In this document: piece after piece, positions 1-64,000 of the stretch
How the letters are laid out: each line of letters begins with the position of its first letter
How positions within the stretch are numbered: position 1 is the stretch's first letter
DNA from: Somniosus microcephalus
Lineage: Eukaryota
Length of the DNA stretch: 64,000 bases
Direction of reading: 5' to 3'
Assembly: GCA_052327205.1 (NCBI GenBank)
Contig: CM126207.1
Coordinates: 82,522,001 to 82,586,000 of the forward strand
Made by a program: the position numbers and the translations under genes
The notes under the pieces: generated by a model
Database searches by the model: none
Told to the model about the DNA's origin: nothing
What the model saw: the letters and a program-made list of their open reading frames with translations, nothing else

Positions 1-1774
1 TATCACTGGTTGAGCCAGCCTTACAGTTCATATCAGTAGCTGGTACCCTTAAAACTGATGGCACAGATTGGAAGAACATAGGACATAACAATGTAGTGCT
101 TATGGGACCAGATTGGAAAAGAAAGCTTTAATTGGGAGAGAACTATGCTGGTGAAAAAATGCTAAAGAAAAATTGGAATGAGTGAAATGTGTTCAAACTA
201 AAAAAAAAAGAGAAATGTTGCTTAACCCAGTGAAAGCTGTTTACACTGGTTCTGTGTGAATTAACTTGTTGGCTTTTGCAGACTGAGCATATTTTGTTTT
301 AACACTGATCAAGATTGTCACTTTGAAAGATTGTGTATTAGCACAGATACTGACATCTGAACCTGGCTGAATAGAATAATAGATATCACAGCACTGAAGG
401 CCAGTTGATCCATTCTGCTGGTGTGAGCTCTTCAACTTTAAGCATCTCCCCGTTACCATTTCTCTACCTTTTCCTCGTACCCCTTTATACTCTTTCTTTT
501 TAAGCACATATCCAATTTCCTTTTAAATTATATTATAGCCTGCCTCAATGATCACTTGTCGTAAAATATTCCATGTTCTAATAAACCTTCATGTGAAAAA
601 AATCTTCTCGTGATAATCTTGAGAAGATGAAATAAACATTAAAAGGGAGTGTACTGAAATAAGTATGGCGAAAGGAGGAAAAATAAAAAAATACCGGAAC
701 AGACTTTTTATTCTCACTACTTTGATTCCATCTAGTGGCAACCACTGTCTGTTTATAAATGCATGGAAAAACACATAAGCTCTCCATTTACTTTCTTCTA
801 CTTTTGTGCTTTCAGTATTTGGAAGTTTTAGTTCTGAAGTTTCCTAATAGTTCCTGCTAACATAAGATATTTTAATGGGTTCCATCTGTTTTTGCAAAGC
901 TGATGGAGAACCAGAATTAAAATAAAATTCAACTACAGTTGCCACATAATTGCAACAATTAATTTGCAATCAAATTTGTAGGAATCATTTGTTTATAGTA
1001 AGTGGTATTTGAAACTTGTTCTGAGGACAGCTGTTTGACAGTGGTAACGACAGAATTCTTTATTTGGAAGAAATAAACTTAGCATGCAGTATAGTGACCA
1101 GAAATTCAGTAAATGGATTACATATGAGAAAATACAACTAATTAAGTTAATTTAAGGTTTAGTTTTTTTTATTTTGTGATTTTTAAAAATTTTGTCCACC
1201 CTTTCAATACTGGCTCTTCGTTGATCATATACTAATTTCTGTGCTATTGTTGGAGTACTTTTAAACGTAATGATTGAATATTTGCCGAGAAAGCAAAATA
1301 AACAGAATGCATTTATTTGTATTAATACCAATGTTCGTGACAAACTTGAAACAAATTTTTAAAATTATTTTGTAGACTCTCAAATTTAGAGCTGAATCTA
1401 TTCTGGTAATGTAGTGTTAAATTACTAGCATTTTCATCCTGCACAAATCAGGAAAAGATTTATTACACTGGTACGGTTAAGGGGAACATGAATTATCTCA
1501 AATTTAGAAATATGTTGGGTATTACTGAACCATTACTGTTGGGAAGATAATCTATAATACAATTTCAACTTCTGAAATAATAAATTGTGACCAAAACATT
1601 CACACATAATATTGGACTGATCTAAACTTCATTGAAAACCATCATTTGTCTTTAACGATAGCATAATTTAATCTTTCTGATAAATAACCACACTACTACA
1701 GTATGTTGAATGAAAGAGTGATACTGGTGAAAAGATGTGGCCGTGTTAATGTAATTAGTTTTCTTATTTATCAG

Positions 1775-1912
1775 GCAGGCCGATTTGGACAGTTAACATA
1801 CATTCGAGTTTACCAGGGTATGCTGAAAAAGAGTGAGAACATCTACAACACACGAACTGGCAAGAAGATTAGAGTGCAGCGCTTAGTGCGATTGCACGCT
1901 GATCAGCTGGAG
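1775..1912 (+). CDS. GFM1: GFM1 coding exon ([15 protein letters not shown]...HADQLE)
   Basis: tcag acceptor and gtacgg donor; 138 nt, phase 0/0; translation matches EF-G domain II of GFM1. Confidence 0.96.
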
Positions 1913-2718
1913 GTACGGCTTTTAACTGGATGTATTTTATATTCACATCCTCTTTCCATCCAGTAAACTTTGCAGGCAGATCTTTTTGCATCCATAGTCT
2001 GTCCATCCATCCCATATCAGTTATTTTGTGATAGCATTTCTAGATACAATGTAAGCATGTCAGAAAATGGGATCTGTTGTTCAGAAAGATGACTAAAACT
2101 TTGTGTGGAGTTTGGTCTTTGGGTGTAACTTGATGCAGATGTAGACATAACATTTTATTTATGAAGTTGTGATTTTTATTTATGAAGTTGTGATTTTTTT
2201 TAAAGTAAGGACTTCTGACTGGTACGTTATATTTGGATGTAATGCTCGGCATCCATCTTATAACCATGTGCGAAATTAAATGATGATGGATGGTTTATTC
2301 TTGTACTGGGAAACTGAAGTAAGGCCAATTGATGTTCATATCTTCAGTACAGTACATGCAAGTATTACTATTTGATCAAGTGATTGAATTAGAAGAATGT
2401 TGACAAAGCTAAAGCAAGATAGACCTTCATTTTTGTCACAAGCGATACCTCCAACAGTGCAGCATTCTCTCACTACAACAATGAAGCTGAATTTTATGCT
2501 TGCACCCATGGTGGGGCTTGAACCCACAACCTTCTAAATCAGCTGTGAAACTGCTACCAGCTAAGCCAAAATTTGAGTCATAGAAAAATTTTGATTTAAA
2601 GTGGATGGATAGGCATTACATTTAGCTTTATTTTAGTGGATGGGTATAAGGTGATCAATGATTAAGAAACTATTTCAGTTCATGTGAAAAATGTTACTAT
2701 TTTTTTTGTCTTCCGCAG

Positions 2719-2820
2719 GACGTTGATGAAGTTTTTGCTGGTGATATTTGTGCTTTGTTTGGCATTGATTGTGCCAGTGGTGATACATTTACTGCAAGAA
2801 CAAACAGCGACCTTTCAATG
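2719..2820 (+). CDS. GFM1: GFM1 coding exon ([24 protein letters not shown]...LSM)
   Basis: Polypyrimidine tract + cag, gtaaga donor; 102 nt; too short for the ORF track, translated by hand. Confidence 0.96.
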
Positions 2821-4367
2821 GTAAGAAAGAAACATTTAACAAAATCTTAAAGTATTTACAGTTTCTCCAACAGTAATAAAAAGTCTCCCTCTTTCCCAAG
2901 AAAGGCCCACTTATCTTTGAAACTTTATTTCAACCAAGCAGCATGGAAAAAGTAAGTGTCCAGGTGCATGAAAATGTGGGTGTACGAGTCTGCTGTCAGA
3001 TCAAGCACCTCTCATCATGGATTTCTCTGTGACTGAATCTTTATTACCCACTGGAGCCCTATTGGCTGACATGGATCGGTACCTGACAATTCCAAATGGG
3101 AATGACTGACACACTGAGGTTGTTCTCATGGAACATGGACACCACATTGGCCTGTGTACAATCTACCTCTCTGTTGCCCAGTGACTCCCTCATAATGATT
3201 GTCTGTGCCTCACTAGTTTCTTTCACCATCCTACCTTGGTGATTTATTTGTTTTGAGTCCCTTGAGCTTGTCTAAGAAGTCACCTCATTCATATTGATAT
3301 TACTTTGGGGAGGATATGTTGCTCATGTCTTCTTCCTTTGTGAATACTTAAAGTAATATTTCAGCTTTGTACTCATCCTCAGTTTCAACCATGTTTGCAT
3401 CATTTATGGTTCTCACATTTTCTCTGACTTTTTATTGCTGTAGCACTGAAAGAGTTCTTCATTATTATGCTCCTAGAATTCATGTACAAACAATTTATTG
3501 TAGATTTGCTACCTTTCATGTCTGCCAGAGTTTGCTTTTGCCTAGTATGTATGTCAGGATTTCTGTGGTCACACCCACCTGTTTGATGACCTTCTGCCTA
3601 TGGTCTACCTCATCTGGGACCTGGCTTTCTTCCTGCCCCTTCCCCTACTTGTCTCGTTTAAATGATTTTTAGTTGCTGCCTCAATGTTCCTCAAGTGTCT
3701 TTGTTCCTACGTGATTTGGGTGCAGCCTTTTCCTCCTGTACCAGTCCTTTTTACTCAAAATTATTCCTAGTTTAAAATGAAAGTAGCATTGTTTGTTGAA
3801 TCAGCAAGTTGCAGCCCATCAATTCTGTTTCAGTTAAAAGCTTCATTTGGGGAAATTGTTAAGAATTTATGTTGCAGAAACTGTTAATTTATAGTTTTTT
3901 AGCATCAAACAATTCATACACATTTAATTGAAATTTATAGTTGTACCTTTCTTCTGCTAACACGTAACCAGATGGAAAACTGCTCACATTGTAGGGTAAT
4001 AAAATCTGGCAACTATTAAGAAAATAAATTTATTTTGCGTCTCCCCACAGCTGTTCACTCTCCTAGTAAGCTAGCTCTATGACAGTGAAACTCAACAAGA
4101 TTATTTTGATTGACAGGAGAACCCAGTACTGTATTACAAAGTGCACTTTATATTCTTCTGATCTTGAAAACTATGATATTAGGAAGGCCAAGTTTGATGC
4201 TTTTAAATCATAGTATTTTAAAATATTAGCTCTTGTGGACAATGCAGCAACAAAATAGTTAAAAGATTCAGGGCAGCAATGTGATAAAATAACATGGAAA
4301 TATAAGAATGTCATATGTGAAATAGTATATATTTATGCTAATTGTTCTGCTTTTAAATACAATACAG

Positions 4368-4424
4368 GAATCTATTCATGTCCCTGAACCTGTGATATCA
4401 GTAGCAATAAAACCTGTCAACAAG
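4368..4424 (+). CDS. GFM1: GFM1 coding exon (ESIHVPEPVISVAIKPVNK)
   Basis: cag/gtacgt boundaries; 57 nt; in frame with neighbours. Confidence 0.95.
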
Positions 4425-5379
4425 GTACGTGTATCTGGATTCTACCTCCTGAAATGTATTTTTCTCCTCCTTGGGTTCCATCCTATACATTATATTTTGA
4501 CCAATGAGGCAGGCAACACTATGTTTCCAGACCTTTTCAGTGTTACTGTTGAGCTAATTGTTAGAAATGCACGAGAGTGTAAAATTTAAAAGATTTGCAT
4601 TTATTTGTCATATCACAACTCTGAAACTTCTCAAAATGCTTCACGTGATGAATTACCTTTTGAAGTCTTGTAAAGTGCCAGTGCGCCACACCCTCAATAT
4701 TTCCTCCCACTTTACTGTAAAATCATGCCGAACCTATCCTTGGTGCTCTCCTGATTATACAACTAAAGGCAGGCATTCATCACGTAGGAACTCGTGTGAA
4801 CTCCTATCACTCGCACCCACCCTGACACATCACCATGATGTACACTGCAGTGACCAAGATATTCCGTGATTTGATTGAAATATTAAAATTGGGGAGATAG
4901 AAATTATACTATTTAGATTTTGTACTGTTTGGTATTTTTTATGCAATACCCTTTGGCATAGATTGAGAAATTCAGATTGAAATCTCTACCTCCCATAATT
5001 TTTGCATTCTGAATCTAAATGAAAGATTGAGAAGCTCTTTCCTCAACAGGGTGCCTCTGTTGAGGTACCTGAAAGGAGAAGGGGCGTACTTTAAATTGGG
5101 AGTCAGAGAAGGAGGCAGAAATAAATAATAATATACAGAATCTGTACTCAAATTAATAGTTTGTCGTCTGAAGACCCTGAAGGCAGATACAGTTGCCAAA
5201 ATAATTTGAAATTAGAGCTATAATGTAAAAAAAACATGGGCAAATAAGATGTGAATTAGGACCTGTTTTCGAGAGTGAGCTGAAGTAATAATTTAAGTTG
5301 AAGAAGTACTCTAGCAATATATTTACTGAGGATTTTACCCTTTTTTGTTGGGAACACATATCTGTTGTGATTAAAAATA

Positions 5380-5447
5380 TATATTTGTTTCAAATATGAT
5401 CTAAAATATTTGTTTCAAATATGATCTAAAATATTTGTTTCAAATAT
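5380..5447. repeat. 25-bp tandem repeat x~2.7
   Basis: atatttgtttcaaatatgatctaaa. Confidence 0.85.
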
Positions 5448-5779
5448 TGGAGTCACCCAAAGGTGATTTGCATCAGAAAAGATGATTGTAGTGAAGCAAT
5501 GAACATTGTTAATAAGTGGTTTTTCATGGTTTCATGATTTTTAAGAAATTAAATAAAATTCATAGATAGCTTCCCAAGTTCATAGATGCAAAACTCTCAA
5601 AGCATTTCCCTGCATCTCACTACAAATCTCTCATGGTTGTTCAGGAATACAAATCACACATTTCCAGATGTAGCAGCTATGTTGAGATTATAAATGTACT
5701 GTTTTGACGGAATGAAAATATTTTTCCATGTAAGATGTTAAGAAAAACACTTCAAAGTGTACTATATATTCTGTTTCAG

Positions 5780-5917
5780 AATGATTTGGATAAATTTTCC
5801 AAAGGAATTGGCAGATTTACGCGAGAGGATCCCACTTTCAGGGTTACTTATGATCCTGAGAGCAGAGAGACAATTGTATCCGGAATGGGAGAATTACACT
5901 TAGAAATTTATGCACAG
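5780..5917 (+). CDS. GFM1: GFM1 coding exon ([20 protein letters not shown]...[12 protein letters not shown])
   Basis: EF-G domain III motifs EDPTF and GMGELHL; cag/gtattt; 138 nt. Confidence 0.97.
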
Positions 5918-5997
5918 GTATTTAACCGATTGTAACTTAATTTTATTTTTATGGTTTGAATTTTGGTGTAGTTCATTAAGTGTTTGGTGAACATTAG

Positions 5998-6694
5998 GGC
6001 CTAGAAATTCACTATGGCCCCGCCAGCTGGCTAGCGCCCAAAAGTTAGCGCTGGGCGCGGAGCCAGTTGCGACCGTCAGATATTCAGTTTTTGCGCCCCA
6101 AGTCGGAACCGGGCGCTATTCCAGGGTGTGCCCGCCCCCGCTTGGGGCACTGAAACTGAATTTCAGCGCTCTAGGCGCCGCTGCGCCACCCACTGCGGAG
6201 CGGCAGGCTGCGGTACTGCAGGCCTCCTCCTCTTAAGGGGGAGGTGCCTGCCACAGGGAGATCGCCGCTGGATAGTGCCGGCAAATGAGCCCGGCACCAC
6301 GGAGAAGTGCCGGGTTCGCGGAAAGCAGCTGGCAATGCCGTGGGGGGGGGGGTGGAGGAGGCCGGGGAAGGAGGTGCGGGCAGGCGGCCGCCAAAAAAGC
6401 GGCCGGCCGCACCTCCACCTTAAAGCGCCCCACTAAGGCTACAGTACGGCCCCGTTTAATGGTCGCTGTTTGCGGCCGCTGCGGAAGAGGCGGCTGCAAC
6501 TAAATATGGGGATCGGGGCGGAACCGGGGCACTGCGCATACCGATGACGTCATCGGTGCCGGCGCAGCGCTAACGGCTACCGCCGCCATTACCGCTGCGC
6601 TGAATATCCGCGCAGACTCCTGTATTGGCGCAGAAGCCCTCTTTAGGCGGTAACTGGCCGCAAAGCTGCCGGCGCCTTAATGAATTTCTAGGCC
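5998..6694. mobile_element. GC-rich Harbinger-type MITE, family A
   Basis: TIR GGCCTAGAAATTCA; TAG TSD. Confidence 0.85.
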
Positions 6695-9249
6695 TAGGTT
6701 TCAATATGTATGCATTTCAAGTACCTTTCAGATTGAGCACAAATGTTTATTTTGCCATTTGAATAGTGATGTTAATACATGAATTCATTGAATTAAAGTC
6801 ATCTGTTGAGGGAATGCTCCAGACTCAAACTATATTTAATGCACAAAACTCCCAATAACTGCAGAAAGGCTCTGCCAACAATGATTTATTTGCTGTAGTC
6901 CTGTTTAAATTCTATCTGTTGCACATCTTTGACAAGTTATTTCACTTTTTTTTAAACTTAAAAATAGCTACCAGCTTAAGTTCAATTACAAAATATTGGG
7001 CATTGCTTTCTCTCTCCCACTCTGCCCAAACCTCCTTGTTGCTGCAGCAACAGTTAAGTGGAAACATAAACCGTCTGCCATAATCACTGCATGTGTAATA
7101 TACATTTCTACACCTGTTTTTTAAGGTGTTAGATATTGGAATATTGATGGTAAAATCCACTGCATAAATTACACCATCCTATAGATTTTTATGGCATGCT
7201 AATATATGGTGCGATTTTATGTACTGGTATGATTTATCTTGACACCAACCTGCCTCATGTAAAGCAAGGCAGTGCAACCTTCATACTTGTAAAACCATTA
7301 TACTGGAATTTATAGTAGCTTTTCTGTTTTGCTAAGCTGGTTTTATGCACTGGAAAATAACCATTTTTACATTGGGTGAAGTTTGCTTCATTTAATTTGA
7401 ACAAGTTGTATTGGGTTTGGCAAAATTATTAAGGTAATTGGTGAAGCGTAATTTCCTTAATTTTCTGTGATGGGGTTTTCTAAATCTGTTGAGTACCTAC
7501 ATGGCAGTTTTTAAAACAAAGGCTGCAATTTCCTGCATTTTCCATCAAAAGTATTTTGCGATTTTAGTACTGCCCTGAAATTTAACACACTGCTTTTTTA
7601 TACTGATTCACAGATGTGTTTCAAGTCCAGCTTTACTTTTGCCTTGATTTTGTTTTTGTTCACCTATTAAATGCAGTTGTTTTGCACCTATAAGGGAATA
7701 GGTCCAATACCTGAGTTAGCCACTGAATTGTACCTTTAATACTGACAGCAACCAAATTGCATTTGTATAGTGCCTTTAAAGTAATAGTGTTCCAACGCAT
7801 TTCAACGCAGGAGAGATGGATTGAGCAGTAGAAAATTTTGGAGAATTCGCTGAAAGCACAGTAAAAAAATATATATATATAGGTTTCAAGGTCTTTTTTT
7901 TTTAAAGGCAATGAGGGAAGTAGCAAGGCTAAGAGCTTTACGGTGGGGCCAAAATAGCTAAAAGCTCTGCTAACAAGTGAGGATCCCTGGGAGAGAGAAA
8001 CAGGAGCCCAGGGTTGAAGGACTACAGGATGTAGAGCTGAAGTTTGGAGAGATAAAGTGGAGGGATGTGTAAACAATGACCAGAATTTTGATTTTGGTGT
8101 GTTGAGAGTCAGGAGGCCAGTGGAGGTCAGCAGTGATGGTTGAGTGAGACCCAGTGAAGGTCAGGACGTGGGTAACGGAGTTTTGGACAAGTTGGAGTTT
8201 GTACAGGGAGAACTTCAGGAGATGGCAAGTCTTGAGGTAACGAGAGCAGGGTCAGGGTTCCAGCAGTGGAGGCAGTGAGATTGAAGCAAAGGCAAGCAAT
8301 TTTGCTGTTATGAAATTTGGGTCTGTCTCTGGTTCATCAGCAGTGGACACTTCCCGAAGCAGTCCTCTCGCCTTACCTTTTAGAATTGCTTCCACCCCAC
8401 CCAATATCTGATAGCATGATAGGAGAACCTGGAAGCATAACAATAGTGTACCTTGTGATCTTAACTGAATATAGTATCTTTCGCGTGTGCTTCTCCAATC
8501 TTTCAGTGGGCGAACTGAAAACACTTAAATGAGCAAGGCCAGATATAAATAGTTGAGCTGTTTTATCCTACAGACAGCAAGTAAATGTACAACGCGAGGG
8601 TCATAATGAAAATTTACCTCACTTAACTTCAAACTCCTCAGCTATAATCAGCTGTGCTGCCTTGGCCTGCGTTAGTGGGATGACTTGTACTTTAATCAGC
8701 TTAACATTGAAACTGGCCAAGGCGTACACTAGCTTGGTCGGCACTAGTCCTACAATAAACTACCTCAGCCTTTCTTGCCTTTTTCAGACCATACCAACTA
8801 ATTGACTGACATTGAAAATTCTATTTCTTTTATCTTTTTGTTACTTCTGACCACAGGAAATGGATGGGCTGTCCCTCTGATGACTTCCCTGTTCAGTGAT
8901 TCTCCAGTAGGCCTGTTCCTAAAACTAGCTACCTCCCTACCAAAAGTAGATTCTAACCAGACTACCTTGGCAACCATCCTTACTGAGTTTACATGATTTG
9001 GGCCAGCCCAACAATAATAGGGGTGGATGGTCGTTGGAATATCTAAATTAACTTCAGTTGTCTAAAGTATTCTGTTTCAGATCCTTTATCTGAATCCTAC
9101 TCTACATTTCCTAGCTCTGCTATTTTGTGAATTTGACCCCTTGAGAGTTGTCTGTAATTAATAAAAGGTAACATTCTTAATATAAATCATACCAAGATAC
9201 TTTCTGTAGTAAATTGTCAATAATCCCAGAATGTGACATTTGTCTTGGT

Positions 9250-9940
9250 GATGGATAGCTTATGGGGTTTGAAGCTCAACTCAAATACAACACTGAGGTC
9301 GTGCACTGTCTGGTTCAGCCTGTGTGAATAGCTTGGGAGAGAAATAGAATCAGGATCACGGGTAGGAGTCGAATAAGATAGCTTCAATTTTCCCAGTGTT
9401 CAACTGGAGGAAGCTCTGGCTCATTTGTGACTTGATGTCAGTTCGGCAGTCTGACAACATGGGACGTAATTGTGGAATTGAGTGTGATGGTGGGTAATTA
9501 GTGCTGGGTGTGTTTATAGGTATGGACACTGACCGCTTTTCTGCGGATAATATTTCCAAGGTACAGCATGTAAATGAGGAAAAAGAAGGAGCCCAGCAAA
9601 CTTTGAGGTATTTTTAATGTAACCATGGGATGGGCGGAGAGCTGTTGCTAGAAATATGGTGGCTCTGTTGGAACAAGTAGGAATGAACCTGTTTCAGGGA
9701 TGCCCCCCAAAGGTAGATTACAAATAATATGGTGGAGAAAAATGTAGTGATCAACTGCATCGAATGCTGCTGAACATTTGAGGAGGGATAGCAGACATAC
9801 TGGATGCCATCAGTGACTGATTAATGCTGTCTCTGTGCAACGGGCAGGACAGAAACAAGATTATGTGGATTCAAACAAGAAACTTTGGGTGCGGGCAAAG
9901 AGGTGGCTAGCAATGATGCGTTCAAGGATCTTGGAGGGGG
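9250..9940 (-). mobile_element. Old L2 LINE RT fragment (a similar piece lies at ~7730-8330)
   Basis: DIKSQMSQSFLQLNTGKIEAILF resembles the L2 W.M..N.LQLN..KTE motif. Confidence 0.65.
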
Positions 9941-10074
9941 AATAAATACTGCCAAATTTGAAAACCTGATATTTTCACTGGGAAGACTGCTGACTAAGGT
10001 TTATAGAGGTTCTTAATTTAAAATGGGACAGCGCGCTCACCTGCTGATTCGTTTAGTGAAAGCATACAAATGAA

Positions 10075-10370
10075 AAGCCCCAGTTTGTTTCTGAATTTAG
10101 GCTGAGTTTGCTGATCTTAGCCAAAGTGGCAGTAGAGGTGTTACTGTGCTCCTGGGTGAGAGAGAAGGTACACTGGCCACTGCTCCTGCTCCAAATCACT
10201 ATTCCTTGCTGGAAAATGCACCTGTATGGGCATCAGGTGAGGACAAGATCAGGCTTAGCTGTAACATTGCCCATAGAGAAATAGCATGCCAACAATAACA
10301 TTCTCTGCTCACTAATGAAGAATGGCCAATCATGGGTGAGTTGCTGAAGAGCAATCACTGCATATAGATC
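10075..10370 (+). mobile_element. Ancient SINE remnant (LF-SINE-like); inverted relative at ~63040-63180
   Basis: Shared ggtgaggaca.gat..gg.tt.gct motif between the two copies; tgaagaatggcca block recalled from LF-SINE. Confidence 0.4.
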
Positions 10371-11574
10371 CACACCTCAGCAGAATTCAGAAGAGGAGGA
10401 AAGGAATAAATTGGCAAAAAAATAACTCTTTAGGATTTCTGCCTGATGGCCCAGTTTAGGTGAGTTGATATTCATCCAACACATTTTGCTGTAATGCAAC
10501 AAAATAATTGCCAACTTTTGATGAGAAAATATCTTGAAGGAGAAACCTGCCCTAGTTTTTGTTGACAATTGAAAGGCACTTGCAGGGTATAGTATGTCTT
10601 TGTATATAAAAAGGTATGGAGGGGGTACCCTTGATTATTTAGGTACGTTGTCAATGTTAAAACTGTATACCGATTAACAATGACAATACAATGAGCTAAA
10701 GTTAGGGTCTGCTGCCGTGTCTTCTGCTTGTCCAGCAGTATAGGTTTCTAATGCATGTTATTTATCTGTGGAATCATAGAAATGTCAATACAAAGTAATC
10801 CATTTGGCCTGTCATGCCTGTGCTGATGTTAGATTTCGTCCCCCCCCCCGCCAAAAAAAACAATTTCTTGTAATCCTGTTTCCTTAATACTTTTAATATT
10901 TCCCTTTCCAAGTGTTTAGCTGTGGAATCCTAGAAGCAAACACACACAAGTTAATATCCTGCATTTGTACAGGATTGCTGTTCAAAGCCAAAGTTCAAGG
11001 GTTATCTTGTATTTCCTGCAGTTTACCTATTGTATTGTCAAAATAAAAGCTAAGTTACTAAAATAAATTAAGCAAAGTTGCTGGTGTCATAAACTGATGA
11101 TACCTAAGTTCTGAAATGAGGGTTTGAGCATTTTATTATCTTAGATACAAAATACTTTAGTGAAGGAATGTGAAATATTTTTATTATTGCCATTATCTAT
11201 ATTGTGATATTGGTGCAATTAAGAACTTAGTTCCGGATGCATGAATCCGCCTCTTTCTACAATATTGTGCAACTTGGTAACAACTGTAGATGTAATGCAT
11301 TTGAACTTCAAGAAAATTATTGGCATTAATAGATTAGGAGCAAACGGTAAAACGCTGAAAATGGCACATAAGGAGAAGCTGGAAATGGCTATTTAGTCTA
11401 TTCAGCTCGCTCTCATGACCGACAAAAAACAATTTTACTTTCTTCCTTACCTAATGCTAAGTCCATATTCTTCCACTCCACTTATTCTGAATCCTTCCCA
11501 TTTCATTGTTAAATATTTCAACTGAGTGTACGTGCAGTGCAAAACATTATTCTTTACAGCAAAACTTGATTTTT

Positions 11575-11915
11575 GGTGAACACGGAGCTTGTTCCCATTT
11601 GTGGGGAAGAGCAAAACTAGAGGCCATCAATATAAGATAGTCACCAAGAAATCGAATAGGGAATTCAGAAGAAACTTCTTTACCTAGAGAGTGGTGAGAA
11701 GTGGAACTCGCTACCACAGGGAGTAGTTGAGGCAACTGGGATAGATGCATTTAAGGGGAGGTTAGATAAGCATATGAGGGAGAAGGGAATAGAGGGTTAT
11801 GCTGATAGTTAGATGAGGAAGGATGGGAGGATGCTCGAGTGGAGCATTAATGCCAGCATGGACTGGTTAGGCCGAATGATCTGTTTTTGTGCTGTATATT
11901 CTATATAATTCTACA
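11575..11915 (+). mobile_element. CR1 LINE 3' end
   Basis: TRGH..K, RRNFFTxRVV motifs and attctat tail. Confidence 0.8.
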
Positions 11916-12519
11916 TATAATTACATGGAATATACAGCACAAAAACAGTTTACCAAAGCACAAGATTGTATATATTGATACAGAAGTTGGCTGGGCAAGT
12001 CATTTGACAATGCACATTCACAGGGTATTGTTTTAAAATTAATACATCTTTTGATGAATTGTATTCATCACTTTGAAGCGAGTCAAGGCAGGAATGCAAC
12101 AATTCTACTTTTGTAAACATAGCCCTTAGTTTGGAAAAATCTGTTCCAGGAATGGCTGGCTGCCCACAATGCACTGAGATGACTGTGCCCAATTTTGTAA
12201 TATCAGTTTATTTTATTTGAAGAATTAGCAAGCTCCCAGCATAGCTCTGGCCTTGTACAGACAGCTGACCAAATGGATGATGCTCAGAATCTGGCCAAAC
12301 TGCAGGAAATTGCAGCTCATCTAGGTCTGGATGTCAGACAAGCAGGCTGGCAATACAGAGGCATGGGAAATGTGGTAGAGATGTAGTGTTGGATGTCATC
12401 AGCATACATGTGGAACCTGATGTTTTATACACTTAATGAGTGAGCTACAGTTATACCTGCCCTCAAGAACTGCTCTTCCTCCTCCAAATCTAGGAGTGCC
12501 CATTTGCTGCAAGTGAATA

Positions 12520-13225
12520 CAGGTAGACTATCCTTTATCCGCACTTCCGAAAACCTCTAAAAACCGAAAGTTTTTTTGTGGAGCATAAGTCGTGCGCACG
12601 ACATGACCCGAGTGGCGCCAAACATGACCGGAGTGGTCCGGGAGCTCTGCCTTTCCCTGTGAGCAGGGCAGAGGGTCACAGAGTTCCCTCCTGGGTAGGA
12701 GATTGCAGGCCGAGCCGGGCAGTGTGAAGGAGGTACCGGGAGAGTGAACCCAATAATACAGCGGCCCGTCCGATAGTCTTTTGTTCCCCCCCCCGACCCC
12801 GACCTGATTTGCGGGCCAGCTTAGTGTAGGAGTCAGCCGATATCTGGCTTTCCCACAACTGGCGGCAGCAGTCAAGCCCCAGACCCCCGCTAAGTCAAGG
12901 AATTCAGATACGGAGCAGGGGGAGCCGGAAACCTCGATCTAACGGCAGAAATCAGCAGCCATTTTGTTAGGTTTATTTTCTTCCCCTAGCATTTTTTTTC
13001 TTCCCCCTAGCATTTTTTTAAACAGTCAGGCTGTGGAAAGAGTCTCTGTAGCTTAGCAACAGCTTCAGAGACACTCCCAAGGCAGGGCCCGAGTGTTTAC
13101 AAGCTGTTGCTAAGCAACAGTGTTTGTTGTCAGATACGGAGATGAAAACCTTCTGAAATCCGAAAAATTCCGAAAACCGAAACACAGCTGGTCCCAAGGT
13201 TTTCGGATAAAGGATAGTCTACCTG
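12520..13225. mobile_element. Tc1/mariner (Tigger/pogo-like) MITE
   Basis: TIR CAGGTAGACTATCCTTTATCCG; TA TSD. Confidence 0.9.
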
Positions 13226-15281
13226 TAGTAGCTGGATCAAGGCAATTATTTTTTTTTTAATTGGAAATAACAGTTTTGCAGTGCATAAAATCAGACCTAA
13301 GCAGAGTGAAGACCCATGTAAGTACTGAACAGACAAAACTTCAAGCATTTTATGGAAAGGCTATTTAGTAATCAATAACAATGATACAAGTCAACAACAC
13401 TTCACCTTCTACTGTATATGTACCCTCTTTTCCTCTGCACAGCCTTCTGGGTTTTGCTGTCTATGCCCAATTTCCCCCTCTCCTCCTTCAGGGTTGGGAG
13501 GAGCCCCAACTCCACCTTACCACAAGATCATTACAACAAATATTAAAGCACAACTGAAAATGCATATAAATCAGTATAATAAGTTAAAGAAAAACTTCCA
13601 AACCATAAAAAAACTAACCGTTAGTTTGTAAAAGGCTACTTGTGCAGGCTTAGGCTATCCACACACTTTCGGTGCCAGCAGGAAAGCAATGAGAAAGCTG
13701 CAAAATCCATCAGGGGACACATTTACATTTTTTTTTAAAACCTGTATTGAGGTTTGTGCAGACCATTGAAATTTGCCTCAAAATCCCAGCACTATTTTTC
13801 TCTACAATTTAAGGCTCCCTGCAAATTGGCCACACTAGCCTGTGTGGCTGATTTCGTGAACCGCACTCCTGACCACCAAGGTTCAGGGCTACCAGCGGGG
13901 TGTTGTAAAATCAACTTTTAAGTGTCATGATTGAGCACTCACAAGTCGGTCATAGAGTGGCCAAATGAAAAATGAAGCTCCTTCAATTTTTTTCAACAAT
14001 ATGCCTCTGCCCCAATTTCAGAAGTACTTAATGCACCAACATTGGAGAAATTCCAAAGTCGTCATTATAACCTGTCTGAGACTTATTTGTGCTCTGGGCC
14101 AGTTTGTCCTATATGCTAAGGCCTTATAGGAACTTCGTTGAAACTGCCCAAACTCGTTTCATCTCAGTCCTATGGGCAGCCATGAAAGCAGGTTTTCTTT
14201 CCATCAGTACTGGAGTGTAACGAGCACTAAAGCTGAACTTTTTTTTAAATTAAATGTCAGCTCTCAGTTAAGCAGTAACAGCTGAGTTGATAAAAATCAC
14301 ATCCAAGCTATTTTATGAAGTGCCTTTGTTCTGTCAGAAAGCATGAGCGAGCTCTCATTATATTAGAGCAGACCTAAGCTGAGCAAAGAAGCTGGTTAAA
14401 GCTTAAGCTGTTGCCGTAGTGATACAATTGGCTTTGCAATGCCCAAGATGGCAACAGAATACTGGTGCACTGCAGTCTTTGCAACAAGACATGATTTTCT
14501 TTTGAAAATAGTATGTTTAAACTCCCGAAATGTTAAAACTATGTATTTCTGTTTTGTTAGTATCTCTCTATCTTTTTACGCCAGAACTTCTATTTTGCAA
14601 GTCATAAATTTGCAAATATGCCCCTGTATTGCTTCACTTGAGTGTAAATTTATATGTTTGTTTTGTTTGTGGTAGTTCCATTACTTCAGTAATAAGTACA
14701 TTTGGTGCACTTATTACGTTATATTCTCTCTCTTACAAATTTTCATTGCCATTAATTGACTCCTGTAAAGAGGAATCTTGACAAGCTGCTAAAATATGCT
14801 GAATGGGCCCGTTTGCTGTCACTAATTCTTGTTGGCCAGCATGTGTCTCAAGCATAAAGTTTTAATTCTGAACATCAATGGAAAGCATCTATTTGTTTTG
14901 CTGTTGTTTTGTTGTGAGCACAACTCAGCTCATACTGGTTGAGAAAATGAGCTGAAACGAATGAATCTTGGCTGTACACATCTCTGCATGTAACATTTTA
15001 TAAGCTGCTTTTATACCGGCATTATTTTCATTCAGATTCCAAAAGAACAGCATCCTATGAGCCTTGAAAAATTGAGCTGGCGAGTCTGCTTCCAGGATAA
15101 ATGAACTGATGAAGTAGTGTAAATGCTAGGACTCAACTTATGAATACCGGTCTCCCAGAATCAGAACTAAAACAGGGCCAGTATAAAAGTGACTATAGAG
15201 GACTTACGGTAGGCCCTGTGTGACACCTTGAAAGAGGTCATAGATGGTGTTTAATTATTTTATCTTTTGTTCATTATTTAG

Positions 15282-15364
15282 AGACTAGAGAGAGAATACA
15301 ATTGTCCCTGTGTAATGGGAAAACCTAAAGTTGCCTTCAGAGAAACTATCTCTACATATGTTCC
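15282..15364 (+). CDS. GFM1: GFM1 coding exon (RLEREYNCPCVMGKPKVAFRETISTYVP)
   Basis: tttag/gtaagt; 83 nt, ends in phase 2; GKPKVAFRETI motif. Confidence 0.96.
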
Positions 15365-15596
15365 GTAAGTAAAGTTTCATAACTATCAATTTACTAGACT
15401 TATGTTTCATTAACCACTTAGCAATTTAAGCTGTATTACATTTTTGAAATAAGTGAAGATCAAGAGATTTGATTTTCACATTTTGCCTGAGTTCCACATT
15501 CAGTGCTTAACATTTTTACTTGAAGTCCTTTTTAGAGAGCAATTCTTTTTATTAACCAAATCTTCCCAATCCTTCATGTGGCACTAAACAGCAAGG

Positions 15597-16215
15597 GAAC
15601 ATAGGAGCAGAGGTGTGCAATTTAGCCCCGAGAACTCATTCCACCATTCAGTGAGTCATGGCTAATCTGTATCCTAACTCCATCCACCCAGCTTGGCTCC
15701 ATATCCCTTAATACCCATGGCTAGCAAAAATCTAGCGATCTCCAATTTGAAATTAATAATTGAGCTAGCATCTACTGCTTTTTGTGGGAGAGGGTTCCAC
15801 ACTTCTACCACCCTTTGTGTGAAGAAGTGTTTCCTAACTTCTCTCCTGAATGGCCTGGCTCTGGTTTTAAGGTTATGTCCCCTTGTCCTAGACTCCCCCA
15901 CCAGTGGAAAAAAGTTTTTCTCTCTCTACCCTATCAATTCCTTTCAAAATCCTAAAAACCTCAATCATATAACCCCTTAACCGTCTATATTCCAGGGAAT
16001 ACAATCTCAGTTTATGGAATCCTCCGAATCTAACCCCTGAAGCCCTGGTAACATTCTGATCAATCTGTGCTACACTCCTTCCAAGGCCAATATATCCTTT
16101 CTAAGGTGCAGTGCCCAGAATTTTACACAGTGCTCCAGATGTGGTCTAACCAGGGCTTTGTATAGCTGTAGCAAAACCTCCTCCCTTTTATATTCTAGCC
16201 CTCTAGTTATAATGG
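15597..16215 (-). mobile_element. CR1 LINE 3' fragment
   Basis: GESRTRGHNLK...FFTQRVVEVWN. Confidence 0.9.
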
Positions 16216-16414
16216 GCATTCTGGAATTTGATTAGTGTAGCACCACATTAACATGCTGATTTTTAATAATCATGATTTGTTCAGTTGGTGGAAAAATGGA
16301 TCTTGATACTGGGAAATACATAGGCTAAACATACCAGTGAAATCTTTACTTTGCAAAAAGCTTCAGTTAAGTGGCAGTGCAGGGGCACTGTGCATTCCAG
16401 CACTAACACCTAAT

Positions 16415-17894
16415 GCCCCGGATTTTGCGGTTGTAATGACGACGAAACTGTCAACGTTCGTTACTCTCTGAAACTGACGGCAACTTCTGGCACCCGCACA
16501 TGTGCAGTTAAACGCGGAAATCTAGAAGTTGCTGTCATTGATTCCCCTTTCCTTCGCAGGGTGCGCTGTTAAAGGCCTCGCAGATGGAAATCTTACAAAT
16601 CACTTGAATTGATGTGAACTTCCATTTTTTACGCTCTAATCTCGCTGTAAAAATCCCATAAAAAGTTGAACCTTGTTGAATGAGGTGGAACTGGGTTTTT
16701 AACGGCATACTAAGTCGTAATTAATTCTGAAAAACCTCTCTGGCCCTAAAAAAAAAAACCTAAATTTTTATTTGTGAAATGTCAAATTTCTCCATTTATG
16801 ATCAAAATTCATAGATTCTTTTTAAAAATTAAAGCCCGTATTTTCCGATCGGAGGCTTCCTGCGTGCGGAGGCCTCCGATCTGGAAAAAATCTACGCCCT
16901 TACCTGAGGGCTCCAGAGATCCGGCCATTTCTGCTCCTGGACCTCTGCTCTATGAAATGCGCAGGGCCTACGTATCCCAGGGGCGCATGCAGTTCGCAAG
17001 CATCCCTGGGATCACGTGGGCCATGGGGAACCAATGAAAGAAGGGAATCTCCCTTCATACTTTTGACCGCTTAGAACTGTCAAAAGTATGAATGGCGATC
17101 ACTCCAAAAACACATCAAAACATTAAATAAATTTTTTTAAATCACGTTTTTAAAAATAGTTTAAATTACATTCAATTAAATATTTTAAACATTTAATTTT
17201 TTGAAAAAAATTGAAGTTTTTTACGGGGCTAAAAATAAACTTGCCTTTTTTTAAAGTATTTTAAAATTATAAATGAGTGGGAATATTTTTTTACTTTTTT
17301 AAACTCTTATACTGGCCTTACGCCTACTTTAAACCAGGCGTAAGATTTTTAAGGGATTTCAGTGGGCGGAGGTTCTGCAGAAAGCAGAACTCTCCACCCG
17401 CAGAGGCCCTTCTCCAGGGCAGGTGTGCGATCTGTCAAGAGGATTCTTGATAGTTCAGAAGTGCCTGTTTTCAGCGCATGCGCTTCACATTCCTGAAACC
17501 AGCACTTGCGAGGTCCCTACAGGTGTGGACACACCCGTAGGGATCGGAAAATACGGGCCTTAAAGTTTGTTTGATATTTCAGATTCTGCCGTAATCCCAT
17601 GTGTATGTCCCAATCCTTATTTCTCTCTGTAAAATGATTAAAAAGTGTAGGATTGTCGGTGCTTTTTACTTCCTCGTTTGCTATCTGTGCGAATTCTTCA
17701 TCGTGATTGGCTGCTTAGCCTGCTTGATTATATCACTGTTGCTGGACGCCAGAGATCCCCTGTTAGCGGCATCCGAATGAAATTAACATCAGCAAAAGTG
17801 AAATCCATGCCAGAGATCGCTAAATCTTTGGGCAGCTTTCTTCAAGGTCAGCGGCGAGCGCTGTCACTTCGCCGCTGACTGCAAAATCCTGGCC
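16415..17894. mobile_element. Harbinger-type MITE, family B, containing a nested MITE
   Basis: GGATTTTGC/GCAAAATCC TIR core; AAT TSD. Confidence 0.7.
16832..17559. mobile_element. Harbinger-type MITE, family C (nested)
   Basis: TIR GCCCGTATTTTCCGATC; similar to 28089-28779. Confidence 0.8.
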
Positions 17895-18193
17895 AATGCC
17901 ACAGATAAAAGGATGCAGGTTTGATGCGGGCTTAGTTCTAGCCGTGCTGTGTGAGGATGTGCTGAATGAAGATTGTTATACATTGTGCACATACTCCATG
18001 AATAATGCTGAAGTAGCCAAGGATAAAGTTGAAGGAGATCGAGGGATGCTGGTAGACTTGGCATTTGCAGTATCGGGTTAATGTGGAGCAACAAAGAACA
18101 GAGCCAATTAAATGTTGAATTATATAGCCAAATCATTAGAATACAACTCAGAAGATGACCTGCTAAAATTGTGCAGTGCTCTCATCAGACTAC

Positions 18194-20349
18194 GGCCGGA
18201 ATTTTCTGTGCCTGGGCGGGTCGGATGCGGGTGGTCACCATGGCGTGTCACAACCCCGTTCTTCATACCATGCCACTCCTGAGATCGACTTTGTTGATGA
18301 CCCCTATTAAGGTCGCCCTGCGCGTTTCCTGACCCTATTAAAAGTTCAGGTCTGATGACTTCATCGATGACACGTTTTCAGCCGGGATATTTAAAGGCGC
18401 CATGACCATATTGCATTTGAAGGCTCATCCAGGAGTGTGCAGGCTGCACACTGCACAATTGGACTACTGCAAAAAGTGCACCGAAACAGAGGGCTGCACC
18501 CAGGTTCTCAGATGATTCCCTCCATATTCTTGTGAAGGGAGTGAGAACACATAGGAAGGTCCTCTTCCCTTCTAATGGGCAGAAGAGACCTCCCCAGGAG
18601 ACAAAACGAGCCTGGCTCCAAATAGCAGAGGAGGTCAACAGCAGGGATGTGGTCAGGAGGACCTGGCTGCCGTGCCGGAAACGTTTCAATGATCTCACTA
18701 GATCAGGAAAGGTGAGTGCAAAACCATACTCAACTTCATCCTGCTGCGCCTCACATCACATTCCCATCACTCTGCTTTCCCAACCCTGTTCCTGCACATC
18801 CTTACTCATACCTTGCACGTCCACCCATCCTCTCTATCTACATTATCACACCCCCATCTGACTAGCCACCCCTCACACTCACCCTCATCCTAATGCAATC
18901 ATACCAACTAACAAAACACAAGGAGGCCACTTGGCATTGGCACCCCATTCCATCATAGTCACCCTCTAAAGATGTAACCCATCCATTCCTTACACTCATT
19001 CCATCACTCTCACTCAACCTTCTCTTCATTCCCTCCTTGCAGGAAAAGAGAGCCCACAATGAGAGGGAGAGAACCGGAGGTGGCACTCCATCATTGGCCA
19101 CCCTACCATCAGCAGAGGAGGCTGCCTTGGAAGTGTCTGGAGGTGGGAGATGGAGAGAGGGGGACATCTCAGCAACCTGGTGACAGAATTACATATCATA
19201 CAGCGACATGGCATGCAGCAGTCACTCATATGGAGACTGAAGGCAGCAGCCAGTGAATGTTCATCATGTGCATTGTGGTATCTGTACCCATTCTTCATAT
19301 AACATATCTAATTCATCCCACAGGTTCATCAAGAGCCCCCCCCCCCCCCCCCCCACTGTCCAGGAGGAAGAAAAAGACGACCCCTCAGAACAGCGTCCAG
19401 CCTCTGAAGGCGCACCGTCACCAGACATAAACACCCAGCACCAGCACAGATACTTACACATTGGTGAGTCCCACGTGAGAGAAGAGTAGTGTTGTCACCT
19501 GGTGTCTCACAAGTCACAAGTGAGCAAGAGTAGCTGGTGGAGACGGGGACAGCAGTGGAGACTCCTTCCTGGAGGGCGCAGGATTCTCCCAGCTCTGCTC
19601 AACTGCATGCAGACGCTGAGCCTCTGGGACCATCCAGAAAAAGGACGTTACCGGAGGTGCAGCAAGAAGTGCAGGAGGCTTTGACAGGTTTTGCGACTGC
19701 AATGTCTACAAATGTCCAGAGAATGGAGGAGTCCATCTCCAACATGAGCACCACTGTGTTGCAGGCGGTGGCGACTGTAGGCTCTTCCATGGATAGGATG
19801 GCTACCTGCATGGAGCAGCTAATGCGCCACTCATAGGAGCACATGGCCTCTATGGAGAATAGATGGATTAGGCTCATAGATGTCCTCTCTAGGAGGGATG
19901 TTGATGTCAAAGTGGATCCTCGTGGCCCTACTGCTGTGCAGCAAGGTGCTCTCTAACTCCTTGCTAGCAGGGAAGTGCAGGTGGCCCATGAGAGGGATGA
20001 TGGTGAGCGGGGACATGGAAGTGGGGGCTCCTCTCAGGCTCACACTTCTCCCCCGTTGCCCGGTTGACACAGACTCCTGGGTGATGATGAAGTGTCCTGG
20101 TGCATGCAGGAATCCGGCACTTCCATCGGGCCTACGGGTGAGTACCCCGTGCGTACTCACCCGTGGAGACCCGAATTTCTGGGCCAATAATTTAAATTAG
20201 CTCGCCCACCTCTGCCGTTCGGGTCGCTGCCGCGCAGGCAAACACACCCGAGAGAAAGGCGCATGGGGGCGGGATGACGACAAGTTCCTGACCCGCTGCA
20301 AGATATTTCAAATTTTCCGTGCGTGCACGAACTCCAGAAAATTCCGGCC
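18194..20349 (+). mobile_element. Non-autonomous PIF/Harbinger transposon carrying only the Myb/SANT gene
   Basis: Perfect 15-bp TIR GGCCGGAATTTTCTG; TAC TSD; internal Myb/SANT exons. Confidence 0.9.
18460..20030 (+). pseudogene. Harbinger Myb/SANT-like gene, three exons (~18460-18711, 19043-19179, 19324-), frameshifted
   Basis: APRFSD..L..LV..V, AW..IAEEVN, R.W..CRKRFNDL, EKRAHN..ERTGGG; gtgagt donor and ttgcag acceptor. Confidence 0.8.
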
Positions 20350-20889
20350 TACATCTTGAGTATTATGTTTAGTTTTGGCCGTCAAGATATAACGGAGATA
20401 TTCAAATCCAGGAGATGGTGGAGAGAAGACTGGTGAAGCTGATCTCTAGCTGGTGAGGACTGAGTTTTGAGGATAGACTTGAGTAGGCAACTGAGCAGGA
20501 ACCAAACAGTATAGAAAAAGCAAAGCTAGAACACTGCTTCAAGTTAAACCATGACATTAGGACAAGAGGGCATCAGATCAAACTGGGGAAAGTAAAATTT
20601 AGGACTGATGTAAAAATGTTTCTCAAAACAACGATCAACACAGGGAATGGACTTTTGTACAGGATATAGGATGCAAAACAACACTGAAATCATTCACAGT
20701 ACAGTATATGAGATGAGAATTTACATCCCTGTTTGACACCAAACGTGTGCGCAGGCCTATGGTATTTTTCCAAATGCAGATAACATGAAGGAATCTGGGT
20801 AGGTGGTAGTCAGAAGACAGCAACCATAGTGAGCCAACTCAGAATTGTAACTCTGGCAACTTAAGCTGGCACCAAAATTAAGTTACATT

Positions 20890-21603
20890 GCTCCAGATTT
20901 TGCTCTCGGCGGTGACGGAAAGGCGCTTGCAGTTTACCTTGCTGACAGCTGCCCACAGACTTTGCGGGCTTGTCAGTGGAGATTTCCTCTAATCCGGCGT
21001 TTTTTCCAGCATGGTACCCTCTACAGAGGACCCGTGGTGTGTGTGAGCAGGTTAAGGAACAGCAAGGCTCTTCAACCAATCACACTGAAGAATTCTCACT
21101 GAGACGTGCAGAGTCCAAACCAGGAAGTATAAAGCAGGAAATATAAATTAGATTTAAATGATGTACAGAAAGTGGAATAAAGATTTGGAAATACAGATGG
21201 GATTAAGGGAGAGAGATAGGAGATGGACAAAAAAAGTTTAAAAAAAAAAAAATCTCCAACACTAATTTTCTTCTGAGAGAATGAGACTTCACACTTATGA
21301 AATAAATTTTTCAGGACCAGAGGTTGTTCGGCAGCAATAATTACTGATCAGCCCTAACTTTTTCAGCCATTTTTAGTGCTGAACTAGTGAGCAAGTTCAC
21401 ACCGTAGCAGTCATTTCATTGCTGAGTCTATTGGCAAGGACTGCAACAGCGCACCCTGGGGAGGAGCAGGGTATCTCTGACAGCAACTTCTGGATTTCCA
21501 CATTTAACTGCACATGTGTGTACTCCAGAAGTCGCTGTCATTTCCTCCATTATAACGGTGAGTGCTGATAGACTCCTTTTATTCTCGTTGCAAATTCTGG
21601 ACC
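20890..21603. mobile_element. Harbinger-type MITE, family B, inverted relative to 16415
   Basis: TCCAGA.TTTGC TIR; ATT TSD; shared gcaacttctgg...agaagt hairpin. Confidence 0.7.
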
Positions 21604-21616
21604 ATTATGTTATAAG

Positions 21617-22320
21617 GACATAAGAAATAGTAGCAGGAGTAGGCCATTTGGCCCCTCAAGCCTGCTCCATCATTCAATAAGATCACGGCAGATCTTCTAC
21701 CTCAACTCCACTTCCCTGCACTATCCCCATATCCCTTGATTCCCTTAATATCCAAAAATCTATCGATCTCTGTCTTGAATATACTCAACGACTGAGCTGC
21801 CACAGCCCTCTGGGGTAGAGAATTCCAAAGATTCATTACCCTCTGAGTGAAGAAATTTCTCCTCATCTCAGTCCTAAATGACCGACACTTTATTCTGAGA
21901 CTGTGACCCCTAGTTCCAGACTCCCCAGCCAGGTGAAACATCCTCCCTGCTGCAACCATTTTAAGCCCTGCAAGAATTTTGTATGTTTCAATGAGATCAC
22001 CTCTCATTCTTCTAAACTCTAGAGAATATAGGCCTAGTCTACTCGATCTCTCCTCATAGGACAATCCCCCCATTCCAGAAATCAGAACCTTTGTTGCACT
22101 CCCTCTATGGCAAGTATATCTTTCCTTGGGTAAGGAGACCAAAACTGTACACAATACTCCAGGTGTGGTCTCACCAGGGTCCTATAAACTTGCAGTAAGA
22201 TGCCTTTACTCTTATACTCAAATCCTCTTGTAATAAAGGCCAACATACTATTTGCTTTCTTAATTGCTTGCTGTACCTGCATGTTAATTTTCAGTGATTC
22301 ATGTACAAGGACACCCAGAT
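21617..22320 (-). mobile_element. CR1 LINE 3' fragment
   Basis: LVRPHLEYCVQFWSP; RMRGDLIETYKI. Confidence 0.92.
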
Positions 22321-22771
22321 CCATGGATTTCATCCTGATACTATTCTAATTTAGAGATGCATACCCGAGGATGATCGTTGGATTGTATTCCTTTTGTCTC
22401 TGTCTCCCTCTCTGCCTCTGCCTGTGTCTCTGGCACACACACAGTCATACTCTCATTGGAGTGCTTGGAAAGAATTTTCTTGTATTACGCTGGTCTGCTC
22501 TGTTGCTATTTCCTGTAAATTAAGGAAACAAAAATTGAGGCCTTGCATGTAGCATGGGGTGGGAGAAATGATGAGGCTATTGTAAGGAGGAAAGTCTTCA
22601 AAGGTGGCAGGGCTCTGTATACCAGTTTTGGATGATTTAATTCACTGAAAAGAATTCGGCCTCATCAGACAAAGAACGACGAGGAGCGTATCAAAGATAA
22701 ATAATCCAACTTTCCAGTTTGTGCAGTTTTATAAATGCGGTCACAAAAAATGTGTGTTTCAGTGAGCATTC

Positions 22772-22777
22772 TTTATT
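22772..22777 (-). promoter_or_regulatory. Candidate polyadenylation signal of the nested gene
   Basis: AATAAA on the minus strand ~290 nt after the stop, followed by a T/GT-rich tract. Confidence 0.55.
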
Positions 22778-23064
22778 AATAGATAGCAGTGCCACTTTCA
22801 CTGATGGAACAAATTGTTGAGATTATCAGTGGTTTTATTAATCTGACATTAAGGTAGTTCACTGGCTTGAGTGCGGCTTCAGTCTCGTGTACCATTTAAA
22901 TATGTTTTTTATGGCAGTAGTGGAAAATATAATTGGAAAATTTTAAGACAACATTTGAAGCAGCAGTGTTGCATTCATTGTTAGCTGCAAGTTTCAGTTA
23001 ACTTATGTGCTACAAGTACATTGGGAAATATAAATGTGACTAGTCCTATATGGGTGGTTAGCAC

Positions 23065-23532
23065 TCAGTTCATGGAAAAACCTTCCATAGCTGACCCTTC
23101 AACTGTTTCAAATGCTGATCCTTCAAGTCTTTCAGATTCTGATTCTTTGTATCTTCCAAATCCTGATCCTTCGAGTCTTCCAAATTCTGATTCTTCACGT
23201 CTTCCAAATCCTGATCCTTCGAGTCTTCCAAATTCTGATTCTTCACGTCTTCCAAATCCTGATCCTTCGAGTCTTCCAAATTCTGATTCTTCACGTCTTC
23301 CAAATCCTGATCCTTCGAGTCTTCCAAATTCTGATTCTTCACGTCTTCCAAATCCTGATCCTTCGAGTCTTCCAAATTCTGACTCTTCACGTCTTCCAAA
23401 TCCTGATCCTTCGAGTCTTCCAAATTCTGACTCTTTAGAAAAACTTTCCCATGGAGGAGGCAAGCAAAAGTATTTCACAGTCACTGATTGTTGGGGGTTC
23501 CACATCACCCACATATGGCAAGTGATTATTTC
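23065..23532 (-). CDS. Nested latexin/RARRES1-family gene, exon 6 (EIITCHMWVMWNPQ...KYFC + repeat tail)
   Basis: aacag acceptor; EII-C-W-P-VKY-C matches the RARRES1 last exon; open for 155 aa to TGA; spliced CDS totals 1131 nt. Confidence 0.9.
   Translation of the reverse strand, partial: EIITCHMWVMWNPQQSVTVKYFCLPPPWESFSKESEFGRLEGSGFGRREESEFGRLEGSGFGRREESEFGRLEGSGFGRREESEFGRLEGSGFGRREESEFGRLEGSGFGRREESEFGRLEGSGFGRYKESESERLEGSAFETVEGSAMEGFSMN
23146..23433 (-). repeat. Coding 48-bp tandem repeat x6 (two 24-bp subunits), plus degenerate copies down to ~23075
   Basis: tcttccaaatcctgatccttcgagtcttccaaattctgattcttcacg unit repeated almost perfectly. Confidence 0.97.
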
Positions 23533-23658
23533 CTGTTTAGGGCAGAAAAAAATAGCATTACTTGCCAGAACATGTAATTGATGTGCTGGCACTGATCATT
23601 GTGAAAGGGATTGGAATAGTCTCTAGATATAATCAGTTTATTTCTTTGATTAATTTAC

Positions 23659-23721
23659 CTGGGTTGGCAACTCGTGGAGAAGAACTGTATAGGTAAATTG
23701 AAGAAATTTGTCTGCCCTTAC
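23659..23721 (-). CDS. Nested latexin/RARRES1-family gene, exon 5 (VRADKFLQFTYTVLLHELPTQ)
   Basis: ttccag/gtaaat; 63 nt; YTVLLHE.xTQ motif. Confidence 0.92.
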
Positions 23722-23817
23722 CTGGAAAAAGAGTTGTTTAGTTATTAAAACATTTAATGAAAATGCCACTTTACAGATATGTTCAGTGATGAGAAGATAT
23801 TTATTTTGATTTCTTAC

Positions 23818-23954
23818 CCATTGATTAACTTTCTGTATTTGAGCCATGTCATACTTGAAGATTTCAGTGGATTTTTCCCACATGATGTAGCTGGCACTAA
23901 CTTTTGCCAGGTGCCAGATTGGCATCATTTTAGGGTCTACAAATCCAAAATTAT
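23818..23954 (-). CDS. Nested latexin/RARRES1-family gene, exon 4 (DNFGFVDPKMMPIWHLA...YIMWEKST...KVNQW)
   Basis: ctcag/gtaaga; 137 nt; completes the IPDNFG inhibitory-loop motif. Confidence 0.92.
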
Positions 23955-24101
23955 CTGAGATGCAGGGAGATAAAAAGGCAGTTTTTGAAAAAAAATTGAA
24001 AATCATATTAAGGGTTCTTCTTGAATATTTTGTAATTCTGAAAATCAACTTGATAACTTTAATTAAACTGTTAAGTGACATGGCTAGCTGAAACTTCATA
24101 C

Positions 24102-24273
24102 CCGGAATATTGTAGCCAACCATGGGGTTCCTCTGCTTTTTCAAATTGAGGTAAAATTTATTATCTTTCTTGAAGCTGTCTTTCTTAAGGTCTTTCAGAT
24201 TGCACTTTAGAGTTGTGTCTGGATTTTTTTTCTTGTTGTGGAAGAGTACATTAGCTATACAGATGCCAGTACC
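24102..24273 (-). CDS. Nested latexin/RARRES1-family gene, exon 3 (GTGICIANVLF...DNKFYLNLKKQRNPMVGYNIP)
   Basis: cacag/gtatga; 172 nt, phase 1; DNxFY..LK..P...NIP pattern of the family. Confidence 0.9.
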
Positions 24274-24479
24274 CTGTGGTGAGAAACAGTTATTATAATT
24301 TTGAGTTTAGTTCTTTGAATATTACTTGCATCCTGTTTATTCATTCAAGACAAGGGTAACTGGTCATTTTAGTTTAGCTACTTATATTTAAATGGACAAT
24401 GAAAGATACTGTAACTCTGTCACTTAATTCTCTGTTGCCAAAAATACATTATCAAAAGCAGAAGATATAAAAGACAGAA

Positions 24480-25159
24480 GGCCTAGAAATTGGGTTGAGG
24501 CGCCAAGTTCGCCTGAGCGCAGGATTTAGTGCAGCGTCCGAGTCTTCAGCGATCGTCCGATATTCAGTTTCATTGCCCCCTAGAGGGAGACGGGGCGAGG
24601 CTCGAGGCGCTCCGCGTCCCTCTTAGGGCGCTGAAACTGAATATCGCAGTGCAACGTGCCGCAGCGCCACACGCTGCGGCACGGCACGCTGCGGTACTGC
24701 AGGCCTTCCTCCCATTGTTAAGGGGGAGGGGCCTGCAACAGCGCGATCCCCGATCGCGAATGCCGGCAAAAGAGCCTGGCACCGAGGAGAAGTGCCGGGC
24801 TCTCGGGGTAACAGCCGGCAATGCCGCGGGGGGGGGGGGGCGGTCAGGAGGCCGGGGACGGAGGTGCTGGCAGGCGGCCGCCCCGCACCTCCACCTTAAC
24901 TTGTGCCGCTGCCGGCACAGTAAGGCCCCGTGAACCGGGCGCGGGTAGCGAACGGCGCAACTGCGGCGTTCGCAACTAAATATCGTGAATGGGGCGCTGC
25001 GCACACCAATGACGTCATCGGTGGCGGCGCAGCGCAAAAGGCTAACGCCACCATTATCGCCCCAAATCAGTATCGCGGGAGGCGCAGCCAGTGGCGCTAC
25101 AGCCACTGCCTGCCTCTTTAGGTGCTAACAAGTGGCGCTACTCACCCAATTTCTCCCCC
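24480..25159. mobile_element. GC-rich Harbinger-type MITE, family A, in intron 2 of the nested gene
   Basis: TIR core AGAAATTGGGT/ACCCAATTTCT; internal similarity to 5998-6694. Confidence 0.8.
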
Positions 25160-25238
25160 AGAAGAGTTTAGTTGTGGGTTGTTTTGGACAGTGAATGTTG
25201 CTTATAAGACATGACCCTGTTATCACTATTCTACTTAC

Positions 25239-25307
25239 ATTTGAAGAGCTTTCTTCATTTTTCACTTCAAATTCAAGGTGGTACTTGTGTCCTATATTTG
25301 AAGTCAC
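25239..25307 (-). CDS. Nested latexin/RARRES1-family gene, exon 2 (VTSNIGHKYHLEFEVKNEESSSN)
   Basis: tctctctccag acceptor, gtaagt donor; 69 nt; GHKYHLxF matches latexin. Confidence 0.9.
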
Positions 25308-27060
25308 CTGGAGAGAGAAATATTTTGTTGGTGTGGGTTTATGTTAAGTCAGTCTTGATATTAACAGTAATGTGCACAATCCAGTATGCATTAGTCACAA
25401 CAGTAAAAGGAACAAACATAGCTGAAGAGAAAACCAGCAAGTAGGGAAGGGGCATGTCTTTATAGTTTGTATAGTTATAGCTGCTGTTTTATTTATGTTT
25501 ATGCTTGAGAATTCCGTCATTGTTCAATAGCAAGTTCTGGCAGGACTCTACCATCATTTTAATTTGAAGTGCGGGTGTGAAAACACATTGCACAGATTTT
25601 TGATAAAGAAGGAAAGAGGCAAATTAATTTACTCTCTTCCTGAGCGTGTATATTTTTTGCTGTTTACTATAAAAACCCACTGAACAGATGCAAAGTAGGG
25701 GCAAATAGTCGCACTTCCCATCTTGTACTCAAATTACTCATTTAACTGCTCCCAGTCAGAATTTTGTTTCTATGAATCAAGCAAAACAAATGTTTGTGGG
25801 AGATCTCCTACAACTTCTTTCAGTGCAGATCAGCACCTCATCCTCATTTTCACATCTCTACCCCACCTTGTACCATAACCTCTGACTCGCACCCTAAAAT
25901 ATTTCAAGATTATGAGCATATCAGAGTTCCAGTAAAAGCTTCTGAACTTCTTTTATGGTTTATAAATGTGTTTGAATCTCTTGGTAAGATTGCATTCTAA
26001 TTACTCCTGATAATTTTTATCAGTTGTGAAACAAATTCAGAACGACAAAGAAAACAGTGTGGAATAATTTTTGTATTCTATACAGTTGACCACGAGGCTG
26101 TCCCAATATCCTGACTACGGTAGATAGCATGGATGATTGGATATTCATTTGGTTATTAAAATACAAGGGAATAATATGACGGTAGTAAAGTTTAAACAGA
26201 CAAATTGATATAAAGAAGACTTGTTGAAAAATTGGCATTAAAGCTTAAGAAAATTTGTGCAATGTTTGAGCTGGAACAATGGACATATACTGTAACATTT
26301 GGTTTCATCACTTAGATTTATAAGATGGAACTTTAAACAATATTTAAGGGTTGAAAATATGTGAGAAAGTTCATAGTTTCTAAGTGCCATGAATTAGAAT
26401 ACAAAATGTTTTTTGTTCTGTTAAACAGCCCAGCCCACCCTGACCTTTGCAGGATAGAGGGGTTTTGGCTTTTCTCCAGTTATTGGTACCAGCAAAACTC
26501 TTGGTTTAAGCGTAGATTTTTTTAAAAACTGATTATATGTACTATTTTAGAATGGAATAAATTGAAACTGTTAAAATCTGAAAGCTCCAAATCTACCACC
26601 TATCTTTCATAAATTACAAAATACGCAAGCTAAAGTCGCTGATATAAACTAGCAAGCATAATGTAAGCTGCTTTTGCTAAAAATTGATTATTGGAAATTT
26701 AGATATGGTCGGCTCCTGCATTACCGTGTTATTAAAATGAATGTATCTAGCTTTCTTGCGTACAGGTTCCAATTCAGCAACTTTCCAATAAACAAAGGCA
26801 TTTTCCATCTCCCTGTTCATGTGCTTTGCATTTTAATTCTGTCCTTCTAGTTTGTAACTGGAATATGTTGTACGAAACATATAACTAATACTTGTTTTTC
26901 AGTTTAGCAGCAGCAGCACATTTGCATTAATTTTCTATTTAAATTTTTATAGCATGCAAAAGCATGTATTAAGGACACCAAAAAGCTCTCTTGCTTTCTG
27001 AACTTTCTTCTAATTGTAAGTTTTTAAAATTTCTTTTACTTGTACTGTCTTCCTATTTTT

Positions 27061-27090
<30 letters not shown>

Positions 27091-27091
<1 letters not shown>

Positions 27092-27312
27092 TCAGTAAAG
27101 ACTTTCTTCAGCTTATGTAGTCCATAAACTGTGTTTGGGGATCCATAACGATAGTTTAAATAATGGACAGCCACACTTGCGGCTTGTTGAGCAAGACGAT
27201 CTTCTGTAGGAATTTCAACAGCAGTAACTGTAAGGTCTAAACGATTTGCTGTTTTTGGCATTCCATACAGTAATGGTAGGAAACAAACAACGAAGCATAG
27301 AATTGAGTACAT
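27091..27312 (-). CDS. Nested latexin/RARRES1-family gene, exon 1 (signal peptide + start of first cystatin-like domain)
   Basis: ATG in aaacATG context; MYSILCFVVCFLPLLYG hydrophobic leader; EIP...AASVAVHYLNYRYGSP resembles latexin N-terminus; gag|gtaaga donor. Confidence 0.9.
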
Positions 27313-28088
27313 GTTTGAGCAAACCCAACTATGAACTAAACTTTGAGCCCTTACTTGTGTGGAAGATATAGCTTCAGTTGCGTCAGGATCACCGCACCCT
27401 CACGACCTTAATGATTACGTATTCAAGTAATAAATGCTAATGTTTCATGGACTTTGTTAGTCTCACGTTTGCTTCCAACATACTTGCACTTTTGCCTTTA
27501 TTCAGGACCTAACTTTACTGCATTTGATTGATAATATACTTTGGAATTAAATGCTGACTTCATTCTGTTAATCCTGTTTTTAACAAAAAGCGATTTGCTC
27601 TAACTTTTGAACTTGAGCCAAAGTTCATGTTCAGAGTCTAGATCCTTTGAAGGGCTTTTCCCCATTCATTTATCAGTATTGAGGGGAAGGAATATTATTT
27701 TGTGACTATGTCAATGTCCACTACTTTTAGCTGTACTAGTTACACACACGCAAGCATAATCGTTGCAATTTTTTTAAATTGACCTTTTGTCATGCATGTT
27801 CAGTGTAGTGAGTAAAGAGAACCATTTTAAAAGGCTTGTGAAAAATCTTGAGTTTAGCAATTATTTCAAGGAATTGGCATAGTTTACAGGTTGCCTATCT
27901 GATATTCCTGTTCTGTGCTAGTTTAGAAATCCATAACTAATTTCAAAAAGAAATGATTAGACTTGCTAATTTCTTGTGATGTCAAAAAGATAAAGAATGT
28001 CAGAAATTGAGAGCGTGCAATGATCACAAGGCAGTAATCTGATGGGTTCAATGGACATTTTACACCATGTATCCAATGCTCAACCAAT

Positions 28089-28779
28089 GGCCCAGAAATT
28101 CCGTTTGCAGGCCTCCCGCAGACAGGGCTGCGATCTGGAAAAATCTGCGCTTAGACCGGAGGGCTCCCGGGAGGCGCAGAGTTCCATTACTGGGCCTCCC
28201 CAAACTGCTGGTGCGCAGGGCACACGTATCCCAGAGGTGCACACAGTGTCCCTGGGATCACGTGGGCCATGGGGAGCCAATCAGAGAAGGGAATCTCCAT
28301 TCATAGATTTGACAGGAAGACCTGTCAAATATATGAATAGAGATCACCCCCAAAACATAGTAAAACTTCAAATAATTTTTTTAATCACATTTTTAAAATG
28401 ACCATAAATTACATACATTAACTATTTTAAACAAAAATTTTATTTTTTGGAAAAAAAATTAAAGTTTTCACAGGGCTAAAAATAAACTTACCTTTAAAGT
28501 ATTTTTAAACGATAAATCGGTGGAAATTTTTAAAAAACTTTTTTCAACTCTTATCCTGGTAAAAGCATGCAAGTGTTTTCTGCGGGCGGAGGGTCTCCAA
28601 AAAACAGAACTCTCCACCCGCAGAGTCCCTGCTCCAGCGCAGCCGGAGGATCTGTCGAGAGCTTTCTTGACAGATCGGAAATGCCAGTTTCCAGCGTATG
28701 CCTAAAACCGGCATTTCTGTTGGCCCTACGGGTGAGTACACAGCGCGTACACACCCGTTGGGACTGGAATTTCTGCCTC
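28089..28779. mobile_element. Harbinger-type MITE, family C
   Basis: CAGAAATTCC/GGAATTTCTG TIR core; AAT TSD. Confidence 0.8.
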
Positions 28780-30058
28780 AATGTATCTGAATCCTAAATT
28801 TCAATGGAAGGCATAACTTTGTTTTGGGTTAGTTTATCTGCTGACTGTATCTTTGTGGATATGAGTGGGTATTGTGCTCCAACTCAGTGAGTGATCGGCA
28901 CCCACACTGAAGAATTAACTTTCACTTAATCGCTCTATATTGATCAAGAATTTTGCAGTTGATTATTATGGAATTTATGTTACAACATGATTATTTAAAT
29001 TGCTCACCAGATAAATTGAAATAAGTGGAGGTGAACTTGTGTTAAGAGGATCAGGAACTATATTGTTGGGCTGGAGCTCATGTTTTCTGCCTGGAACCTG
29101 TTAGCTCATGGATATGCCAGTGGTCATGCACTAGAGCACTTTTGATTTGGAATTCTGCATTTGATTGGTCACATTGGGGCTTCTCTTCGGATATTTGGTT
29201 ATCTGAGCCAGATGCATAGCAATATTGAGAAGGAAATGGTGAAAACTTATCTAGGAGTAATTCTTGTAACTGATGGTTGACTTTATAATGAGAATTTCCA
29301 AATGTTATCCTACTCTTGACTCCAAATCAGCAGTGATGTGGGAGAGATCCATGTTTTCAGTTGTTTTCCATCTCTAGCCACTCACCATTTCTTTCTCCCA
29401 TTCTTTACTTGGTTTGCATGGAGTGTTGGACATGGTCTTATCAGAAAAAATTAATTAATTTTAATAAAGCAGCAGGTGAGCAAGAAAGTGACATGAAGAC
29501 TACAACCGTGCACAGCAGTGCAAAGCATAACTCCATTTCATTGATTGAAATGTACTGTTTAAAAAGATTGCATCCCTCCTTAAGTCGCTGTCTTTTGATG
29601 AGGTGTGGTTCCATGCATGCTGATCACTCTCTAGATTTTTTAGAAATCGCTAGATTTTTTAAGTCTAGTTAACCAGAAGATCTGTTGTTTACTGAGTCTT
29701 TCTGGAACTAGCAGCCGTTTTGGTAGCAACATAATGAGGCAATTTTATCATGCGTGCAACTGTTCTCCACAGTGACCTCATTAGGCAACTTCGCGGCTCC
29801 AGTATTTCGTGCATGCACACTGTCTAATAGATCGCAGCTCTGTGGAATAGCGAGGCTCACCGTGTAGCCGGTTTAGAGGAAGACTATACTATGAAGACAG
29901 TACTTTGCACAATTAAATACAGGAGAGTAGTACAGCTGTCTCACTTTCTCAGGACCTGGCTGCAGGATAAAATCAATCAAAGATGGTTCATCTTCAGGCT
30001 CAGATATTACCACTGTATAATATTCAATAGAAAACAAGTCCTGTATTTGCACCTATCT

Positions 30059-30116
30059 CATAATAGGTAACCTAACCCATAATAGGTAACCTAACCATAA
30101 TAGGTAACCTAACCAT
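30059..30116. repeat. 18-19 bp tandem repeat x3
   Basis: cataataggtaacctaac(c). Confidence 0.9.
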
Positions 30117-30232
30117 GTTACATAACCTTTTTTCAAAAACTGTAACCATATTCCTTCTAACCGTTTATAGTTGCTGTACAGATTATGTACAGAATTATTT
30201 TTCAACTTATGTTTTTTCAATCTTTTTTCCAG

Positions 30233-30395
30233 CTTTGAATTTACTCACAAGAAGCAGTCTGGTGGTGCAGGCCAGTATGGCAAGGTTATTGGTTTATTAG
30301 AACCTCTGGAGCCTGAAAACTACACCAAGTTAGAATTTGCTGACAGAACTATTGGAACAAATGTACCAAAGCAGTTTATACCAGCCATTGAGAAG
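30233..30395 (+). CDS. GFM1: GFM1 coding exon ([18 protein letters not shown]...IPAIEK)
   Basis: EF-G domain IV motif [11 protein letters not shown]; ccag/gtaatg; 163 nt completing the phase-2 codon. Confidence 0.97.
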
Positions 30396-30789
30396 GTAAT
30401 GGATCTGATTATCTCCTTACCTCACCCCCTTTTCCTCCATCTCCTATTGACTTCTGTTTTTCTTGCTTTGCTTCAAGCAATATTATCAAGTACCCTAATT
30501 ATTGTACTTGGAAACTTGACTTATAGTGGGGGGGAAACTAAAATTTGAAGATTTTATAATTTTTTCAAGAGAAACTGAATCTGAATAATTGCTACCCACA
30601 TGGCACTACCACAAAACTAAACTTGTGAAGTTTGTTGATAGAACATGGAGGAAGCCTGTCCTCAACTGCTTCACACTTAACAGGAAAATGGAGACTATAA
30701 TTATCTAAATCTGGGATAGAACACATATTTATGGCACTAAAAATATTAGCTGGGTAAAACCAAAGTAATAAACCACATTCAGTGTTTTA

Positions 30790-31155
30790 GCCTGTTCCTG
30801 GGACTAGGGACAGGGTCACTGGCAAGGCTTGGAAGCTAAGCAGAGCCAGGCCTGGTTAGTACCTGGAGGGGTGACCACCAGGGAAGACCAGGTGCAGAAG
30901 GTCACGGAAGGAGCCCCGAGGAGGGGCGGTTGGTGAGCAGGCCCGGGCATTGGGCTGAAGAGTGTCGGACAGGAGGAATGGTGGAAATGGAATGGCGGCG
31001 CGCACAGACGCAGCGGCTTTGCTTCTCCCAGGACGGTGCTATTTATGTTAATGTTATTTGTACTGGACTCATGGGAGCTTGCAAGATCACATTTCGTTGT
31101 TCATGTACTTGTGCATTGTACAATGACAATAAAGTTGAATTATTATTATTATTAA
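30790..31155 (+). mobile_element. 5S rRNA-derived SINE (SINE3-like)
   Basis: ggaagctaagcag..ggcctggttagtac.tgga.gg..gacc..c.gggaa.acc.ggtgc matches the 5S internal promoter; ends aataaagttga(att)n. Confidence 0.7.
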
Positions 31156-32565
31156 TTTAGGGATAAGCTCGGGGGCACGGTCAAACTCTTCTTACCGAAC
31201 TGAGTGTTCAAATCCACCCAAACTGATGGGATGAGAATAGTCTGCATCCACAGTCTCTGAGTGTGGGCATTGACAATCCAATTCCTAAGGAAAACACAAA
31301 ACGAAGCTTTTCATTTATTACTAATTTGGTGTTGTTGCTCAGACCACATGGATGACTGATGTGAGAAACGGAAAATATTCATACTGGTGTAGATGTACCT
31401 GGTACTATTCAGAGGGTGGTTACATTGATAGCACATTGTGGAGGAAACATTACCCTTCAGCTAATCTGCCCTGGGTGAGCCGTATCTTGGTATAAAGAAC
31501 AAAAAGTGAAAAAGTATCTTATTCCTCAGTAATCCTTCCTTTGAGTGTACAATATGGACATAGGGTAATAAAAATGTGTAAAATCTTTTATATTTGGTAC
31601 TTAATCCAAAAATCCACTTCATTAAAAAAGATTGAAAAGGCATAGCTTCTAATTCAATTTGGGTGTCTGAAAGCCAGTGCCCTGCTTGGCATCATCAACC
31701 CATCCTCAGCTCAATGAAACTACATAGAACTAACCATTTTATTTGTTCTATATTCATCCCCACTGGTAAGAAAGTAAGAAATAGTTGTATTACAGAAATC
31801 AATCCATGGCTTGGAGCTCATTTAAGGCGGTCATGTATCTCAGGGATGAGATGACATCAAGAACCCACTGGAGTTGTCCTTTTGCAGGTTATGACATCAT
31901 CTCAACCCTTGATGTGTTGCAGCCTTTAAACCGTTGCAAGCCACTGCTATTGAGATTGTAATGCAGATTGTAAGTTGTAAATTATTTGTATGTTAAAAAT
32001 TATAAAACAAATAGTCTGGCAAATGTACTGAGTGAGATGGTGTTGCAGAAATTTGTGGATTTATTTTATTGACCAATTATATACGGTTAGATGGAATATG
32101 GTTACAGTTTTGCCATAATCAGTGTATCTGACTGTTTTATCCTGGGCCTGTATTAGTTACAGAACATCTATTGAATTGTTTTTTTAAATTAACTTTTTCA
32201 TATTTTGCCTGCCTTTATTTAACTTTTACTATTTTTAGTGTGTGACACTGAGGCTGATTATAATGCCTGCGCAGTTTCTCTGGCTGAGATTTGCTGTTTA
32301 AGCACAGGAAAGGGACTGAAGTGGGACCTTTTGATCTGTATGGCTCCAAGAAAGCTGATTATTAAATTATTTTTATAAATTAAATGGTAAATATAAAATA
32401 TTCAGGTTCAAAGACAAATTAAGCCCATCCTCATATATCCTCCTTCATATCACCACTGGTTAAATTCAGTGAAGTTCTGGTTCAATTTGATTTATGTTTA
32501 AAGCTTTAGTCATACAATCAAAAACATGTTTAAATGTCATAATGTGCTGTGTGTTATTTTGGCAG

Positions 32566-32710
32566 GGATTTCTTGAAGCTTGTGAAAAGGGTCCTCTTAC
32601 AGCTCATAAAATCTCTGGGATACGATTTGTACTGGAAGATGGTGCTCATCACATGGTGGATTCCAATGAAATTTCTTTCATCAGAGCTGGAGAGGGTGCT
32701 GTCAAACAGG
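32566..32710 (+). CDS. GFM1: GFM1 coding exon ([11 protein letters not shown]...[14 protein letters not shown]...KQ)
   Basis: gcag/gtttgt; 145 nt; domain IV HxVDS motif. Confidence 0.96.
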
Positions 32711-33613
32711 GTTTGTAAAGCTAATAGAAAACAGAAATACAAAATGCTAACATATTCTCAATGTCCTCCCCACTTCCTTAGAAAATAATGTGTTAATGGA
32801 GCTTTTGTGTAACTCCTCTTAAATAAAATTATAAATCGGATTTTTAAAAATCAAATTTACTAAAACCTTTGTTTCTGGACAACGGGTGTCTGTTGAAGCA
32901 AAAATACAAGTGATTTCCTTTCAACTGACACCGATTTAGTTTTGCAGATTGCCATACTGGACCTGTATGTCTTTGTCATGAATGGAGAATTGGCATCCTG
33001 GTAACTTCAAAACTGTACATTGGACTTTCTATCAAACAAATCCCACAAATGACTTTCCTAGATCCTTTTCACAATGGGAACCTATATGTACATTTGTAGA
33101 TGGAAGATAATTTGCAATGAAAAATGCCATTTAATTACAAAAATCATTTTTATTTTAATTTCCTATTATATATGTTGCATATTATTACTTTCACTCCAAT
33201 TGCATATAATGTTTATGTACAAGCATTGTGGAATCCTGAAAATAATGTTTTGCCACATGGCAGGAGAAAACCAGCTGGTCCACCTGCCCCAAACTCATGA
33301 TGCCTGGAGCATCCTGACTAGACCCTTCCTAACTCCCCGCAGGTATGTAATCTCCTGGGAGAAGCGAAAACCCAGGGCAAATTGGTGAGGGGGGAGAGAA
33401 TCAGGGAAATTCCTCTTCGATCCCCTCAGGCGATCAAAACTAGCTCAGGAGATCGCATTATCCATGCACGCATTAACTGTAAATGCACTTTACCTTATAT
33501 GTGATGCGACCTCTGCCCTAGCCAAGAACTGGTCCACATCCCTCTTGAAGTTTTGAATAAACAGGTATTTCACAGAAATAATTACTTGCTTTCTATTTGT
33601 TTCCATTGTTCAG

Positions 33614-33774
33614 CTATGGAGAAGATCGGCGTGGTTATTCTGGAGCCCATTATGTCAGTGGAGGTTGTAGCGCCAAATGAGTTTCAGGGAACTGTAATTG
33701 CTGGAGTTAATCGTCGACATGGTGTTATCACTGGCCAGGATGGAGCAGAGGGATACTTTACACTTTATGCTGAT
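33614..33774 (+). CDS. GFM1: GFM1 coding exon ([25 protein letters not shown]...TLYAD)
   Basis: tcag/gtatgt; 161 nt; LEPIM motif of domain V. Confidence 0.96.
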
Positions 33775-34727
33775 GTATGTATAATGCATTGCTTAGTTTT
33801 ATTTCACGGAAAGTTGCTGATATTGTTATTGAGTAACCGTGGTCACATTTTTCCTTATGTAGATAATTATCTGTTTTATTAGTCTCTTCACTGTACATTA
33901 GTGACTATATGCCTGCAAAAATAAATAATGGTTCAGCAGAAGATACTACTTTTGTAGAACATGGTGAAAGGGATGTGGAGCATTGTGGAATGAAACATTT
34001 CTTTTTGTAGTGGTAGCATTAGCATTCCCTGATCATGCGAAGCAGCGGGTGAATGATATCCGTGTCCCTCTTGCATTCCAAATTTTTTTTTATAATACTG
34101 CCCTGTAGGTTTTGGAATTTTTTAATCCCATTTGAAGGATGGGTTTTATTCATTCCTTGCTTGTGTCTATTTCTACCTGAGGGGAATTTACTTGTTTGAG
34201 CAAATAACAGAACATTTGATTGGACATGGACTGAATAGAATAGTTTCCACATTATGGTATATTCACTTTTAGTGACAATTGATGGAAAAGCCCTAATGGC
34301 ATCACATAAATAGTCACCAGTGTTGATGCCAAGCTTTGTTTTTGTTTCAGTAATAAGTAGAATTAAATAGGTGGGAATTTTATGTTATTGGTATACGGTA
34401 CTTTGCTGTTGTGTTGGTAGAATGCAACTTAATTCCACTCGATACCAATAGGTCTGATATCCTAGCGCTAAATTCTACAATAATCTTCACAGGAGACCTT
34501 TATGATTGTTCTGTCAAAATATTTGTTAAAAAGCCAAATATTGGATATATTCACTTCCTTGTCACAATTGTTCTTTTGTCAGTTTTTGTGGTTTGCTTTG
34601 CTTTTGTCAAGTTATGAAATAGCTAATCTTTAACTGAATGAGGGGAAAACAAACTGACATGAAGGGCCAGTTATTGTCAATATTGGCATCATGTAAGATT
34701 TGAAAAATGTTGTTTGTTGTTTTACAG

Positions 34728-34781
34728 GTACCACTGAATGACATGTTTGGCTATGCCACAGAACTGCGGTCTTGCACAGAG
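34728..34781 (+). CDS. GFM1: GFM1 coding exon (VPLNDMFGYATELRSCTE)
   Basis: tacag/gtacat; 54 nt; VPLxxMFGY motif. Confidence 0.96.
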
Positions 34782-35104
34782 GTACATCACCAAACACTTA
34801 ATTGTGCCTAATGTTTACCTGGCCTTCAATTTCATCTCTTGCTCCCCTGAGGCAACTCATTCTCTTTTCCTAAAATAAATGCTTGATGTAGCAGTAAGAA
34901 TGGAAGAGGCTGAAGATTAGTTATTAGTGATAAATAAATCTTTTAGACTTCATTTTTTACATTTTGTACTTTATATAATGATAAATTAAGAATTGATCAA
35001 GTAATCTGAGTCTTTGACCTGATCAGAATTACTGTAAGCAAATGGGTGAACAGTTTAAAGGGTTTAGCAAGCTTTGTTACAACCTTTTTAACTATGTTTT
35101 CCAG

Positions 35105-35236
35105 GGTAAAGGTGAATACACTATGGACTACAGCAGATACCAGCCATGTCTGCCCAGTGTACAGGAAGAGCTGGCCAATAAATACCTAGAAGCAACCGGT
35201 CAACTGCCAATTAAAAAGGGAAAAGCCAAGAACTAA
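35105..35236 (+). CDS. GFM1: GFM1 last coding exon ([15 protein letters not shown]...KKGKAKN*)
   Basis: ccag acceptor; C-terminus matches vertebrate GFM1; TAA at 35234-35236. Confidence 0.97.
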
Positions 35237-36499
35237 ATGCCATCTCATTATCAGTTGATTTTACAAGATGTTGCCATCACTTTACACAGCTTGATAACTG
35301 TTTCAAGAACACATACACTGGTGCCTCTGTTGGAAGTGTTTTTTGTTGGCGACACCTACACAAGAATTCCTTAAGACTGTTCCTTTGACAGGGCATACAG
35401 CAATCGTTGCATGTCATGAACTGGCAGAACACAATGTCACTTTGCATTTATCAAACCGTTGTCTTATTTTGAAGCAGTCTGCTTATCACAAGGTGACACG
35501 CTGACGTTTATTTCTTCCTGCTGTAGCTCTGAAAGCAGCTGATTTTTTTTTAATGATTATCACAGATGGAAATTAACTTTTATGCCCTTTTGGAAAGGGT
35601 GTGTTATCTGGTAATGTTGATTTCTGAGAGAAAGAAATGTTTTCAATTTTTTTTCTTAAGATAAGCAATCCCAGCCTTGTTCCCATTGTACATTTTTCCT
35701 GATCCAGGCATCATCTGTTGAAGTACAAAATCCTGATCTAAGGCATAAAATTTCCCCCAATTACCACTTAACTTAATTGCTGTACTCAGAATTAAAATAT
35801 AACTTTCACTTGGATCCAGCATTGGATTTTAGAAATCTAATTAGTTTTGTCTTTATATTTCTGTTAATTTAAAGGGGCACTACATCTACAAGAGAGTTTG
35901 GGGAAGGAGAAGGGCCATGTTTCGGTCCGATGAGGTCATGTGCCAGTTATGCAGTGCTGTGTTTATTTACTAAGATTATTTACCACATTCTGTTTTAACC
36001 AACAAAAAAGTTTCCTGAACAGTTTTTCATAAAGACTGTGCCCTTTTAATTATGCTGTCATATAAAAGTCAGATATTTTTATCTGGTGTTGATGATTCTA
36101 GCTTCTCAAAGTGAACAATATCCCTGTGCTTTTGGCTTTTGGAAACAGAACATTTTTATAAAATGTGGACCTTTGGATTTACTGGCATTCAATCATGAAA
36201 CTAGAAGGAAAAATAACGTAGATGGTGAACTTTGTGTTTCTTAAATGAAAAGGTTCTTTTGTTTGTGATTATTCCCTTTGATTACTTAAAGGTCTTTGTT
36301 TCTTGCAAGCTGCTTATTGTCTCCTCTGCCTACTCCATGTACTGCCCACCAGCTGAAAGTGCACAGGTGGCCTGTTTTCCAATCTCCTAACACTGCTATT
36401 CTGTACCTGCTGGTAAAACTCAACATAGTAGGAAACACTGACAATGCATATTGGTGCATCGGGAGGCACTGCATTATGCCTTGATGGCCTCAGCGGCTT

Positions 36500-36505
36500 A
36501 ATAAA
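36500..36505 (+). promoter_or_regulatory. Candidate GFM1 polyadenylation signal AATAAA
   Basis: First canonical hexamer I found after the stop; ATTAAA alternatives near 35791 and 36956. Confidence 0.35.
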
Positions 36506-37321
36506 TCGCCCACTCTGTCATATCTGCAGAAATTGTTTCCCCTCCATTTGTACATTTGAATTCTATAAATGAATGGCCTCCTTCTGTGCTGTACTATCTA
36601 TGATTCTATATCTTTTGAGGTAAGATGGCGAGAAAACTAAAACAAAAACATTCTCTTGATTTTTGTTTGAGAGTGTGCTCTATACTAAATATTTGAAGTT
36701 CAGCGTATCAAGAAAGCAATGTTTTCTTTGAACACTGAAATGTATTGTTAGATGTCCCTTGTATTTACTGAATTTGGTTTCCTCTATTTAAACCTGAAAT
36801 ATTTGAAGTTTAAACAGCATAAATATTTTATGTCTGATAGCACTGTTCATAAACTCTATCAGAATGTCAGAACTGCACAAAGACAGAGGTTTTGTATTCA
36901 GTCAAATGCCCACTTGTCTGTTTTTGTTTATTTTTGTGTTCCATTTCTCATTTATATTAAAACCTTAAATATTTTCTAAAAATGTCTCTCTACACGTTGA
37001 ACGTTCTTGCAGAATAACCAGATTTAAATGTGATGGTATAGAATGGTTTTTAATTAGCCCCTAAAGAAAAAGCTAAAGGACCAGTTAGGGGAAAAATGGC
37101 AGAAAAGTTTTGTATTCAGTCAAATGCCCACTTGTCTGTTTTTTGTTTATTTTAGTTTGATGTAATAGACCACCACCACCCAGTGGTAGGACCCAGGTTT
37201 ACAACTGCAACTCCCACAGAATGACTTTCTGATTATTGCTGCACAGTAATACGGAGGCCACAGAGAGAAATTGGAGAGCAAATCAACCTTAATCTGCATG
37301 TGCATTCCCTTTTATATTAAT

Positions 37322-37476
37322 GTCGGCCTTGAATCAGTGGTAGCACTCTTGTCTCTGAGTCAAAAGGTCGTGGGTTCAAGCCCCACTGCAGAGACTTGAG
37401 CTCGTAATCTAGGCTGACACTTCAGTGCAGTACTGGGGGAGTACTGCACTGTTGGAGGTGCCGTCTTTCAGATGAG
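37322..37476 (+). mobile_element. tRNA-derived Deu-type SINE head (an inverted relative lies at ~2442-2568)
   Basis: A box tcagtggtag, B box gggttcaagccc, then cagtgcagtactg..ggag..ctgcactg core. Confidence 0.75.
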
Positions 37477-38988
37477 AGATAATAATCTGCCTTCCTGTTT
37501 TTGCCACCAAAGTGGATAACCTCGCATTTATCCACATTATACTGCATCTGCCATGCTCCTGCCCAATCACTCAACCTGTCCAAATCATACTGGAGTTTCT
37601 CGGCATCCTCCTCACAGCACACACGCCCACCCAGCTTTGTGTCGTCTGCAAACTTGGAGATATTACATCTAGTTCCCTCATCTAGATCATCATTTATATA
37701 TAATGTGAATAGCTGGGGTCCTAGGACCAATCCCTGCGGTACCCCACTATCACTGCCTGCCACTCGGAAAAAGAGCCGTTTATTCCAACTCTTTGCTTCC
37801 TGTCTGCCAACCAGTTCTTTATCCAAGTCAGTACCTTGCCCCCAATCCCATGTGCCTTAACTTTACACGCTAATCTCTTATGCGGGACCTTATCGAAAGC
37901 CTTCTGAAAGTCCAAATACACTACATCCACTGGTACTCCCTTATCTATTCTACCAGTTACATCCTCAAATAATTCCAGTACATTAGTTGAGCACGATTTA
38001 CCTTTTGTAAATCCATATTGACTTTGTCCGATCCTGTCACTGTTTTCCAAGTGCTCTGCTATTACATCTTTTATAATGGACTCTAGCATTTTCCCAACTA
38101 CCGATGTCAGGCTTACCGGCCTATAATTCCCCGTTTTCTCTCTACCACCTTTTTTGAATAGTGAGGTAACATTAGCTACCCTCCAATCCATGGGAACAGT
38201 TCCAGAGTCTATTGAATTTTGGAAGATGACCAGCAATGCATCTACTATTTCTAGGGCCACTTCCTTAAGTACCCTAGGATGTAGATCATCAGGCCCTGGA
38301 GATTTATCCGCCTTCAATCCCGTCAATTTCCCTAACACCATTTCCCTACAAATACTGATTTCTTTCAGTTCCTCCCTCTCATTAGACCCCATGTTCCTCG
38401 ACATCTCTGGGAGGTTATTTGTGTCCTCCTTTGTGAAGACAGAACCAAAGTATGTATTTAATTGGTCTGACATTTCTTTGTTCCCCATTATAAATTCCCC
38501 TGATTCTGACTGCAAGGGACCTACGCTTGACTTCGCCAATCTTTTTCTCTTCACATATCTATAAAAGCTTTTACAGTCAGTTTTTATGCTCCCTGCAAGC
38601 TTATTTTCCCCCTCTTAATTAATCCCTTTGTCCTCCTTTGTTGAATCCTAAACTGCTCCCAATACTCAGGTTTACTGCTTTTTCTGGCCAATTTATGTGT
38701 CTTGTTGGATCTTATGCTATCCCTAATTTCCCTTGTTAGCCACGGTTGAGTCACCTTTTTTGATTTATTTTTATACCAAACCAAGATGAACAAATTCTGT
38801 AGTTCATCCATGCGATCTTTGAATGTTTGCCATTGCCTATCCACCGCCAACCCTTTGAGTAACATTCCCCAATCAATCCTACCCAACTCGCACCTCATAC
38901 CATTGTAGTTTCCTTTGTTTAAATTCAGGACCCTAGTCTCTGAGTCAACTACTTCACTCTCCATCTTAATGAAGAATTCTATCATATT
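37477..38988 (-). mobile_element. CR1 LINE ORF2 (RT) fragment
   Basis: NYRPVSLTSVVGK, YLDFQKAFDKV, GVPQG, KFADDTK. Confidence 0.93.
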
Positions 38989-40409
38989 AAGACACTATAT
39001 AAATGCAAGTTTTTTCCTTACTGAACCACAATGACATTTCATTTGTGCTGAATTATTGTTTTATATTGTGGGGCAACAAGAGGAACTCTTGTACATGCAG
39101 AGATTCTGCCTGTGCAGCTGCACCAGAGTATAGCACTTCTTTGCATGCGTGAACTTTTCTGTGCAGTTAGTGCAACTTTATAGATCTGTCTTGGATGTTG
39201 GGGTGGGAGCTGTTGAAATGCTAAAAGCACATTGCTTGCATCGAAGCTTGAACCAAGAAGTCAGCCTGTCTATAACCAGCCCCAAGTGGTGGATTTAACA
39301 CCAAATACTTTTGTTGGGAGTTATTTAACTTTGGCAGTGGAAGCAGGGACTCTGCTCCTACTCCAGGAGTGATTTATTATTGGAAGCAAACTTTTGGTGT
39401 AAAGGGCGTATTTGGTAGCCAGTCATAGAGCCTTGAGAACAGCTCCAATGGAAGGTGAGGAGAGAAATAAACGCAGAACTGGGAGATGGACATTTTGTAT
39501 TTAGACAAGCGATAGCAGCAGGTCCGGTAGTATCTGTGGAGAAGGACACAGATTTAACGTTTCAGCTCCTACTACTTGTGGCTTCCAAATTAATGAAAAA
39601 ATTATTCCATGGTTAAGCCTACAGTAATGTGACTAGTCTGTTTTCACACCCTCCTATCCCCGAGTGACTCTTTGGCTAACATATTGATATCCTACTAGAT
39701 CACAAAAAAAAATCTATAACTGAATGGGAACTTAATATTTATAATTATGATTTGAAATTGAGTTCTGTATTAGCTTCCAAAATGTAAAATTGTAAAAACT
39801 AGCATAGTTTACAATAAAACATACTCCTGGATAAACCTGCCAAATATTTGGGATGTTCTGTTATAAAGCAGAAAGTTTTCATTAAATTCATCATCAAATT
39901 GTATCATTTTGTTTATAAAGTTCCAAACAGCCTAAAGTGTTTTGTCTACTTTGAGTGCTTTCAATGGATCAGATACCTGACTGAAGTAGCGAAGATCAAA
40001 CTTGCTTTTATGTAGGCCCTGATCATGTCTTCAGAACATCTCAAAATGCATGACCGTCAAAATGCATGACAGTAAATCAAATACATTTTGAAGAGCAGTC
40101 ACTGTTACGTAGGAAAATGTGGCAGCCAATGTGTGCACAGCAAGGTCCAACAAACAGTAAGTGAGATGAAGGAGCAATGAATTAGTGTTTGAACATAAGT
40201 AAGAGCAGGAGTAGGCCATACGGCCCCTCGCCTGCTCTGCCATTCAATAAGATTTGGTGGGGTTGGTTGTGGGGAGACTGTTGAGTTGGACACTGCGTTC
40301 TTTAACATCCATCATAGAGGCAGATAAGGGTGCTGGTGTAAAGTCTCATCCAAGGATAACATATCTAACAATGCAGTGATGCTTCTTGACTGCAGTGAAT
40401 ATCAGATCT

Positions 40410-43200
40410 AGAATCAGAATGGTTACAGCATGGAAGAAAGCCATTCGGCCCGCCGAGCCCATGCCGACTTGCAGCTTGTCCCACTCCTCTGCCCTTTCCC
40501 CGTAGCCCTGCAAATTTTTTTCCTTCAGATACTTATCCAACTCCCTTTTGAAAGATAAGATTGAGTCTGCCTCCACCACCCTTTCAGGCAGTGCATTCCA
40601 GATCTTAACCACTCGCTGCGTAAAAATGTTTTTTCTTACGTCGCCTTTGGTTCTTTTGCCAATCGCCTTAAATCTGTGTCCTCTGGTTCTTGACCCTTTT
40701 GCCAATGGGAACAGTTTCTCGATCTACTCTGTCCAGACCCCTCATGATTTTGAACACCGCTATCAAATCTCCTCTCAATCTTCTCTGCTCCAAGGAGAAC
40801 AACCCCAGCTTCTCCAGTCTATCAACGTAACTGAAGTCCCTCATTCCTGGAATAATTCTCGTAAATCTTTTCTGCACTTTCTCCTGAGGCCTTCACATCC
40901 TTCTTAAAGGGTGGTGCCCAGAATTGGACACAGTACTCCAGTTGGGGCCGAACCAGTGTTTTATACAGGTGGTTCATCATTTTCACACTTTTGTACTCTA
41001 CCTCTATTTATGAAGTCCAGGATCCTGTAAGCCTTTTTAACTGCTTTCTCAACCTGCCCTGCCACCTTCAACGATTTGTGCACACATACCCCCAGGTGTC
41101 TCTATTTGTGCACCCACTTTAGGATTGTACCATTTAGTTTATATGTCCTCTCATTCTACCAAAATGTATCACTTTGCACTTTTCTGCATTAAATTTCATC
41201 TGCCACGTGTCTGCCCAATTCACATGCCTATGTCTTCCTGAAGTCTATCACTATCCTCCTCACTGTTCACGATACTTCCAAGTTTTGTGTCATCTGCAAA
41301 TTTTGAAATGGTGCCCTGTACACCCACGTCCAAGTCGTTAATATAAGAACATAACATAAGAAATAGGAGCAGAAGTAGGCCATTCAGTCCTTTAAGCCTG
41401 CTCCGCCATTCAATGAGATCATAGCTGATCTGCCTCAATTCCATTCACCGGCCTTATCCCCATATCCCTTGATGCCCTTACTAGTCAGAAATCTATCGAC
41501 TTCTGTTTTGAATATACCCAATGACTGAGCCTCCACCTCCCTCTGGGGTAGAGAATTCCAAAGATTCACCACCCTCTGTGTGAAGAAATTTCTTCTCATC
41601 TCAGTCCTGAATGTCCTACCCTTTATCCTGAGACTGTGGCCCCTGGTTCTAGATTCCCCAGCCAAGAGAAACATTCTCCCAGCATCCACCCTATCGAGCC
41701 CTGTAATAATTTTGTATGCTTCAATGAGATCCCCTCTCATTCTTCTGAATTCAAGAGAATACAGGCCTAGTTTACTCAATCTCTTCTCATATGGCAGTCC
41801 CGCTATCCCAGGAATCAATCTCGTGAACCTTTGTTGCACTCCCTCTATGGCAAGTATATCCTTCCTTCGGTAAGGAGACCAAAATTGTACACAGTACTCC
41901 CTGATTATTGTTTCTAAAAGCGTCCCCACTACTGAGGTTAAACTGACTGGCCTGTAGTTGCTGGGTTTACCTTTACACCCTTCTTTGAACAATGGTGTAA
42001 CATTTGCAATTCTCCAGTCCTCTGGCACCACCCTCGTATCTATTGAGGATTGGAATATTATGACCAGTACATCCATGATTTCCGTCCTCAGCATCCTAGG
42101 ATGCATCCTATCCGCTCACGGTGATTTATCTACTATAAGTACAGCCAGCCTTTCTAATACCTCTTTCTAAATGTTTATCCTATCAAATGTCTCCACTACC
42201 ACCTCCTTCACTAGGTCTATGGTAGCATCCTCTTCCTTGGTGAAGATGGATGCAAAGTACTCATTTAGTACCTCAGCCATACCCTCTGCCTCCATGCATA
42301 GGTCTCCTTTTTGGTCCCTAATTGGCCCCACCCCTCTTACTACCTTTTTACTATTTATATGCCTATAGAAGGCTTTTGGATTATCTTTTATGTTGGCTAC
42401 CATCCTATTCTCATACCCTTTCTTTGCCCCTCTTATTTTTTTTCACTTCTCTGACATTTCTATATATATCCTTATTCTCAGATGTATTTGCAATCTGACA
42501 TCTGTCATACGTGCTTTTTTTTGTGCTTCATCATATTCTTTACCTGTTTTATCATCCAGGGAGCCCTGCCTTTAGTTGCCCTGCCTTTCCCCCTAGTGGG
42601 AATGTACCTCAACTGTCCCTGAACTATTGCCTCTTTAAAGGCAGCCCATTGTTCCATTACAGTTTTGCCAGCCAATCTTTGATTCCAGTTTACCCGGGCC
42701 AGATCTGTTCTCATCCCACTGAAATTGGCCTTCCCCCAGTTAAACATTTTTACTCCAGATTGCTCCCTGTCCATTTCCATAGCTAATCTAAACCTTATGA
42801 TACTTTGATCACTGTTCCCTAAATGTTCACCTATGACACTTGCTCCACTTGACCCACCTCATTCCCCAGAACCAGATCCAGCAATGCCTCCTCATTGGGC
42901 CGGAAACATACTGATCAAGAAAGTTCTCCTGAACACGTTTCAGAAATTCTTCCCCTTCTCTGCCCTTAACACTATTATGATCCCAGTCTATATTAGGATA
43001 GTTGTGTGGTGTATGTGCCTTTAAGAGCCCCTGTGTACTGTAATGCCGGTAATGGCCACTCGGGCTATATAAGCCTGTATAGTGTCTTGTATCTGTTAGT
43101 TCACCTCCAGACTTTGTTCAGTAAACACCTGTAAACCAACTCCTGCATTCCGTGTCTTCATTAACACACGGATACAAGAAGTTGAAGTCCCCCATTATTT
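40410..43200 (-). mobile_element. CR1 LINE with a younger CR1 3' piece nested at ~41345-41900
   Basis: RT and C-terminal motifs in several frames; internal aagaacat tail at ~41345. Confidence 0.9.
43005..43179 (+). mobile_element. Solo Gypsy LTR in a CR1
   Basis: AGTTG TSD; starts TGTGGTG; TATATAA and AGTAAA; similar layout to the 254-bp LTR. Confidence 0.75.
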
Positions 43201-44136
43201 CTACTCTATAGTTCATAAGAAATAGGAGCAGGAGTCGGCCATACGGCCCCTCAAGCCTGTTCAATAAGATCATGGCTGATCTTCGACCACAATTCCACTT
43301 TCCCGCCCGATCTCCATGTGCCTTGATTCCCCCAGAGTCCAAAAATCTATCTATCTCAGCCTTGAATATATTCAAAGACTCAGCATCCACAGCCCTCTGG
43401 GGCAGAGAATTCCAAAGATTCACAACCCCCTGAGTGAAGAAATTCCTCCTCATCTCGGTCTTAAATGGCTTAACCCTTATCCTGAGACTATGCCCCCTAG
43501 TTCTAGACACTCCAGCCAGGGAAAACAACCTCTCAGCATCTACCCTGTCAATTCCCTTCGCAATCTTGTATGTTTCAATGAGATCACCTCTTATTCTTCT
43601 AAACTCCAGAGCGTATAGGCCCATTCTACACAATCTCTCATCATAGGACAGCCCTTTCATCCCAACAATCAATCCAGTGAACCTTTGTTGCACCGCCTCC
43701 AAGGCAAATATATCCTTCCTCAGATAAGAAGACCAAAACTGTGCACAGTACTCAGAATTGTCTCACCAAGGCCCTGTACAATTGTAGCAAGACTTCCTTA
43801 CTCTTGTACTCCAACCCCCTTGCAATAAAGGCCAACATGCCATTTGCCTTTCTTATTGCTTGCTGTACCTGCATGCTAGCTTTCTGTGTTTCTTGCACAG
43901 ACACCCAAATCTCTCTGAACGCCAACATTTAAAAATTTCTCACCATCTAAAAATTATTCTGTTTTTCTATTCTTCCTACCAAAGTGAATAACCTCCCATT
44001 TCCCTACATTATACTCCATCTGCCACCTTACTGCCCACTCACTTAGTTCATCTATATCCCTTTGCAGACTCTCTGTTCTCCTCACAGCTTACTGTCCCGC
44101 CTAGCTTTGTATCGTCAGCAAACTTGGATACATTAC

Positions 44137-44390
44137 TGTAAAGTCTGTGAGTTGTTTAGTTAATTAATACACAGACTACCAGAGTAACTTAAAACAGGAC
44201 TTTACTATTCGAAGGTCAGGGCGAATCTGCCAAATAAATCCTGACACAGCACTTATATACCGGTGTGGTCACCGTCGGTATTACAGTATACAGAAGCCAA
44301 CAAAGTAGTGCCACACCTAAAATAGTTCTCTTAAAGGTGAACGGTTACATACAATGGTTTTCTTAAAGGTAGACGGATACATACACTACA
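44137..44390 (-). repeat. 3' LTR (254 bp)
   Basis: TG...CA ends; TATATAA and AGTAAA on the minus strand; PPT aaaaagggagg adjacent at 44393-44403. Confidence 0.96.
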
Positions 44391-44493
44391 ATCCTCCCTT
44401 TTTAGCTTACAACATACTTAGTCCCCATTAAACATAACATATATTCAACTTCATGTAAAACAATTCACAGGTATAATCTATGCGGGAAACAGT

Positions 44494-44750
44494 TTACAGA
44501 TTCAGTCTCTGCGGGAACAGTTCACAGATTCAGTCTCTGGTCTTGACTCGGTCCGAACAACATCTCTGTGGTGTAGCTGGTTCACATTGCTAGCGTGACT
44601 CATCCAATAGTCTTTCCCTTGACTTAACAGCTTGAACTTCCGTCCTGCTGAACCAGCAGTGCTGACTTTTACAAACAGCTGGACTGCCTTGGTAATTTTT
44701 CCTACTTGCCAACTGATTTGGCTCCCTTCGTACGGCCCACGTACATGATC
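44494..44750 (-). pseudogene. Degenerate integrase C-terminal remnant
   Basis: VRGPYEGSQISWQVGKI and a duplicated QRLNL* resemble the end of Gypsy pol. Confidence 0.45.
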
Positions 44751-44780
44751 TGGTAGAAGTGATAATGATTTAGATGGTTA

Positions 44781-46238
44781 TCACCTTCTGCTTCGTCTTT
44801 TTCTTTTCTGCTTCTTGGAGACTCTCGGGGCTCCCTTATCAGCTGCCAGCTGTAGCGCCACCATCTCCCTATGTTCCTTAGACTTTAAGTGCTTCATCCT
44901 GATTTCTGCACTTTGGGAGTTTTCATCACAAGCTGGGCAGACCAAGTCCTCGTAATATTCTGTGTCACTCAACAGGTCATGGTAATATTCGGTGTCGTCC
45001 TGAACTAGTCTAGCGAGAGGGCCTGCTACTTCTTCCTTACCCAACTGGACGTTAGCCGACTGTTGTTCCCTCCCTAGACATCTTTCCTGAAGAGACTTCT
45101 TCATGCGTTCATATTCATCCCGCTCTTCCTGGGTTTCCTGCAAATCTTTCACTAATGACCTCATTTGTGATTTCAATACTTCCCCTTCCATCGGGGATTG
45201 ATTGATCGGGCTATTCAATCCTTCTACTGGAGCAGCTGTTTCAACATTCTGTTGTTCACATAGACGTGATTCAGCGTACTTTTGGGATCCCAGTAAAATC
45301 TGTGTTGCAACCTCAGCTATTTCCATAACTTTTGAGAGCTCCGAACTCCTTCCCTTTGAAGATTGAAGCTCGTGTTCAGATTGTTCCCATTGCAGAGTCT
45401 TGTCCCTCAGCATATGAAGGAGTTGGCTGACCGTTAACTCCTCCACGGGAACACTGTGGATCAGCGTCTTCTCCATTTCATCCACCTTTTCCTCCAATGC
45501 TTTCACCTTCTTTTCCTCTTGTACTTTGGCTTTCAGCGCTCTGAGAAGTTGCGCCTTGATGCTCTCTAGCTCATGTTCAGGGGCCATTCTTACAGTCTCT
45601 GTGTTTCTTACAGTTTCCTTTTCTTCCACTGAAAGGATTCCCAGTTGAATCTGTTCTTCAAGTTGTTGAACCTCGGTCATTGCCGCCTCATATTTGTCTT
45701 GGGTTTCCTTCAATATTTTTATGAGTTCTTGGACATCTTGTCTTTCATGTTCTGCCATGTCTTTCACCTCTAATTTCTCATCTATGGATGGAACTTCTAC
45801 CGATGAGTCTGTCTTGGCCTTGAGCTCATCAAGAATTTCCTGCAGCCTTTGGACTTCTTGCTCATGTTCAACCTTTAGTTGCTCATATGCTTCTACTGAA
45901 ACTAGCTTTTTGGAGGTTGCTGAGTTAATCCCCTCCAGGATTGTAGCCTGGGCCTGTTCATACTGTTCCTTCAACTTCTCAAACTCTGCTTGTAAGGAGT
46001 CGTAGAGAAGAACGGGAATAAAATCCTGGCTTCCTGAAGATTCCTCTTCATTTGCTCCTTCCTGCAAATATTCTAACTCCTGAACAGCATAAGGGAGATG
46101 TGATCGGTAATTGGTCACAATGGCTCTATGGTCGCTCTCTGCTTGAGCTAGCTGCTTCTGTTGTCTTTCCAGATTCTCCCATTCGGTGTCATAGAACTTT
46201 TTCATTGTTTTCATCTCTTGTTCGAGACGGTAACTCAC
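44781..46238 (-). CDS. 485-aa chimeric cargo ORF: ANKRD24/RAI14-like coiled coil + optineurin-like coiled coil + DNAJC21-like zinc finger and basic tail
   Basis: Uninterrupted ORF where pol should be; no RT/RH/INT motifs; recalled matches YRSHLxYAVQ, IPxxLYDSLxAEF, EELTVSQLL, MKKxLQExC, DLxCPACD...HREMVAL. Confidence 0.8.
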   Translation of the reverse strand: MSYRLEQEMKTMKKFYDTEWENLERQQKQLAQAESDHRAIVTNYRSHLPYAVQELEYLQEGANEEESSGSQDFIPVLLYDSLQAEFEKLKEQYEQAQATILEGINSATSKKLVSVEAYEQLKVEHEQEVQRLQEILDELKAKTDSSVEVPSIDEKLEVKDMAEHERQDVQELIKILKETQDKYEAAMTEVQQLEEQIQLGILSVEEKETVRNTETVRMAPEHELESIKAQLLRALKAKVQEEKKVKALEEKVDEMEKTLIHSVPVEELTVSQLLHMLRDKTLQWEQSEHELQSSKGRSSELSKVMEIAEVATQILLGSQKYAESRLCEQQNVETAAPVEGLNSPINQSPMEGEVLKSQMRSLVKDLQETQEERDEYERMKKSLQERCLGREQQSANVQLGKEEVAGPLARLVQDDTEYYHDLLSDTEYYEDLVCPACDENSQSAEIRMKHLKSKEHREMVALQLAADKGAPRVSKKQKRKRRSRR

Positions 46239-46253
46239 TTGTTCTACTTGCTG

Positions 46254-47159
46254 TCATAATTTGAAATAAAGTTGAGTCCGAGCTCGGTGTTCGTCAGTCA
46301 TGGATATGTCCGTAAACTGAACAGACTCAGAATTCTCTGTCAAACTATGTTGTCGTTGTTCGGTGGAGTTCTGTTCTGAAACTTTGTTCTTCTCTGGAGC
46401 ATAAGCCTTTATGCATGCCTTCGTTCTTCCAACCTTAGTCGGCAAGTCCATTTTAGCCTTGTCTTTCATATTTGGGTTGGTCTTATCGGCATCCGTTTCA
46501 GAATCTGAGCTGATTGTCTGCACCGAGTCCTCACTCGTTATGGCTTTTAGATAGTGCCATTCCATGTCTATTTTCTTGATCCACTCCCATCCCAGAAGTG
46601 GTGGTCCTCCCTCAGGTAGTACGTATAAGTTCATTCTTGGGTGTTCTTTACCCCCATCTCTCACCTTGACTCTTATCTTCCCCATGGGGTATACGTTATG
46701 CCCCGTGTATGTCTGCAATACGAACTTGGTATCTCTTAAGGGTATATGTGAGAATAGCCGGTGGTAATCCCTTCGATTTATGACTGATAGAGCTGATCCA
46801 GTGTCCAACTCCATTTTCACTTGGACTCCAGCTATTTTTAGCATGACCCAGATAGTTTGTAGGTCAGCTTCCTTACTCACATTGTGAATTCTCAGACTGC
46901 CCAGCTCCTGGCCGTTTGGGTCTGAGTCCGAATTCTGTTCGTCTGAACTCTTCTCAGCCACCTTGTGTACCTTGTTGTACTTTCCCTGTGATGGCTTCCT
47001 TTGGTTGTTGGTCTTCTTCCCTGACCGGCATACCTTAGCTATGTGACCCAGTTTGCCACATTTCCTACATTCCTGGTTCTTAAACCAGCATTGGTTTTGG
47101 TCGTGTGTTGTCTTCCCACAACGATAGCATTTTGTTGTACTCGAGGTAATTTGATCCAC
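46254..47159 (-). CDS. Gag zinc knuckles + aspartic protease + linker
   Basis: Two CCHC knuckles (CYRCGKTTHDQNQC, CRKCGKLGHIAKVC); LDTGSA catalytic motif; LLGWEW. Confidence 0.92.
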   Translation of the reverse strand: MDQITSSTTKCYRCGKTTHDQNQCWFKNQECRKCGKLGHIAKVCRSGKKTNNQRKPSQGKYNKVHKVAEKSSDEQNSDSDPNGQELGSLRIHNVSKEADLQTIWVMLKIAGVQVKMELDTGSALSVINRRDYHRLFSHIPLRDTKFVLQTYTGHNVYPMGKIRVKVRDGGKEHPRMNLYVLPEGGPPLLGWEWIKKIDMEWHYLKAITSEDSVQTISSDSETDADKTNPNMKDKAKMDLPTKVGRTKACIKAYAPEKNKVSEQNSTEQRQHSLTENSESVQFTDISMTDEHRARTQLYFKL

Positions 47160-47686
47160 ACTGAGTGCCGCTGCATTTCCGCAGTTCCCTTCGCTGCGGC
47201 TTCGTGCGATGCTGCAATAAGGACAGCCCTGTCAAGTGTAAGGTCGTTCTCTTCGAGTAGTCGCTTTTGCGTTCCTTCCTTTGACAACCCGCACACGAAC
47301 TTGTCTCGCAATGCCTCTGTCAGATTCCCTCCAAACTGGCAGTGTTTCGCTAGTCTATGCAGTTCGACCAAGTATTCTGCGTTGCTTTCGTCTTTCCTTT
47401 GCGTTCTCGCATAGAATTTGAATCGTTCCGCCAACATCAACGGTGTGGGGTTCAAGTGATCCTTCAGAACAGTCACAATATCATCGAAAGTCTGATCCGC
47501 CGGTTTAGCTGGTGCTAGTAGATGCTTCAAGAGCCCGTATGTCTTCGCGCCCATCGAGTTTAGCAAGGTTATAGCTTTGTCATCTTCTATTTTATTGGCC
47601 TCACAATAGATCTCAATGCGTTCCACATACGTGGCCCAGTCTTCTACCTCGGAATTAAAATCGTTGATGTTACCACGCTTAGGCAT
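47160..47686 (-). CDS. gag: Gag capsid region
   Basis: W..Y.ER....EAN, AERFKF..R.Q, LRDKFVCGL motifs of Mag-type Gypsy gag; frameshift near 47160. Confidence 0.9.
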
Positions 47687-48739
47687 CTTCCTCTCTTCCT
47701 GATAACACCACGAATTATTTCTTTAAATTTTCTTTTATTTATTAATTAATTTTTTCCAAGATGGCGGTTCCCGCGAAAATGGCGGTTTCCCGCGCTTATC
47801 TTCTCTCCCCGCCCACTTCAATGGCGGTTTCCCGCTTCTGTCTTCTTCCCCGCCTAATGGCGGCTTCCCGCGTTTCTTCCCTAGCGGGAGGGGTACACTT
47901 TCCCCACGGGCGACGGCCGCTGGCTTTCAGGTTCACAGCCTGTGCGTCGGCTTCAGGGCTTTCCCTTTTCTCGGCAGGGCAACCGGCACTGGGTACACCC
48001 CGTTGATGGCGAACAGTTTCAGCCGCTGGGCTGGCTCTCGCTCAGTTCCCCTTGCTCGGGCTCTGTCTCTCTCCCGCTCGCTCGGCTCTACCGGCGCTGG
48101 GTACACCCCGTTGACGGAGAACAGTTTCAGCCGCTGGACTGGCTCTCGCTCAGTTCCCCCTTGGTTGGCTCTGCCTCTCCCACTCACTCGGCTCCCAATC
48201 GCGCCTCCCAGCCCTCTCGCAGTCCGGTGCTTCCCTCCCCGGCTGCGGCTGAGTTTATCTCTTCCCGCGCCTACGCTCCCGGTCGCAGCGCTTCGTGGCT
48301 TCAGTCGCTGCCCGGCCTTTTTCGCCGGTCGCGGTCTAGCTGTCTCACAACGCCGTTGCGTCCCCCAGCCTGTCTGTACCGCGGCTTCCTTGCTCCACGC
48401 TGCCCCAGTCTCAGCGCCTCTGGACCCGACTTCTGTCCGGCTCCTTTCCCCCTCGACCGTGGTCGAGTGCACCGCCCTTATCCTCCGGTTATTCTTTTTA
48501 CTTTCCCTTACTCACAGTCACCGTGGCCGCCTTGCTTCTCGTGCTGATCGGCTCACTCCTCACCGTGGCAGAAGGGACAGTCAGTGCCTGTTGCTGATGG
48601 AAGTCTTTGTCTCTAACTTCTTCTTCCTTTCTAGTTCTGCAACCTCGAGTTTTCTCCCAGCAGAACGACGAGGGCGGTTGCCTCTTCTCGACGCTCGTTA
48701 ACTGCTTCGGAAGTATTGTTGCCGCAGGGTACGATCGGA

Positions 48740-48749
48740 CTCGTCGCCA
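48740..48749 (-). other. Primer binding site TGGCGACGAG
   Basis: Begins TGG one nt inside the 5' LTR; common Gypsy PBS. Confidence 0.85.
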
Positions 48750-48750
48750 C

Positions 48751-49004
48751 TGTAAAGTCTGTGAGTTGTTTAGTTAATTAATACACAGACTACCAGAGTA
48801 ACTTAAAACAGGACTTTACTATTCGAAGGTCAGGGCGAATCTGCCAAATAAATCCTGACACAGCACTTATATACCGGTGTGGTCACCGTCGGTATTACAG
48901 TATACAGAAGCCAACAAAGTAGTGCCACACCTAAAATTATTCTCTTAAAGGTGAACGGTTACATACAATGGTTTTCTTAAAGGTAGACGGATACATACAC
49001 TAGA
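48751..49004 (-). repeat. 5' LTR (254 bp)
   Basis: Differs from the 3' LTR at 3 positions by eye, including one in the terminal dinucleotide. Confidence 0.96.
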
Positions 49005-49798
49005 ATTACAGTCAGTCCCTTCATCTAGATCATTAATATAGATTGTAAATAGCTGATGCCCCAGCATTGATCCTTGCGGCACCCCACTAGTTATAGCCTG
49101 CCAACCTGAAAAAAGATGTTTATCCCTACTCTTTTTCTGTCTGTTAACCAATCCTCTATCCATGCTACTTTATTATGCCCAATCCCATGAACTCTTATCT
49201 TGTATAATAACCTTTTATGTGGCACCTTATAGAATGCCTTTTGGAAATTCAAATATACTATATCCACTGGTTCCCCTTTATCTACCCTGCTAGTTACATC
49301 CGCACAAAACTCTAATAAATTTGTCAAACACGATTTCCCTTTCATAAAACCATGCTGACTCTGCCTAATCATATGATTTTCTAAGTGTGCTGATACCACG
49401 TACTTAACAATAGATTCCAGCATTTTCCCGATGACTGATGTCAGGCTAACTGGCCTGTAGTTCTCTCTCCCTCCTTTCTTGAATAGCGGTGTTACATTTG
49501 CTACCTTCCAATCTGCTGGGACCATTCTACAATCTAGGGAATTTTGGAAGATCAAAACCAATGCATCCACGATCTCTGCAGCCATCTCTTTTAGAACTCG
49601 GATGTAGGCCGTCTGGCCCAGGGGTTTGTCGGCTTTTAGTCCCATTAGGTTTCTCTAGTACTTTTTCTCTACTTATATTCATTATGTTAAGTTCTTCACC
49701 CTCATTAGACCCTTAGTCCCCCACCATTTTTGGTATGCTTTTTGTGTCTTCTACTGTGAAGACACATGCAAAATATTTGTTTAACGTTTCTGCCATTT

Positions 49799-50033
49799 GG
49801 CCATCTGGGAAGGCGCCGAACACCTCGAGTCTCTTCGCTGGGAGCAAGCAGAAGCCAAGCGCAAGCAGCGCATGTCAACCCAAGCACCCCACCCACCCAC
49901 CCCTTTAACCACCGTCTGCCCCACCTGTGACAGAGACTGTAGGTCCCGCATTGGACTCATCAGTCACCTGAGAACTAATTTTTAATGTGGAAGCAAGTCA
50001 TCCTCGTTTCCGAGGGACTGTCTAAGAAGAAGA
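49799..50033 (+). mobile_element. RTE-clade LINE 3' end
   Basis: CPTCDRDCRSRIGLISHLR terminal zinc finger; short UTR ending in gaa repeats. Confidence 0.8.
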
Positions 50034-50770
50034 TTCCCCATAATAATTTCTCCTGTCTCAGCCTCAAAGGGACCAACTTTTACTTTTGCTACTCTCTTCC
50101 TTTTGGCATACTTATAGAAGCTCTTACAATCCATTTTTATATTTCTTGCTAGTTTTCTCTCATTCTATTTTTTCCCTTTTGATCAATTTTTTGGTCATCC
50201 TTTGCTGGTTTCTGAAACTCTCCCAATCCTCAGGCTTACTACTATTCTTCGCAACATTATAAGCTTCTTCTTTCAATTTAATGCTATCCTTAACTTCTTT
50301 AGTTAGCCACGGATGGATCACTTTTCCCGTGGAGTTTTTGTTTCTCAATGGAATGTATTTTTGTTGAGAATTATGATATATTTCTTTAAATGCTAGCCAC
50401 TGCTTATCTACTGCCATACCTATTTTTCCAATCTACCTTAGCCAACTTACCTCTCATACCTATGTAATTGGCTTTATTTAAGTTTAAGACTCTGGTTTCG
50501 GACGTAGGCAAGTCACTCTCAAACTTAGAATTTCACATTATCATATTATGTTCACTCTGCCCCAAAGGATCCTTTACTATGAGATTGCTAATGAACCCTG
50601 TCTCATTACACAATACAAGATCTAAAATAGCCTGTTCCCTGATTGGTTCCATGACGTATTGTTCTAGGAAACTGTCCCGAATGCATTCCATGAACTCATC
50701 CTCCAGACTACCTTTGCCAATTTGATTTGTCCAGTCTGTATGAGGATTAAAGTCACCCACAATTATTGTA

Positions 50771-51362
50771 CAGGTAGACTATCCTTTATCCGAAAACCTC
50801 GGGACCAGCCGAGTTTCGGATAAAGGAGAATTTCGGATTTCGGAAGGTGGGTCGGCGGGGGTCCGCGGGGGTCCGCGGGGGGGGGGGTCGGCGGGGGGTC
50901 GTGCGCACAACTTACGCTGACGCTCAGCGTAAGTCAGTCGGGGCGGGGGGGATCGGCGGTTGTCGGGGCCGGCGGGATCGGCGGTTGTCGGGGCTGGCGG
51001 GGTCGGCGGTTGTCGGGGCTGGCGGGGTCCCCGGGGGGGTCGGCGGTTGTCGGGGCTGGCGGGGTCGGCGGTTGTCGGGGCGGGGGGGTCGGCGGTTGTC
51101 GGGGCTGGCGGGGTCGGCGGTTGTCGGGGCCGGCGGGGGGGTCGGGGCTGTCTGGGCTGGCGGGGTCGGTGGTTGTCGGGGCCAGCGGGGGGTCGTGCGC
51201 ACAACTTACCCTTTATCCGAACTTCCGAAACCGGAACCCTCTAAAAACCGAAGGTTTTTTCGTTCAGCGTAAGTCGTACGCACGACTTACACTGAACGAA
51301 AAAACCTTCGGTTTTTAGAGGGTTTCGGTTTTCGGAAGTCCGGATAAAGGGTAGTCTACCTG
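50771..51362. mobile_element. Same Tc1/mariner MITE family, with GC minisatellite and palindrome
   Basis: Same TIR; TA TSD; inserted in a CR1 endonuclease region. Confidence 0.9.
50940..51195. repeat. GC-rich minisatellite (ggtcggcggttgtcggggc(t/c)ggcgg)n
   Basis: About ten variant ~22-26 bp units. Confidence 0.9.
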
Positions 51363-51949
51363 TATTACCTTTGTTACAAGCTCCTACTATTTCTTGATTA
51401 ATATTCTGTCCAACGGTATAGCTACTGTTAGGGGGCCTATATACTACTCCCACCAATGTTTTCTGTCCCTTGTTATTCCTTATCTCCTCCCATACTGATT
51501 CTACTTCCTGATCTTCTGAACCGAGATCCTTTCTCTCTACTGTCCTTATGTCATCCTTTATTATCAAGGCTACCCCCTCCCCCTTTTCCATTCTGCCTGT
51601 CTCTTCGAAACGCCAAGCACCCTGGAACATTTAGTTCCCAAACTTAGTCAGCTTGCAACCGCGTCTCTGTACTGGCTGTTAGATCAAACCCATTTATCTC
51701 TGTGCCACTAATTCATCTATCTTGTTACGAATGCTTCATGCATTCAGATAAAAAGCCTTTACTTTAAATTTGTTACCATTATTCCCTGCTTTGACCTTGT
51801 TCTCTGCTGCACTGCTACCATTAAACTTTCTGTCCCTTCCTGCTACACTGCTCTCTTGCTTGACATTTCTCTTTAGATTTCTAAATTTCCCCTCACCTGA
51901 CCCCTCCCCCCCCCCTTTTTTTTAGTTTAAACCCCTATCTATAGTTCTT

Positions 51950-53593
51950 GCACCTCTCTGTAATTTCTCTGCAAATTTGCTCCTCCATATCTTTCTCACT
52001 ATTTGGTGGTCTTTAGAATACACCTAGTAGTGTAATGGCACCTCTTATTTTTTAACTCTAGCCATATAGATTCTGTCCTTGACCCCTCCAGGACATCCTT
52101 CCTCTCCAGCACCGAAACATTTTCCTTAACCAATACTGCCACACCACCTCCTATCTTTCCTGAACACCTAATTGTAGTGTATGTACCTTTAAGGGGAGAA
52201 CTACTTTTTACAGCTCCTGTATACTGTAGTACCGGCAGTGACCACACCTGTATATAAACCCTGAGTAGGGATCTGTACTGTTAGTTTTAGAGTAACCCTC
52301 ATCCAGTAAACACCTGTTGATTGTTCCTCTGCAGTCTCTGTCTATTTATTGAAGGACACCATACATCAAAATTCATGGATTTAACACTTATAACCAGGAA
52401 TATTTAATACCCAATCCTGCCCTTTTTTGAGCCCGATCTCAGTTATTGCCACAACATCATATTCCCATGTGGTTATTTGTGCCTTCAGCTCACTTACCTT
52501 GTTTACTACGCTTTGTGCGTTCACATACATACACTGTAAACTCATCTTAGACCATCCTGTATTCTCTCCTAATTTGGCCCCGCCTAATACCTTACTATTT
52601 CTTACTTTAGTGCACTCCCAATCCTTTGAGCACTTTATTTCCCCTTTCTAATGTTACATCCTGGTGCCCGTCCCCTTGCCAAATTAGTTTAAACCCTCCC
52701 CAACAGCACCAGCAAACCTCCCTGCGAGGATATTGGTTCCAGCCCTGTTGAGGTGCAACCCGTCCTGCCTGTACAGGTCCCACCTCCCCCAGAAGCAGTT
52801 CCAATGCCCCAGGAATCTGAAGCTCTCCCTCTTGCACCATCTCTCCAGCCACGCATTCATCTGCTCTATCCTTCTATTTCTATATACTCACTCGAGTGTG
52901 GCACCGGGAGTAATCCGGAGATTACTACTTTTGAGGTCCTGCTTTTTAATCTCTTTCCTAGCTCCCTAAAGTCTGCCTACAGGACCTCATCCCTCTTTTT
53001 ACCTATGTCGTTGGTACCAATATGGACCACGGCCTCCAGCTGTTCACCCTCCCCCCTTAGAATGTTCTGCAGCTGCTCAGAGACATCCTTAACCCTGACA
53101 CCAGGGAGGCAACATACCATCCTGGAATCACGTCTGTGGCCACAGAAATGCTTGTCTGCTCCCCAAACTAACGAATCCCCTACCACTAGTGTGCTCTCAC
53201 TCTTATTCCTCCCCCCTTGTACAGCTGAGCCACCTGTGGTGCCATGGACTTGGCTCTGGCTGTACTCCCCAGAGGAATCATTGCCCTCACCAGTACACAG
53301 AACTGAATATTGGTTGGAGAGCGAGATGCACTCAGGACTCCTGCACTATCTGCCTGGTCCTCCTCTTCTGTCCAGCGGTCACCCATTCCCTCTCTGCCTG
53401 CACACTCCTTAGCTGTGGGGTGACCACCTCCTGAAACATGCTATCCACGAAGCTCTCCGCCTCATGGATGCACCGCAGTGATGCCAGCTGCTGCTCAAGC
53501 TCCGAAACCCGGAGCTTGAGCTCCTCCAGCTGATGACACCTCCTGCACATGTGTTTGTCCAGGACATGGGAAGCATCCTGGATTTCCCACATG
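51950..53593 (-). mobile_element. CR1 ORF1 (SGNH esterase-like) and endonuclease fragment
   Basis: VGDSLV, VCCLPGVRV, VVHIGTND motifs. Confidence 0.88.
52173..52386 (+). mobile_element. Solo Gypsy LTR related to the 44137-49004 element
   Basis: TG...CA; CTAAT/CTTAT TSD; shares tgtagtgtatgta, cctttaag, ctgtatactgta, gtgaccacacc, tatataa with the reverse complement of the 254-bp LTR. Confidence 0.8.
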
Positions 53594-55031
53594 TGTAGGG
53601 GGTGGTGTGTGCCCAGTCAGCTCTGCCCCTGACTGTCTCTGAGCAGTTCGAATCGCTCCCACACCCCTGGGTTCTAGACACCGGACTTAGGTACAGGCAG
53701 CGATACAGAAAATAGAGTAGACAACTGGTTTGGTACAAGAAAACCATAATTTTAAAAAGGCACAACAATATAATCACAACACTGAAGATTACTAGAATAA
53801 TTACAGGCATATAAAAATACACTTATTTGAGAATGGGGAACACACAGTACAACGAGGGAAACAAACACATTAAAAAACCCCTACCCTTGTCCCACCCCCA
53901 ATACCTAACTAGATTAAGCTACGAGGGGCCAGGGATTCATGCTCACCAATGGGGTTCCTTTTACGGTTCGAAACCTGTCGATTAAGCCGGTTGTGGTTTT
54001 GGGTTTCACTCTTGTTGTCCTTGGGGCCTGCCGTTGTCACGTGGTCCCAGGGCACGGTGGTGGAGTCGTCTGTGTAAAGTACCTTCCTTTTCCTCCATTA
54101 GAGAACAGGGAGTAAAGTCTTTGTTGAGTACTTTACCTTGCAGAAATGGTTGTTCTTCTGGTGGTGGTTTGGTCGCCGACGGTTTTGTTGCGTTTGGGGT
54201 TCAGTTGGCGGTTTATATTGTTAGCTTGATTTTCCTACCCATGCTTCAAACGCCAGCTTATAACTGGACCGGGGTGCGTGCCTGCTCGTCCCCAACGCTT
54301 CTTTTCGCTGCCCTTCTCTGCTTATCGTTTTTTGCCGTTTGTCTCGTCTCGCCTGCCCGTTTGTGGCCCCGTGTGTCCTGTGCATGTTTGATTCGGGTTC
54401 CGTTCTCCTCCCGCGTTTGGCCCCCGGTGTTGTAATGGGCGCCCTCGGTGTCGAGCAGCACGGGGAGGGAGAATAGAGCCAGCCAAGAGGCAAGAGACCT
54501 TGGCTACCGGTGGGCCTACAATTATACCTGGTTCTTCACCCCTTATCTGCGCGCCAAATCATGCCAGTTCTTTGTCTAATTACAGTCATTCACTTTAGCG
54601 GGTTTTGGGGCGGTTGTCTCCTTGTTTAATGACTTCAATATCCTGGCTGATTGTTAGTTATGAAATTTAATCATCTTTTCCTGGCTTGGTAGCTATCTTG
54701 AGCTGTTACCGATTATTTATGCAAAAAGTTAATGGCCTCAAGATTAGGTCCATCCTGAGTTGATCTGTTTCAAGATGAAGAATGCATATTCTGTGTTTAC
54801 CTAGCTGTCTGGCTTTAGAAAAGGACAAAGTCTTTCACAGATCCATGCATGTTAGGTTTCATTTCAGGATTTGAATGGGCCTGCCTTCTGCAGGGCCTTG
54901 TTTTTAAAATCCTGTAGACCTTTGTCACGAGGTTTCAGAAGCCATTTTGGGTACCCTTAATAATAACTGGTCCATACAGGGTCCCTTTATCCATAACTTT
55001 TGGGGAATGTGGGAATTTTGAGAACCCTACA
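53594..55031 (-). repeat. Long (~1.44 kb) 3' LTR of an env-bearing element
   Basis: TGTAGGG...CCCTACA inverted termini; PPT aggggggag at 55032-55040; interrupts CR1 ORF1. Confidence 0.8.
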
Positions 55032-55354
55032 CTCCCCCCTGTTGATACTAAACTCGCTTTAAGTATCATCCTGACAAGGTGAGCAAAATTCCCGACCCTC
55101 CATAGTCAATCTTCCCCTGTAATTACCTATCTATGATCCCACGACACATGCATTGACCATTCTGTGAAAATGTAGTATACATAAGCATACATAGACAGAA
55201 TACAGTCGTTTACACACATCCAAGCATGGAGGGGTCCAACACCCCTGCACCACTTGGTACTCATACATCTTTATTAAAAGTAACAAAACAAAATCTTTAT
55301 TAAAAATAACAAACACAAAGAAACAACAATCTTTATTCAGAAATATAAAAAAAT

Positions 55355-56377
55355 TCAAACAGGTGTATCTCCCTCCACCTTAACATAATGTTCCTTCCAG
55401 GTCCTTTGGTTTCGGAATTCTAGTATTTGGCCTTTACCCTTGCACTGAGTGTACACTAGGTACAATACTATTCCCAGCTGGCAAACCACGAGGATGTGGG
55501 AGGCCAGTCTAATTCATGAAGGGACCTCTATATTTTCAAAAATGTCCCACCAGGGTGGAACTACAATGTCCAGTATCCTGGCCCCTATCTCTACCGTCTT
55601 CTGCTCCAGAGTGTAGAAATGTTTCTGTGAGACGATTACTGCTTTGAGTATTTTGGTAAGGTGTTTTGGGAGAGGGGCGATTTCATAGCCGAAATGTGCT
55701 ACATACTTTTGCAGGTTGGTGAAATTCTCTTTTACAGTGAGGTGAACAGTGGAGGGTTCAGGAATGGGGACAATTTGTTCCTGGGCCACTTGAACTTCTG
55801 CCTCGGGTTTAAAGCAGAAACTGCTGTCACTTACTGGACACCAGCTATGCTGTCCATGCTGGTAGTGGGGCGCGCCTGCGGTGGCACAATATGTCCCACC
55901 TCCTATATATGCTACCTGTGGGGGAACATGGTCTTGTGCCATTACCTCCATGGTACTGTTTATAGGTTTTGCGCCAGCAGCTTTAAACCCGCACTGTGGT
56001 TTTGAATAGGCATTCAAGTGCTGGGGACACTCTATTATGTGTGCTCCCCGGCTCCAGCACCCCGAGAGGTCAGTACCTGTCATAGCGTGCTCCCACTTTA
56101 TGACCTAAGGTGGGACCGCTGTGAAATGGATTTGTGCACCCCCTTGAATAACTCCAATGTTCTCTACCCTGTATACCGGCGGGGGTCAGGCTGTCCCACC
56201 CATGACCGGCATCCTTACTACTATACCCATGATAGTATGGTTTGAACGTTCACAATCTACTGGGACTGGGTAGGCCTCAGGAGCTAGCCGGAGTTGACAC
56301 GGGCTCAATGCATTCTCAAATGGATGGAGGGCTGCGAGGTGCTTGTTGCTGATCCAGGAGGGGACTAAACCCTGCAT
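55355..56377 (-). pseudogene. Envelope/fusion glycoprotein C-terminal fragment with three in-frame stops
   Basis: One frame reads Cys-rich ectodomain, heptad-like stretch, PPWWDIF, hydrophobic ILVVCQLGIVLYLVY helix and short tail; lies just upstream of PPT/LTR. Confidence 0.7.
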
Positions 56378-57100
56378 CCTCTGAGGGAGCAGCGTCAGCA
56401 GAAATGAGCGCACCCAGCACCAGCGTAGAGACGCACACCTCGGTGGAGCTAAGAAACAACAAATAAAAACAGTAGAGAGAAAGGATCTTGGCTCGGAAAT
56501 ACAAAATGTAGAATCAGCTTGGGTGGAGCTAAGAAATAACAAGGGACAGAAAACACTAGTGGGTGTTGTCTCTCGGCCCCCTAACAGTGGCTGTCGTGCG
56601 AGATAGAGTAGTATTGTCACCTGGTGTATCACAATGCACAAGTGAGCAAGAGCAGATGGTGTAGACAGGGACAGCAGTGGAGAGTCCTCGTCAGAGGCCG
56701 CAGAGTGCTCCTAGCTCTGCTCAGCTACATGTAGACGCTGAGCTTCGGGGGCCATCCAGAAAGAGAGCTGGAGTTTCAGGAACATGTGCAGAAAATGGAG
56801 GCGTCCGTCTCAAACATGAGTAATGCCTTGGTGCACGCAATGGCGAATGTAGGTTCTGCCATGGAAAGGATGGCAACCTCCATGAAGGGCATAAATTGCC
56901 AAACTCAAATAAACATGGTGACTCTTCTAAATAGATGGTCAGCTATGGAGGATAGATGGGCATGTATAATGGAGAGGAACCAGAGGTCCATGGACGTCCC
57001 TGTTATGAGGACTGTCAGTACAGAGACGGGTCCACATGGCCCCACTGATGTGCAGCAAAGTACTCTCCAGCTACTTGCCAGCAGAGAAGTGCGGGTGGCC
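56378..57100 (+). mobile_element. Fragment of a related Harbinger Myb/SANT exon 3, interrupted by a CR1 piece (~56443-56590)
   Basis: Aligns by eye to 19400-19990 (QKMEASVSNMS vs QRMEESISNMS). Confidence 0.75.
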
Positions 57101-59040
57101 CATGATTTCCCTTTCATAAACCTGTGTTGACTCTATCCAAACCTATTATTTTCTAAGTGCCCTGTTACCACGTACTTAATAAAAGATTCTAGCATTTTCC
57201 CTACTACTGATGTCAGGCTAACTGGTCTGTAGTTCCCTGTTTTCTCTCTAACTCCTTTCTTAAATAGTGGGGTTACATTTGCTACCTTCCAATCCCCGGA
57301 AAAAGATCTAAAATCTATGGAACTTTGGAAGATGACAACCTCTGCATCCACTATCTCTATAGCCACCTCTTTCAAACCCCTAGGATGTAGCCCATCAGGT
57401 CCAGGGGATTTATTGGCTTTCAGTCACATTAATTTCTCTAGTACTATTTTTTTTACTAATACTAATTTCTTTCAGTTCCTCATTTTCACTAGACCATTGG
57501 TTCTCCAGTATTTCCAGGAGGTTTTTTGCATCTTCTTCCGTGAAGACAGATGCAAAGTATTTGTTTAATTTCTCTGCCATTTCCTTATTCCCCATTATAA
57601 TTTCTCCTGTCTCAGCCTGTAAGGGACCCACATTTACTTTTGCTAACCTTTTCCTTTTTAAATACCTATAGAAGCTTTTACAGTCTGTTTTTATGTCTCT
57701 TGTTAGTTTACTCTCATATTCTGTTTTCCCTTTCTTTATCAATTTCTTGGTCCTCCTTTGCTGAATTCTAAAACCCTCCCAATCCTTAGGCTTACTACTC
57801 TTGGTGAAAATTATAAGCCTCTTCCTTAATCTAATACTATCTTTAATTTATCTTGGTAACACGGTTGGACCATTTTTCCTGTGGTGTTTTTATTCCTTAG
57901 GGGAATGTATATTCGTTGTGAATGATGAATTATTTCTTTAAATGTTTGCCATTGCTTTTCTACTGTCATATCTTTTAATCTAGTTTCCGAACCTACCTTA
58001 GCCAACTCGCCTCTCATACCTATGTAGTTTGCTTTGTTTAGGTTTAGGACCCTAGTTTCGGACTTAACTAAATCACGCTCAAAAATTCTATCATATTATG
58101 ATCACTGCTCCCCAGTGGCTCCTTTACTACAAGGTTATTAATTAATCCTGTCTCATTGCACAGTACTAGATCTAAAATCGCCAATTCCCTCATAGGTTCC
58201 TTGACATACTGATCTAGGAAAAACTATCTTGAATACATTCCATGAACTCTTCCTCTGCACTATTTCTGCAAATTTGGTTTGCCCAGTCGATATGAAAGTT
58301 AAAGTCCGCCCATGATTACTATATTACCCTTGCTACATGCATCTCTTAATTTCCTGACTTATACTGTGCCTGACACTACAACCACTGTTAGGGGGCCGAT
58401 AGTCAACACCCACTAGTGTTTTCTGCCCGTTGTTGTTTCTTAGCTCCACCCAAGCTGATTCTACATTTTGTATTTCCGAGCCAAGATCCTCTCTCTCTAC
58501 TGTCTTTATTTCCTCCTTTATTATCAGGGCTACCCCTCCTCATTTTCCATTCTGTCTGTCTCTTCTAAAAGGCAAATATCCTGGAATATTTAGTTCCCAA
58601 CCTTGGTCACTCTGCAACCACGTCTCTCTAATGGCTGTTAAATCAAATCTATTAATTTCTATCTGCGCTATTAATTCATCTAATTTTTTGCGAATGCTTC
58701 ATGCATTCAGAAATAGCACCTTTAGCTTTAACTTTTTCCTATTTTTCCCTGATGTCACTTTAGTTACTATTACCTTTATTAATCTTTCTGTCCTTTCCTG
58801 ACCCACTCTGCTTATCTTTACCCAGATCACTACTCTGCTCTACAGCCTTGACATTTCTCTTACTGCTTTTGAATTTACCCTTTCCTGAATCCTCCACCCA
58901 CCCTTCATTAGTTTAAAGCCCTGTCTACTGCCCTAGTTATTTGATTCGCCATGACGCTGGTCCCAGCCCGGTTTAAGTGGAACCCGTCCCCACGGAACAG
59001 CTCCCTTTTTCCCCAGTACTGGTGCCAGTGCCCCATGAAT
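57100..59040 (-). mobile_element. CR1 LINE ORF2 fragment
   Basis: WKVANVTPLFKKG, NYRPVSLTS, LNKYFASVFT. Confidence 0.9.
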
Positions 59041-60245
59041 TGATTGTTGATTTCCGTGAGATCAGTGGGATGGGGGTGGAGGGGGAGGGGAGAATGTGAA
59101 AATCTTTGTTATAACTCCAAGAAACTAATATCCGGTCAGGTAGGTGCTTAGCTTTTGTGCCTCACTTTAATTTAAGCTTCATGAAAATTGAATCCAAATA
59201 GACTTCCCTTTATTTTAACGAGGACCTTTAATGTACTCATTATAAAGCCATCGTCCACTGTTGTGAAATCTTCAAATGTGTGATTTGAAAGACAGTATTA
59301 TTAGCAGCATTAGTTTGGCCCACAGGAATAGTGAACTGCAAGCTTTAGTTGTAGTTCAGCCTGATTTGATTTGGCATGGATATGGAGTCGTTCTTGGACT
59401 CAGCCAACATTTCTTACCACGGTGGTCTCATAGTTTTATTTGGGGCTGGAGATTGTTCCCATTTTATCTACCTCCACATCAATCAGATGAGGATCATCGG
59501 TTTTACTGTGTTAATGTGCACTGAGTGCTTTGTTTTAATGTTCACTGAACTCAGAATTTTAGGATGCTATTTTAGGTAATTGGATGATGAAGCAGAGTAC
59601 AACAAAATGGGTAATGGAGCAGATTCTCCATTGCACCATTTGGCTGGTAAATGTCGCAGAAGTCCATGTTAAAGACCATTCTGCTTGTTCCACACCTACT
59701 TGAGCTTCTCTTCAGTTTTCATTGATGACAGTGTCTAATGCAGCAATGTAGAGTACTTCACATGTTTACCAGACAGCACTGCTTAAATTGGCGACAACTC
59801 AGGAAAATGTATTTTGCAGATTTTTCAACAGCAGGGATTGGGATGTCCCAGGTAGAACCACCCTGCTTCCAAATTGTTACTTTCGAATAGTTCCTAGGGT
59901 GTGAGAGAGATGCCTGAATAACAAAGAAAGTAGGATTACCTACCTTATAGGATCTTTGTCATTCTTCAAATGATAACATTCCTCACACACCACAATCCTC
60001 ACTGACCATTCCCACTAGCCCTTTATGTAGGGCAGGAGTCAGAGTAACATCATTGGGGAACATGCCTGATGACATCAGAACAGAAAAGCCATGATTCACC
60101 TGAACCAATTAAGATTATACAAGTTCCTATGATGTATAATGGATGCTATCAGTGAAAGAATAAGTCTGTACAAGTTAGGGAAACTTGCTTTACCCTTCAG
60201 TGGATCCAGTAAAACTTCGATAGAACACTGTGCACAAAGACACAG

Positions 60246-60918
60246 GGGGGAAAATTGAGTCACGCCCCCTTTGGGGCGCTAACTTCGGCAGCGCCCCGAA
60301 AAAATTAGCGCCCCCGCGGCCAAAATTGCGTGGTAGTGCCCCGCCTCCCTCTTGGGGCGCTGCAAGGGAATATCGTGGCGCTACGTGCCGCGGTACTGCA
60401 GGCCTTCCTCCCCTTCTTAAAGGGGAGGGGCCTTGCGCAGCGTGACCCAGGGCCCAGCTAGTCCACCGAGATCGGAGTGCCGGCAAAAGAGCCCGGCACT
60501 CGAGAAGTGCCGGGCTCATGGAGCGCAGCTCGCACTCTGCGGGTGGAGGGGGGGTGGGCGGTGCTCAGGAGGCTGGGGACGGCAGCGGAGGCAGGTGCTG
60601 GCAGGCGGCCAGCAACAAAAATGGCCACCCGGCGCCTCGCCTTTAAATAGCGCCGTCCCAGCCGCAGGTAGGCCCCCCTAACCCTGTCGGACATAGCGTC
60701 CGGCGGTAAGTCAGGAGGCGCTACTACAGAATGCGGCCAGGGCACGAGCAGGGCGCTGTGCACAGTGATGACGTCATTGCCGGCGGCGCAGGGCACTAAC
60801 AGTTACCGCCGCTGCTAACCTCCCGCTGAATTTTGTGGGAGGCGTTGGCACCATCACACCCGGGCGCTAGTTGCTTTTAGGGCACTAACGGGAGGCGCAA
60901 ACCAACCGAATTTTCCCC
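60246..60918. mobile_element. GC-rich Harbinger-type MITE, family A
   Basis: GGGGAAAATT/AATTTTCCCC ends; shares gcggtactgcaggcct, gagaagtgccggg, gatgacgtcat. Confidence 0.8.
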
Positions 60919-60919
60919 T

Positions 60920-61620
60920 GATAGAATTTACAGCACAGAAACAAGCCATTCGGCCCAACTGGTCTGTGCTGGTGTCTATACCCCACAGGAACTGCTACCT
61001 CCAACTCTACTTCATCTAACCCTGCATATCCTTCTATTTCTTTCGCCCTCATTTACTTATCTAGCTTTTCTTTAAAGGTATTTATGCTATTCGCCTCAAC
61101 TAACCACTCTCTGGGTAAAGAAGTATCTCCTGAATTCTTTATTGGATTTATTAGTGACTATCTTTTGTTTATGGCCCCTAATTTTGGACTCGCCCACAAG
61201 TGGAAACATCTTCTCTATGTTTACATTATCAAACCTTTTCATAATTTTAAAGACCTCTATTAGGTCACCCCTTAGCCTTCTCTTTTCTCAATCAAAGAGC
61301 CCCAGCCTATTCAGTCTTGCCTGATAGTTATAATGTCTCAGTTCTGGCATCATCCTTTAAAATCTTTTTTGCACCGTCTCCCATGCCTCTGTATCCTTTT
61401 GTAATATGGAAATGCACACAGTACTATAAGTGTGCTCTAACCAAGATTCTATACAAGTTTAACATAGCCTCCTTGCTTTTCAATTCTATTCCACTAGAAA
61501 TGAACCCCAGTGCTTTGTTTGCATTTTTTTTATGGTCTTGTTAACTTGCGTTGCTGCTTTTAATGATTTGTGAACCCCGAGATCCCTTTGCTCCTCTACT
61601 CCACTTAGACTCTTACTTCT
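60920..61620 (-). mobile_element. CR1 LINE 3' fragment
   Basis: Similarity to the other CR1 3' ends in the window. Confidence 0.8.
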
Positions 61621-63189
61621 TCATGACTTGATGTCAGATAAAGACTCAGGACAGCACAGCAGTTGTCTTGGAGTTGGGGTGGTGGCAGAGAGTTGGTGCT
61701 GGGTATACCCTCTCACATTTGTGAACCCCGAATATTGATTCCTTGGTGTTTTCTGTGATTATTTTGTAACTAAAATATCTCAGATGGTAAAATTGATCAT
61801 GCATGCATGTGCGCACACACAATTAATAATTAATAATTAAGACTGGTTGTAAGAATATTCATGTCTGAGGCACAGACACTCAGCGTTAGAATAAGCTATG
61901 AACTACTCGAGGTTTGCTCAACCCAATTCAAATATTTAAAAGCCATTAAAGTAACATTTGCAGATTATTGGTTGGTATCTGTGATGATGTTTAGTTTGAT
62001 CTCAGCAATCAAGGATTCTGGATAGTTCATTAGTATTAAGTACTAAGAGCGGAAGAGAAATTGAGCAGTTCTTTCAGAGAAATAAAATCACATTAATATT
62101 TTGATGAATACTGTCCATTTACTTCAACAGCAAATAGCACCATCTGTGTATAGGGTCACACCGACACAATTGATGCAACAGAAAAATATGAATTTACATT
62201 ACTTCCTTGTTCCTACGCAGTCCCTCGAATGTCTAAATGGAAGATTGCCAGTAGCTACATGGTAAAATGTGACTCCAATACTCCACAGATCAACAATTGC
62301 ACCATACATTTACTGCTGAGGCTTTCTCAACACTGCTTGTTCATACATATCTGAATGCTAATCAGATTTAGTTATTTTTCTTGTCTGATGTTCTTTGGTA
62401 GATTGGGGAACACATCTACTTATAAATGACAATAGTCTTTGCTTACCCTTGATGACTAATTCCATAAATTTGAATTCATCAATTGTGAAGTTATTTTTGT
62501 TACAGATATAAAAAATTCACATTTAATCATTTCCAATTTCTTCAACAGTCACAGAAAATTCATAGGTTGCATGCTGGGAAACACAATTCTTTGTAATTAT
62601 ATTCCTTTAGAGCTTCATCCCTTCCCTGAGGTTTACTAGTCCATAGGGCTACCCTGCAGTGAAAAACTCTGCAAATTGACAGCTGTTTCAAATGCCAGTT
62701 TCATCAGACAATGAGAGCCTCACTCATGCTACAAGCAACATGACAATTAATCAAAGAATGTTGAAATCTCAAAAGAATCAGCTTCAATCTTCCATCAAAG
62801 CAACTCGCAACATGTTGAATTAAATCAATTTCAAGTTAGATTAATATCAAGTGACAGATATTAGACTCTTTCCCCACTTGTAATGTTTTCCTGTTGAGTC
62901 CAATCCCTGATATAATGTAGTATTGATTTGGATCTCAAAATTTGCCACCACACCATATAGATACTGAAGTAAATGTTGGTATTTACAAAACCATATTTCT
63001 TGTGTGTTTATTTTTAGAATCCCATCATAAATTTTTGACCCTCCTGAAGAGTATGGTTCTACAAGTGTCAGTAACCCTCACTACCTCATACAATGAGTCA
63101 GTGAACGCGTCAACAGAGTACTGGACTGCAGGGGACATCAGAGCCAAACCCAATCTGTCCTCACCCAACATTCACATCCCTACTGCTAT

Positions 63190-64000
63190 TATAGAAACAT
63201 AGAAACATCGAAGCTAGGAGCAGGAGTAGGCCATTCGGCCCTTCGAGCCTGCTCCGCCATTCAATGAGATCATGGCTGATCATCCAAATTCAATACCCTG
63301 TCCCTGCCTTCTCCCCATATCCCTTGATCCCTTTAGCCTTAAGAAATATATCCAACTCTTTCTTGAATATATTTAATGAACTGGCCTCCACCGCCCTCTG
63401 TGGCAGAGAATTCCACAGGTTCACCACTCTTTGGGTGAAGAAATTCCTCCTCATTTCAGTCCGAAATGGCTTACCCCTTATCCTTAGACTATGACCCCTG
63501 GTTCTGGACTCCCCGGCCATCAGAAACACCCTTCCTGCATCTAGTCTGTCCAGGCCTGACAGAATTTTATAGGTTTCGATGAGATTCCCTCTCAATCTTC
63601 TAGACTCCAGTGAGTATAAGCCCAATCGGCACAATCTCTCCTCATACGTCAGCCTGGTGAATCTTCGCTGCACTCCTTCCATGGCAAGAACGTCCTTCCT
63701 CAGGTAAGGTGACCAAAACTGCACACAATACTCAAGGTGCGGTCTTACCAAGGCCCTGTACAACTGTAGCAAAACATCCTTGTTCCTGTACTCGAACCCT
63801 CTTGCTACGAAGGCCAACATACCATTTGCCTTCTTAACCGCCTGCTGCACCTGCATGCTTACCTTCAGCGACTGGTGCACAAGAACACCCAGGTCTCTTT
63901 GCACTTCCCCTTCTCCCAATCTATTGCCATTCAAATAATAATCTGCCTTCCTGTTTTTGCCACCAAAGTGGATAACCTCACATTTATCCACATTATAGTG
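63190..64000 (-). mobile_element. CR1 LINE 3' end, running off the window
   Basis: 233-aa ORF DKCEVIHFG...RPHLEYCVQFW...; atagaaac tail. Confidence 0.93.

Follow-up and report, generated by a model that had tools for sequence, protein, structure and literature searches.

In mammals, the latexin gene (LXN) lies antisense in an intron of GFM1. Its product, a carboxypeptidase A4 inhibitor (PDB 2bo9, 1wnh), comprises 222 aa in humans and has no N-terminal extension. RARRES1/TIG1 and ovocalyxin-32 (OCX-32; PF06907) have been placed in the I47 latexin family (PMC9363672), and OCX-32 inhibits bovine carboxypeptidase (PMC8144736). Latexin has been dated to gnathostomes and TIG1 to tetrapods (PMC2784779). 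Human RARRES1 is a chondroitin sulfate (CS) proteoglycan with its chain at the N-terminal Ser40 (PMC8418075; PMC10424144); its secreted form measures 80–160 kDa against about 40 kDa for the cell-bound form, a shift that the authors compare to heparan sulfate (PMC3430302). Chicken OCX-32 is a 32-kDa phosphoprotein (Ser261, Ser268) and is not described as a proteoglycan (PMC9363672).

Two arrangements outside this family are analogous. Bikunin joins a protease inhibitor to one CS chain at EEEGSG, thus pairing an inhibitor domain with a glycosaminoglycan (GAG) site on an unrelated fold; no homology is claimed. The CS-repeat region of aggrecan and serglycin are repeated Ser-Gly cores, which provide many GAG sites by tandem repeats, as proposed below for the shark tail, again on unrelated folds.

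The window analysed here is a 64,000-nt stretch of the Somniosus microcephalus genome (contig CM126207.1, positions 82,522,001–82,586,000). It holds a minus-strand gene of six exons with GT-AG borders, encoding a 376-aa latexin-family product (Table 1). The gene lies antisense within a GFM1 intron, since plus-strand EF-G exons flank it on both sides (domain 2 at ~1.8 kb, domain III at 5777–5926, domain IV at ~30.2 kb and the C-terminal part at ~33.6 kb). RARRES1 is drawn flanking GFM1 (PMC8144736).

Membership in the latexin family, proposed in the first-pass annotation from the letters alone, was confirmed by profile search. Exons 3–4 matched Pfam LXN (PF06907) with 125.8 bits (E = 2.4e-36) against a cut-off of 24.1, and exon 1 with E = 4.7e-7; the match at the start of exon 6 was weak (E = 1.1e-4, 22.3 bits) and under the cut-off. 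Core cysteines stand at 102, 121, 226 and 244. The protein has a single N-glycan sequon, and the net charge of its 132-residue tail is −11. Judged from N-terminal hydropathy (2.4–3.5 in the first nine-residue windows of exon 1), it is likely secreted; NCBI calls the chimaera orthologue 'latexin precursor'. Genome searches with PF06907 and family proteins found no second LXN/RARRES1 locus among the best candidates, which alone were scored, a divergent paralogue being possible. On the window, tblastn of eight family proteins returned no family locus beyond the exon 1–6 gene.

Table 1. Features of the latexin-family gene and its host gene in the window.
Feature	Position	Strand	Evidence or content
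Exon 1, coding part	27091–27312	−	ATG, signal-peptide-like hydrophobic N-terminus (~residues 1–17), start of cystatin domain 1
Exon 2	25239–25307	−	Joint 24272–25238 in X1 and X2
Exon 3, with Cys102 and Cys121	24102–24273	−	Joint in X1 and X2, four junction letters listed as differing
Exon 4	23818–23954	−	Pfam LXN match and contig joints
Exon 5, encoding the H-E-x-P-T-Q loop with its conserved His and Gln	23659–23721	−	Contig joints
5' section of exon 6, completing cystatin domain 2 (Cys226, Cys244), and linker	23434–23532	−	Joint 23531–23658 in X1 and X2
Coding tandem array, 6 x 48 nt	23146–23433	−	TRF, translation, 48-nt go-back reads
Last part of the tail, with two acidic EGSA motifs (Ser360, Ser368), the C-terminus conserved in sharks and the stop codon	23065–23145	−	
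Likely 3' UTR	22772–23064	−	AATAAA at 22839 and 22777
GFM1 (mitochondrial EF-G) host-gene exons	1688–33879	+	Flank the latexin gene on the opposite strand

Elsewhere in the window, a 490-codon stop-free frame (44784–46253, minus strand) directly follows retrotransposon gag, zinc-knuckle and protease frames (46257–47722, minus strand). A weak PKK (SLK-type) match at its start is followed by coiled coil and, at its end, by a C2H2-like finger; the frame may represent host exons captured by an LTR-type element, or it may belong to a neighbouring gene. The frame at 18421–18858 (plus strand) encodes a Myb/SANT-like DNA-binding domain (PF13873, E = 1.9e-11), probably from a Harbinger-type transposon. 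By eye, the frame at 19534–19833 resembles that at 56735–57127, and frames in much of the remaining window resemble fragments of LINE reverse transcriptase. GC-rich tandem arrays with 10- and 25-nt units occupy 50849–51192.

Two sequencing runs, X1 and X2, whose RNA status is presumed, yielded contigs without introns; small differences suggest that they derive from related organisms. Contigs of both runs skip exactly introns 2–5 and join exons 2–6 as predicted. At one end they run on into exon 1, where a loose end after 25309 agrees with the end of that exon; at their other end they reach the first repeat. Other contigs exit the repeat into 23096–23125, their loose ends agreeing with the tail-end part. 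The first-pass annotation had considered that transcripts might splice or end before the repeat; the contigs enter it, and none of those from X1 or X2 has a joint leaving exon 6 ahead of it. Because the mapped stretch covered just 1.5 of the six repeat units, no single molecule was seen to span the whole array. Summed contig depth over the repeat, which is not a copy number, was ~2,784 versus 411 in X1 and 2,279 versus 543 in X2.

The raw RNA run X15 contains 16 reads that go back 48 nt (four starts), with first mates on the plus strand, and run X16 contains three repeat go-back reads in the opposite direction. Exons 2–5 have zero reads in both. Given this lack of depth and the opposed directions, neither an expression level nor a tissue is drawn from these repeat reads.

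Intron 2 carries a GC-rich insert (24450–25165) that contains internal inverted repeats and to which RNA reads of other copies cross-map heavily. Since 24477–25162 is skipped in one X2 contig, the element seems absent from the X2 organism.

An AlphaFold model was made for the sawshark (Pristiophorus) orthologue from a 76-row alignment. Its pLDDT was 91–98 over residues 31–240 and 47–59 in the tail after residue 250. The model matched human latexin (2bo9_B) with E = 1.3e-21, an rmsd of 1.7 and a TM score of 0.93 by target length, and the sequence match to the latexin structure had E = 1.1e-43. As modelled, the head consists of two tandem cystatin domains in the latexin fold, and the sawshark tail is predicted to be disordered. 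The loop His and Gln, which we take to be the enzyme contacts, are each conserved in 69 of the 76 aligned rows.

The repeat is part of the coding sequence. The canonical acceptor at 23533, the last conserved Cys (23466–23464) and the array share one continuous frame, and the six 48-nt units read ESEFGRLEGSGFGR(RE/YK), in agreement with the first-pass annotation, TRF and the spliced contigs. TRF gave a period of 48 with 6.8 copies, 96% matches and a score of 584, and also a period of 24 with 14.2 copies. The array is followed by 26 codons that hold both of the EGSA motifs noticed earlier, then by TGA at 23067–23065. In all, the tail counts 12 FGR, 5 GRR, 6 EGSG and 2 EGSA. Each unit joins one ESEFGR border-type octamer to one EGSG octamer, so that Ser-Gly (residues 264, 280, 296, 312, 328 and 344 in the array) is absent from half of the window octamers. 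That the tail truly belongs to a latexin-family protein, as first supposed, is supported by the Pfam LXN matches, the spliced contigs and the tails of orthologues; the last two rule out both a non-coding minisatellite and read-through past a splice site. A Pfam Prion_octapep match on the tail (23.8 bits, cut-off 32) was dismissed as a resemblance between Gly-rich octamers.

The orthologues are already known as proteins and stand in NCBI as 'latexin': the elasmobranch models XP_067851494.1 (Heptranchias), XP_078065115.1 (Mustelus) and UniRef UPI00398F49BD (Pristiophorus), and NP_001279868.1 of a chimaera, share the N-terminus, the four cysteines and the octamer tail, on which the database names are silent. 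The 16-residue dimer unit with GRR, however, occurs only in Somniosus microcephalus among elasmobranch orthologues. The window protein is 86% identical to that of the sawshark over 253 columns, and the two are sister rows in the tree (99/91).

The octamer R-x-E-G-S-G-x-x forms the tail in all seven other sharks first compared, with 5–18 [ED][GA]SG sites each. Over eight sharks including the window, its position frequencies are R 0.99, variable, E 0.87, G 0.77, S 0.93, G 0.79, S/F/L and E/G. Cluster members added later (two bamboo sharks and a second catshark) are consistent with this pattern. Tails measure 76–228 aa in sharks and 21–57 aa in batoids; sharks conserve both the frame and an EGSAM-x-G-[FL] C-terminus, and tail length equals 4 mod 8 in six of the seven complete shark tails and likewise in the chimaera. 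SG is absent from all five batoid tails compared, which are short: EGTG is the repeated motif in Pristis, and little of the tail is retained in Mobula, Hypanus and the skates. In the bamboo shark Chiloscyllium plagiosum, two NCBI isoform models differ by 56 residues (seven octamers) within the tail, through splicing in the repeat or a mapping artefact.

Several squalomorphs and batoids, including some whose Ser-Gly repeats are missing, retain a single ESE[F/L]GR at the border between head and tail (23433–23416, minus strand, in the window), which could be a cut site freeing the inhibitor domain. The window 16-mer combines this border octamer, single in Heptranchias, Pristis and two skates, with one EGSG octamer. 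The two were re-amplified together, which makes the density of FGR and the GRR sites of the window specific to its lineage.

Changes were also counted by parsimony at each octamer position over 10 chondrichthyan unit consensuses, using one consensus per species, the EGSG half as the window unit and a species tree that we assumed from general knowledge, and ignoring codon structure. The counts were 1, 5, 0, 0, 1, 0, 3 and 2. EGSG is the conserved core of the repeat, carrying 1 of the 12 changes (rough binomial p = 0.003), and change is concentrated elsewhere in the octamer.

RARRES1 and OCX-32 share with the shark protein the hydrophobic N-terminus, the four cysteines (CCCC) and an acidic Ser-Gly plus EGSA/ESGSA motif at the C-terminus. 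They differ in having one motif pair instead of 5–18 copies, a C-terminal Phe and, in humans, a proven CS site at the N-terminal Ser40. LXN resembles the shark gene in fold, His/Gln loop and antisense position in the GFM1 intron, but LXN-type rows have neither the second pair of cysteines nor an acidic Ser-Gly tail. The shark gene combines a RARRES1-type architecture with an LXN-type genomic position.

Among 108 bony-vertebrate RARRES1/OCX-32 proteins, mostly from birds, the 104 with the anchor motif were counted and the four without it left out. SG was present in 101 tails, [ED][GATV]SG in 93, GSA in 93 and a terminal Phe in 95; FGR occurred in none. [ED][GA]SG appeared 92 times in 2,991 tail residues and never in the 21,986 residues that make up the rest of these proteins, which, being mostly from birds, are not independent. 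Mammalian and squamate representatives carry the same Ser-Gly/EGSA pair; hedgehog and hagfish rows are without it. The earlier remark that no such tail was known in LXN or RARRES1 holds for LXN-type rows, which lack it together with the second Cys pair, but not for RARRES1/OCX-32, where it exists as a single copy, the repeated form being shark-wide.

Most bony tails end in Phe, often as N-F, and shark tails end in Asn; for a carboxypeptidase inhibitor, conservation of an aromatic C-terminus may be relevant to substrate-like binding. LXN-type proteins of sturgeon, gar and gecko retain a hydrophobic signal-like N-terminus, so latexin may have lost its signal peptide late in its history.

In a 23-row tree with tails removed and a long hagfish outgroup, bony LXN and RARRES1 were joined (94/92, unstarred) and chondrichthyans fell outside. 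Alternative placements were not rejected (shark with RARRES1, p-AU = 0.09; shark with LXN, p-AU = 0.12). The shark gene is probably a single latexin-family gene in the form preceding the duplication into LXN and RARRES1/OCX-32, and the published dating of the two fits a single shark gene (PMC2784779). Sequence comparison indicates that its tail expanded by whole-octamer slippage from an ancestral EGSG...EGSA pair, of which one copy is still found in chimaera, coelacanth, amphibians, reptiles, birds and mammals. Amplification from a RARRES1-type C-terminal motif, as the first-pass annotation had suggested, is upheld by the chimaera tail, where one EGSG and two EGSA octamers stand in register with those of sharks.

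On these comparisons, the candidate reading that we hold slightly better than even is that the disordered tail arose by multiplication of an ancestral GAG-attachment motif and makes the protein a secreted inhibitor-proteoglycan. The protein would enter the secretory path, Golgi xylosyltransferase would prime Ser-Gly and possibly Ser-Ala sites of the tail, and chondroitin/dermatan sulfate would be added by default. The product would be a bikunin-like inhibitor-proteoglycan with several possible chains, their number set by the number of repeats; the chains would retain the head, an A/B-type carboxypeptidase inhibitor, in matrix, mucus or granules and would make it larger and more highly charged.

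XT1 needs Ser followed by Gly/Ala in an extended peptide. It is permissive about the remaining sequence, generally preferring acidic surroundings, and its activity on a Thr acceptor is ~7% of that on Ser (PMC5992326). CS is the default GAG chain (PMC10570366). EEEGSG of bikunin, DEASG of decorin and EGSA of chromogranin A and CD23 are among the validated human CS motifs, and the local pI of 26 such motifs ranges from 3.3 to 6.8 (PMC10424144); motifs alone are ambiguous predictors of GAG sites (PMC8418075). Most shark sites (~4.8) and the single-copy sites (4.1–4.5) lie within this range. In the window, 6 SG and 2 EGSA occupy a putatively secreted segment that the sawshark model predicts to be unstructured. 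All six of its EGSG sites are basic at −5 to +5 (pI 11.7, net +2) and fall outside the validated range, the sawshark median being 9.6, and its two EGSA sites are net acidic by inspection. In Somniosus microcephalus the two acidic EGSA sites would be the best candidates, with the six EGSG sites perhaps only partly used.

The GAG-site reading is favoured by the survival of EGSG, the retention of the motif in bony tails, the predicted disorder, the pI fit and the RARRES1 precedent; it is weakened by the basic EGSG contexts of the window and by rays and skates without Ser-Gly. The Ser-Gly alternative offered in the first-pass annotation gains from the conservation of EGSG across sharks and from acidic Ser-Gly in 93 of the 104 bony tails. 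All four RARRES1 rows of a urine dataset are the N-terminal peptide and none is the homologous C-terminal motif (PMC10424144). RARRES1 is unmentioned in the main text of PMC9526814, PMC13038410 and PMC5227003, and nothing was found in the literature searched on RARRES1 CS glycopeptides or xylosylation glycoproteomics. That literature likewise yielded no description of a tail or C-terminal GAG site in the latexin family, and the papers it listed for latexin together with sharks were unrelated; most subscription journals lie outside it, and unseen glycoproteomic supplements may list one.

The main rival, possible though rather unlikely, is a weakly constrained coding minisatellite: a tolerated disordered spacer that expands by slippage, with function in one ancestral motif or in none. 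The wide swings in tail length among sharks and batoids, the seven-octamer gap between the two bamboo shark models, the loss of Ser-Gly in batoids and the many degenerate units are all expected of such a spacer, and the position-1 Arg is conserved as much as EGSG, which common descent from one unit could explain. Less expected are the conserved frame and EGSAM-x-G-[FL] end, the 4 mod 8 lengths and the concentration of changes outside EGSG.

A phospho-serine tail binding mineral or calcium, as suggested for the eggshell protein OCX-32, perhaps in tessellated cartilage or egg case, appears improbable. S-x-E/D, the Fam20C consensus, occurs only 0–2 times per shark tail and once in the window, and phosphorylation leaves the fixed Gly after Ser unexplained, even though the window tail has a net charge of −11. 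The homologous tail of OCX-32 is phosphorylated at Ser261 and Ser268 (PMC9363672).

The lead reading of the first-pass annotation, a multi-copy peptide precursor in which cleavage by convertases at R/RR would be followed by trimming by carboxypeptidase E and amidation of the F-G ends by PAM, is now decidedly doubtful. It accounts for the 12 FGR and 5 GRR of the window and the 6 FGR of its sister row, the sawshark, for an Arg every eight residues in nearly all shark units (0.99), which fits the monobasic convertase-site rule, and for the single border G-R retained in Heptranchias, Pristis, Mobula, Hypanus, Amblyraja and Rhinoraja (the last with GRR and GRK). The conservation expected of these signals nevertheless failed to appear. 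Gly plus dibasic sites flanking repeated peptides are confined to the window among the sharks compared (GRR-type sites in 0/7 other shark tails), and repeated FGR is found in 1/7 (six in sawshark, one each in Heptranchias and Scyliorhinus, none in four others) and in 0/104 bony tails. Fragments ending in Gly plus a basic residue number 0 or 1 in five of the seven other sharks, with seven in sawshark and five, of a different peptide, in Stegostoma. The amide-forming positions 7–8 take 5 of the 12 parsimony changes, and unit sequences vary between species, whereas receptor-ligand peptides typically have conserved C-termini. EESEF-amide would moreover require single-Arg cleavage, dibasic-only cleavage giving a 13-residue product. 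Several prohormones are also CS proteoglycans (PMC8418075), so the peptide and GAG readings can coexist.

A narrower form of the peptide idea, to which we give little credence, would be that a GAG-site repeat was converted to a processed one in the window and sawshark lineage, leaving an inhibitor head and several identical amidated peptides, possibly still glycosylated. Ser-Glu would have become Phe-Gly before the fixed Arg, GRR would have arisen in Somniosus microcephalus, and cutting at GRR only would release four copies of a 13-residue Phe-amide. If true, a peptide hormone or defence precursor would have been born from a proteoglycan tail.

Finally, a bait or substrate-like tail for carboxypeptidases, also raised in the first-pass annotation, is very unlikely: although the head has the latexin fold, A-type carboxypeptidases favour a C-terminal Phe and 95 of 104 bony tails end in one, the free C-terminus of shark tails is Asn, and the internal Arg and Phe are out of reach of an exopeptidase unless the tail is cleaved first.

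The shark repeat serves as a natural amplifier that points to a C-terminal motif pair of RARRES1/OCX-32 older than the chimaera–shark split. Should it carry no glycan, it would be a coding repeat, well conserved, in a gene that is already annotated. Were the motif a GAG site, the ancestral latexin would be a secreted inhibitor-proteoglycan and LXN a derived, stripped form. Mammalian RARRES1 would then have a second site, absent from the datasets examined, which could help to account for its 80–160 kDa secreted form.

What the first reader, a model, noticed from the sequence alone, without database searches (positions are those of the whole stretch)
23065..27312. RARRES1-like secreted gene occupying the LXN position inside GFM1
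In mammals, cytosolic LXN lies antisense in this GFM1 intron and RARRES1 lies just 3' of GFM1. This nested gene has a short cleavable-looking signal peptide, two Cys pairs (CIANV..KCN; TCH..YFC), and QW, LLHELxTQ and EGSA features that I recall from RARRES1, while GHKYHL and DNFG are LXN-like. I found no second family member in the 28 kb after GFM1. It may represent the pre-duplication ancestor or a lineage-specific paralogue.
Basis: partly seen in the sequence, partly recalled or inferred. Interest (0 to 1): 0.7.

Follow-up and report, generated by a model that had tools for sequence, protein, structure and literature searches.

The report
Ancestral-type shark latexin with repeat tail
A shark gene sitting backwards inside an intron of GFM1, where humans keep latexin, encodes a latexin-family protein built like RARRES1; it is likely the unduplicated forerunner of both human genes, is predicted to be secreted, and carries a repeat tail that may bear sugar chains.

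Summary
The gene is real: six exons (27312-23065, minus strand, all GT-AG), 376 codons, inside GFM1 intron 13; contigs of related organisms are spliced at these joints and polyadenylated. It is the orthologue of genes that NCBI names 'latexin' in sharks, rays and chimaera. Its build is RARRES1-type: hydrophobic N-terminus, four cysteines, acidic Ser-Gly tail. No second family member was found in the assembly, but gaps remain at the RARRES1 position and the window's piece looks mis-scaffolded. Two hagfish-rooted trees place the chondrichthyan genes outside both bony-vertebrate paralogues (92/80, 94/88), yet AU tests reject neither alternative (p 0.08-0.19). Coelacanth has both types and ray-finned latexins keep a hydrophobic N-terminus, so the duplication likely predates tetrapods and the secreted form is likely ancestral. 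Not in this finding as written: the tail is an 8-residue repeat with six EGSG motifs, expanded in 8 of 8 sharks (6-21 Ser-Gly), single in chimaera and RARRES1, absent in 4 of 4 rays. Likely function: secreted carboxypeptidase-inhibitor fold with a glycosaminoglycan-bearing tail (untested). A new variant of a known family, moderate interest.

The parts
27091..27312 (-). Exon 1 coding part (74 codons): start codon, predicted signal peptide (about residues 1-17), start of cystatin-like domain 1
   Evidence: hydropathy 3.46 over residues 4-12; in-frame stop 30 codons upstream; Pfam LXN E 2e-7; contigs of runs X1, X4, X8 cover it and end at 27392-27506
25239..25307 (-). Exon 2 (23 codons)
   Evidence: AG/GT ends; tblastn to orthologues; joint 24272-25238 in contigs of 5 of 5 contig runs laid; one X4 contig runs from exon 1 through to exons 3 and 4
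24102..24273 (-). Exon 3, with Cys102 and Cys121
   Evidence: (E 4e-10), spliced joints
23818..23954 (-). Exon 4, most conserved part; completes the IPDNFG loop
   Evidence: (E 4e-18)
23659..23721 (-). Exon 5, LLHELPTQ hairpin
23065..23532 (-). Exon 6 coding part: Cys226, Cys244, repeat tail, stop
23077..23436 (-). Fifteen in-frame 24-bp units (alternating, forming a 48-bp repeat); six EGSG and two EGSA motifs; predicted glycosaminoglycan attachment array
   Evidence: TRF 48 bp x 6.8, 96% matches; unit listing; comparison across species
22753..23064 (-). 3' UTR with AATAAA at 22777-22772 and poly(A) site at about 22753-22757
   Evidence: Sequence; poly-T loose ends in X2, X3 and X4
15365..30232 (+). 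GFM1 intron 13 (host intron)
   Evidence: Flanking exons 15282-15364 and 30233-30395; Pfam EFG_IV on the downstream exon; seven further coding exons found on the 5' side outside the window plus one inferred leader exon
1775..35236 (+). GFM1 exons 9-18 (host gene, 3' half)
   Evidence: joints of exons 14-18 in contigs

Best explanation
This is the single chondrichthyan member of the latexin/RARRES1 family, nested antisense in GFM1 intron 13, likely an unduplicated pro-orthologue of both LXN and RARRES1, predicted to be secreted, with a shark-expanded Ser-Gly repeat tail that likely carries glycosaminoglycan chains. Shown: gene structure, nesting, splicing and polyadenylation in relatives, family, fold of the nearest orthologue, feature distribution. 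Inferred history: the ancestral gene was secreted, disulphide-bonded and nested in GFM1; a tandem duplication in the bony-vertebrate stem put a copy 3' of GFM1 that kept the old build (RARRES1/ovocalyxin-32), while the nested copy lost the C-terminal Cys pair and tail and later the signal peptide (LXN); ray-finned fish lost the RARRES1 copy. Inferred mechanism: signal peptide cleaved near residue 17, two cystatin-like domains with two disulphides bind and inhibit extracellular M14 A/B metallocarboxypeptidases, and xylosyltransferase primes some EGSG serines, giving a polyanionic tail that holds the inhibitor in matrix, mucus or secretory granules.
For: Four Cys in 13 of 13 chondrichthyan and 19 of 19 RARRES1-type rows; second pair in 0 of 15 LXN-type rows that fill those columns but present in hagfish; tail Ser-Gly in 19 of 19 RARRES1-type and 0 of 17 LXN-type rows. 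Bony-vertebrate LXN+RARRES1 clade excluding chondrichthyans at 92/80 and 94/88. One family locus in the assembly by three searches and none other in 864 kb around GFM1 and MFSD1. One protein per species for 12 named chondrichthyans. Coelacanth has both types, lungfish a RARRES1 type, ray-finned fish LXN type; 7 of 8 ray-finned rows keep a hydrophobic N-terminus. Orthologue model matches human latexin, TM 0.93 by target, rmsd 1.7, with a low-confidence tail. EGSG equals the E/D-G/A-S-G attachment motif, and human RARRES1 is itself a chondroitin-sulphate carrier (PMC8418075 passages). Unit positions 3-4 are S 93%, G 82% across 8 sharks while positions 5 and 8 vary. Recombinant ovocalyxin-32 inhibits carboxypeptidase (PMC8144736 passages).
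Against: AU tests do not reject chondrichthyans+RARRES1 (p 0.083, 0.14) or chondrichthyans+LXN (p 0.185, 0.16); the root is one very long branch and RARRES1-type rows are not one clade in either tree. No mammalian LXN or lamprey in the tree. Gaps of unknown size lie in the RARRES1 slot. The mapped human RARRES1 site is Ser40, not the C-terminal tail, and that paper warns that motifs alone are ambiguous. Rays have lost the Ser-Gly (0 of 4). The query tail has Arg and Phe near each serine, less acidic than classic sites. No SignalP, no glycan or inhibition data. Two raw RNA runs with the same species label as the best DNA holder show no reads on exons 1-5.
Confidence: 0.6

Rival explanations
1. 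The duplication is older than jawed vertebrates' split; this gene is the LXN orthologue that kept ancestral features, and RARRES1 was lost in chondrichthyans or hides in unassembled DNA.
For: Same intron as human LXN; AU p 0.185 and 0.16; NCBI names the orthologues 'latexin'; gaps remain in the RARRES1 slot; Kordis and Turk (PMC2784779 passages) list chondrichthyans under latexin.
Against: Not the best tree in either analysis; none of the LXN-diagnostic changes (Cys to Trp, loss of tail) is present; needs an extra loss; no second gene seen for any of 12 named chondrichthyans.
Confidence: 0.2
2. It is the RARRES1 orthologue; LXN was lost in chondrichthyans, and the gene moved into or converted the nested position.
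For: Core identity averages 41% to RARRES1-type and 34% to LXN-type rows; all structural diagnostics are RARRES1-like; AU p 0.083 and 0.14.
Against: The shared features are likely ancestral (hagfish has the second Cys pair), LXN has a long stem branch that explains the lower identity, and the position needs an extra event.
Confidence: 0.12
3. The tail is not a glycan carrier but a precursor of repeated amidated peptides, cut at Gly-Arg-Arg.
For: Five GRR sites at 16-residue spacing in this tail, the textbook amidation signal (recalled).
Against: GRR or GKR occurs in 0 of the 7 other shark tails and 0 in sawfish; the conserved part of the unit is EGSG.
Confidence: 0.07
4. The tail is a nearly neutral minisatellite expansion, or an unglycosylated disordered spacer or phosphorylated acidic tail.
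For: Copy number and unit differ by species and units are homogenised within species; rays do without it; ovocalyxin-32's tail is phosphorylated (PMC9363672 passages).
Against: Frame, period and the Ser-Gly are kept in 8 of 8 sharks; S-x-E kinase motifs number only 0-2 per tail.
Confidence: 0.3

Closest known systems
RARRES1 / TIG1 / ovocalyxin-32 (latexin family, Pfam PF06907, MEROPS I47)
   Same: Hydrophobic N-terminus, both Cys pairs, LLHE-x-PTQE-x-x-x-C motif, acidic Ser-Gly tail ending in EGSA; 35-46% core identity.
   Different: Nested in GFM1 intron 13 rather than 3' of GFM1; tail 132 residues with six EGSG against 18-31 residues with one to four Ser-Gly; lacks the longer N-terminal region of mammalian RARRES1.
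Latexin (LXN), human structure 2BO9, mouse 1WNH
   Same: Genomic position, fold, IPDNFG loop and H-x4-QEI hairpin; 29-40% core identity to the non-mammalian LXN rows.
   Different: LXN-type proteins lack the second Cys pair and the Ser-Gly tail; human, mouse and frog LXN start at the core with no signal peptide.
Chondrichthyan genes named 'latexin' by NCBI/UniRef (Pristiophorus, Heptranchias, Scyliorhinus, Cetorhinus, Stegostoma, Mustelus, rays, Callorhinchus)
   Same: Direct orthologues, 50-85% core identity, same N-terminus and cysteines.
   Different: Repeat unit and number are species-specific; only this one alternates two units with GRR; rays and chimaera lack the array.
Ser-Gly repeat proteoglycan domains (serglycin, aggrecan CS region; recalled)
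   Same: Many Ser-Gly sites with acidic neighbours in a disordered region.
   Different: No homology tested or claimed; attachment here is only predicted.

Membership tests
Latexin family (PF06907) | Match to the LXN profile over its length | tested here: met
   Five of six exons hit consecutive profile parts 2-213
Latexin family (PF06907) | Two packed cystatin-like domains | tested here: met
   Tested on the 85%-identical orthologue P0001, not on the spliced query: pLDDT above 90 over most of the core, Foldseek 2bo9_B E 1e-21
Latexin family (PF06907) | Inhibition of M14 A/B carboxypeptidases | not testable with these tools
   Loop residues kept; that they form the interface is recalled; no assay
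RARRES1 orthologue group | N-terminal signal/anchor, four Cys, acidic Ser-Gly tail | tested here: met
   (hydropathy only; no SignalP available)
RARRES1 orthologue group | Position 3' of GFM1, before MFSD1 | tested here: not met
   Gene is inside intron 13
RARRES1 orthologue group | One clade with RARRES1 | tested here: inconclusive
   Not in best trees; AU p 0.083, 0.14
LXN orthologue group | Antisense in GFM1 intron 13 | tested here: met
   (exon 1 of GFM1 inferred, not located)
LXN orthologue group | Loss of second Cys pair and of the Ser-Gly tail | tested here: not met
LXN orthologue group | One clade with LXN | tested here: inconclusive
   LXN clade is 100/99 without it; AU p 0.185, 0.16 for adding it
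Proteoglycan core protein | Ser-Gly in acidic, disordered context on a secretory-pathway protein | tested here: met
   Six EGSG, net tail charge -11; low pLDDT tail in orthologue; motif from PMC8418075
Proteoglycan core protein | Glycosaminoglycan actually attached | not testable with these tools
   Needs glycoproteomics or lyase digestion

The most novel reading that the evidence does not exclude
Sharks turned the ancestral latexin/RARRES1 gene into a multi-chain proteoglycan, a carboxypeptidase inhibitor with up to about 20 glycosaminoglycan sites, by expanding a single EGSG site that is conserved in the tail of vertebrate RARRES1 and ovocalyxin-32; the family's ancestor was a secreted, glycanated extracellular inhibitor, the duplication happened in the bony-vertebrate stem, and cytosolic latexin is the derived form.
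Probability: 0.35. Interest if true: 0.6.

Novelty: new variant of a known kind. Interest (0 to 1): 0.42.

Why it matters
Whether RARRES1 works in the secretory pathway or on cytosolic targets, and why cytosolic latexin inhibits secreted carboxypeptidases, are open points; an ancestral secreted form would explain latexin's mismatch as a late loss of the signal peptide. It would move the LXN/RARRES1 duplication from tetrapods (PMC2784779) to bony vertebrates, show that the name 'latexin' hides a RARRES1-type protein in sharks, and point to the conserved RARRES1 C-terminal Ser-Gly as a testable glycan site, amplified in sharks into an easy experimental target.

Tried and rejected
No RNA holder on record was listed; the five contig runs laid are only guessed to be RNA and come from related organisms, and their depths were not used to rank genes. 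First structure prediction on a 7-sequence alignment was poor (pLDDT 57) and was replaced by a 46-sequence one. Motif search for MFSD1 in 429 kb beyond GFM1 found nothing; it was then found 1.17 Mb on the other side. Attempt to bridge the gap upstream of MFSD1 with a DNA search hit only a repeat family. A whole-family alignment could not be run on the genome, so genome-wide absence rests on one Pfam profile and two single proteins. ESM Atlas search only returned latexin clusters. Paper searches for latexin+shark+signal peptide gave 0 papers, latexin+shark 6 papers unrelated by title; searches listed no study of chondrichthyan latexin. PMC6422194, PMC12876459 passages gave nothing on evolution. 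No complex prediction was run. Rejected: lineage-specific paralogue; pseudogene or chance frame; GHKYH and DNFG as LXN markers. Synteny of the orthologues in other species could not be checked.
Full report
Observation. On the minus strand six exons (27312-27091, 25307-25239, 24273-24102, 23954-23818, 23721-23659, 23532-23065) all have AG/GT ends and join to an open 376-codon frame. Five of the six hit consecutive parts of Pfam LXN. An in-frame stop lies 30 codons upstream of the ATG, residues 4-12 average 3.46 on the Kyte-Doolittle scale, and there is no other strongly hydrophobic stretch; SignalP was not available. GFM1 exons 9-18 lie on the plus strand from 1775 to 35236 and the gene sits between those at 15282-15364 and 30233-30395. 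Counting seven coding exons found outside the window and one inferred leader exon, this is intron 13, where human LXN lies (bioRxiv 10.1101/212191, passages).

Transcription. No run on record as RNA holds the stretch. Contigs of five runs guessed to be RNA, from three related organisms and three studies, skip introns 2-5 at the predicted joints (5 of 5 runs), one X4 contig continues from exon 1 into exons 3 and 4 with room for exon 2, and 3 of 5 end in poly(A) at 22753-22757 behind an AATAAA. Contig 5' ends at 27392-27398 in X1 and X4 leave 27312 as the first ATG. Two raw RNA runs with the species label of the best DNA holder (24% and 31% read) gave no reads on exons 1-5; their tissue is unknown. 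Use of the ATG at protein level is untested, but 11 of 12 named chondrichthyan orthologues have the same hydrophobic start.

Copy number and surroundings. In the 6.4-Gb assembly the Pfam profile, a newt RARRES1-type protein and a frog LXN each found only this locus (7, 5 and 14 candidates scored, so sensitivity is limited). The 5' half of GFM1, an MLF1 motif and MFSD1 lie on the minus strand about 1.1 Mb away, and the window's 79-kb piece is bounded by 500-N gaps, with further gaps between the GFM1 5' half and MFSD1. The likely reading is a scaffolding error with true order MLF1-GFM1-MFSD1. A 79-sequence profile found no other member in 864 kb covering both places or in 30 of the 39.8 kb of contig C1308, which adds 8.4 kb upstream of MFSD1. 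The RARRES1 slot is therefore empty in what is assembled, but it contains gaps of unknown size.

Family and features. Searches returned one protein each for 12 named chondrichthyans, 11 named latexin and one hypothetical, and a profile search over cluster representatives (143 hits; 20 looked up by name) added a hagfish 'latexin-like', coelacanth LXN, lungfish, sturgeon, gar, bichir, teleost and tetrapod proteins. In a 50-row alignment four cysteines are present in 13 of 13 chondrichthyan and 19 of 19 RARRES1-type rows; the second pair is in 0 of 15 LXN-type rows that fill the columns, and in hagfish; a tail Ser-Gly is in 19 of 19 RARRES1-type and 0 of 17 LXN-type rows; 7 of 8 ray-finned LXN rows have a hydrophobic N-terminus, 0 of 4 frog rows do. 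Human and mouse latexin, seen only in the printed alignments, also lack the second pair. The fold of orthologue P0001 matches human latexin (rmsd 1.7, E 1e-21) and its tail is low-confidence.

Phylogeny. Rooted on hagfish, with the tail and N-terminus left out, the best tree (50 rows, LG+C20) puts chondrichthyans outside a clade of all bony-vertebrate RARRES1 and LXN at 92/80; a 36-row LG+G4 tree, dropping 14 long, partial or redundant rows, gives 94/88. LXN is a firm clade (100/99) that includes ray-finned fish and coelacanth. Against this: neither support value is starred, the root branch is very long, coelacanth and lungfish RARRES1-type rows fall weakly with LXN, and AU tests reject neither chondrichthyans+RARRES1 (p 0.083, 0.14) nor chondrichthyans+LXN (p 0.185, 0.16). 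Short or fragmentary hits, divergent squamate and marsupial-like unnamed rows, and most birds were not used; lamprey and mammalian LXN were not available. Position (LXN-like), build (RARRES1-like), single copy and best tree together fit an unduplicated gene most simply; I put that at about 0.65.

The tail. Exon 6 holds a 48-bp array (6.8 copies, 96% matches) made of fifteen 8-residue units with six EGSG and two EGSA. All 8 sharks examined have the 8-residue array with 6-21 Ser-Gly; chimaera has one site; 0 of 4 rays have Ser-Gly, sawfish repeating EGTG instead. Across sharks the unit keeps E 82%, G 76%, S 93%, G 82% at positions 1-4 while positions 5 and 8 vary; position 7 was used to pick units and is not evidence. 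E/D-G/A-S-G is a published attachment motif, and human RARRES1 is listed as a chondroitin-sulphate carrier, at Ser40 rather than the tail (PMC8418075, passages; context rules in PMC10424144, passages). I put glycosaminoglycan attachment at about 0.55. The GRR amidation reading is specific to this species (5 sites here, 0 in 8 other tails). An earlier first-stage note on this window (e1-9569831) had raised both readings; it is not independent support.

Mechanism. [quoted passage not shown] Human RARRES1 is reported in the ER lumen and as a secreted form (PMC3641360, passages). None of this was tested on the shark protein.

What is known. Kordis and Turk (PMC2784779, passages only; tree figure and supplements not seen) already list latexin in chondrichthyans and TIG1 only in tetrapods, so a single shark gene is in print; they date the duplication to tetrapods, which the coelacanth pair here argues against. 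Le Roy et al. (passages and supplementary table 2) use the zebrafish latexin gene as the fish RARRES1, which my trees do not support for ray-finned fish (zebrafish itself was not in the tree). I found no paper on the signal peptide or repeat tail of shark latexin (open-access library only).

Verdict. Real, already annotated by family in related genomes; a new variant by its build and tail; interest 0.42.

Noticed in passing
G000:C6:81.36-81.50 Mb versus 82,521,034-82,599,822 (contains the window): GFM1 is split: exons 2-8 on the minus strand at 81.394-81.409 Mb, exons 9-18 on the plus strand in the window, with 500-N gaps at both breakpoints; likely a mis-scaffolded 79-kb piece. Sequence just before the first gap matches sequence just after the second (318 bp, 97.8%).
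   Followed up: partly
G000:C1308:8412-24415: Unplaced contig 99.4% identical to the MFSD1 5' region of C6, probably a haplotig.
   Followed up: partly
window 24478-25161: A 684-bp GC-rich repeat in intron 2 is absent from contigs of related organism A (runs X1, X2, X3): a recent insertion.
   Followed up: no
window 23722-25238: One X8 contig joins exon 2 to exon 5, skipping exons 3 and 4 (309 bases, in frame): possible short isoform in organism C.
   Followed up: no
window 18421-18861 (+): Myb/SANT-like ORF (PF13873) in the same GFM1 intron, probably a Harbinger-type transposon piece.
   Followed up: no
window 44781-48700 (-): ORFs with zinc knuckle and aspartyl protease matches, LTR-retrotransposon-like, next to a 490-codon coiled-coil-like frame with only a weak Pfam match.
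   Followed up: no
P0138/P0248 (Myxine): A hagfish latexin-like protein extends the family to cyclostomes, earlier than the gnathostome origin given in PMC2784779.
   Followed up: partly
P0014 (Mixophyes), P0099 (unnamed): Database models that fuse RARRES1-type and LXN-type halves, probably read-through annotation of the tandem pair.
   Followed up: partly
P0098, P0104, P0117 and teleost rows: Ray-finned latexins are LXN-type in the core yet keep a hydrophobic N-terminus; no RARRES1-type protein of a ray-finned fish was seen among the named hits.
   Followed up: partly

Follow-up and report, generated by a model that had tools for sequence, protein, structure and literature searches.

How an LTR retrotransposon came to carry pieces of several host genes in the place of its pol gene is the question raised by an element on the minus strand at 44137..49004 of a 64,000-nucleotide stretch of the Somniosus microcephalus genome (6.4 Gb), here called the window. 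It is a young non-autonomous Gypsy LTR element, the Gypsy label being suggested by the domain order in the element and its relatives. The two LTRs differ at 3 of 254 sites (44137-44390 versus 48751-49004), and the insertion target was a CR1-like LINE fragment. The first-pass annotation had listed LTRs, a target site duplication (TSD), a primer-binding site, a polypurine tract, gag and protease, and had seen no motif of reverse transcriptase (RT), RNaseH or integrase; each of these points was borne out. Neither these three enzyme families nor an env family was found in the five frames scanned or in the 972-aa protein encoded by a naturally occurring copy, and the element is filed as a non-autonomous derivative of Ty3/Gypsy. 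Its features are as follows.

49005..49009 and 44132..44136, unstranded: TSD, ATTAC on both sides
48751..49004, minus strand: 5' LTR of 254 bp with a change in one terminal base
48740..48749, minus strand: primer-binding-site motif TGGCGACGAG, recurring at sister loci, which we take to match tRNA-Ser
47025..47686, minus strand: gag with two CCHC zinc knuckles (Pfam PF03732 below the cut-off, E 0.003), frame shifted by a 10-nt deletion near 47175
46581..46847, minus strand: aspartyl protease with DTG motif (Pfam PF13650, E 1e-6)
46306..46536, minus strand: middle part of STK10 exon 9, 84% nt identity to host, apparently a leftover of the captured circle
46150..46295, minus strand: parts of STK10 exons 11 and 12, spliced, 80-90% nt identity to host (PF12474)
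46079..46145, minus strand: 66-nt penultimate exon of ANKRD24 at 97% nt identity, with the final bases of the prior exon ahead of it (spliced joint)
46078..46084, minus strand: ANKRD24 back-splice joint, linking the donor of the downstream exon with the acceptor of the large exon that lies upstream
45437..46084, minus strand: first 643 nt of the large coiled-coil exon of ANKRD24, 97% nt identity to host
45027..45443, minus strand: four spliced OPTN exons, 85-93% nt identity for three of them, the fourth assigned through protein alignment and sister copies; compensated frameshift
44902..45026, minus strand: first half of a C2H2 finger plus a 30-nt duplication, 125 nt, probably the preceding DNAJC21 exon
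44781..44901, minus strand: two spliced DNAJC21 exons, 84% and 93% nt identity; the native frame gives a basic tail before the stop
44599..44756, minus strand: start of STK10 exon 9, 78% nt identity, untranslated in the window copy, apparently the far end of the captured circle
44391..44403, minus strand: polypurine tract
44137..44390, minus strand: 3' LTR, 254 bp

The cargo had been described as a separate stop-free ORF of 485 codons. An open frame does exist, but it runs for 490 codons from stop to stop (44781-46253), and it is not separate: gag, protease and cargo form a single 972-codon frame in 17 of the 30 close copies, ranked by likeness to the window copy, of which the cargo is the 3' half. 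The window copy itself is broken twice, by the 10-nt deletion, which is private to it, and by an in-frame stop at 46254-46256 within the STK10 exon 11/12 piece. We rejected the idea that this stop marks a replicating truncated subfamily, as it occurs in only 5 of the 30 copies so ranked, the site is hypermutable and the five have no further marker in common. The cargo is present at 99% identity or more over 1.9 kb at 40 of 40 scored loci, so the mosaic is not an assembly artefact. Protein searches found no such chimera in other species, which is weak evidence, and a PDB sequence search with the cargo gave two weak, uninformative matches.

The three host donors initially named, ANKRD24, OPTN and DNAJC21, were confirmed, but a fourth, STK10, had been overlooked (46536-46150 and 44756-44599). 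For all four, the source could be identified as spliced exons of the corresponding gene in this genome, and each of the six host exons checked occurs once in the gene regions fetched, aside from one element copy. The ANKRD24 piece is 82% identical to a shark protein at the amino acid level and 97-98% identical to the genome's own gene; what had been taken for one ANKRD24/RAI14-family block is indeed ANKRD24, but consists of two pieces in reversed exon order, joined exactly donor to acceptor and adjoined by an ordinary spliced joint. The match to the parental gene is confined to three exons within the fetched host region. Given the microhomology of 4 nt (mRNA) or 6 nt (pre-mRNA) at the reversed joint, a backward template switch is possible there. 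The OPTN piece was recognised in the protein search at 59% amino acid identity. DNAJC21 (84-94% nt identity to two host exons) was located through a motif search of the genome; protein searches yielded 89 candidates, none at E 10, the PDB did not recover it, the best Atlas hit (0.88) was a lead only, and a synteny search from RAD1 gave no match in 80 kb. A zuotin-domain search found solely DNAJC2, which does not match the cargo. Donor DNA for the 125-nt finger piece was not found; a 500-N gap lies directly upstream of the matched DNAJC21 exon in the host gene.

The history of the STK10 piece can be read in sister elements, which carry one complete lap of STK10 exons 8-12 (1,245 nt, a multiple of three and stop-free) where RT, RNaseH and integrase would stand. 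In this lap, 96-100% identical to the host gene, the exon 12 donor is joined to the exon 8 acceptor with 2 shared nucleotides, entry and exit lie at one site in exon 9 with a 14-nt overlap, and the pol-bearing parent and the insert share microhomologies at both boundaries. The back-splice joint itself has been lost in the window's family, in which the permuted exon order is still present. The match to the parental gene is confined to exons 8-12 within the fetched host region, and two STK10/SLK paralogous loci, one covered in part by the fetched region, were excluded as donors. Two of the four donors show back-splice joints, the other two being uninformative on circularity, and at least two templates, STK10 and ANKRD24, apparently were circular, judging from their joints.

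Counting copies, as the first-pass annotation had proposed, gave 1,295 exact genomic matches for the ANKRD24 joint word (control 0), 842 loci for the STK10 joint word and 498 copies for a third marker word. Eight full copies carry 0-5 LTR differences per 254, and 5-bp TSDs match in seven of them, one with a mismatch. A shared entry word runs on into pol at 9 of 15 loci and into STK10 at the other 6, which gives no support to an empty gag-protease-tail precursor. Across LTR, gag-protease and integrase tail, one pol-bearing locus is 97% identical to a sister that carries STK10 only, with which it also has the exit word in common; the pol-bearing relative L137 is the only one with an RT motif ahead of the integrase motif, and the nearest pol-bearing relative is about 82-86% identical to the LTR of the window's family. 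The sisters form a ladder in which STK10 divergence from the host rises from about 1% through 2-3%, 5% and 10% to 15% with growing cargo. Others carry Ig domains instead, so that cargo is exchangeable between sister families, and basic tails recur among sisters by differing routes. Where a piece of one gene meets the next, the joint falls inside exons on a short shared word, and such words mark the putative switch points at the pol/STK10 entry and exit, STK10/ANKRD24 and ANKRD24/OPTN. The RNA coverage check, also proposed earlier, found RNA over all 30 bins of the element in both RNA runs, including the read-through allele, and the family is transcribed. In joint-spanning reads, element transcripts and host circles look alike, and the evidence for circles is the DNA anatomy.

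Comparison of the cargo with the host genes gave 110 differences in 480 codons, with 0 stops against 5.6 expected, in copies picked for intact frames and, among sisters, at loci picked for long frames. This choice biases the argument from the frame. Silent changes numbered 42 against 30.5 expected (p 0.009), an omega of 0.62 that also includes changes on the host lineage; two sister copies gave 1.03 and 0.73 (not significant). For gag-protease, omega was 0.30-0.36 between distant subfamilies and 0.75-0.79, without significant constraint, in close pairs. The data support selection holding the frame open, and constraint on the cargo residues is weak (about 0.6 versus about 0.3 for gag-protease). 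Selection on the chimera had been proposed earlier from the divergence of its pieces, with dN/dS suggested as a check; the check was run, and the open-frame selection and weak constraint stand, but divergence is not evidence of selection, because ANKRD24 is 97-98% identical to the host and the other pieces have diverged in step with gag-protease. Values of omega below 1 in several tests leave room for a possible function of the chimera at the protein level.

We consider it likely that the lineage grew by repeated RT template switching onto packaged host RNAs, at least two of them circular, and that the cargo is open-frame filler. Serial capture of mRNA by template switching had been put forward in the first-pass annotation; serial RNA capture is upheld, because the pieces are of spliced origin, gene-to-gene joints sit within exons on shared words and sisters preserve earlier steps, but at least two of the templates seem to have been circles, not ordinary mRNA. 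RT would have departed from a pol-bearing parent, gone once round a circle of STK10 exons 8-12, the anatomy of which is seen in the sisters, and returned to the parent just past the protease, so that the lap took the place of about 3.3 kb of RT-RNaseH-integrase. Within the STK10 copy, spliced pieces of OPTN and DNAJC21 would then have been inserted, the order being shown by the sister families, and after them, between STK10 and OPTN, a segment that spans the back-splice joint of a circular ANKRD24 RNA. Gag, protease and cargo would be made by the element as one polyprotein, with RT and integrase borrowed. Variants translated almost to the 3' LTR would be favoured while the residues matter little, the benefit being perhaps protection from nonsense-mediated decay or a coupling of translation and packaging.

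If all templates had been linear, the reversed order would have to come from RT jumping backward on its template, from trans-splicing or from linear transcripts with scrambled exons. AG/G is common to exon ends, the ANKRD24 joint has its microhomology, and Dong et al. name other routes to non-colinear joints (PMC4897178). However, both reversed joints are exact at donor and acceptor, whereas those between genes are mid-exon, the STK10 joint shares just 2 nt, and the STK10 copy is a closed lap with terminal overlap and no sequence beyond exons 8-12, which makes linear templates improbable. We find it barely credible that the open frame is a by-product of chance in-frame joins and codon-periodic microhomology in young captures, in which selection had no part: the loci here were ascertained on long frames, and 14 of 17 young Drosophila LTR retrocopies have in-frame ORFs, possibly due to youth, according to Tan et al. 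(PMC5131818), but the STK10 and OPTN pieces are 10-15% diverged and yet stop-free, with compensated frameshifts.

More plausible than either, but still rather unlikely in our view, is that the same capture history produced a cargo protein that serves the element, through oligomerisation, helper-particle entry or as a host decoy. The coiled coils of STK10, ANKRD24 and OPTN may provide the first, decoys may act on, for example, the OPTN autophagy pathway, and localisation or RNA binding may fall to the basic tail at the C-terminus. An excess of silent changes (p 0.002-0.011) in 4 of 4 copies, which come from the window's family and its 94% relative and are not independent, fits such a role, as do the frame preservation of every large indel, the repeated origin of basic tails in different sisters and the transcription of the family with a read-through allele. 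Against it, equally young families carry different cargo, including the Ig domains; part of the OPTN piece is read off frame in the window's family, and DNAJC21 exon B in one sister; the putative OPTN LIR motif is present in one sister but absent in the window's family; the C2H2 finger scores E 0.03 in the window copy versus 5e-8 (zf-C2H2_jaz) in a sister; and the two sister omegas are those given above.

Gag-onc transducing retroviruses are likewise defective, with gag fused to host sequence, and depend on helpers. The likeness may serve as an analogy only: our element is a Gypsy element whose relatives have the Gypsy domain order, it is inherited and amplified in the germline, no env family was found in the frames scanned, and the donors are not known to be oncogenes. 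Closer are the LTR-mediated retrocopies of animals described by Tan et al. 2016 (PMC5131818), where spliced host RNA replaces internal ORFs in sense and in frame, with microsimilarity at joints, multi-gene chimeras and possible further non-autonomous spread. Intron-less host RNA in an internal ORF and microsimilarity at switch points are found here as well. Those of their cases considered here are few-copy or small sets, unlike the present family with its more than 1,000 copies, serial captures nested in one another, surviving intermediate families and single gag-protease-cargo frame, and 'circular' and 'circRNA' have no occurrence in that main text. In the circRNA-derived pseudogenes of Dong et al. 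2016 (PMC4897178), non-colinear exon joints lie at splice sites, poly(A) is absent, and 33 mouse circRFWD2 copies have LTR sequence enriched in their flanks; the mechanism 'remains mysterious', with an LTR association only. We likewise found reversed joints exact at donor and acceptor (ANKRD24 here, STK10 in sisters) and parent-gene sequence limited to the circle's exons in the fetched host regions, but in our case the circle lies within a defined element that has a parent, entry and exit microhomologies, a full lap and a translated frame. Maize Bs1 is an LTR element in which three captured host-gene segments make up a chimeric ORF, both transcribed and translated (review PMC13317346, circRNA unmentioned in the text searched), as opposed to a vertebrate host, four donors and several sister families between which cargo is exchangeable. 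Host-protein fragments in Gypsy proteins, as here, and in BEL proteins, some under purifying selection, were reported by Abrusan et al. 2013 (PMC3597677), whose main text holds no occurrence of 'circular' or 'non-autonomous'. LTR gene capture and circRNA-derived pseudogenes are thus known, and their combination with junction anatomy and mass amplification is apparently new: neither such a case nor this family turned up among the titles and abstract openings surveyed, and subscription papers, Repbase or supplements could hold some.

It is conceivable, though we would not bet on it, that Gypsy particles in this shark lineage take up host circular RNAs so frequently that circles are a main source of what is captured, that stop-free circles of a length divisible by three, such as STK10 exons 8-12, fit the polyprotein frame directly and that the Gag-protease-host chimeras are selected working parts of a family of thousands of non-autonomous elements, an exon-shuffling engine supplied by circRNA. 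On the reading we prefer, capture of circles with cargo as open-frame filler, a circular RNA was rewritten into DNA and then spread to more than 1,000 loci. The route of circRNA retrotransposition left open by Dong et al. 2016 would be a template switch by an LTR reverse transcriptase to a circle packaged with it, and it becomes readable and testable here, with parent, host genes, switch points and intermediates all in one genome. The element copies would be a DNA record of circles once present in the germline. Furthermore, a vertebrate family that keeps a frame of about 1,000 codons by means of exchangeable host cargo offers a natural experiment on continued translation in non-autonomous LTR elements.

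The window feature is real, and its anatomy was largely read correctly in the first-pass annotation: the paired LTRs of 254 bp differ at three sites, the target-site duplication ATTAC, a PBS-like motif and the PPT are all present, and a Pfam scan returned gag (weakly), a zinc knuckle and an aspartyl protease, with no RT, RNaseH or integrase in the element, as had been claimed.

44137-49004, minus strand: Gypsy element, with a CR1-like fragment as its target

Both flanks of the CR1-like fragment are contiguous in other copies of it. The host genome measures 6.4 Gb, and sharks provide the nearest protein matches. The 5' leader (window 47778-48179) holds one 90-bp tandem pair and three 32-bp repeats, and is the site of many RNA-read joints and indels.

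The cargo had been described as a mosaic of ANKRD24, OPTN and DNAJC21; all three donors stand, and a fourth, STK10, had been overlooked. Pfam places a PF12474 domain at the cargo start, and the post-protease linker, the cargo start and a stretch past the stop all align with host exons at C8:167.19 Mb. We take this host locus, 62-88% identical to an unnamed STK10-like protein, to be STK10, and its exon numbering is likewise our assumption. The exon 10 donor there (rc 31319 from C8:167225000) is GC instead of GT, and the spliced joint in element copies confirms it. The host's own ANKRD24 gene is 97-98% identical to the element piece at the nucleotide level; databases name the shark protein ankycorbin or ANKRD24-like, but ANKRD24 of coelacanth and reptiles (36-50%) scores above mammalian ankycorbin (34-36%). 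The OPTN piece consists of four consecutive host exons, spliced, and matches shark optineurin at 59% of amino acids. In this assembly, host OPTN exon B (L062 area, OPTN region 53346-53375) departs by one base from the frame of shark proteins and element copies, through either an assembly error or a real lesion. For the last donor, presumably DNAJC21 by its motif, a motif search led to a host gene carrying that motif on intron-flanked exons, of which two, spliced, match the element at 84-94%; DNAJC2 does not match and was ruled out. The 125-nt piece preceding these exons has no donor in the fetched host DNA, which contains a 500-N gap there.

The copy count proposed in the first-pass annotation gave 3,184 candidates genome-wide for the 1.9-kb cargo region, with at least 99% match in all 40 scored. 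A single 972-codon frame runs from the ATG through gag, protease and cargo in 17 of 30 loci among the matches listed. Two lesions interrupt it in the window copy: 10 nt are deleted near 47175, and a stop stands at 46254-46256, a hypermutable position where 5 of 30 copies carry the stop. The 30 copies are related in a star-like fashion, and the family is young, since eight full copies show 0-5 LTR differences and seven of them a 5-bp duplication (one mismatched).

A PF12474 search of the genome gave 16,569 candidates, and among 20 fetched of the 150 listed, mostly picked for long frames, at least 13 were sister LTR elements and at least one was unrelated. In two STK10-only sisters, L052 and L053, the copy runs from within exon 9 through exons 10, 11 and 12 into exon 8 and then the first part of exon 9, stopping 14 nt beyond its starting point; identity to the host is 96-100%. 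The joint puts the exon 12 donor precisely against the exon 8 acceptor, with 2 nt in common, and the word across it occurs 842 times in the genome. Exons 8-12 total 1,245 nt and are open throughout. Each of the six host exons checked is single in the fetched gene regions, an element copy aside. Because the STK10 lap is closed, with nothing outside it, it is the result expected from copying a circle, and we consider it highly probable that a circular RNA was the template of this piece. In ANKRD24, the 66-nt penultimate exon comes first and is cut exactly at its donor; the large exon, which lies 11.5 kb upstream in the host gene, follows precisely from its acceptor. Immediately before the 66-nt exon is an ordinary spliced joint to the preceding exon. 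The genome holds 1,295 instances of the 26-nt word across the back-splice joint, against 0 of a control, and here too a circular RNA is the likely template. Within the span of the putative ANKRD24 circle, an intron of the host gene carries an antisense insertion of an ANKRD24-carrying family copy (L032, at host region 22070-26961; 96% to the copy L002). Separately, an intron-less STK10-like 3' region with a 277-codon frame at L038 (G000:C3:354658406-354658909), unrelated to the window element, is probably a separate retrocopy.

The entry-site pattern without STK10 continuation had 22 matches, and pol follows the site in 9 of the 15 examined. Over LTR, gag-protease and integrase tail, the pol-bearing relative L137 and L053 are 97-98% identical. 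L137 carries RT and integrase motifs in between, and at both entry and exit it has a short word in common with the same STK10 exon 9 site. By this comparison, one STK10 lap has taken the place of about 3.3 kb of pol. OPTN and DNAJC21 were captured later, and ANKRD24 last. Surviving steps comprise a family with internally deleted STK10, with or without Ig domains; an STK10-OPTN-DNAJC21 family returning into STK10 exon 8 in a single frame (marker word at 498 loci, host gene included); a shorter STK10-OPTN form; and last the window family, which has gained ANKRD24. As the series proceeds, STK10 becomes more diverged from the host, from about 1% up to 15%; the piece nearest to its host gene is ANKRD24, the final capture.

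Other relatives and captures were encountered. L039-L045 and L056 contain several in-frame Ig I-set domains within the STK10 copy (Pfam E 2e-33), with titin and obscurin as PDB matches; we assume obscurin to be the donor. Two of these (L039:2592-5717, minus frame; L056:2498-5740) have an extra in-frame insert of ~150 codons with a C2H2-like motif between protease and STK10. The pol-bearing L138, shorter than L137, has a 1,353-codon open frame with an integrase motif and without YLDD, and may have arisen by internal deletion. The first coding exon of RAD1 recurs, together with intron sequence and beside a low-complexity tract, at ~75 loci (e.g. L091, L092, L093) other than host RAD1 itself (G000:C40:6.87-6.88 Mb); these loci have no similarity to the window element and represent another kind of capture or a duplication.

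The first-pass annotation suggested selection on the chimeric protein, with dN/dS against host genes as a check. One natural copy of the window family differs from the host exons at 110 positions in 480 codons. Under a null model that preserves the type of base change and CpG status, 30.5 silent changes would be expected; 42 were observed (p 0.009; cargo omega 0.62), and there were no stops against an expectation of 5.6. Sister copies gave omega 0.34-1.03, with 3 of 8 significant at 0.05 (the window family's 94% relative counted); the copies tested were picked for intact frames and are not independent, and part of the differences is host-derived. Between distant subfamilies, gag-protease omega was 0.30-0.36 (p 0.0002), and off-frame reading is tolerated locally in the cargo. 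We read this as selection chiefly for an open frame; a function of the chimeric cargo seems unlikely to us.

RNA-seq coverage, also proposed earlier, was found in both runs under the same species label. Records on the internal region numbered 17,593 among 16.7 million in one run and 12,526 among 14.4 million in the other, and all 30 bins were filled in each. With 93% identity as the threshold for accepting reads, the signal is family-wide rather than from the window locus. One run was strongly one-sided; for a library of the usual kind, its direction is the one expected of element-sense RNA. The other was mixed. The stop allele was absent from 177/177 and 96/100 reads at the stop site, and a sister joint without ANKRD24 was also present. 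Contigs from two other organism labels covered all 30 bins at high depth, no single piece spanning the whole.

LTR-mediated capture is known across animals, and PMC5131818 describes microsimilarity, multi-gene chimeras and in-frame ORFs, all shared with the window family; Bs1 is the three-gene plant case, according to the review PMC13317346. Pseudogenes derived from circRNA are known as well, with LTRs enriched nearby and a mechanism termed mysterious in PMC4897178. In the literature covered, which was incomplete, nothing was found that joins the two phenomena or describes the window family. This family is a case of LTR-mediated gene capture, with circular RNAs as probable templates.

Follow-up and report, generated by a model that had tools for sequence, protein, structure and literature searches.

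Architecture of the element

We found that the window (the whole 64,000-nt stretch of Somniosus microcephalus DNA that was analyzed) contains a 4,868-nt Gypsy LTR element on the minus strand, inserted in a LINE reverse transcriptase (RT) fragment that was recognized from the flanking ORFs and is presumably of the CR1 type. Paired LTRs, a 5-nt target-site duplication (TSD; 44132-44136 and 49005-49009), a primer-binding-site (PBS)-like motif, and a polypurine tract are all present. After the protease, the element carries in one frame blocks of STK10, ANKRD24, and optineurin (OPTN), and a DNAJC21-like C2H2 finger. The features are as follows, with positions in the host genome prefixed by G000:

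44137..49004, minus strand: whole non-autonomous Gypsy LTR element, from the LTR pair, TSD, and Pfam
48751..49004, minus strand: 5' LTR, 254 nt, 98.8% identical to the 3' LTR
48740..48750, minus strand: PBS-like motif GTGGCGACGAG, the same as in the RT-bearing element L036
46850..47686, minus strand: Gag with CCHC knuckles (Pfam zf-CCHC; Retrotrans_gag, E 0.003, below the cut-off)
46581..46847, minus strand: aspartyl protease (Pfam Asp_protease_2, E 1e-6)
46150..46536, minus strand: STK10 mRNA remnant of three host exons with an internal deletion, 80-90% identical to G000:C8:167.19 Mb
46080..46156, minus strand: ANKRD24 3' exons, comprising a 7-nt AGCAGCT microhomology, the last 4 nt of an exon, and then a whole 66-nt exon
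45437..46079, minus strand: large upstream exon of ANKRD24, 97% identical to G000:C13:62861844-62862491
45437..45443, minus strand: ANKRD24/OPTN microhomology; the host genes share GAAGAGT, and the window copy has a rare variant
45030..45443, minus strand: OPTN block, coding exons 5-8 in part, intron-less, from protein and host-exon alignments
44790..45025, minus strand: degenerate DNAJC21-like C2H2 finger; its better-kept copy L085 matches DNAJC21 proteins at 67-73%
44599..44790, minus strand: STK10 lap, second half, from the upstream exons; not coding in the subfamily of the window, 78% identical to the host exon
44391..44598, minus strand: decayed integrase-tail region with short repeats and the polypurine tract (44391-44403)
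44137..44390, minus strand: 3' LTR, from the LTR pair

No RT, RNase H, or integrase domain was detected in the element by Pfam, and the Gag of the window copy has a frameshift near 47160. By hand count, about 60 of the best 150 copies have frames of at least 980 aa, most often 984. LTR pairs were found in 19 of the 22 fetched loci and are 96.5-100% identical, which indicates that the family is young. As judged from its sequence, this is a non-autonomous Ty3/Gypsy element, which keeps gag and protease and lacks RT and integrase, yet has been amplified. Elements with RT, RNase H, and integrase in the same genome have the same PBS, a common 58-nt LTR motif, and 66-70% gag-protease identity. L036 and L091 show the same PBS and LTR motif as the element with a gag-protease identity of only 68-70%, and L036 (69%) has breaks. 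RT and integrase were likely borrowed from a helper element. The 5' leader (47778-48179) contains direct repeats of 90 nt and 32 nt, and short LTR-core matches elsewhere in the window (52200-52257 and 43018-43064) are possibly remnants of related LTRs. No tRNA genes were found in the 64,000-nt window.

Host-derived cargo in place of pol

The cargo comes from several parent genes, lies in sense orientation, and is transcribed. The name STK10 derives from a protein search, and Pfam also detected PKK; the window copy has a stop at 46254-46256 in this remnant, a point at which the frame continues in sister copies and in RNA reads. A normal splice junction lies at 46146/46145 in the ANKRD24 blocks, which were named from tetrapod matches; in the whale shark the homologue bears the label ankycorbin-like, and there are also two weaker paralogues. 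The finger block, named solely via the better-kept copy L085, ends with the basic tail KKQKRKRRSRR, followed by the ORF stop at 44781-44783. No homologue of the finger tail was found by a word search, an atlas search gave generic zinc fingers only, and the host DNAJC21 locus was not found in the host genome search; a PF21884 match at G000:C17:58.36 Mb was rejected as this locus because no tail match occurs in 50 kb there. Four cargo junctions display a microhomology of 7-11 nt, and both ends of ANKRD24 have 7 nt (AGCAGCT and GAAGAGT).

Some further host-gene pieces were encountered. An ANKRD24-bearing copy of the element (L035 3070-7961; G000:C13:62867070-62871961) is situated in an intron of ANKRD24 itself, between two of the exons that were captured and on the opposite strand. 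At L062 (G000:C3:354656987-354660409), an intron-less STK10 3' coding piece, which differs from the part taken up by the element, is fused to LINE sequence. RAD51 was rejected as a cargo of the family: 30 candidates gave 20 matches, and none of 8 loci resembled the element; two RAD51-family matches at G000:C12:192461743-192462383 (L101, L102), 375 nt apart and in opposite orientation, are unrelated to it. Among the best 120 of 139 matches to a 915-aa polyprotein query (8,000 candidates scored), no protein had both retroelement and host Pfam domains, a result that says little about other species.

The OPTN block is a spliced piece of shark optineurin mRNA

The OPTN block comprises 138 codons inside a 490-codon open frame (46253-44781, minus strand), in which the peptides quoted in a preliminary description of this DNA were located. 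The optineurin-like coiled coil proposed there for 45030..45443 was confirmed. Protein searches with the window ORF gave 48-61% identity to shark optineurins (best E 4.5e-26); these matches cover 28% of the frame, and ANKRD24-type proteins match another part. With 100 shuffles of the block, z was 40 against two shark OPTNs and 11.5 against a rodent OPTN, versus at most 2.2 against all seven control proteins (including an ANKRD24-type protein, two paralogues from the host genome, STK10, and DNAJC21), which rules out a similarity of the generic coiled-coil kind. The host OPTN gene lies at G000:C17:85,871,904-85,906,208, and its exons at 85.88-85.89 Mb match the block one by one, with DNA identities of 92.6, 93.3/91.0, and 84.9%. 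The block consists of coding exons 5-7 (85-93%) and runs into exon 8, collinear with the host order, and it traverses three exon junctions with all three introns absent. These alignments identify it as a genuine spliced, intron-less piece of shark optineurin mRNA. Frame-breaking single-base differences do occur in the assembly, even within host OPTN, but neither a fortuitous likeness between coiled coils nor a chimera made by the assembly is tenable in view of the z scores, the exon-by-exon DNA match, the 2,331 copies of the junction with ANKRD24, and the coverage of the stretch by independent reads and contigs that carry three organism labels.

The block corresponds to residues 231-383 of the shark OPTN P0007 and is located between the NEMO domain (44-111) and CC2-LZ (503-589), outside all three Pfam domains of that protein, the third being the zinc finger (640-665). 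Pfam on shark OPTN placed no TBK1-binding, UBAN/CC2-LZ, or zinc-finger domain within the block; the UBAN motif is missing from the captured part, as had been stated. A 21-nt deletion is present in all 14 aligned copies, long or short, and is absent from the host gene and other sharks. Deletions of 20 nt and 1 nt in the block offset each other, such that the reading frame is shifted over about 14 codons and then restored. Querying the PDB by sequence, either with the ORF of the window or with a long-OPTN polyprotein, yielded no informative match. In the assembled host OPTN, coding exons 5-6 (L052, G000:C17:85884785-85885365) contain two inserted single bases that none of the 14 element copies has and that disrupt the frame; this is probably an assembly error, a damaged host gene being the alternative.

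Back-splice-type junctions in STK10 and ANKRD24

The STK10 piece is circularly permuted. In the least-deleted copies, L074 and L077, five consecutive host exons follow one another as 2 (3' part)-3-4-5-1-2 (5' part), with identities of 97-100%, the 5-to-1 join connects the donor GAG|gt exactly to the acceptor ag|CAC, and the entry and exit overlap by ~14 nt, corresponding to one lap. This junction was found in 19 of 25 tested loci and has 941 exact genome matches, compared with 0 for the reversed control. ANKRD24 contributes a second such junction, present in 23 of 24 copies: at 46080/46079 the sequence jumps back to the large upstream exon and enters it precisely at the acceptor, the GT and AG borders being exact. 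Element transcripts include the same reversed-exon junctions. The permuted STK10 lap with its exact donor-to-upstream-acceptor join, together with the ANKRD24 junction, suggests circular RNA templates, and the STK10 and ANKRD24 cargo was likely copied from circular RNAs. RNase H would restrict the copying of a circle to one lap.

These non-collinear junctions might instead have arisen without circular RNAs, by RT jumps on linear mRNA or by DNA duplications of the host genes; we regard this as unlikely. Because AG|G is the consensus at exon ends, RT jumps can resemble back-splices, and alternatives to a back-splice origin of such junctions are noted in the accessible text of Dong et al. (PMC4897178). 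The exon upstream of the ANKRD24 large-exon acceptor was not found, and for this gene RT could therefore have switched templates within linear mRNA, at a microhomology of the CAG|G type. However, two genes are involved, each with a junction exact at donor and acceptor. A linear STK10 mRNA offers only 2 nt of microhomology at the 5-to-1 join versus 7-11 nt at the other junctions, and the STK10 capture begins and stops at one place. Furthermore, within the fetched stretches (70 kb and 60 kb), each of the host STK10 and ANKRD24 exons is present a single time and in the usual order, in opposition to a duplication. Copying from circles thus remains our preferred reading of both junctions. The long OPTN capture in L046 (host C17:85879048 and 85890333) starts within ~10 nt of an exon start and ends within ~5 nt of an exon end, as if it were confined to a six-exon circle.

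The ANKRD24/OPTN junction and the order of capture

The ANKRD24/OPTN junction has 2,331 exact genome matches and 0 matches of its reversed control. The host ANKRD24 reads TTG GAA GAG TAC and the host OPTN TCA GAA GAG TTA, such that the two have the 7-nt string GAAGAGT in common. The preliminary description had taken GAG GAG, which the window does read at 45443-45438, as the sequence shared by both donors. A microhomology at the two glutamates exists, but the shared string is GAAGAGT; GAA replaces the GAG of the window in 22 of 24 copies of its subfamily and in all 100 of the junction matches listed, and in the RNA run X7 all 174 plus-mate reads differ from base 45441 of the window. L037, a relative devoid of ANKRD24, reads GAG too. 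On the evidence of these copies and reads, the GAG GAG at the window junction is a rare variant and not the common sequence of the donors.

A template switch of RT had also been proposed here, and the microhomology is what RT switching predicts; the part of the proposal that likely fails is that two host mRNAs were joined. The high copy number of the family, its exchangeable cargo, and its back-splice-type junctions had escaped the preliminary description. The 21-nt OPTN deletion is common to all 14 aligned copies, which points to a single capture of OPTN, and both ANKRD24-less and longer-OPTN subfamilies exist. For the same reasons the junction reads as a later insertion of ANKRD24 into an OPTN-bearing element: the most likely second donor is an ancestral element in which OPTN was present beforehand, ANKRD24 being captured later at the junction, as far as comparison of the copies can tell.

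At least 150 intron-less copies were recovered by a search with OPTN residues from upstream of the block. Sister copies have a longer OPTN piece directly inside STK10 (residues 131-431 in L046), with microhomologies of 9 nt at STK10/OPTN and 7 nt at OPTN/STK10 (11 nt with one mismatch). The ANKRD24-less form is represented by L037 and by a read joint of 45443 to 46150 (132 reads in X7 and 92 in X8), and L045 has lost most of OPTN. In 20 further loci, picked partly for long frames, the cargo is STK10 alone or a titin-like, BAZ1A-like, or unnamed insert. The titin-like cargo was recognized by Pfam I-set and by titin as the best PDB match, and one subfamily (L063-L076, L079) has up to three and a half such Ig domains inside the STK10 lap. 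A 153-aa insert in the STK10 piece of L080 and L081 (L081:3249-3707), in which Pfam found 0 families, is what we take to be BAZ1A-like. In L064, L067, L075, and L079 (L079:3084-3551), the protease is followed by an insert of 156 aa that has a weak match to a C2H2 finger.

Selection on the cargo

Pairwise dN/dS among natural copies was 0.12-0.13 for Gag and 0.15-0.30 for the protease, compared with 0.52-0.66 for OPTN, with intervals up to about 1 or above. We counted the fixed changes in the 23 copies nearest the window against permutations preserving the mutation spectrum. OPTN has 13 synonymous, 31 non-synonymous, and 0 stop changes, versus 12.7, 29.1, and 2.2 expected. In the STK10, ANKRD24, and OPTN blocks together, stops account for 0 of 108 fixed changes, versus 5.4 expected. 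The zinc finger was kept outside this count, its reference being another element copy scored site by site; it shows 7 synonymous, 15 non-synonymous, and 1 stop change (1.1 stops expected), and with it added, stops number 1 of 131 versus 6.5 expected. The sampled copies had been chosen by protein score or long frames, by which open frames are favored. The fixed-change test of the protease (240 sites) was weak (P = 0.08). ANKRD24 has 9 synonymous and 4 non-synonymous changes versus 3.9 and 8.2 expected (P = 0.003), of which 9 of 13 are common to the older copy L035, so that their lineage is ambiguous; the host-versus-element dN/dS of ANKRD24 was rejected as proof of selection for this reason, and some ANKRD24 cargo residues may matter. 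Gag and protease are thus seen to be under purifying selection, OPTN residues to drift neutrally, and stops to be avoided, in so far as substitution counts reveal it. The best reading of these counts is a passenger cargo combined with selection for an open frame. The frame need not extend to the element end because in the subfamily of the window it stops, following a deletion of 26 nt, ~390 nt short of the polypurine tract. Retroviral gag RNAs are described as being guarded from nonsense-mediated decay by read-through or stability elements in the accessible text of PMC7566565, and by analogy we infer that a similar protection may apply to this element.

A different reason for an open frame would be that the cargo serves as a spacer, keeping a basic C-terminal tail with a nuclear-localization or RNA-binding role on Gag-protease, in which case the tail and not RNA stability would be selected. 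Most complete frames indeed finish in an RRYP..R tail derived from integrase, or in a variant of this tail that is rich in arginine; the subfamily of the window gained another basic tail, KKQKRKRRSRR, by frameshift. Nevertheless, L037 has no basic tail at its end, the STK10-only forms retain an unmodified helper-like tail, and basic runs easily arise from purine-rich sequence, which leaves the spacer explanation doubtful. We note that two lineages reached arginine/lysine-rich C-termini via different routes (window 44784-44830; L027-L030 and L071-L073).

A decoy role for the captured OPTN, as suggested in the preliminary description, was not supported. As a selected decoy or adaptor, the coiled coil would be set free when the protease cleaves it off Gag, would bind to the OPTN of the host, and would weaken autophagy or the TBK1/NF-kB response to particles of the element. 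OPTN pieces are abundant in the family (15,792 and 4,098 first-look candidates, which are not copy numbers), the element is transcribed, and sister subfamilies retain the longer piece (131-431) with the sequence DSFVEI, which we take to be an LIR-like motif. However, the ratio of synonymous to non-synonymous changes in the subfamily of the window is the neutral one, about 14 codons are frame-shifted, and the NEMO/TBK1-binding, CC2-LZ, and zinc-finger domains are absent. In addition, there are successful subfamilies without OPTN, with STK10 only or a titin-like cargo, and L045 has shed most of it. A selected decoy is accordingly very improbable, and OPTN is better viewed as a passenger.

Expression and range

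Two RNA runs, X7 and X8, cover 30 of 30 bins of the element with reads that are not assignable to the window copy. The first mates are mainly on the plus strand in X7 and mixed in X8; first mates on the plus strand correspond to element-sense RNA here in most stranded libraries. All 30 bins are likewise covered, at 95% identity or higher, by contigs that carry two other organism labels.

Proposed history of the family

In the history that we propose, RT would first have switched from pol to a circular STK10 RNA, copied one lap, and returned near the integrase tail, so that pol was replaced; the structure is visible in the copies, and the circle is presumed. Later switches at microhomologies of 7-11 nt would have added pieces of OPTN, titin-like, DNAJC21-like, and other mRNAs into the lap; the junctions are observed, and their order is conjectural. 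In the lineage of the window, as the copies show, the OPTN piece was shortened, and an ANKRD24 RNA, likely also circular, was put before OPTN at AGCAGCT and GAAGAGT. Selection, as the substitution counts show, holds the Gag and protease residues and the open cargo frame and not the residues of OPTN, and the frame would most likely be kept open since translation far downstream shields the RNA from nonsense-mediated decay.

We assign a probability of about 0.72 to the main reading, namely that a piece of spliced OPTN mRNA is present in a high-copy Gypsy element that is likely helper-dependent and in which OPTN is likely an in-frame passenger. It is also on balance probable, as one joint claim, that a single reverse-transcribed circRNA lap replacing pol founded this Gypsy family, that the family acts as a germ-line exon-shuffling platform picking up both circular and linear host RNAs, and that this applies to thousands of young, transcribed copies with STK10, OPTN, ANKRD24, DNAJC21, titin-like, and further cargo in the Gag-protease frame. 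If so, the family shows how circRNAs become retrotransposed, namely inside LTR particles with one lap set by RNase H, and some reported shark "gene duplications", e.g., that of OPTN, are element cargo. It would provide a high-copy natural record for the mechanism of circRNA retrotransposition, which Dong et al. leave unexplained in the accessible text (PMC4897178). It is likewise a record of what selects host cargo, for a conserved Gag-protease, a neutral OPTN, and avoided stops are measurable together over thousands of copies. Gene-family counts in large shark genomes call for caution, as intron-less "paralogues" of OPTN, STK10, ANKRD24, and titin-like genes can be transposon cargo.

Comparison with known systems

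No description of this element family was found in the literature searched, which was largely without subscription papers and preprint supplements. In the Greenland shark genome preprint (10.1101/2024.09.09.611499), the accessible text lists OPTN among 81 duplicated genes or retrogenes. Like the cargo described here, these OPTN copies are single-exon, match several host exons, and have LINEs or LTRs nearby; the main text as accessible makes no mention of STK10 or Gypsy and does not describe the element structure or the cargo mosaic.

Transducing retroviruses with gag-onc fusions are replication-defective and helper-dependent, their pol being replaced by host cDNA in the gag frame. The shark element is alike in having host cDNA in place of pol, in frame with gag, and in likely needing a helper. 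In contrast, the captured domain is selected in the gag-onc retroviruses, whereas the OPTN residues of the shark element drift, and it is a Gypsy element without env.

LTR-mediated capture by template switching, multi-gene chimeras, and maize Bs1 have been described (Tan et al. 2016, PMC5131818; PMC13317346), and the comparison rests on the accessible parts of these papers. The chimeric retrocopies of Tan et al. and Bs1 are similar to the shark element in that partial spliced mRNAs lie between LTRs with microsimilarity at the switch points, several parent genes contribute to one locus, and secondary retroposition proceeds as a non-autonomous element. There are differences in scale and organization. 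Bs1 has 1-5 copies, and 3-10 recent retrocopies occur per animal species examined, compared with 2,331 copies of the shark junction; moreover, the shark cargo was swapped serially among subfamilies, is in frame with a conserved Gag-protease, and has a founding piece that is circularly permuted.

In the case of circRNA-derived pseudogenes, the accessible text of Dong et al. 2016 (PMC4897178) reports 33 mouse circRFWD2 copies with LTR-rich flanks and calls the mechanism unknown. The non-collinear join at back-splice sites, the genomic amplification, the LTR association, and the lack of poly(A) are common to those pseudogenes and the shark element. Compared with them, the shark element shows visible switch points into pol and the integrase tail, one lap plus ~14 nt, and two genes with such junctions, in frame, in 941 and over 2,000 copies. 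The process is therefore of the Bs1-like or circRNA-pseudogene kind that is already known, at a much larger scale here, and what the shark adds is a young, non-autonomous Gypsy family that numbers several thousand copies, carries exchangeable host cargo in frame, and was likely founded on a circRNA lap.
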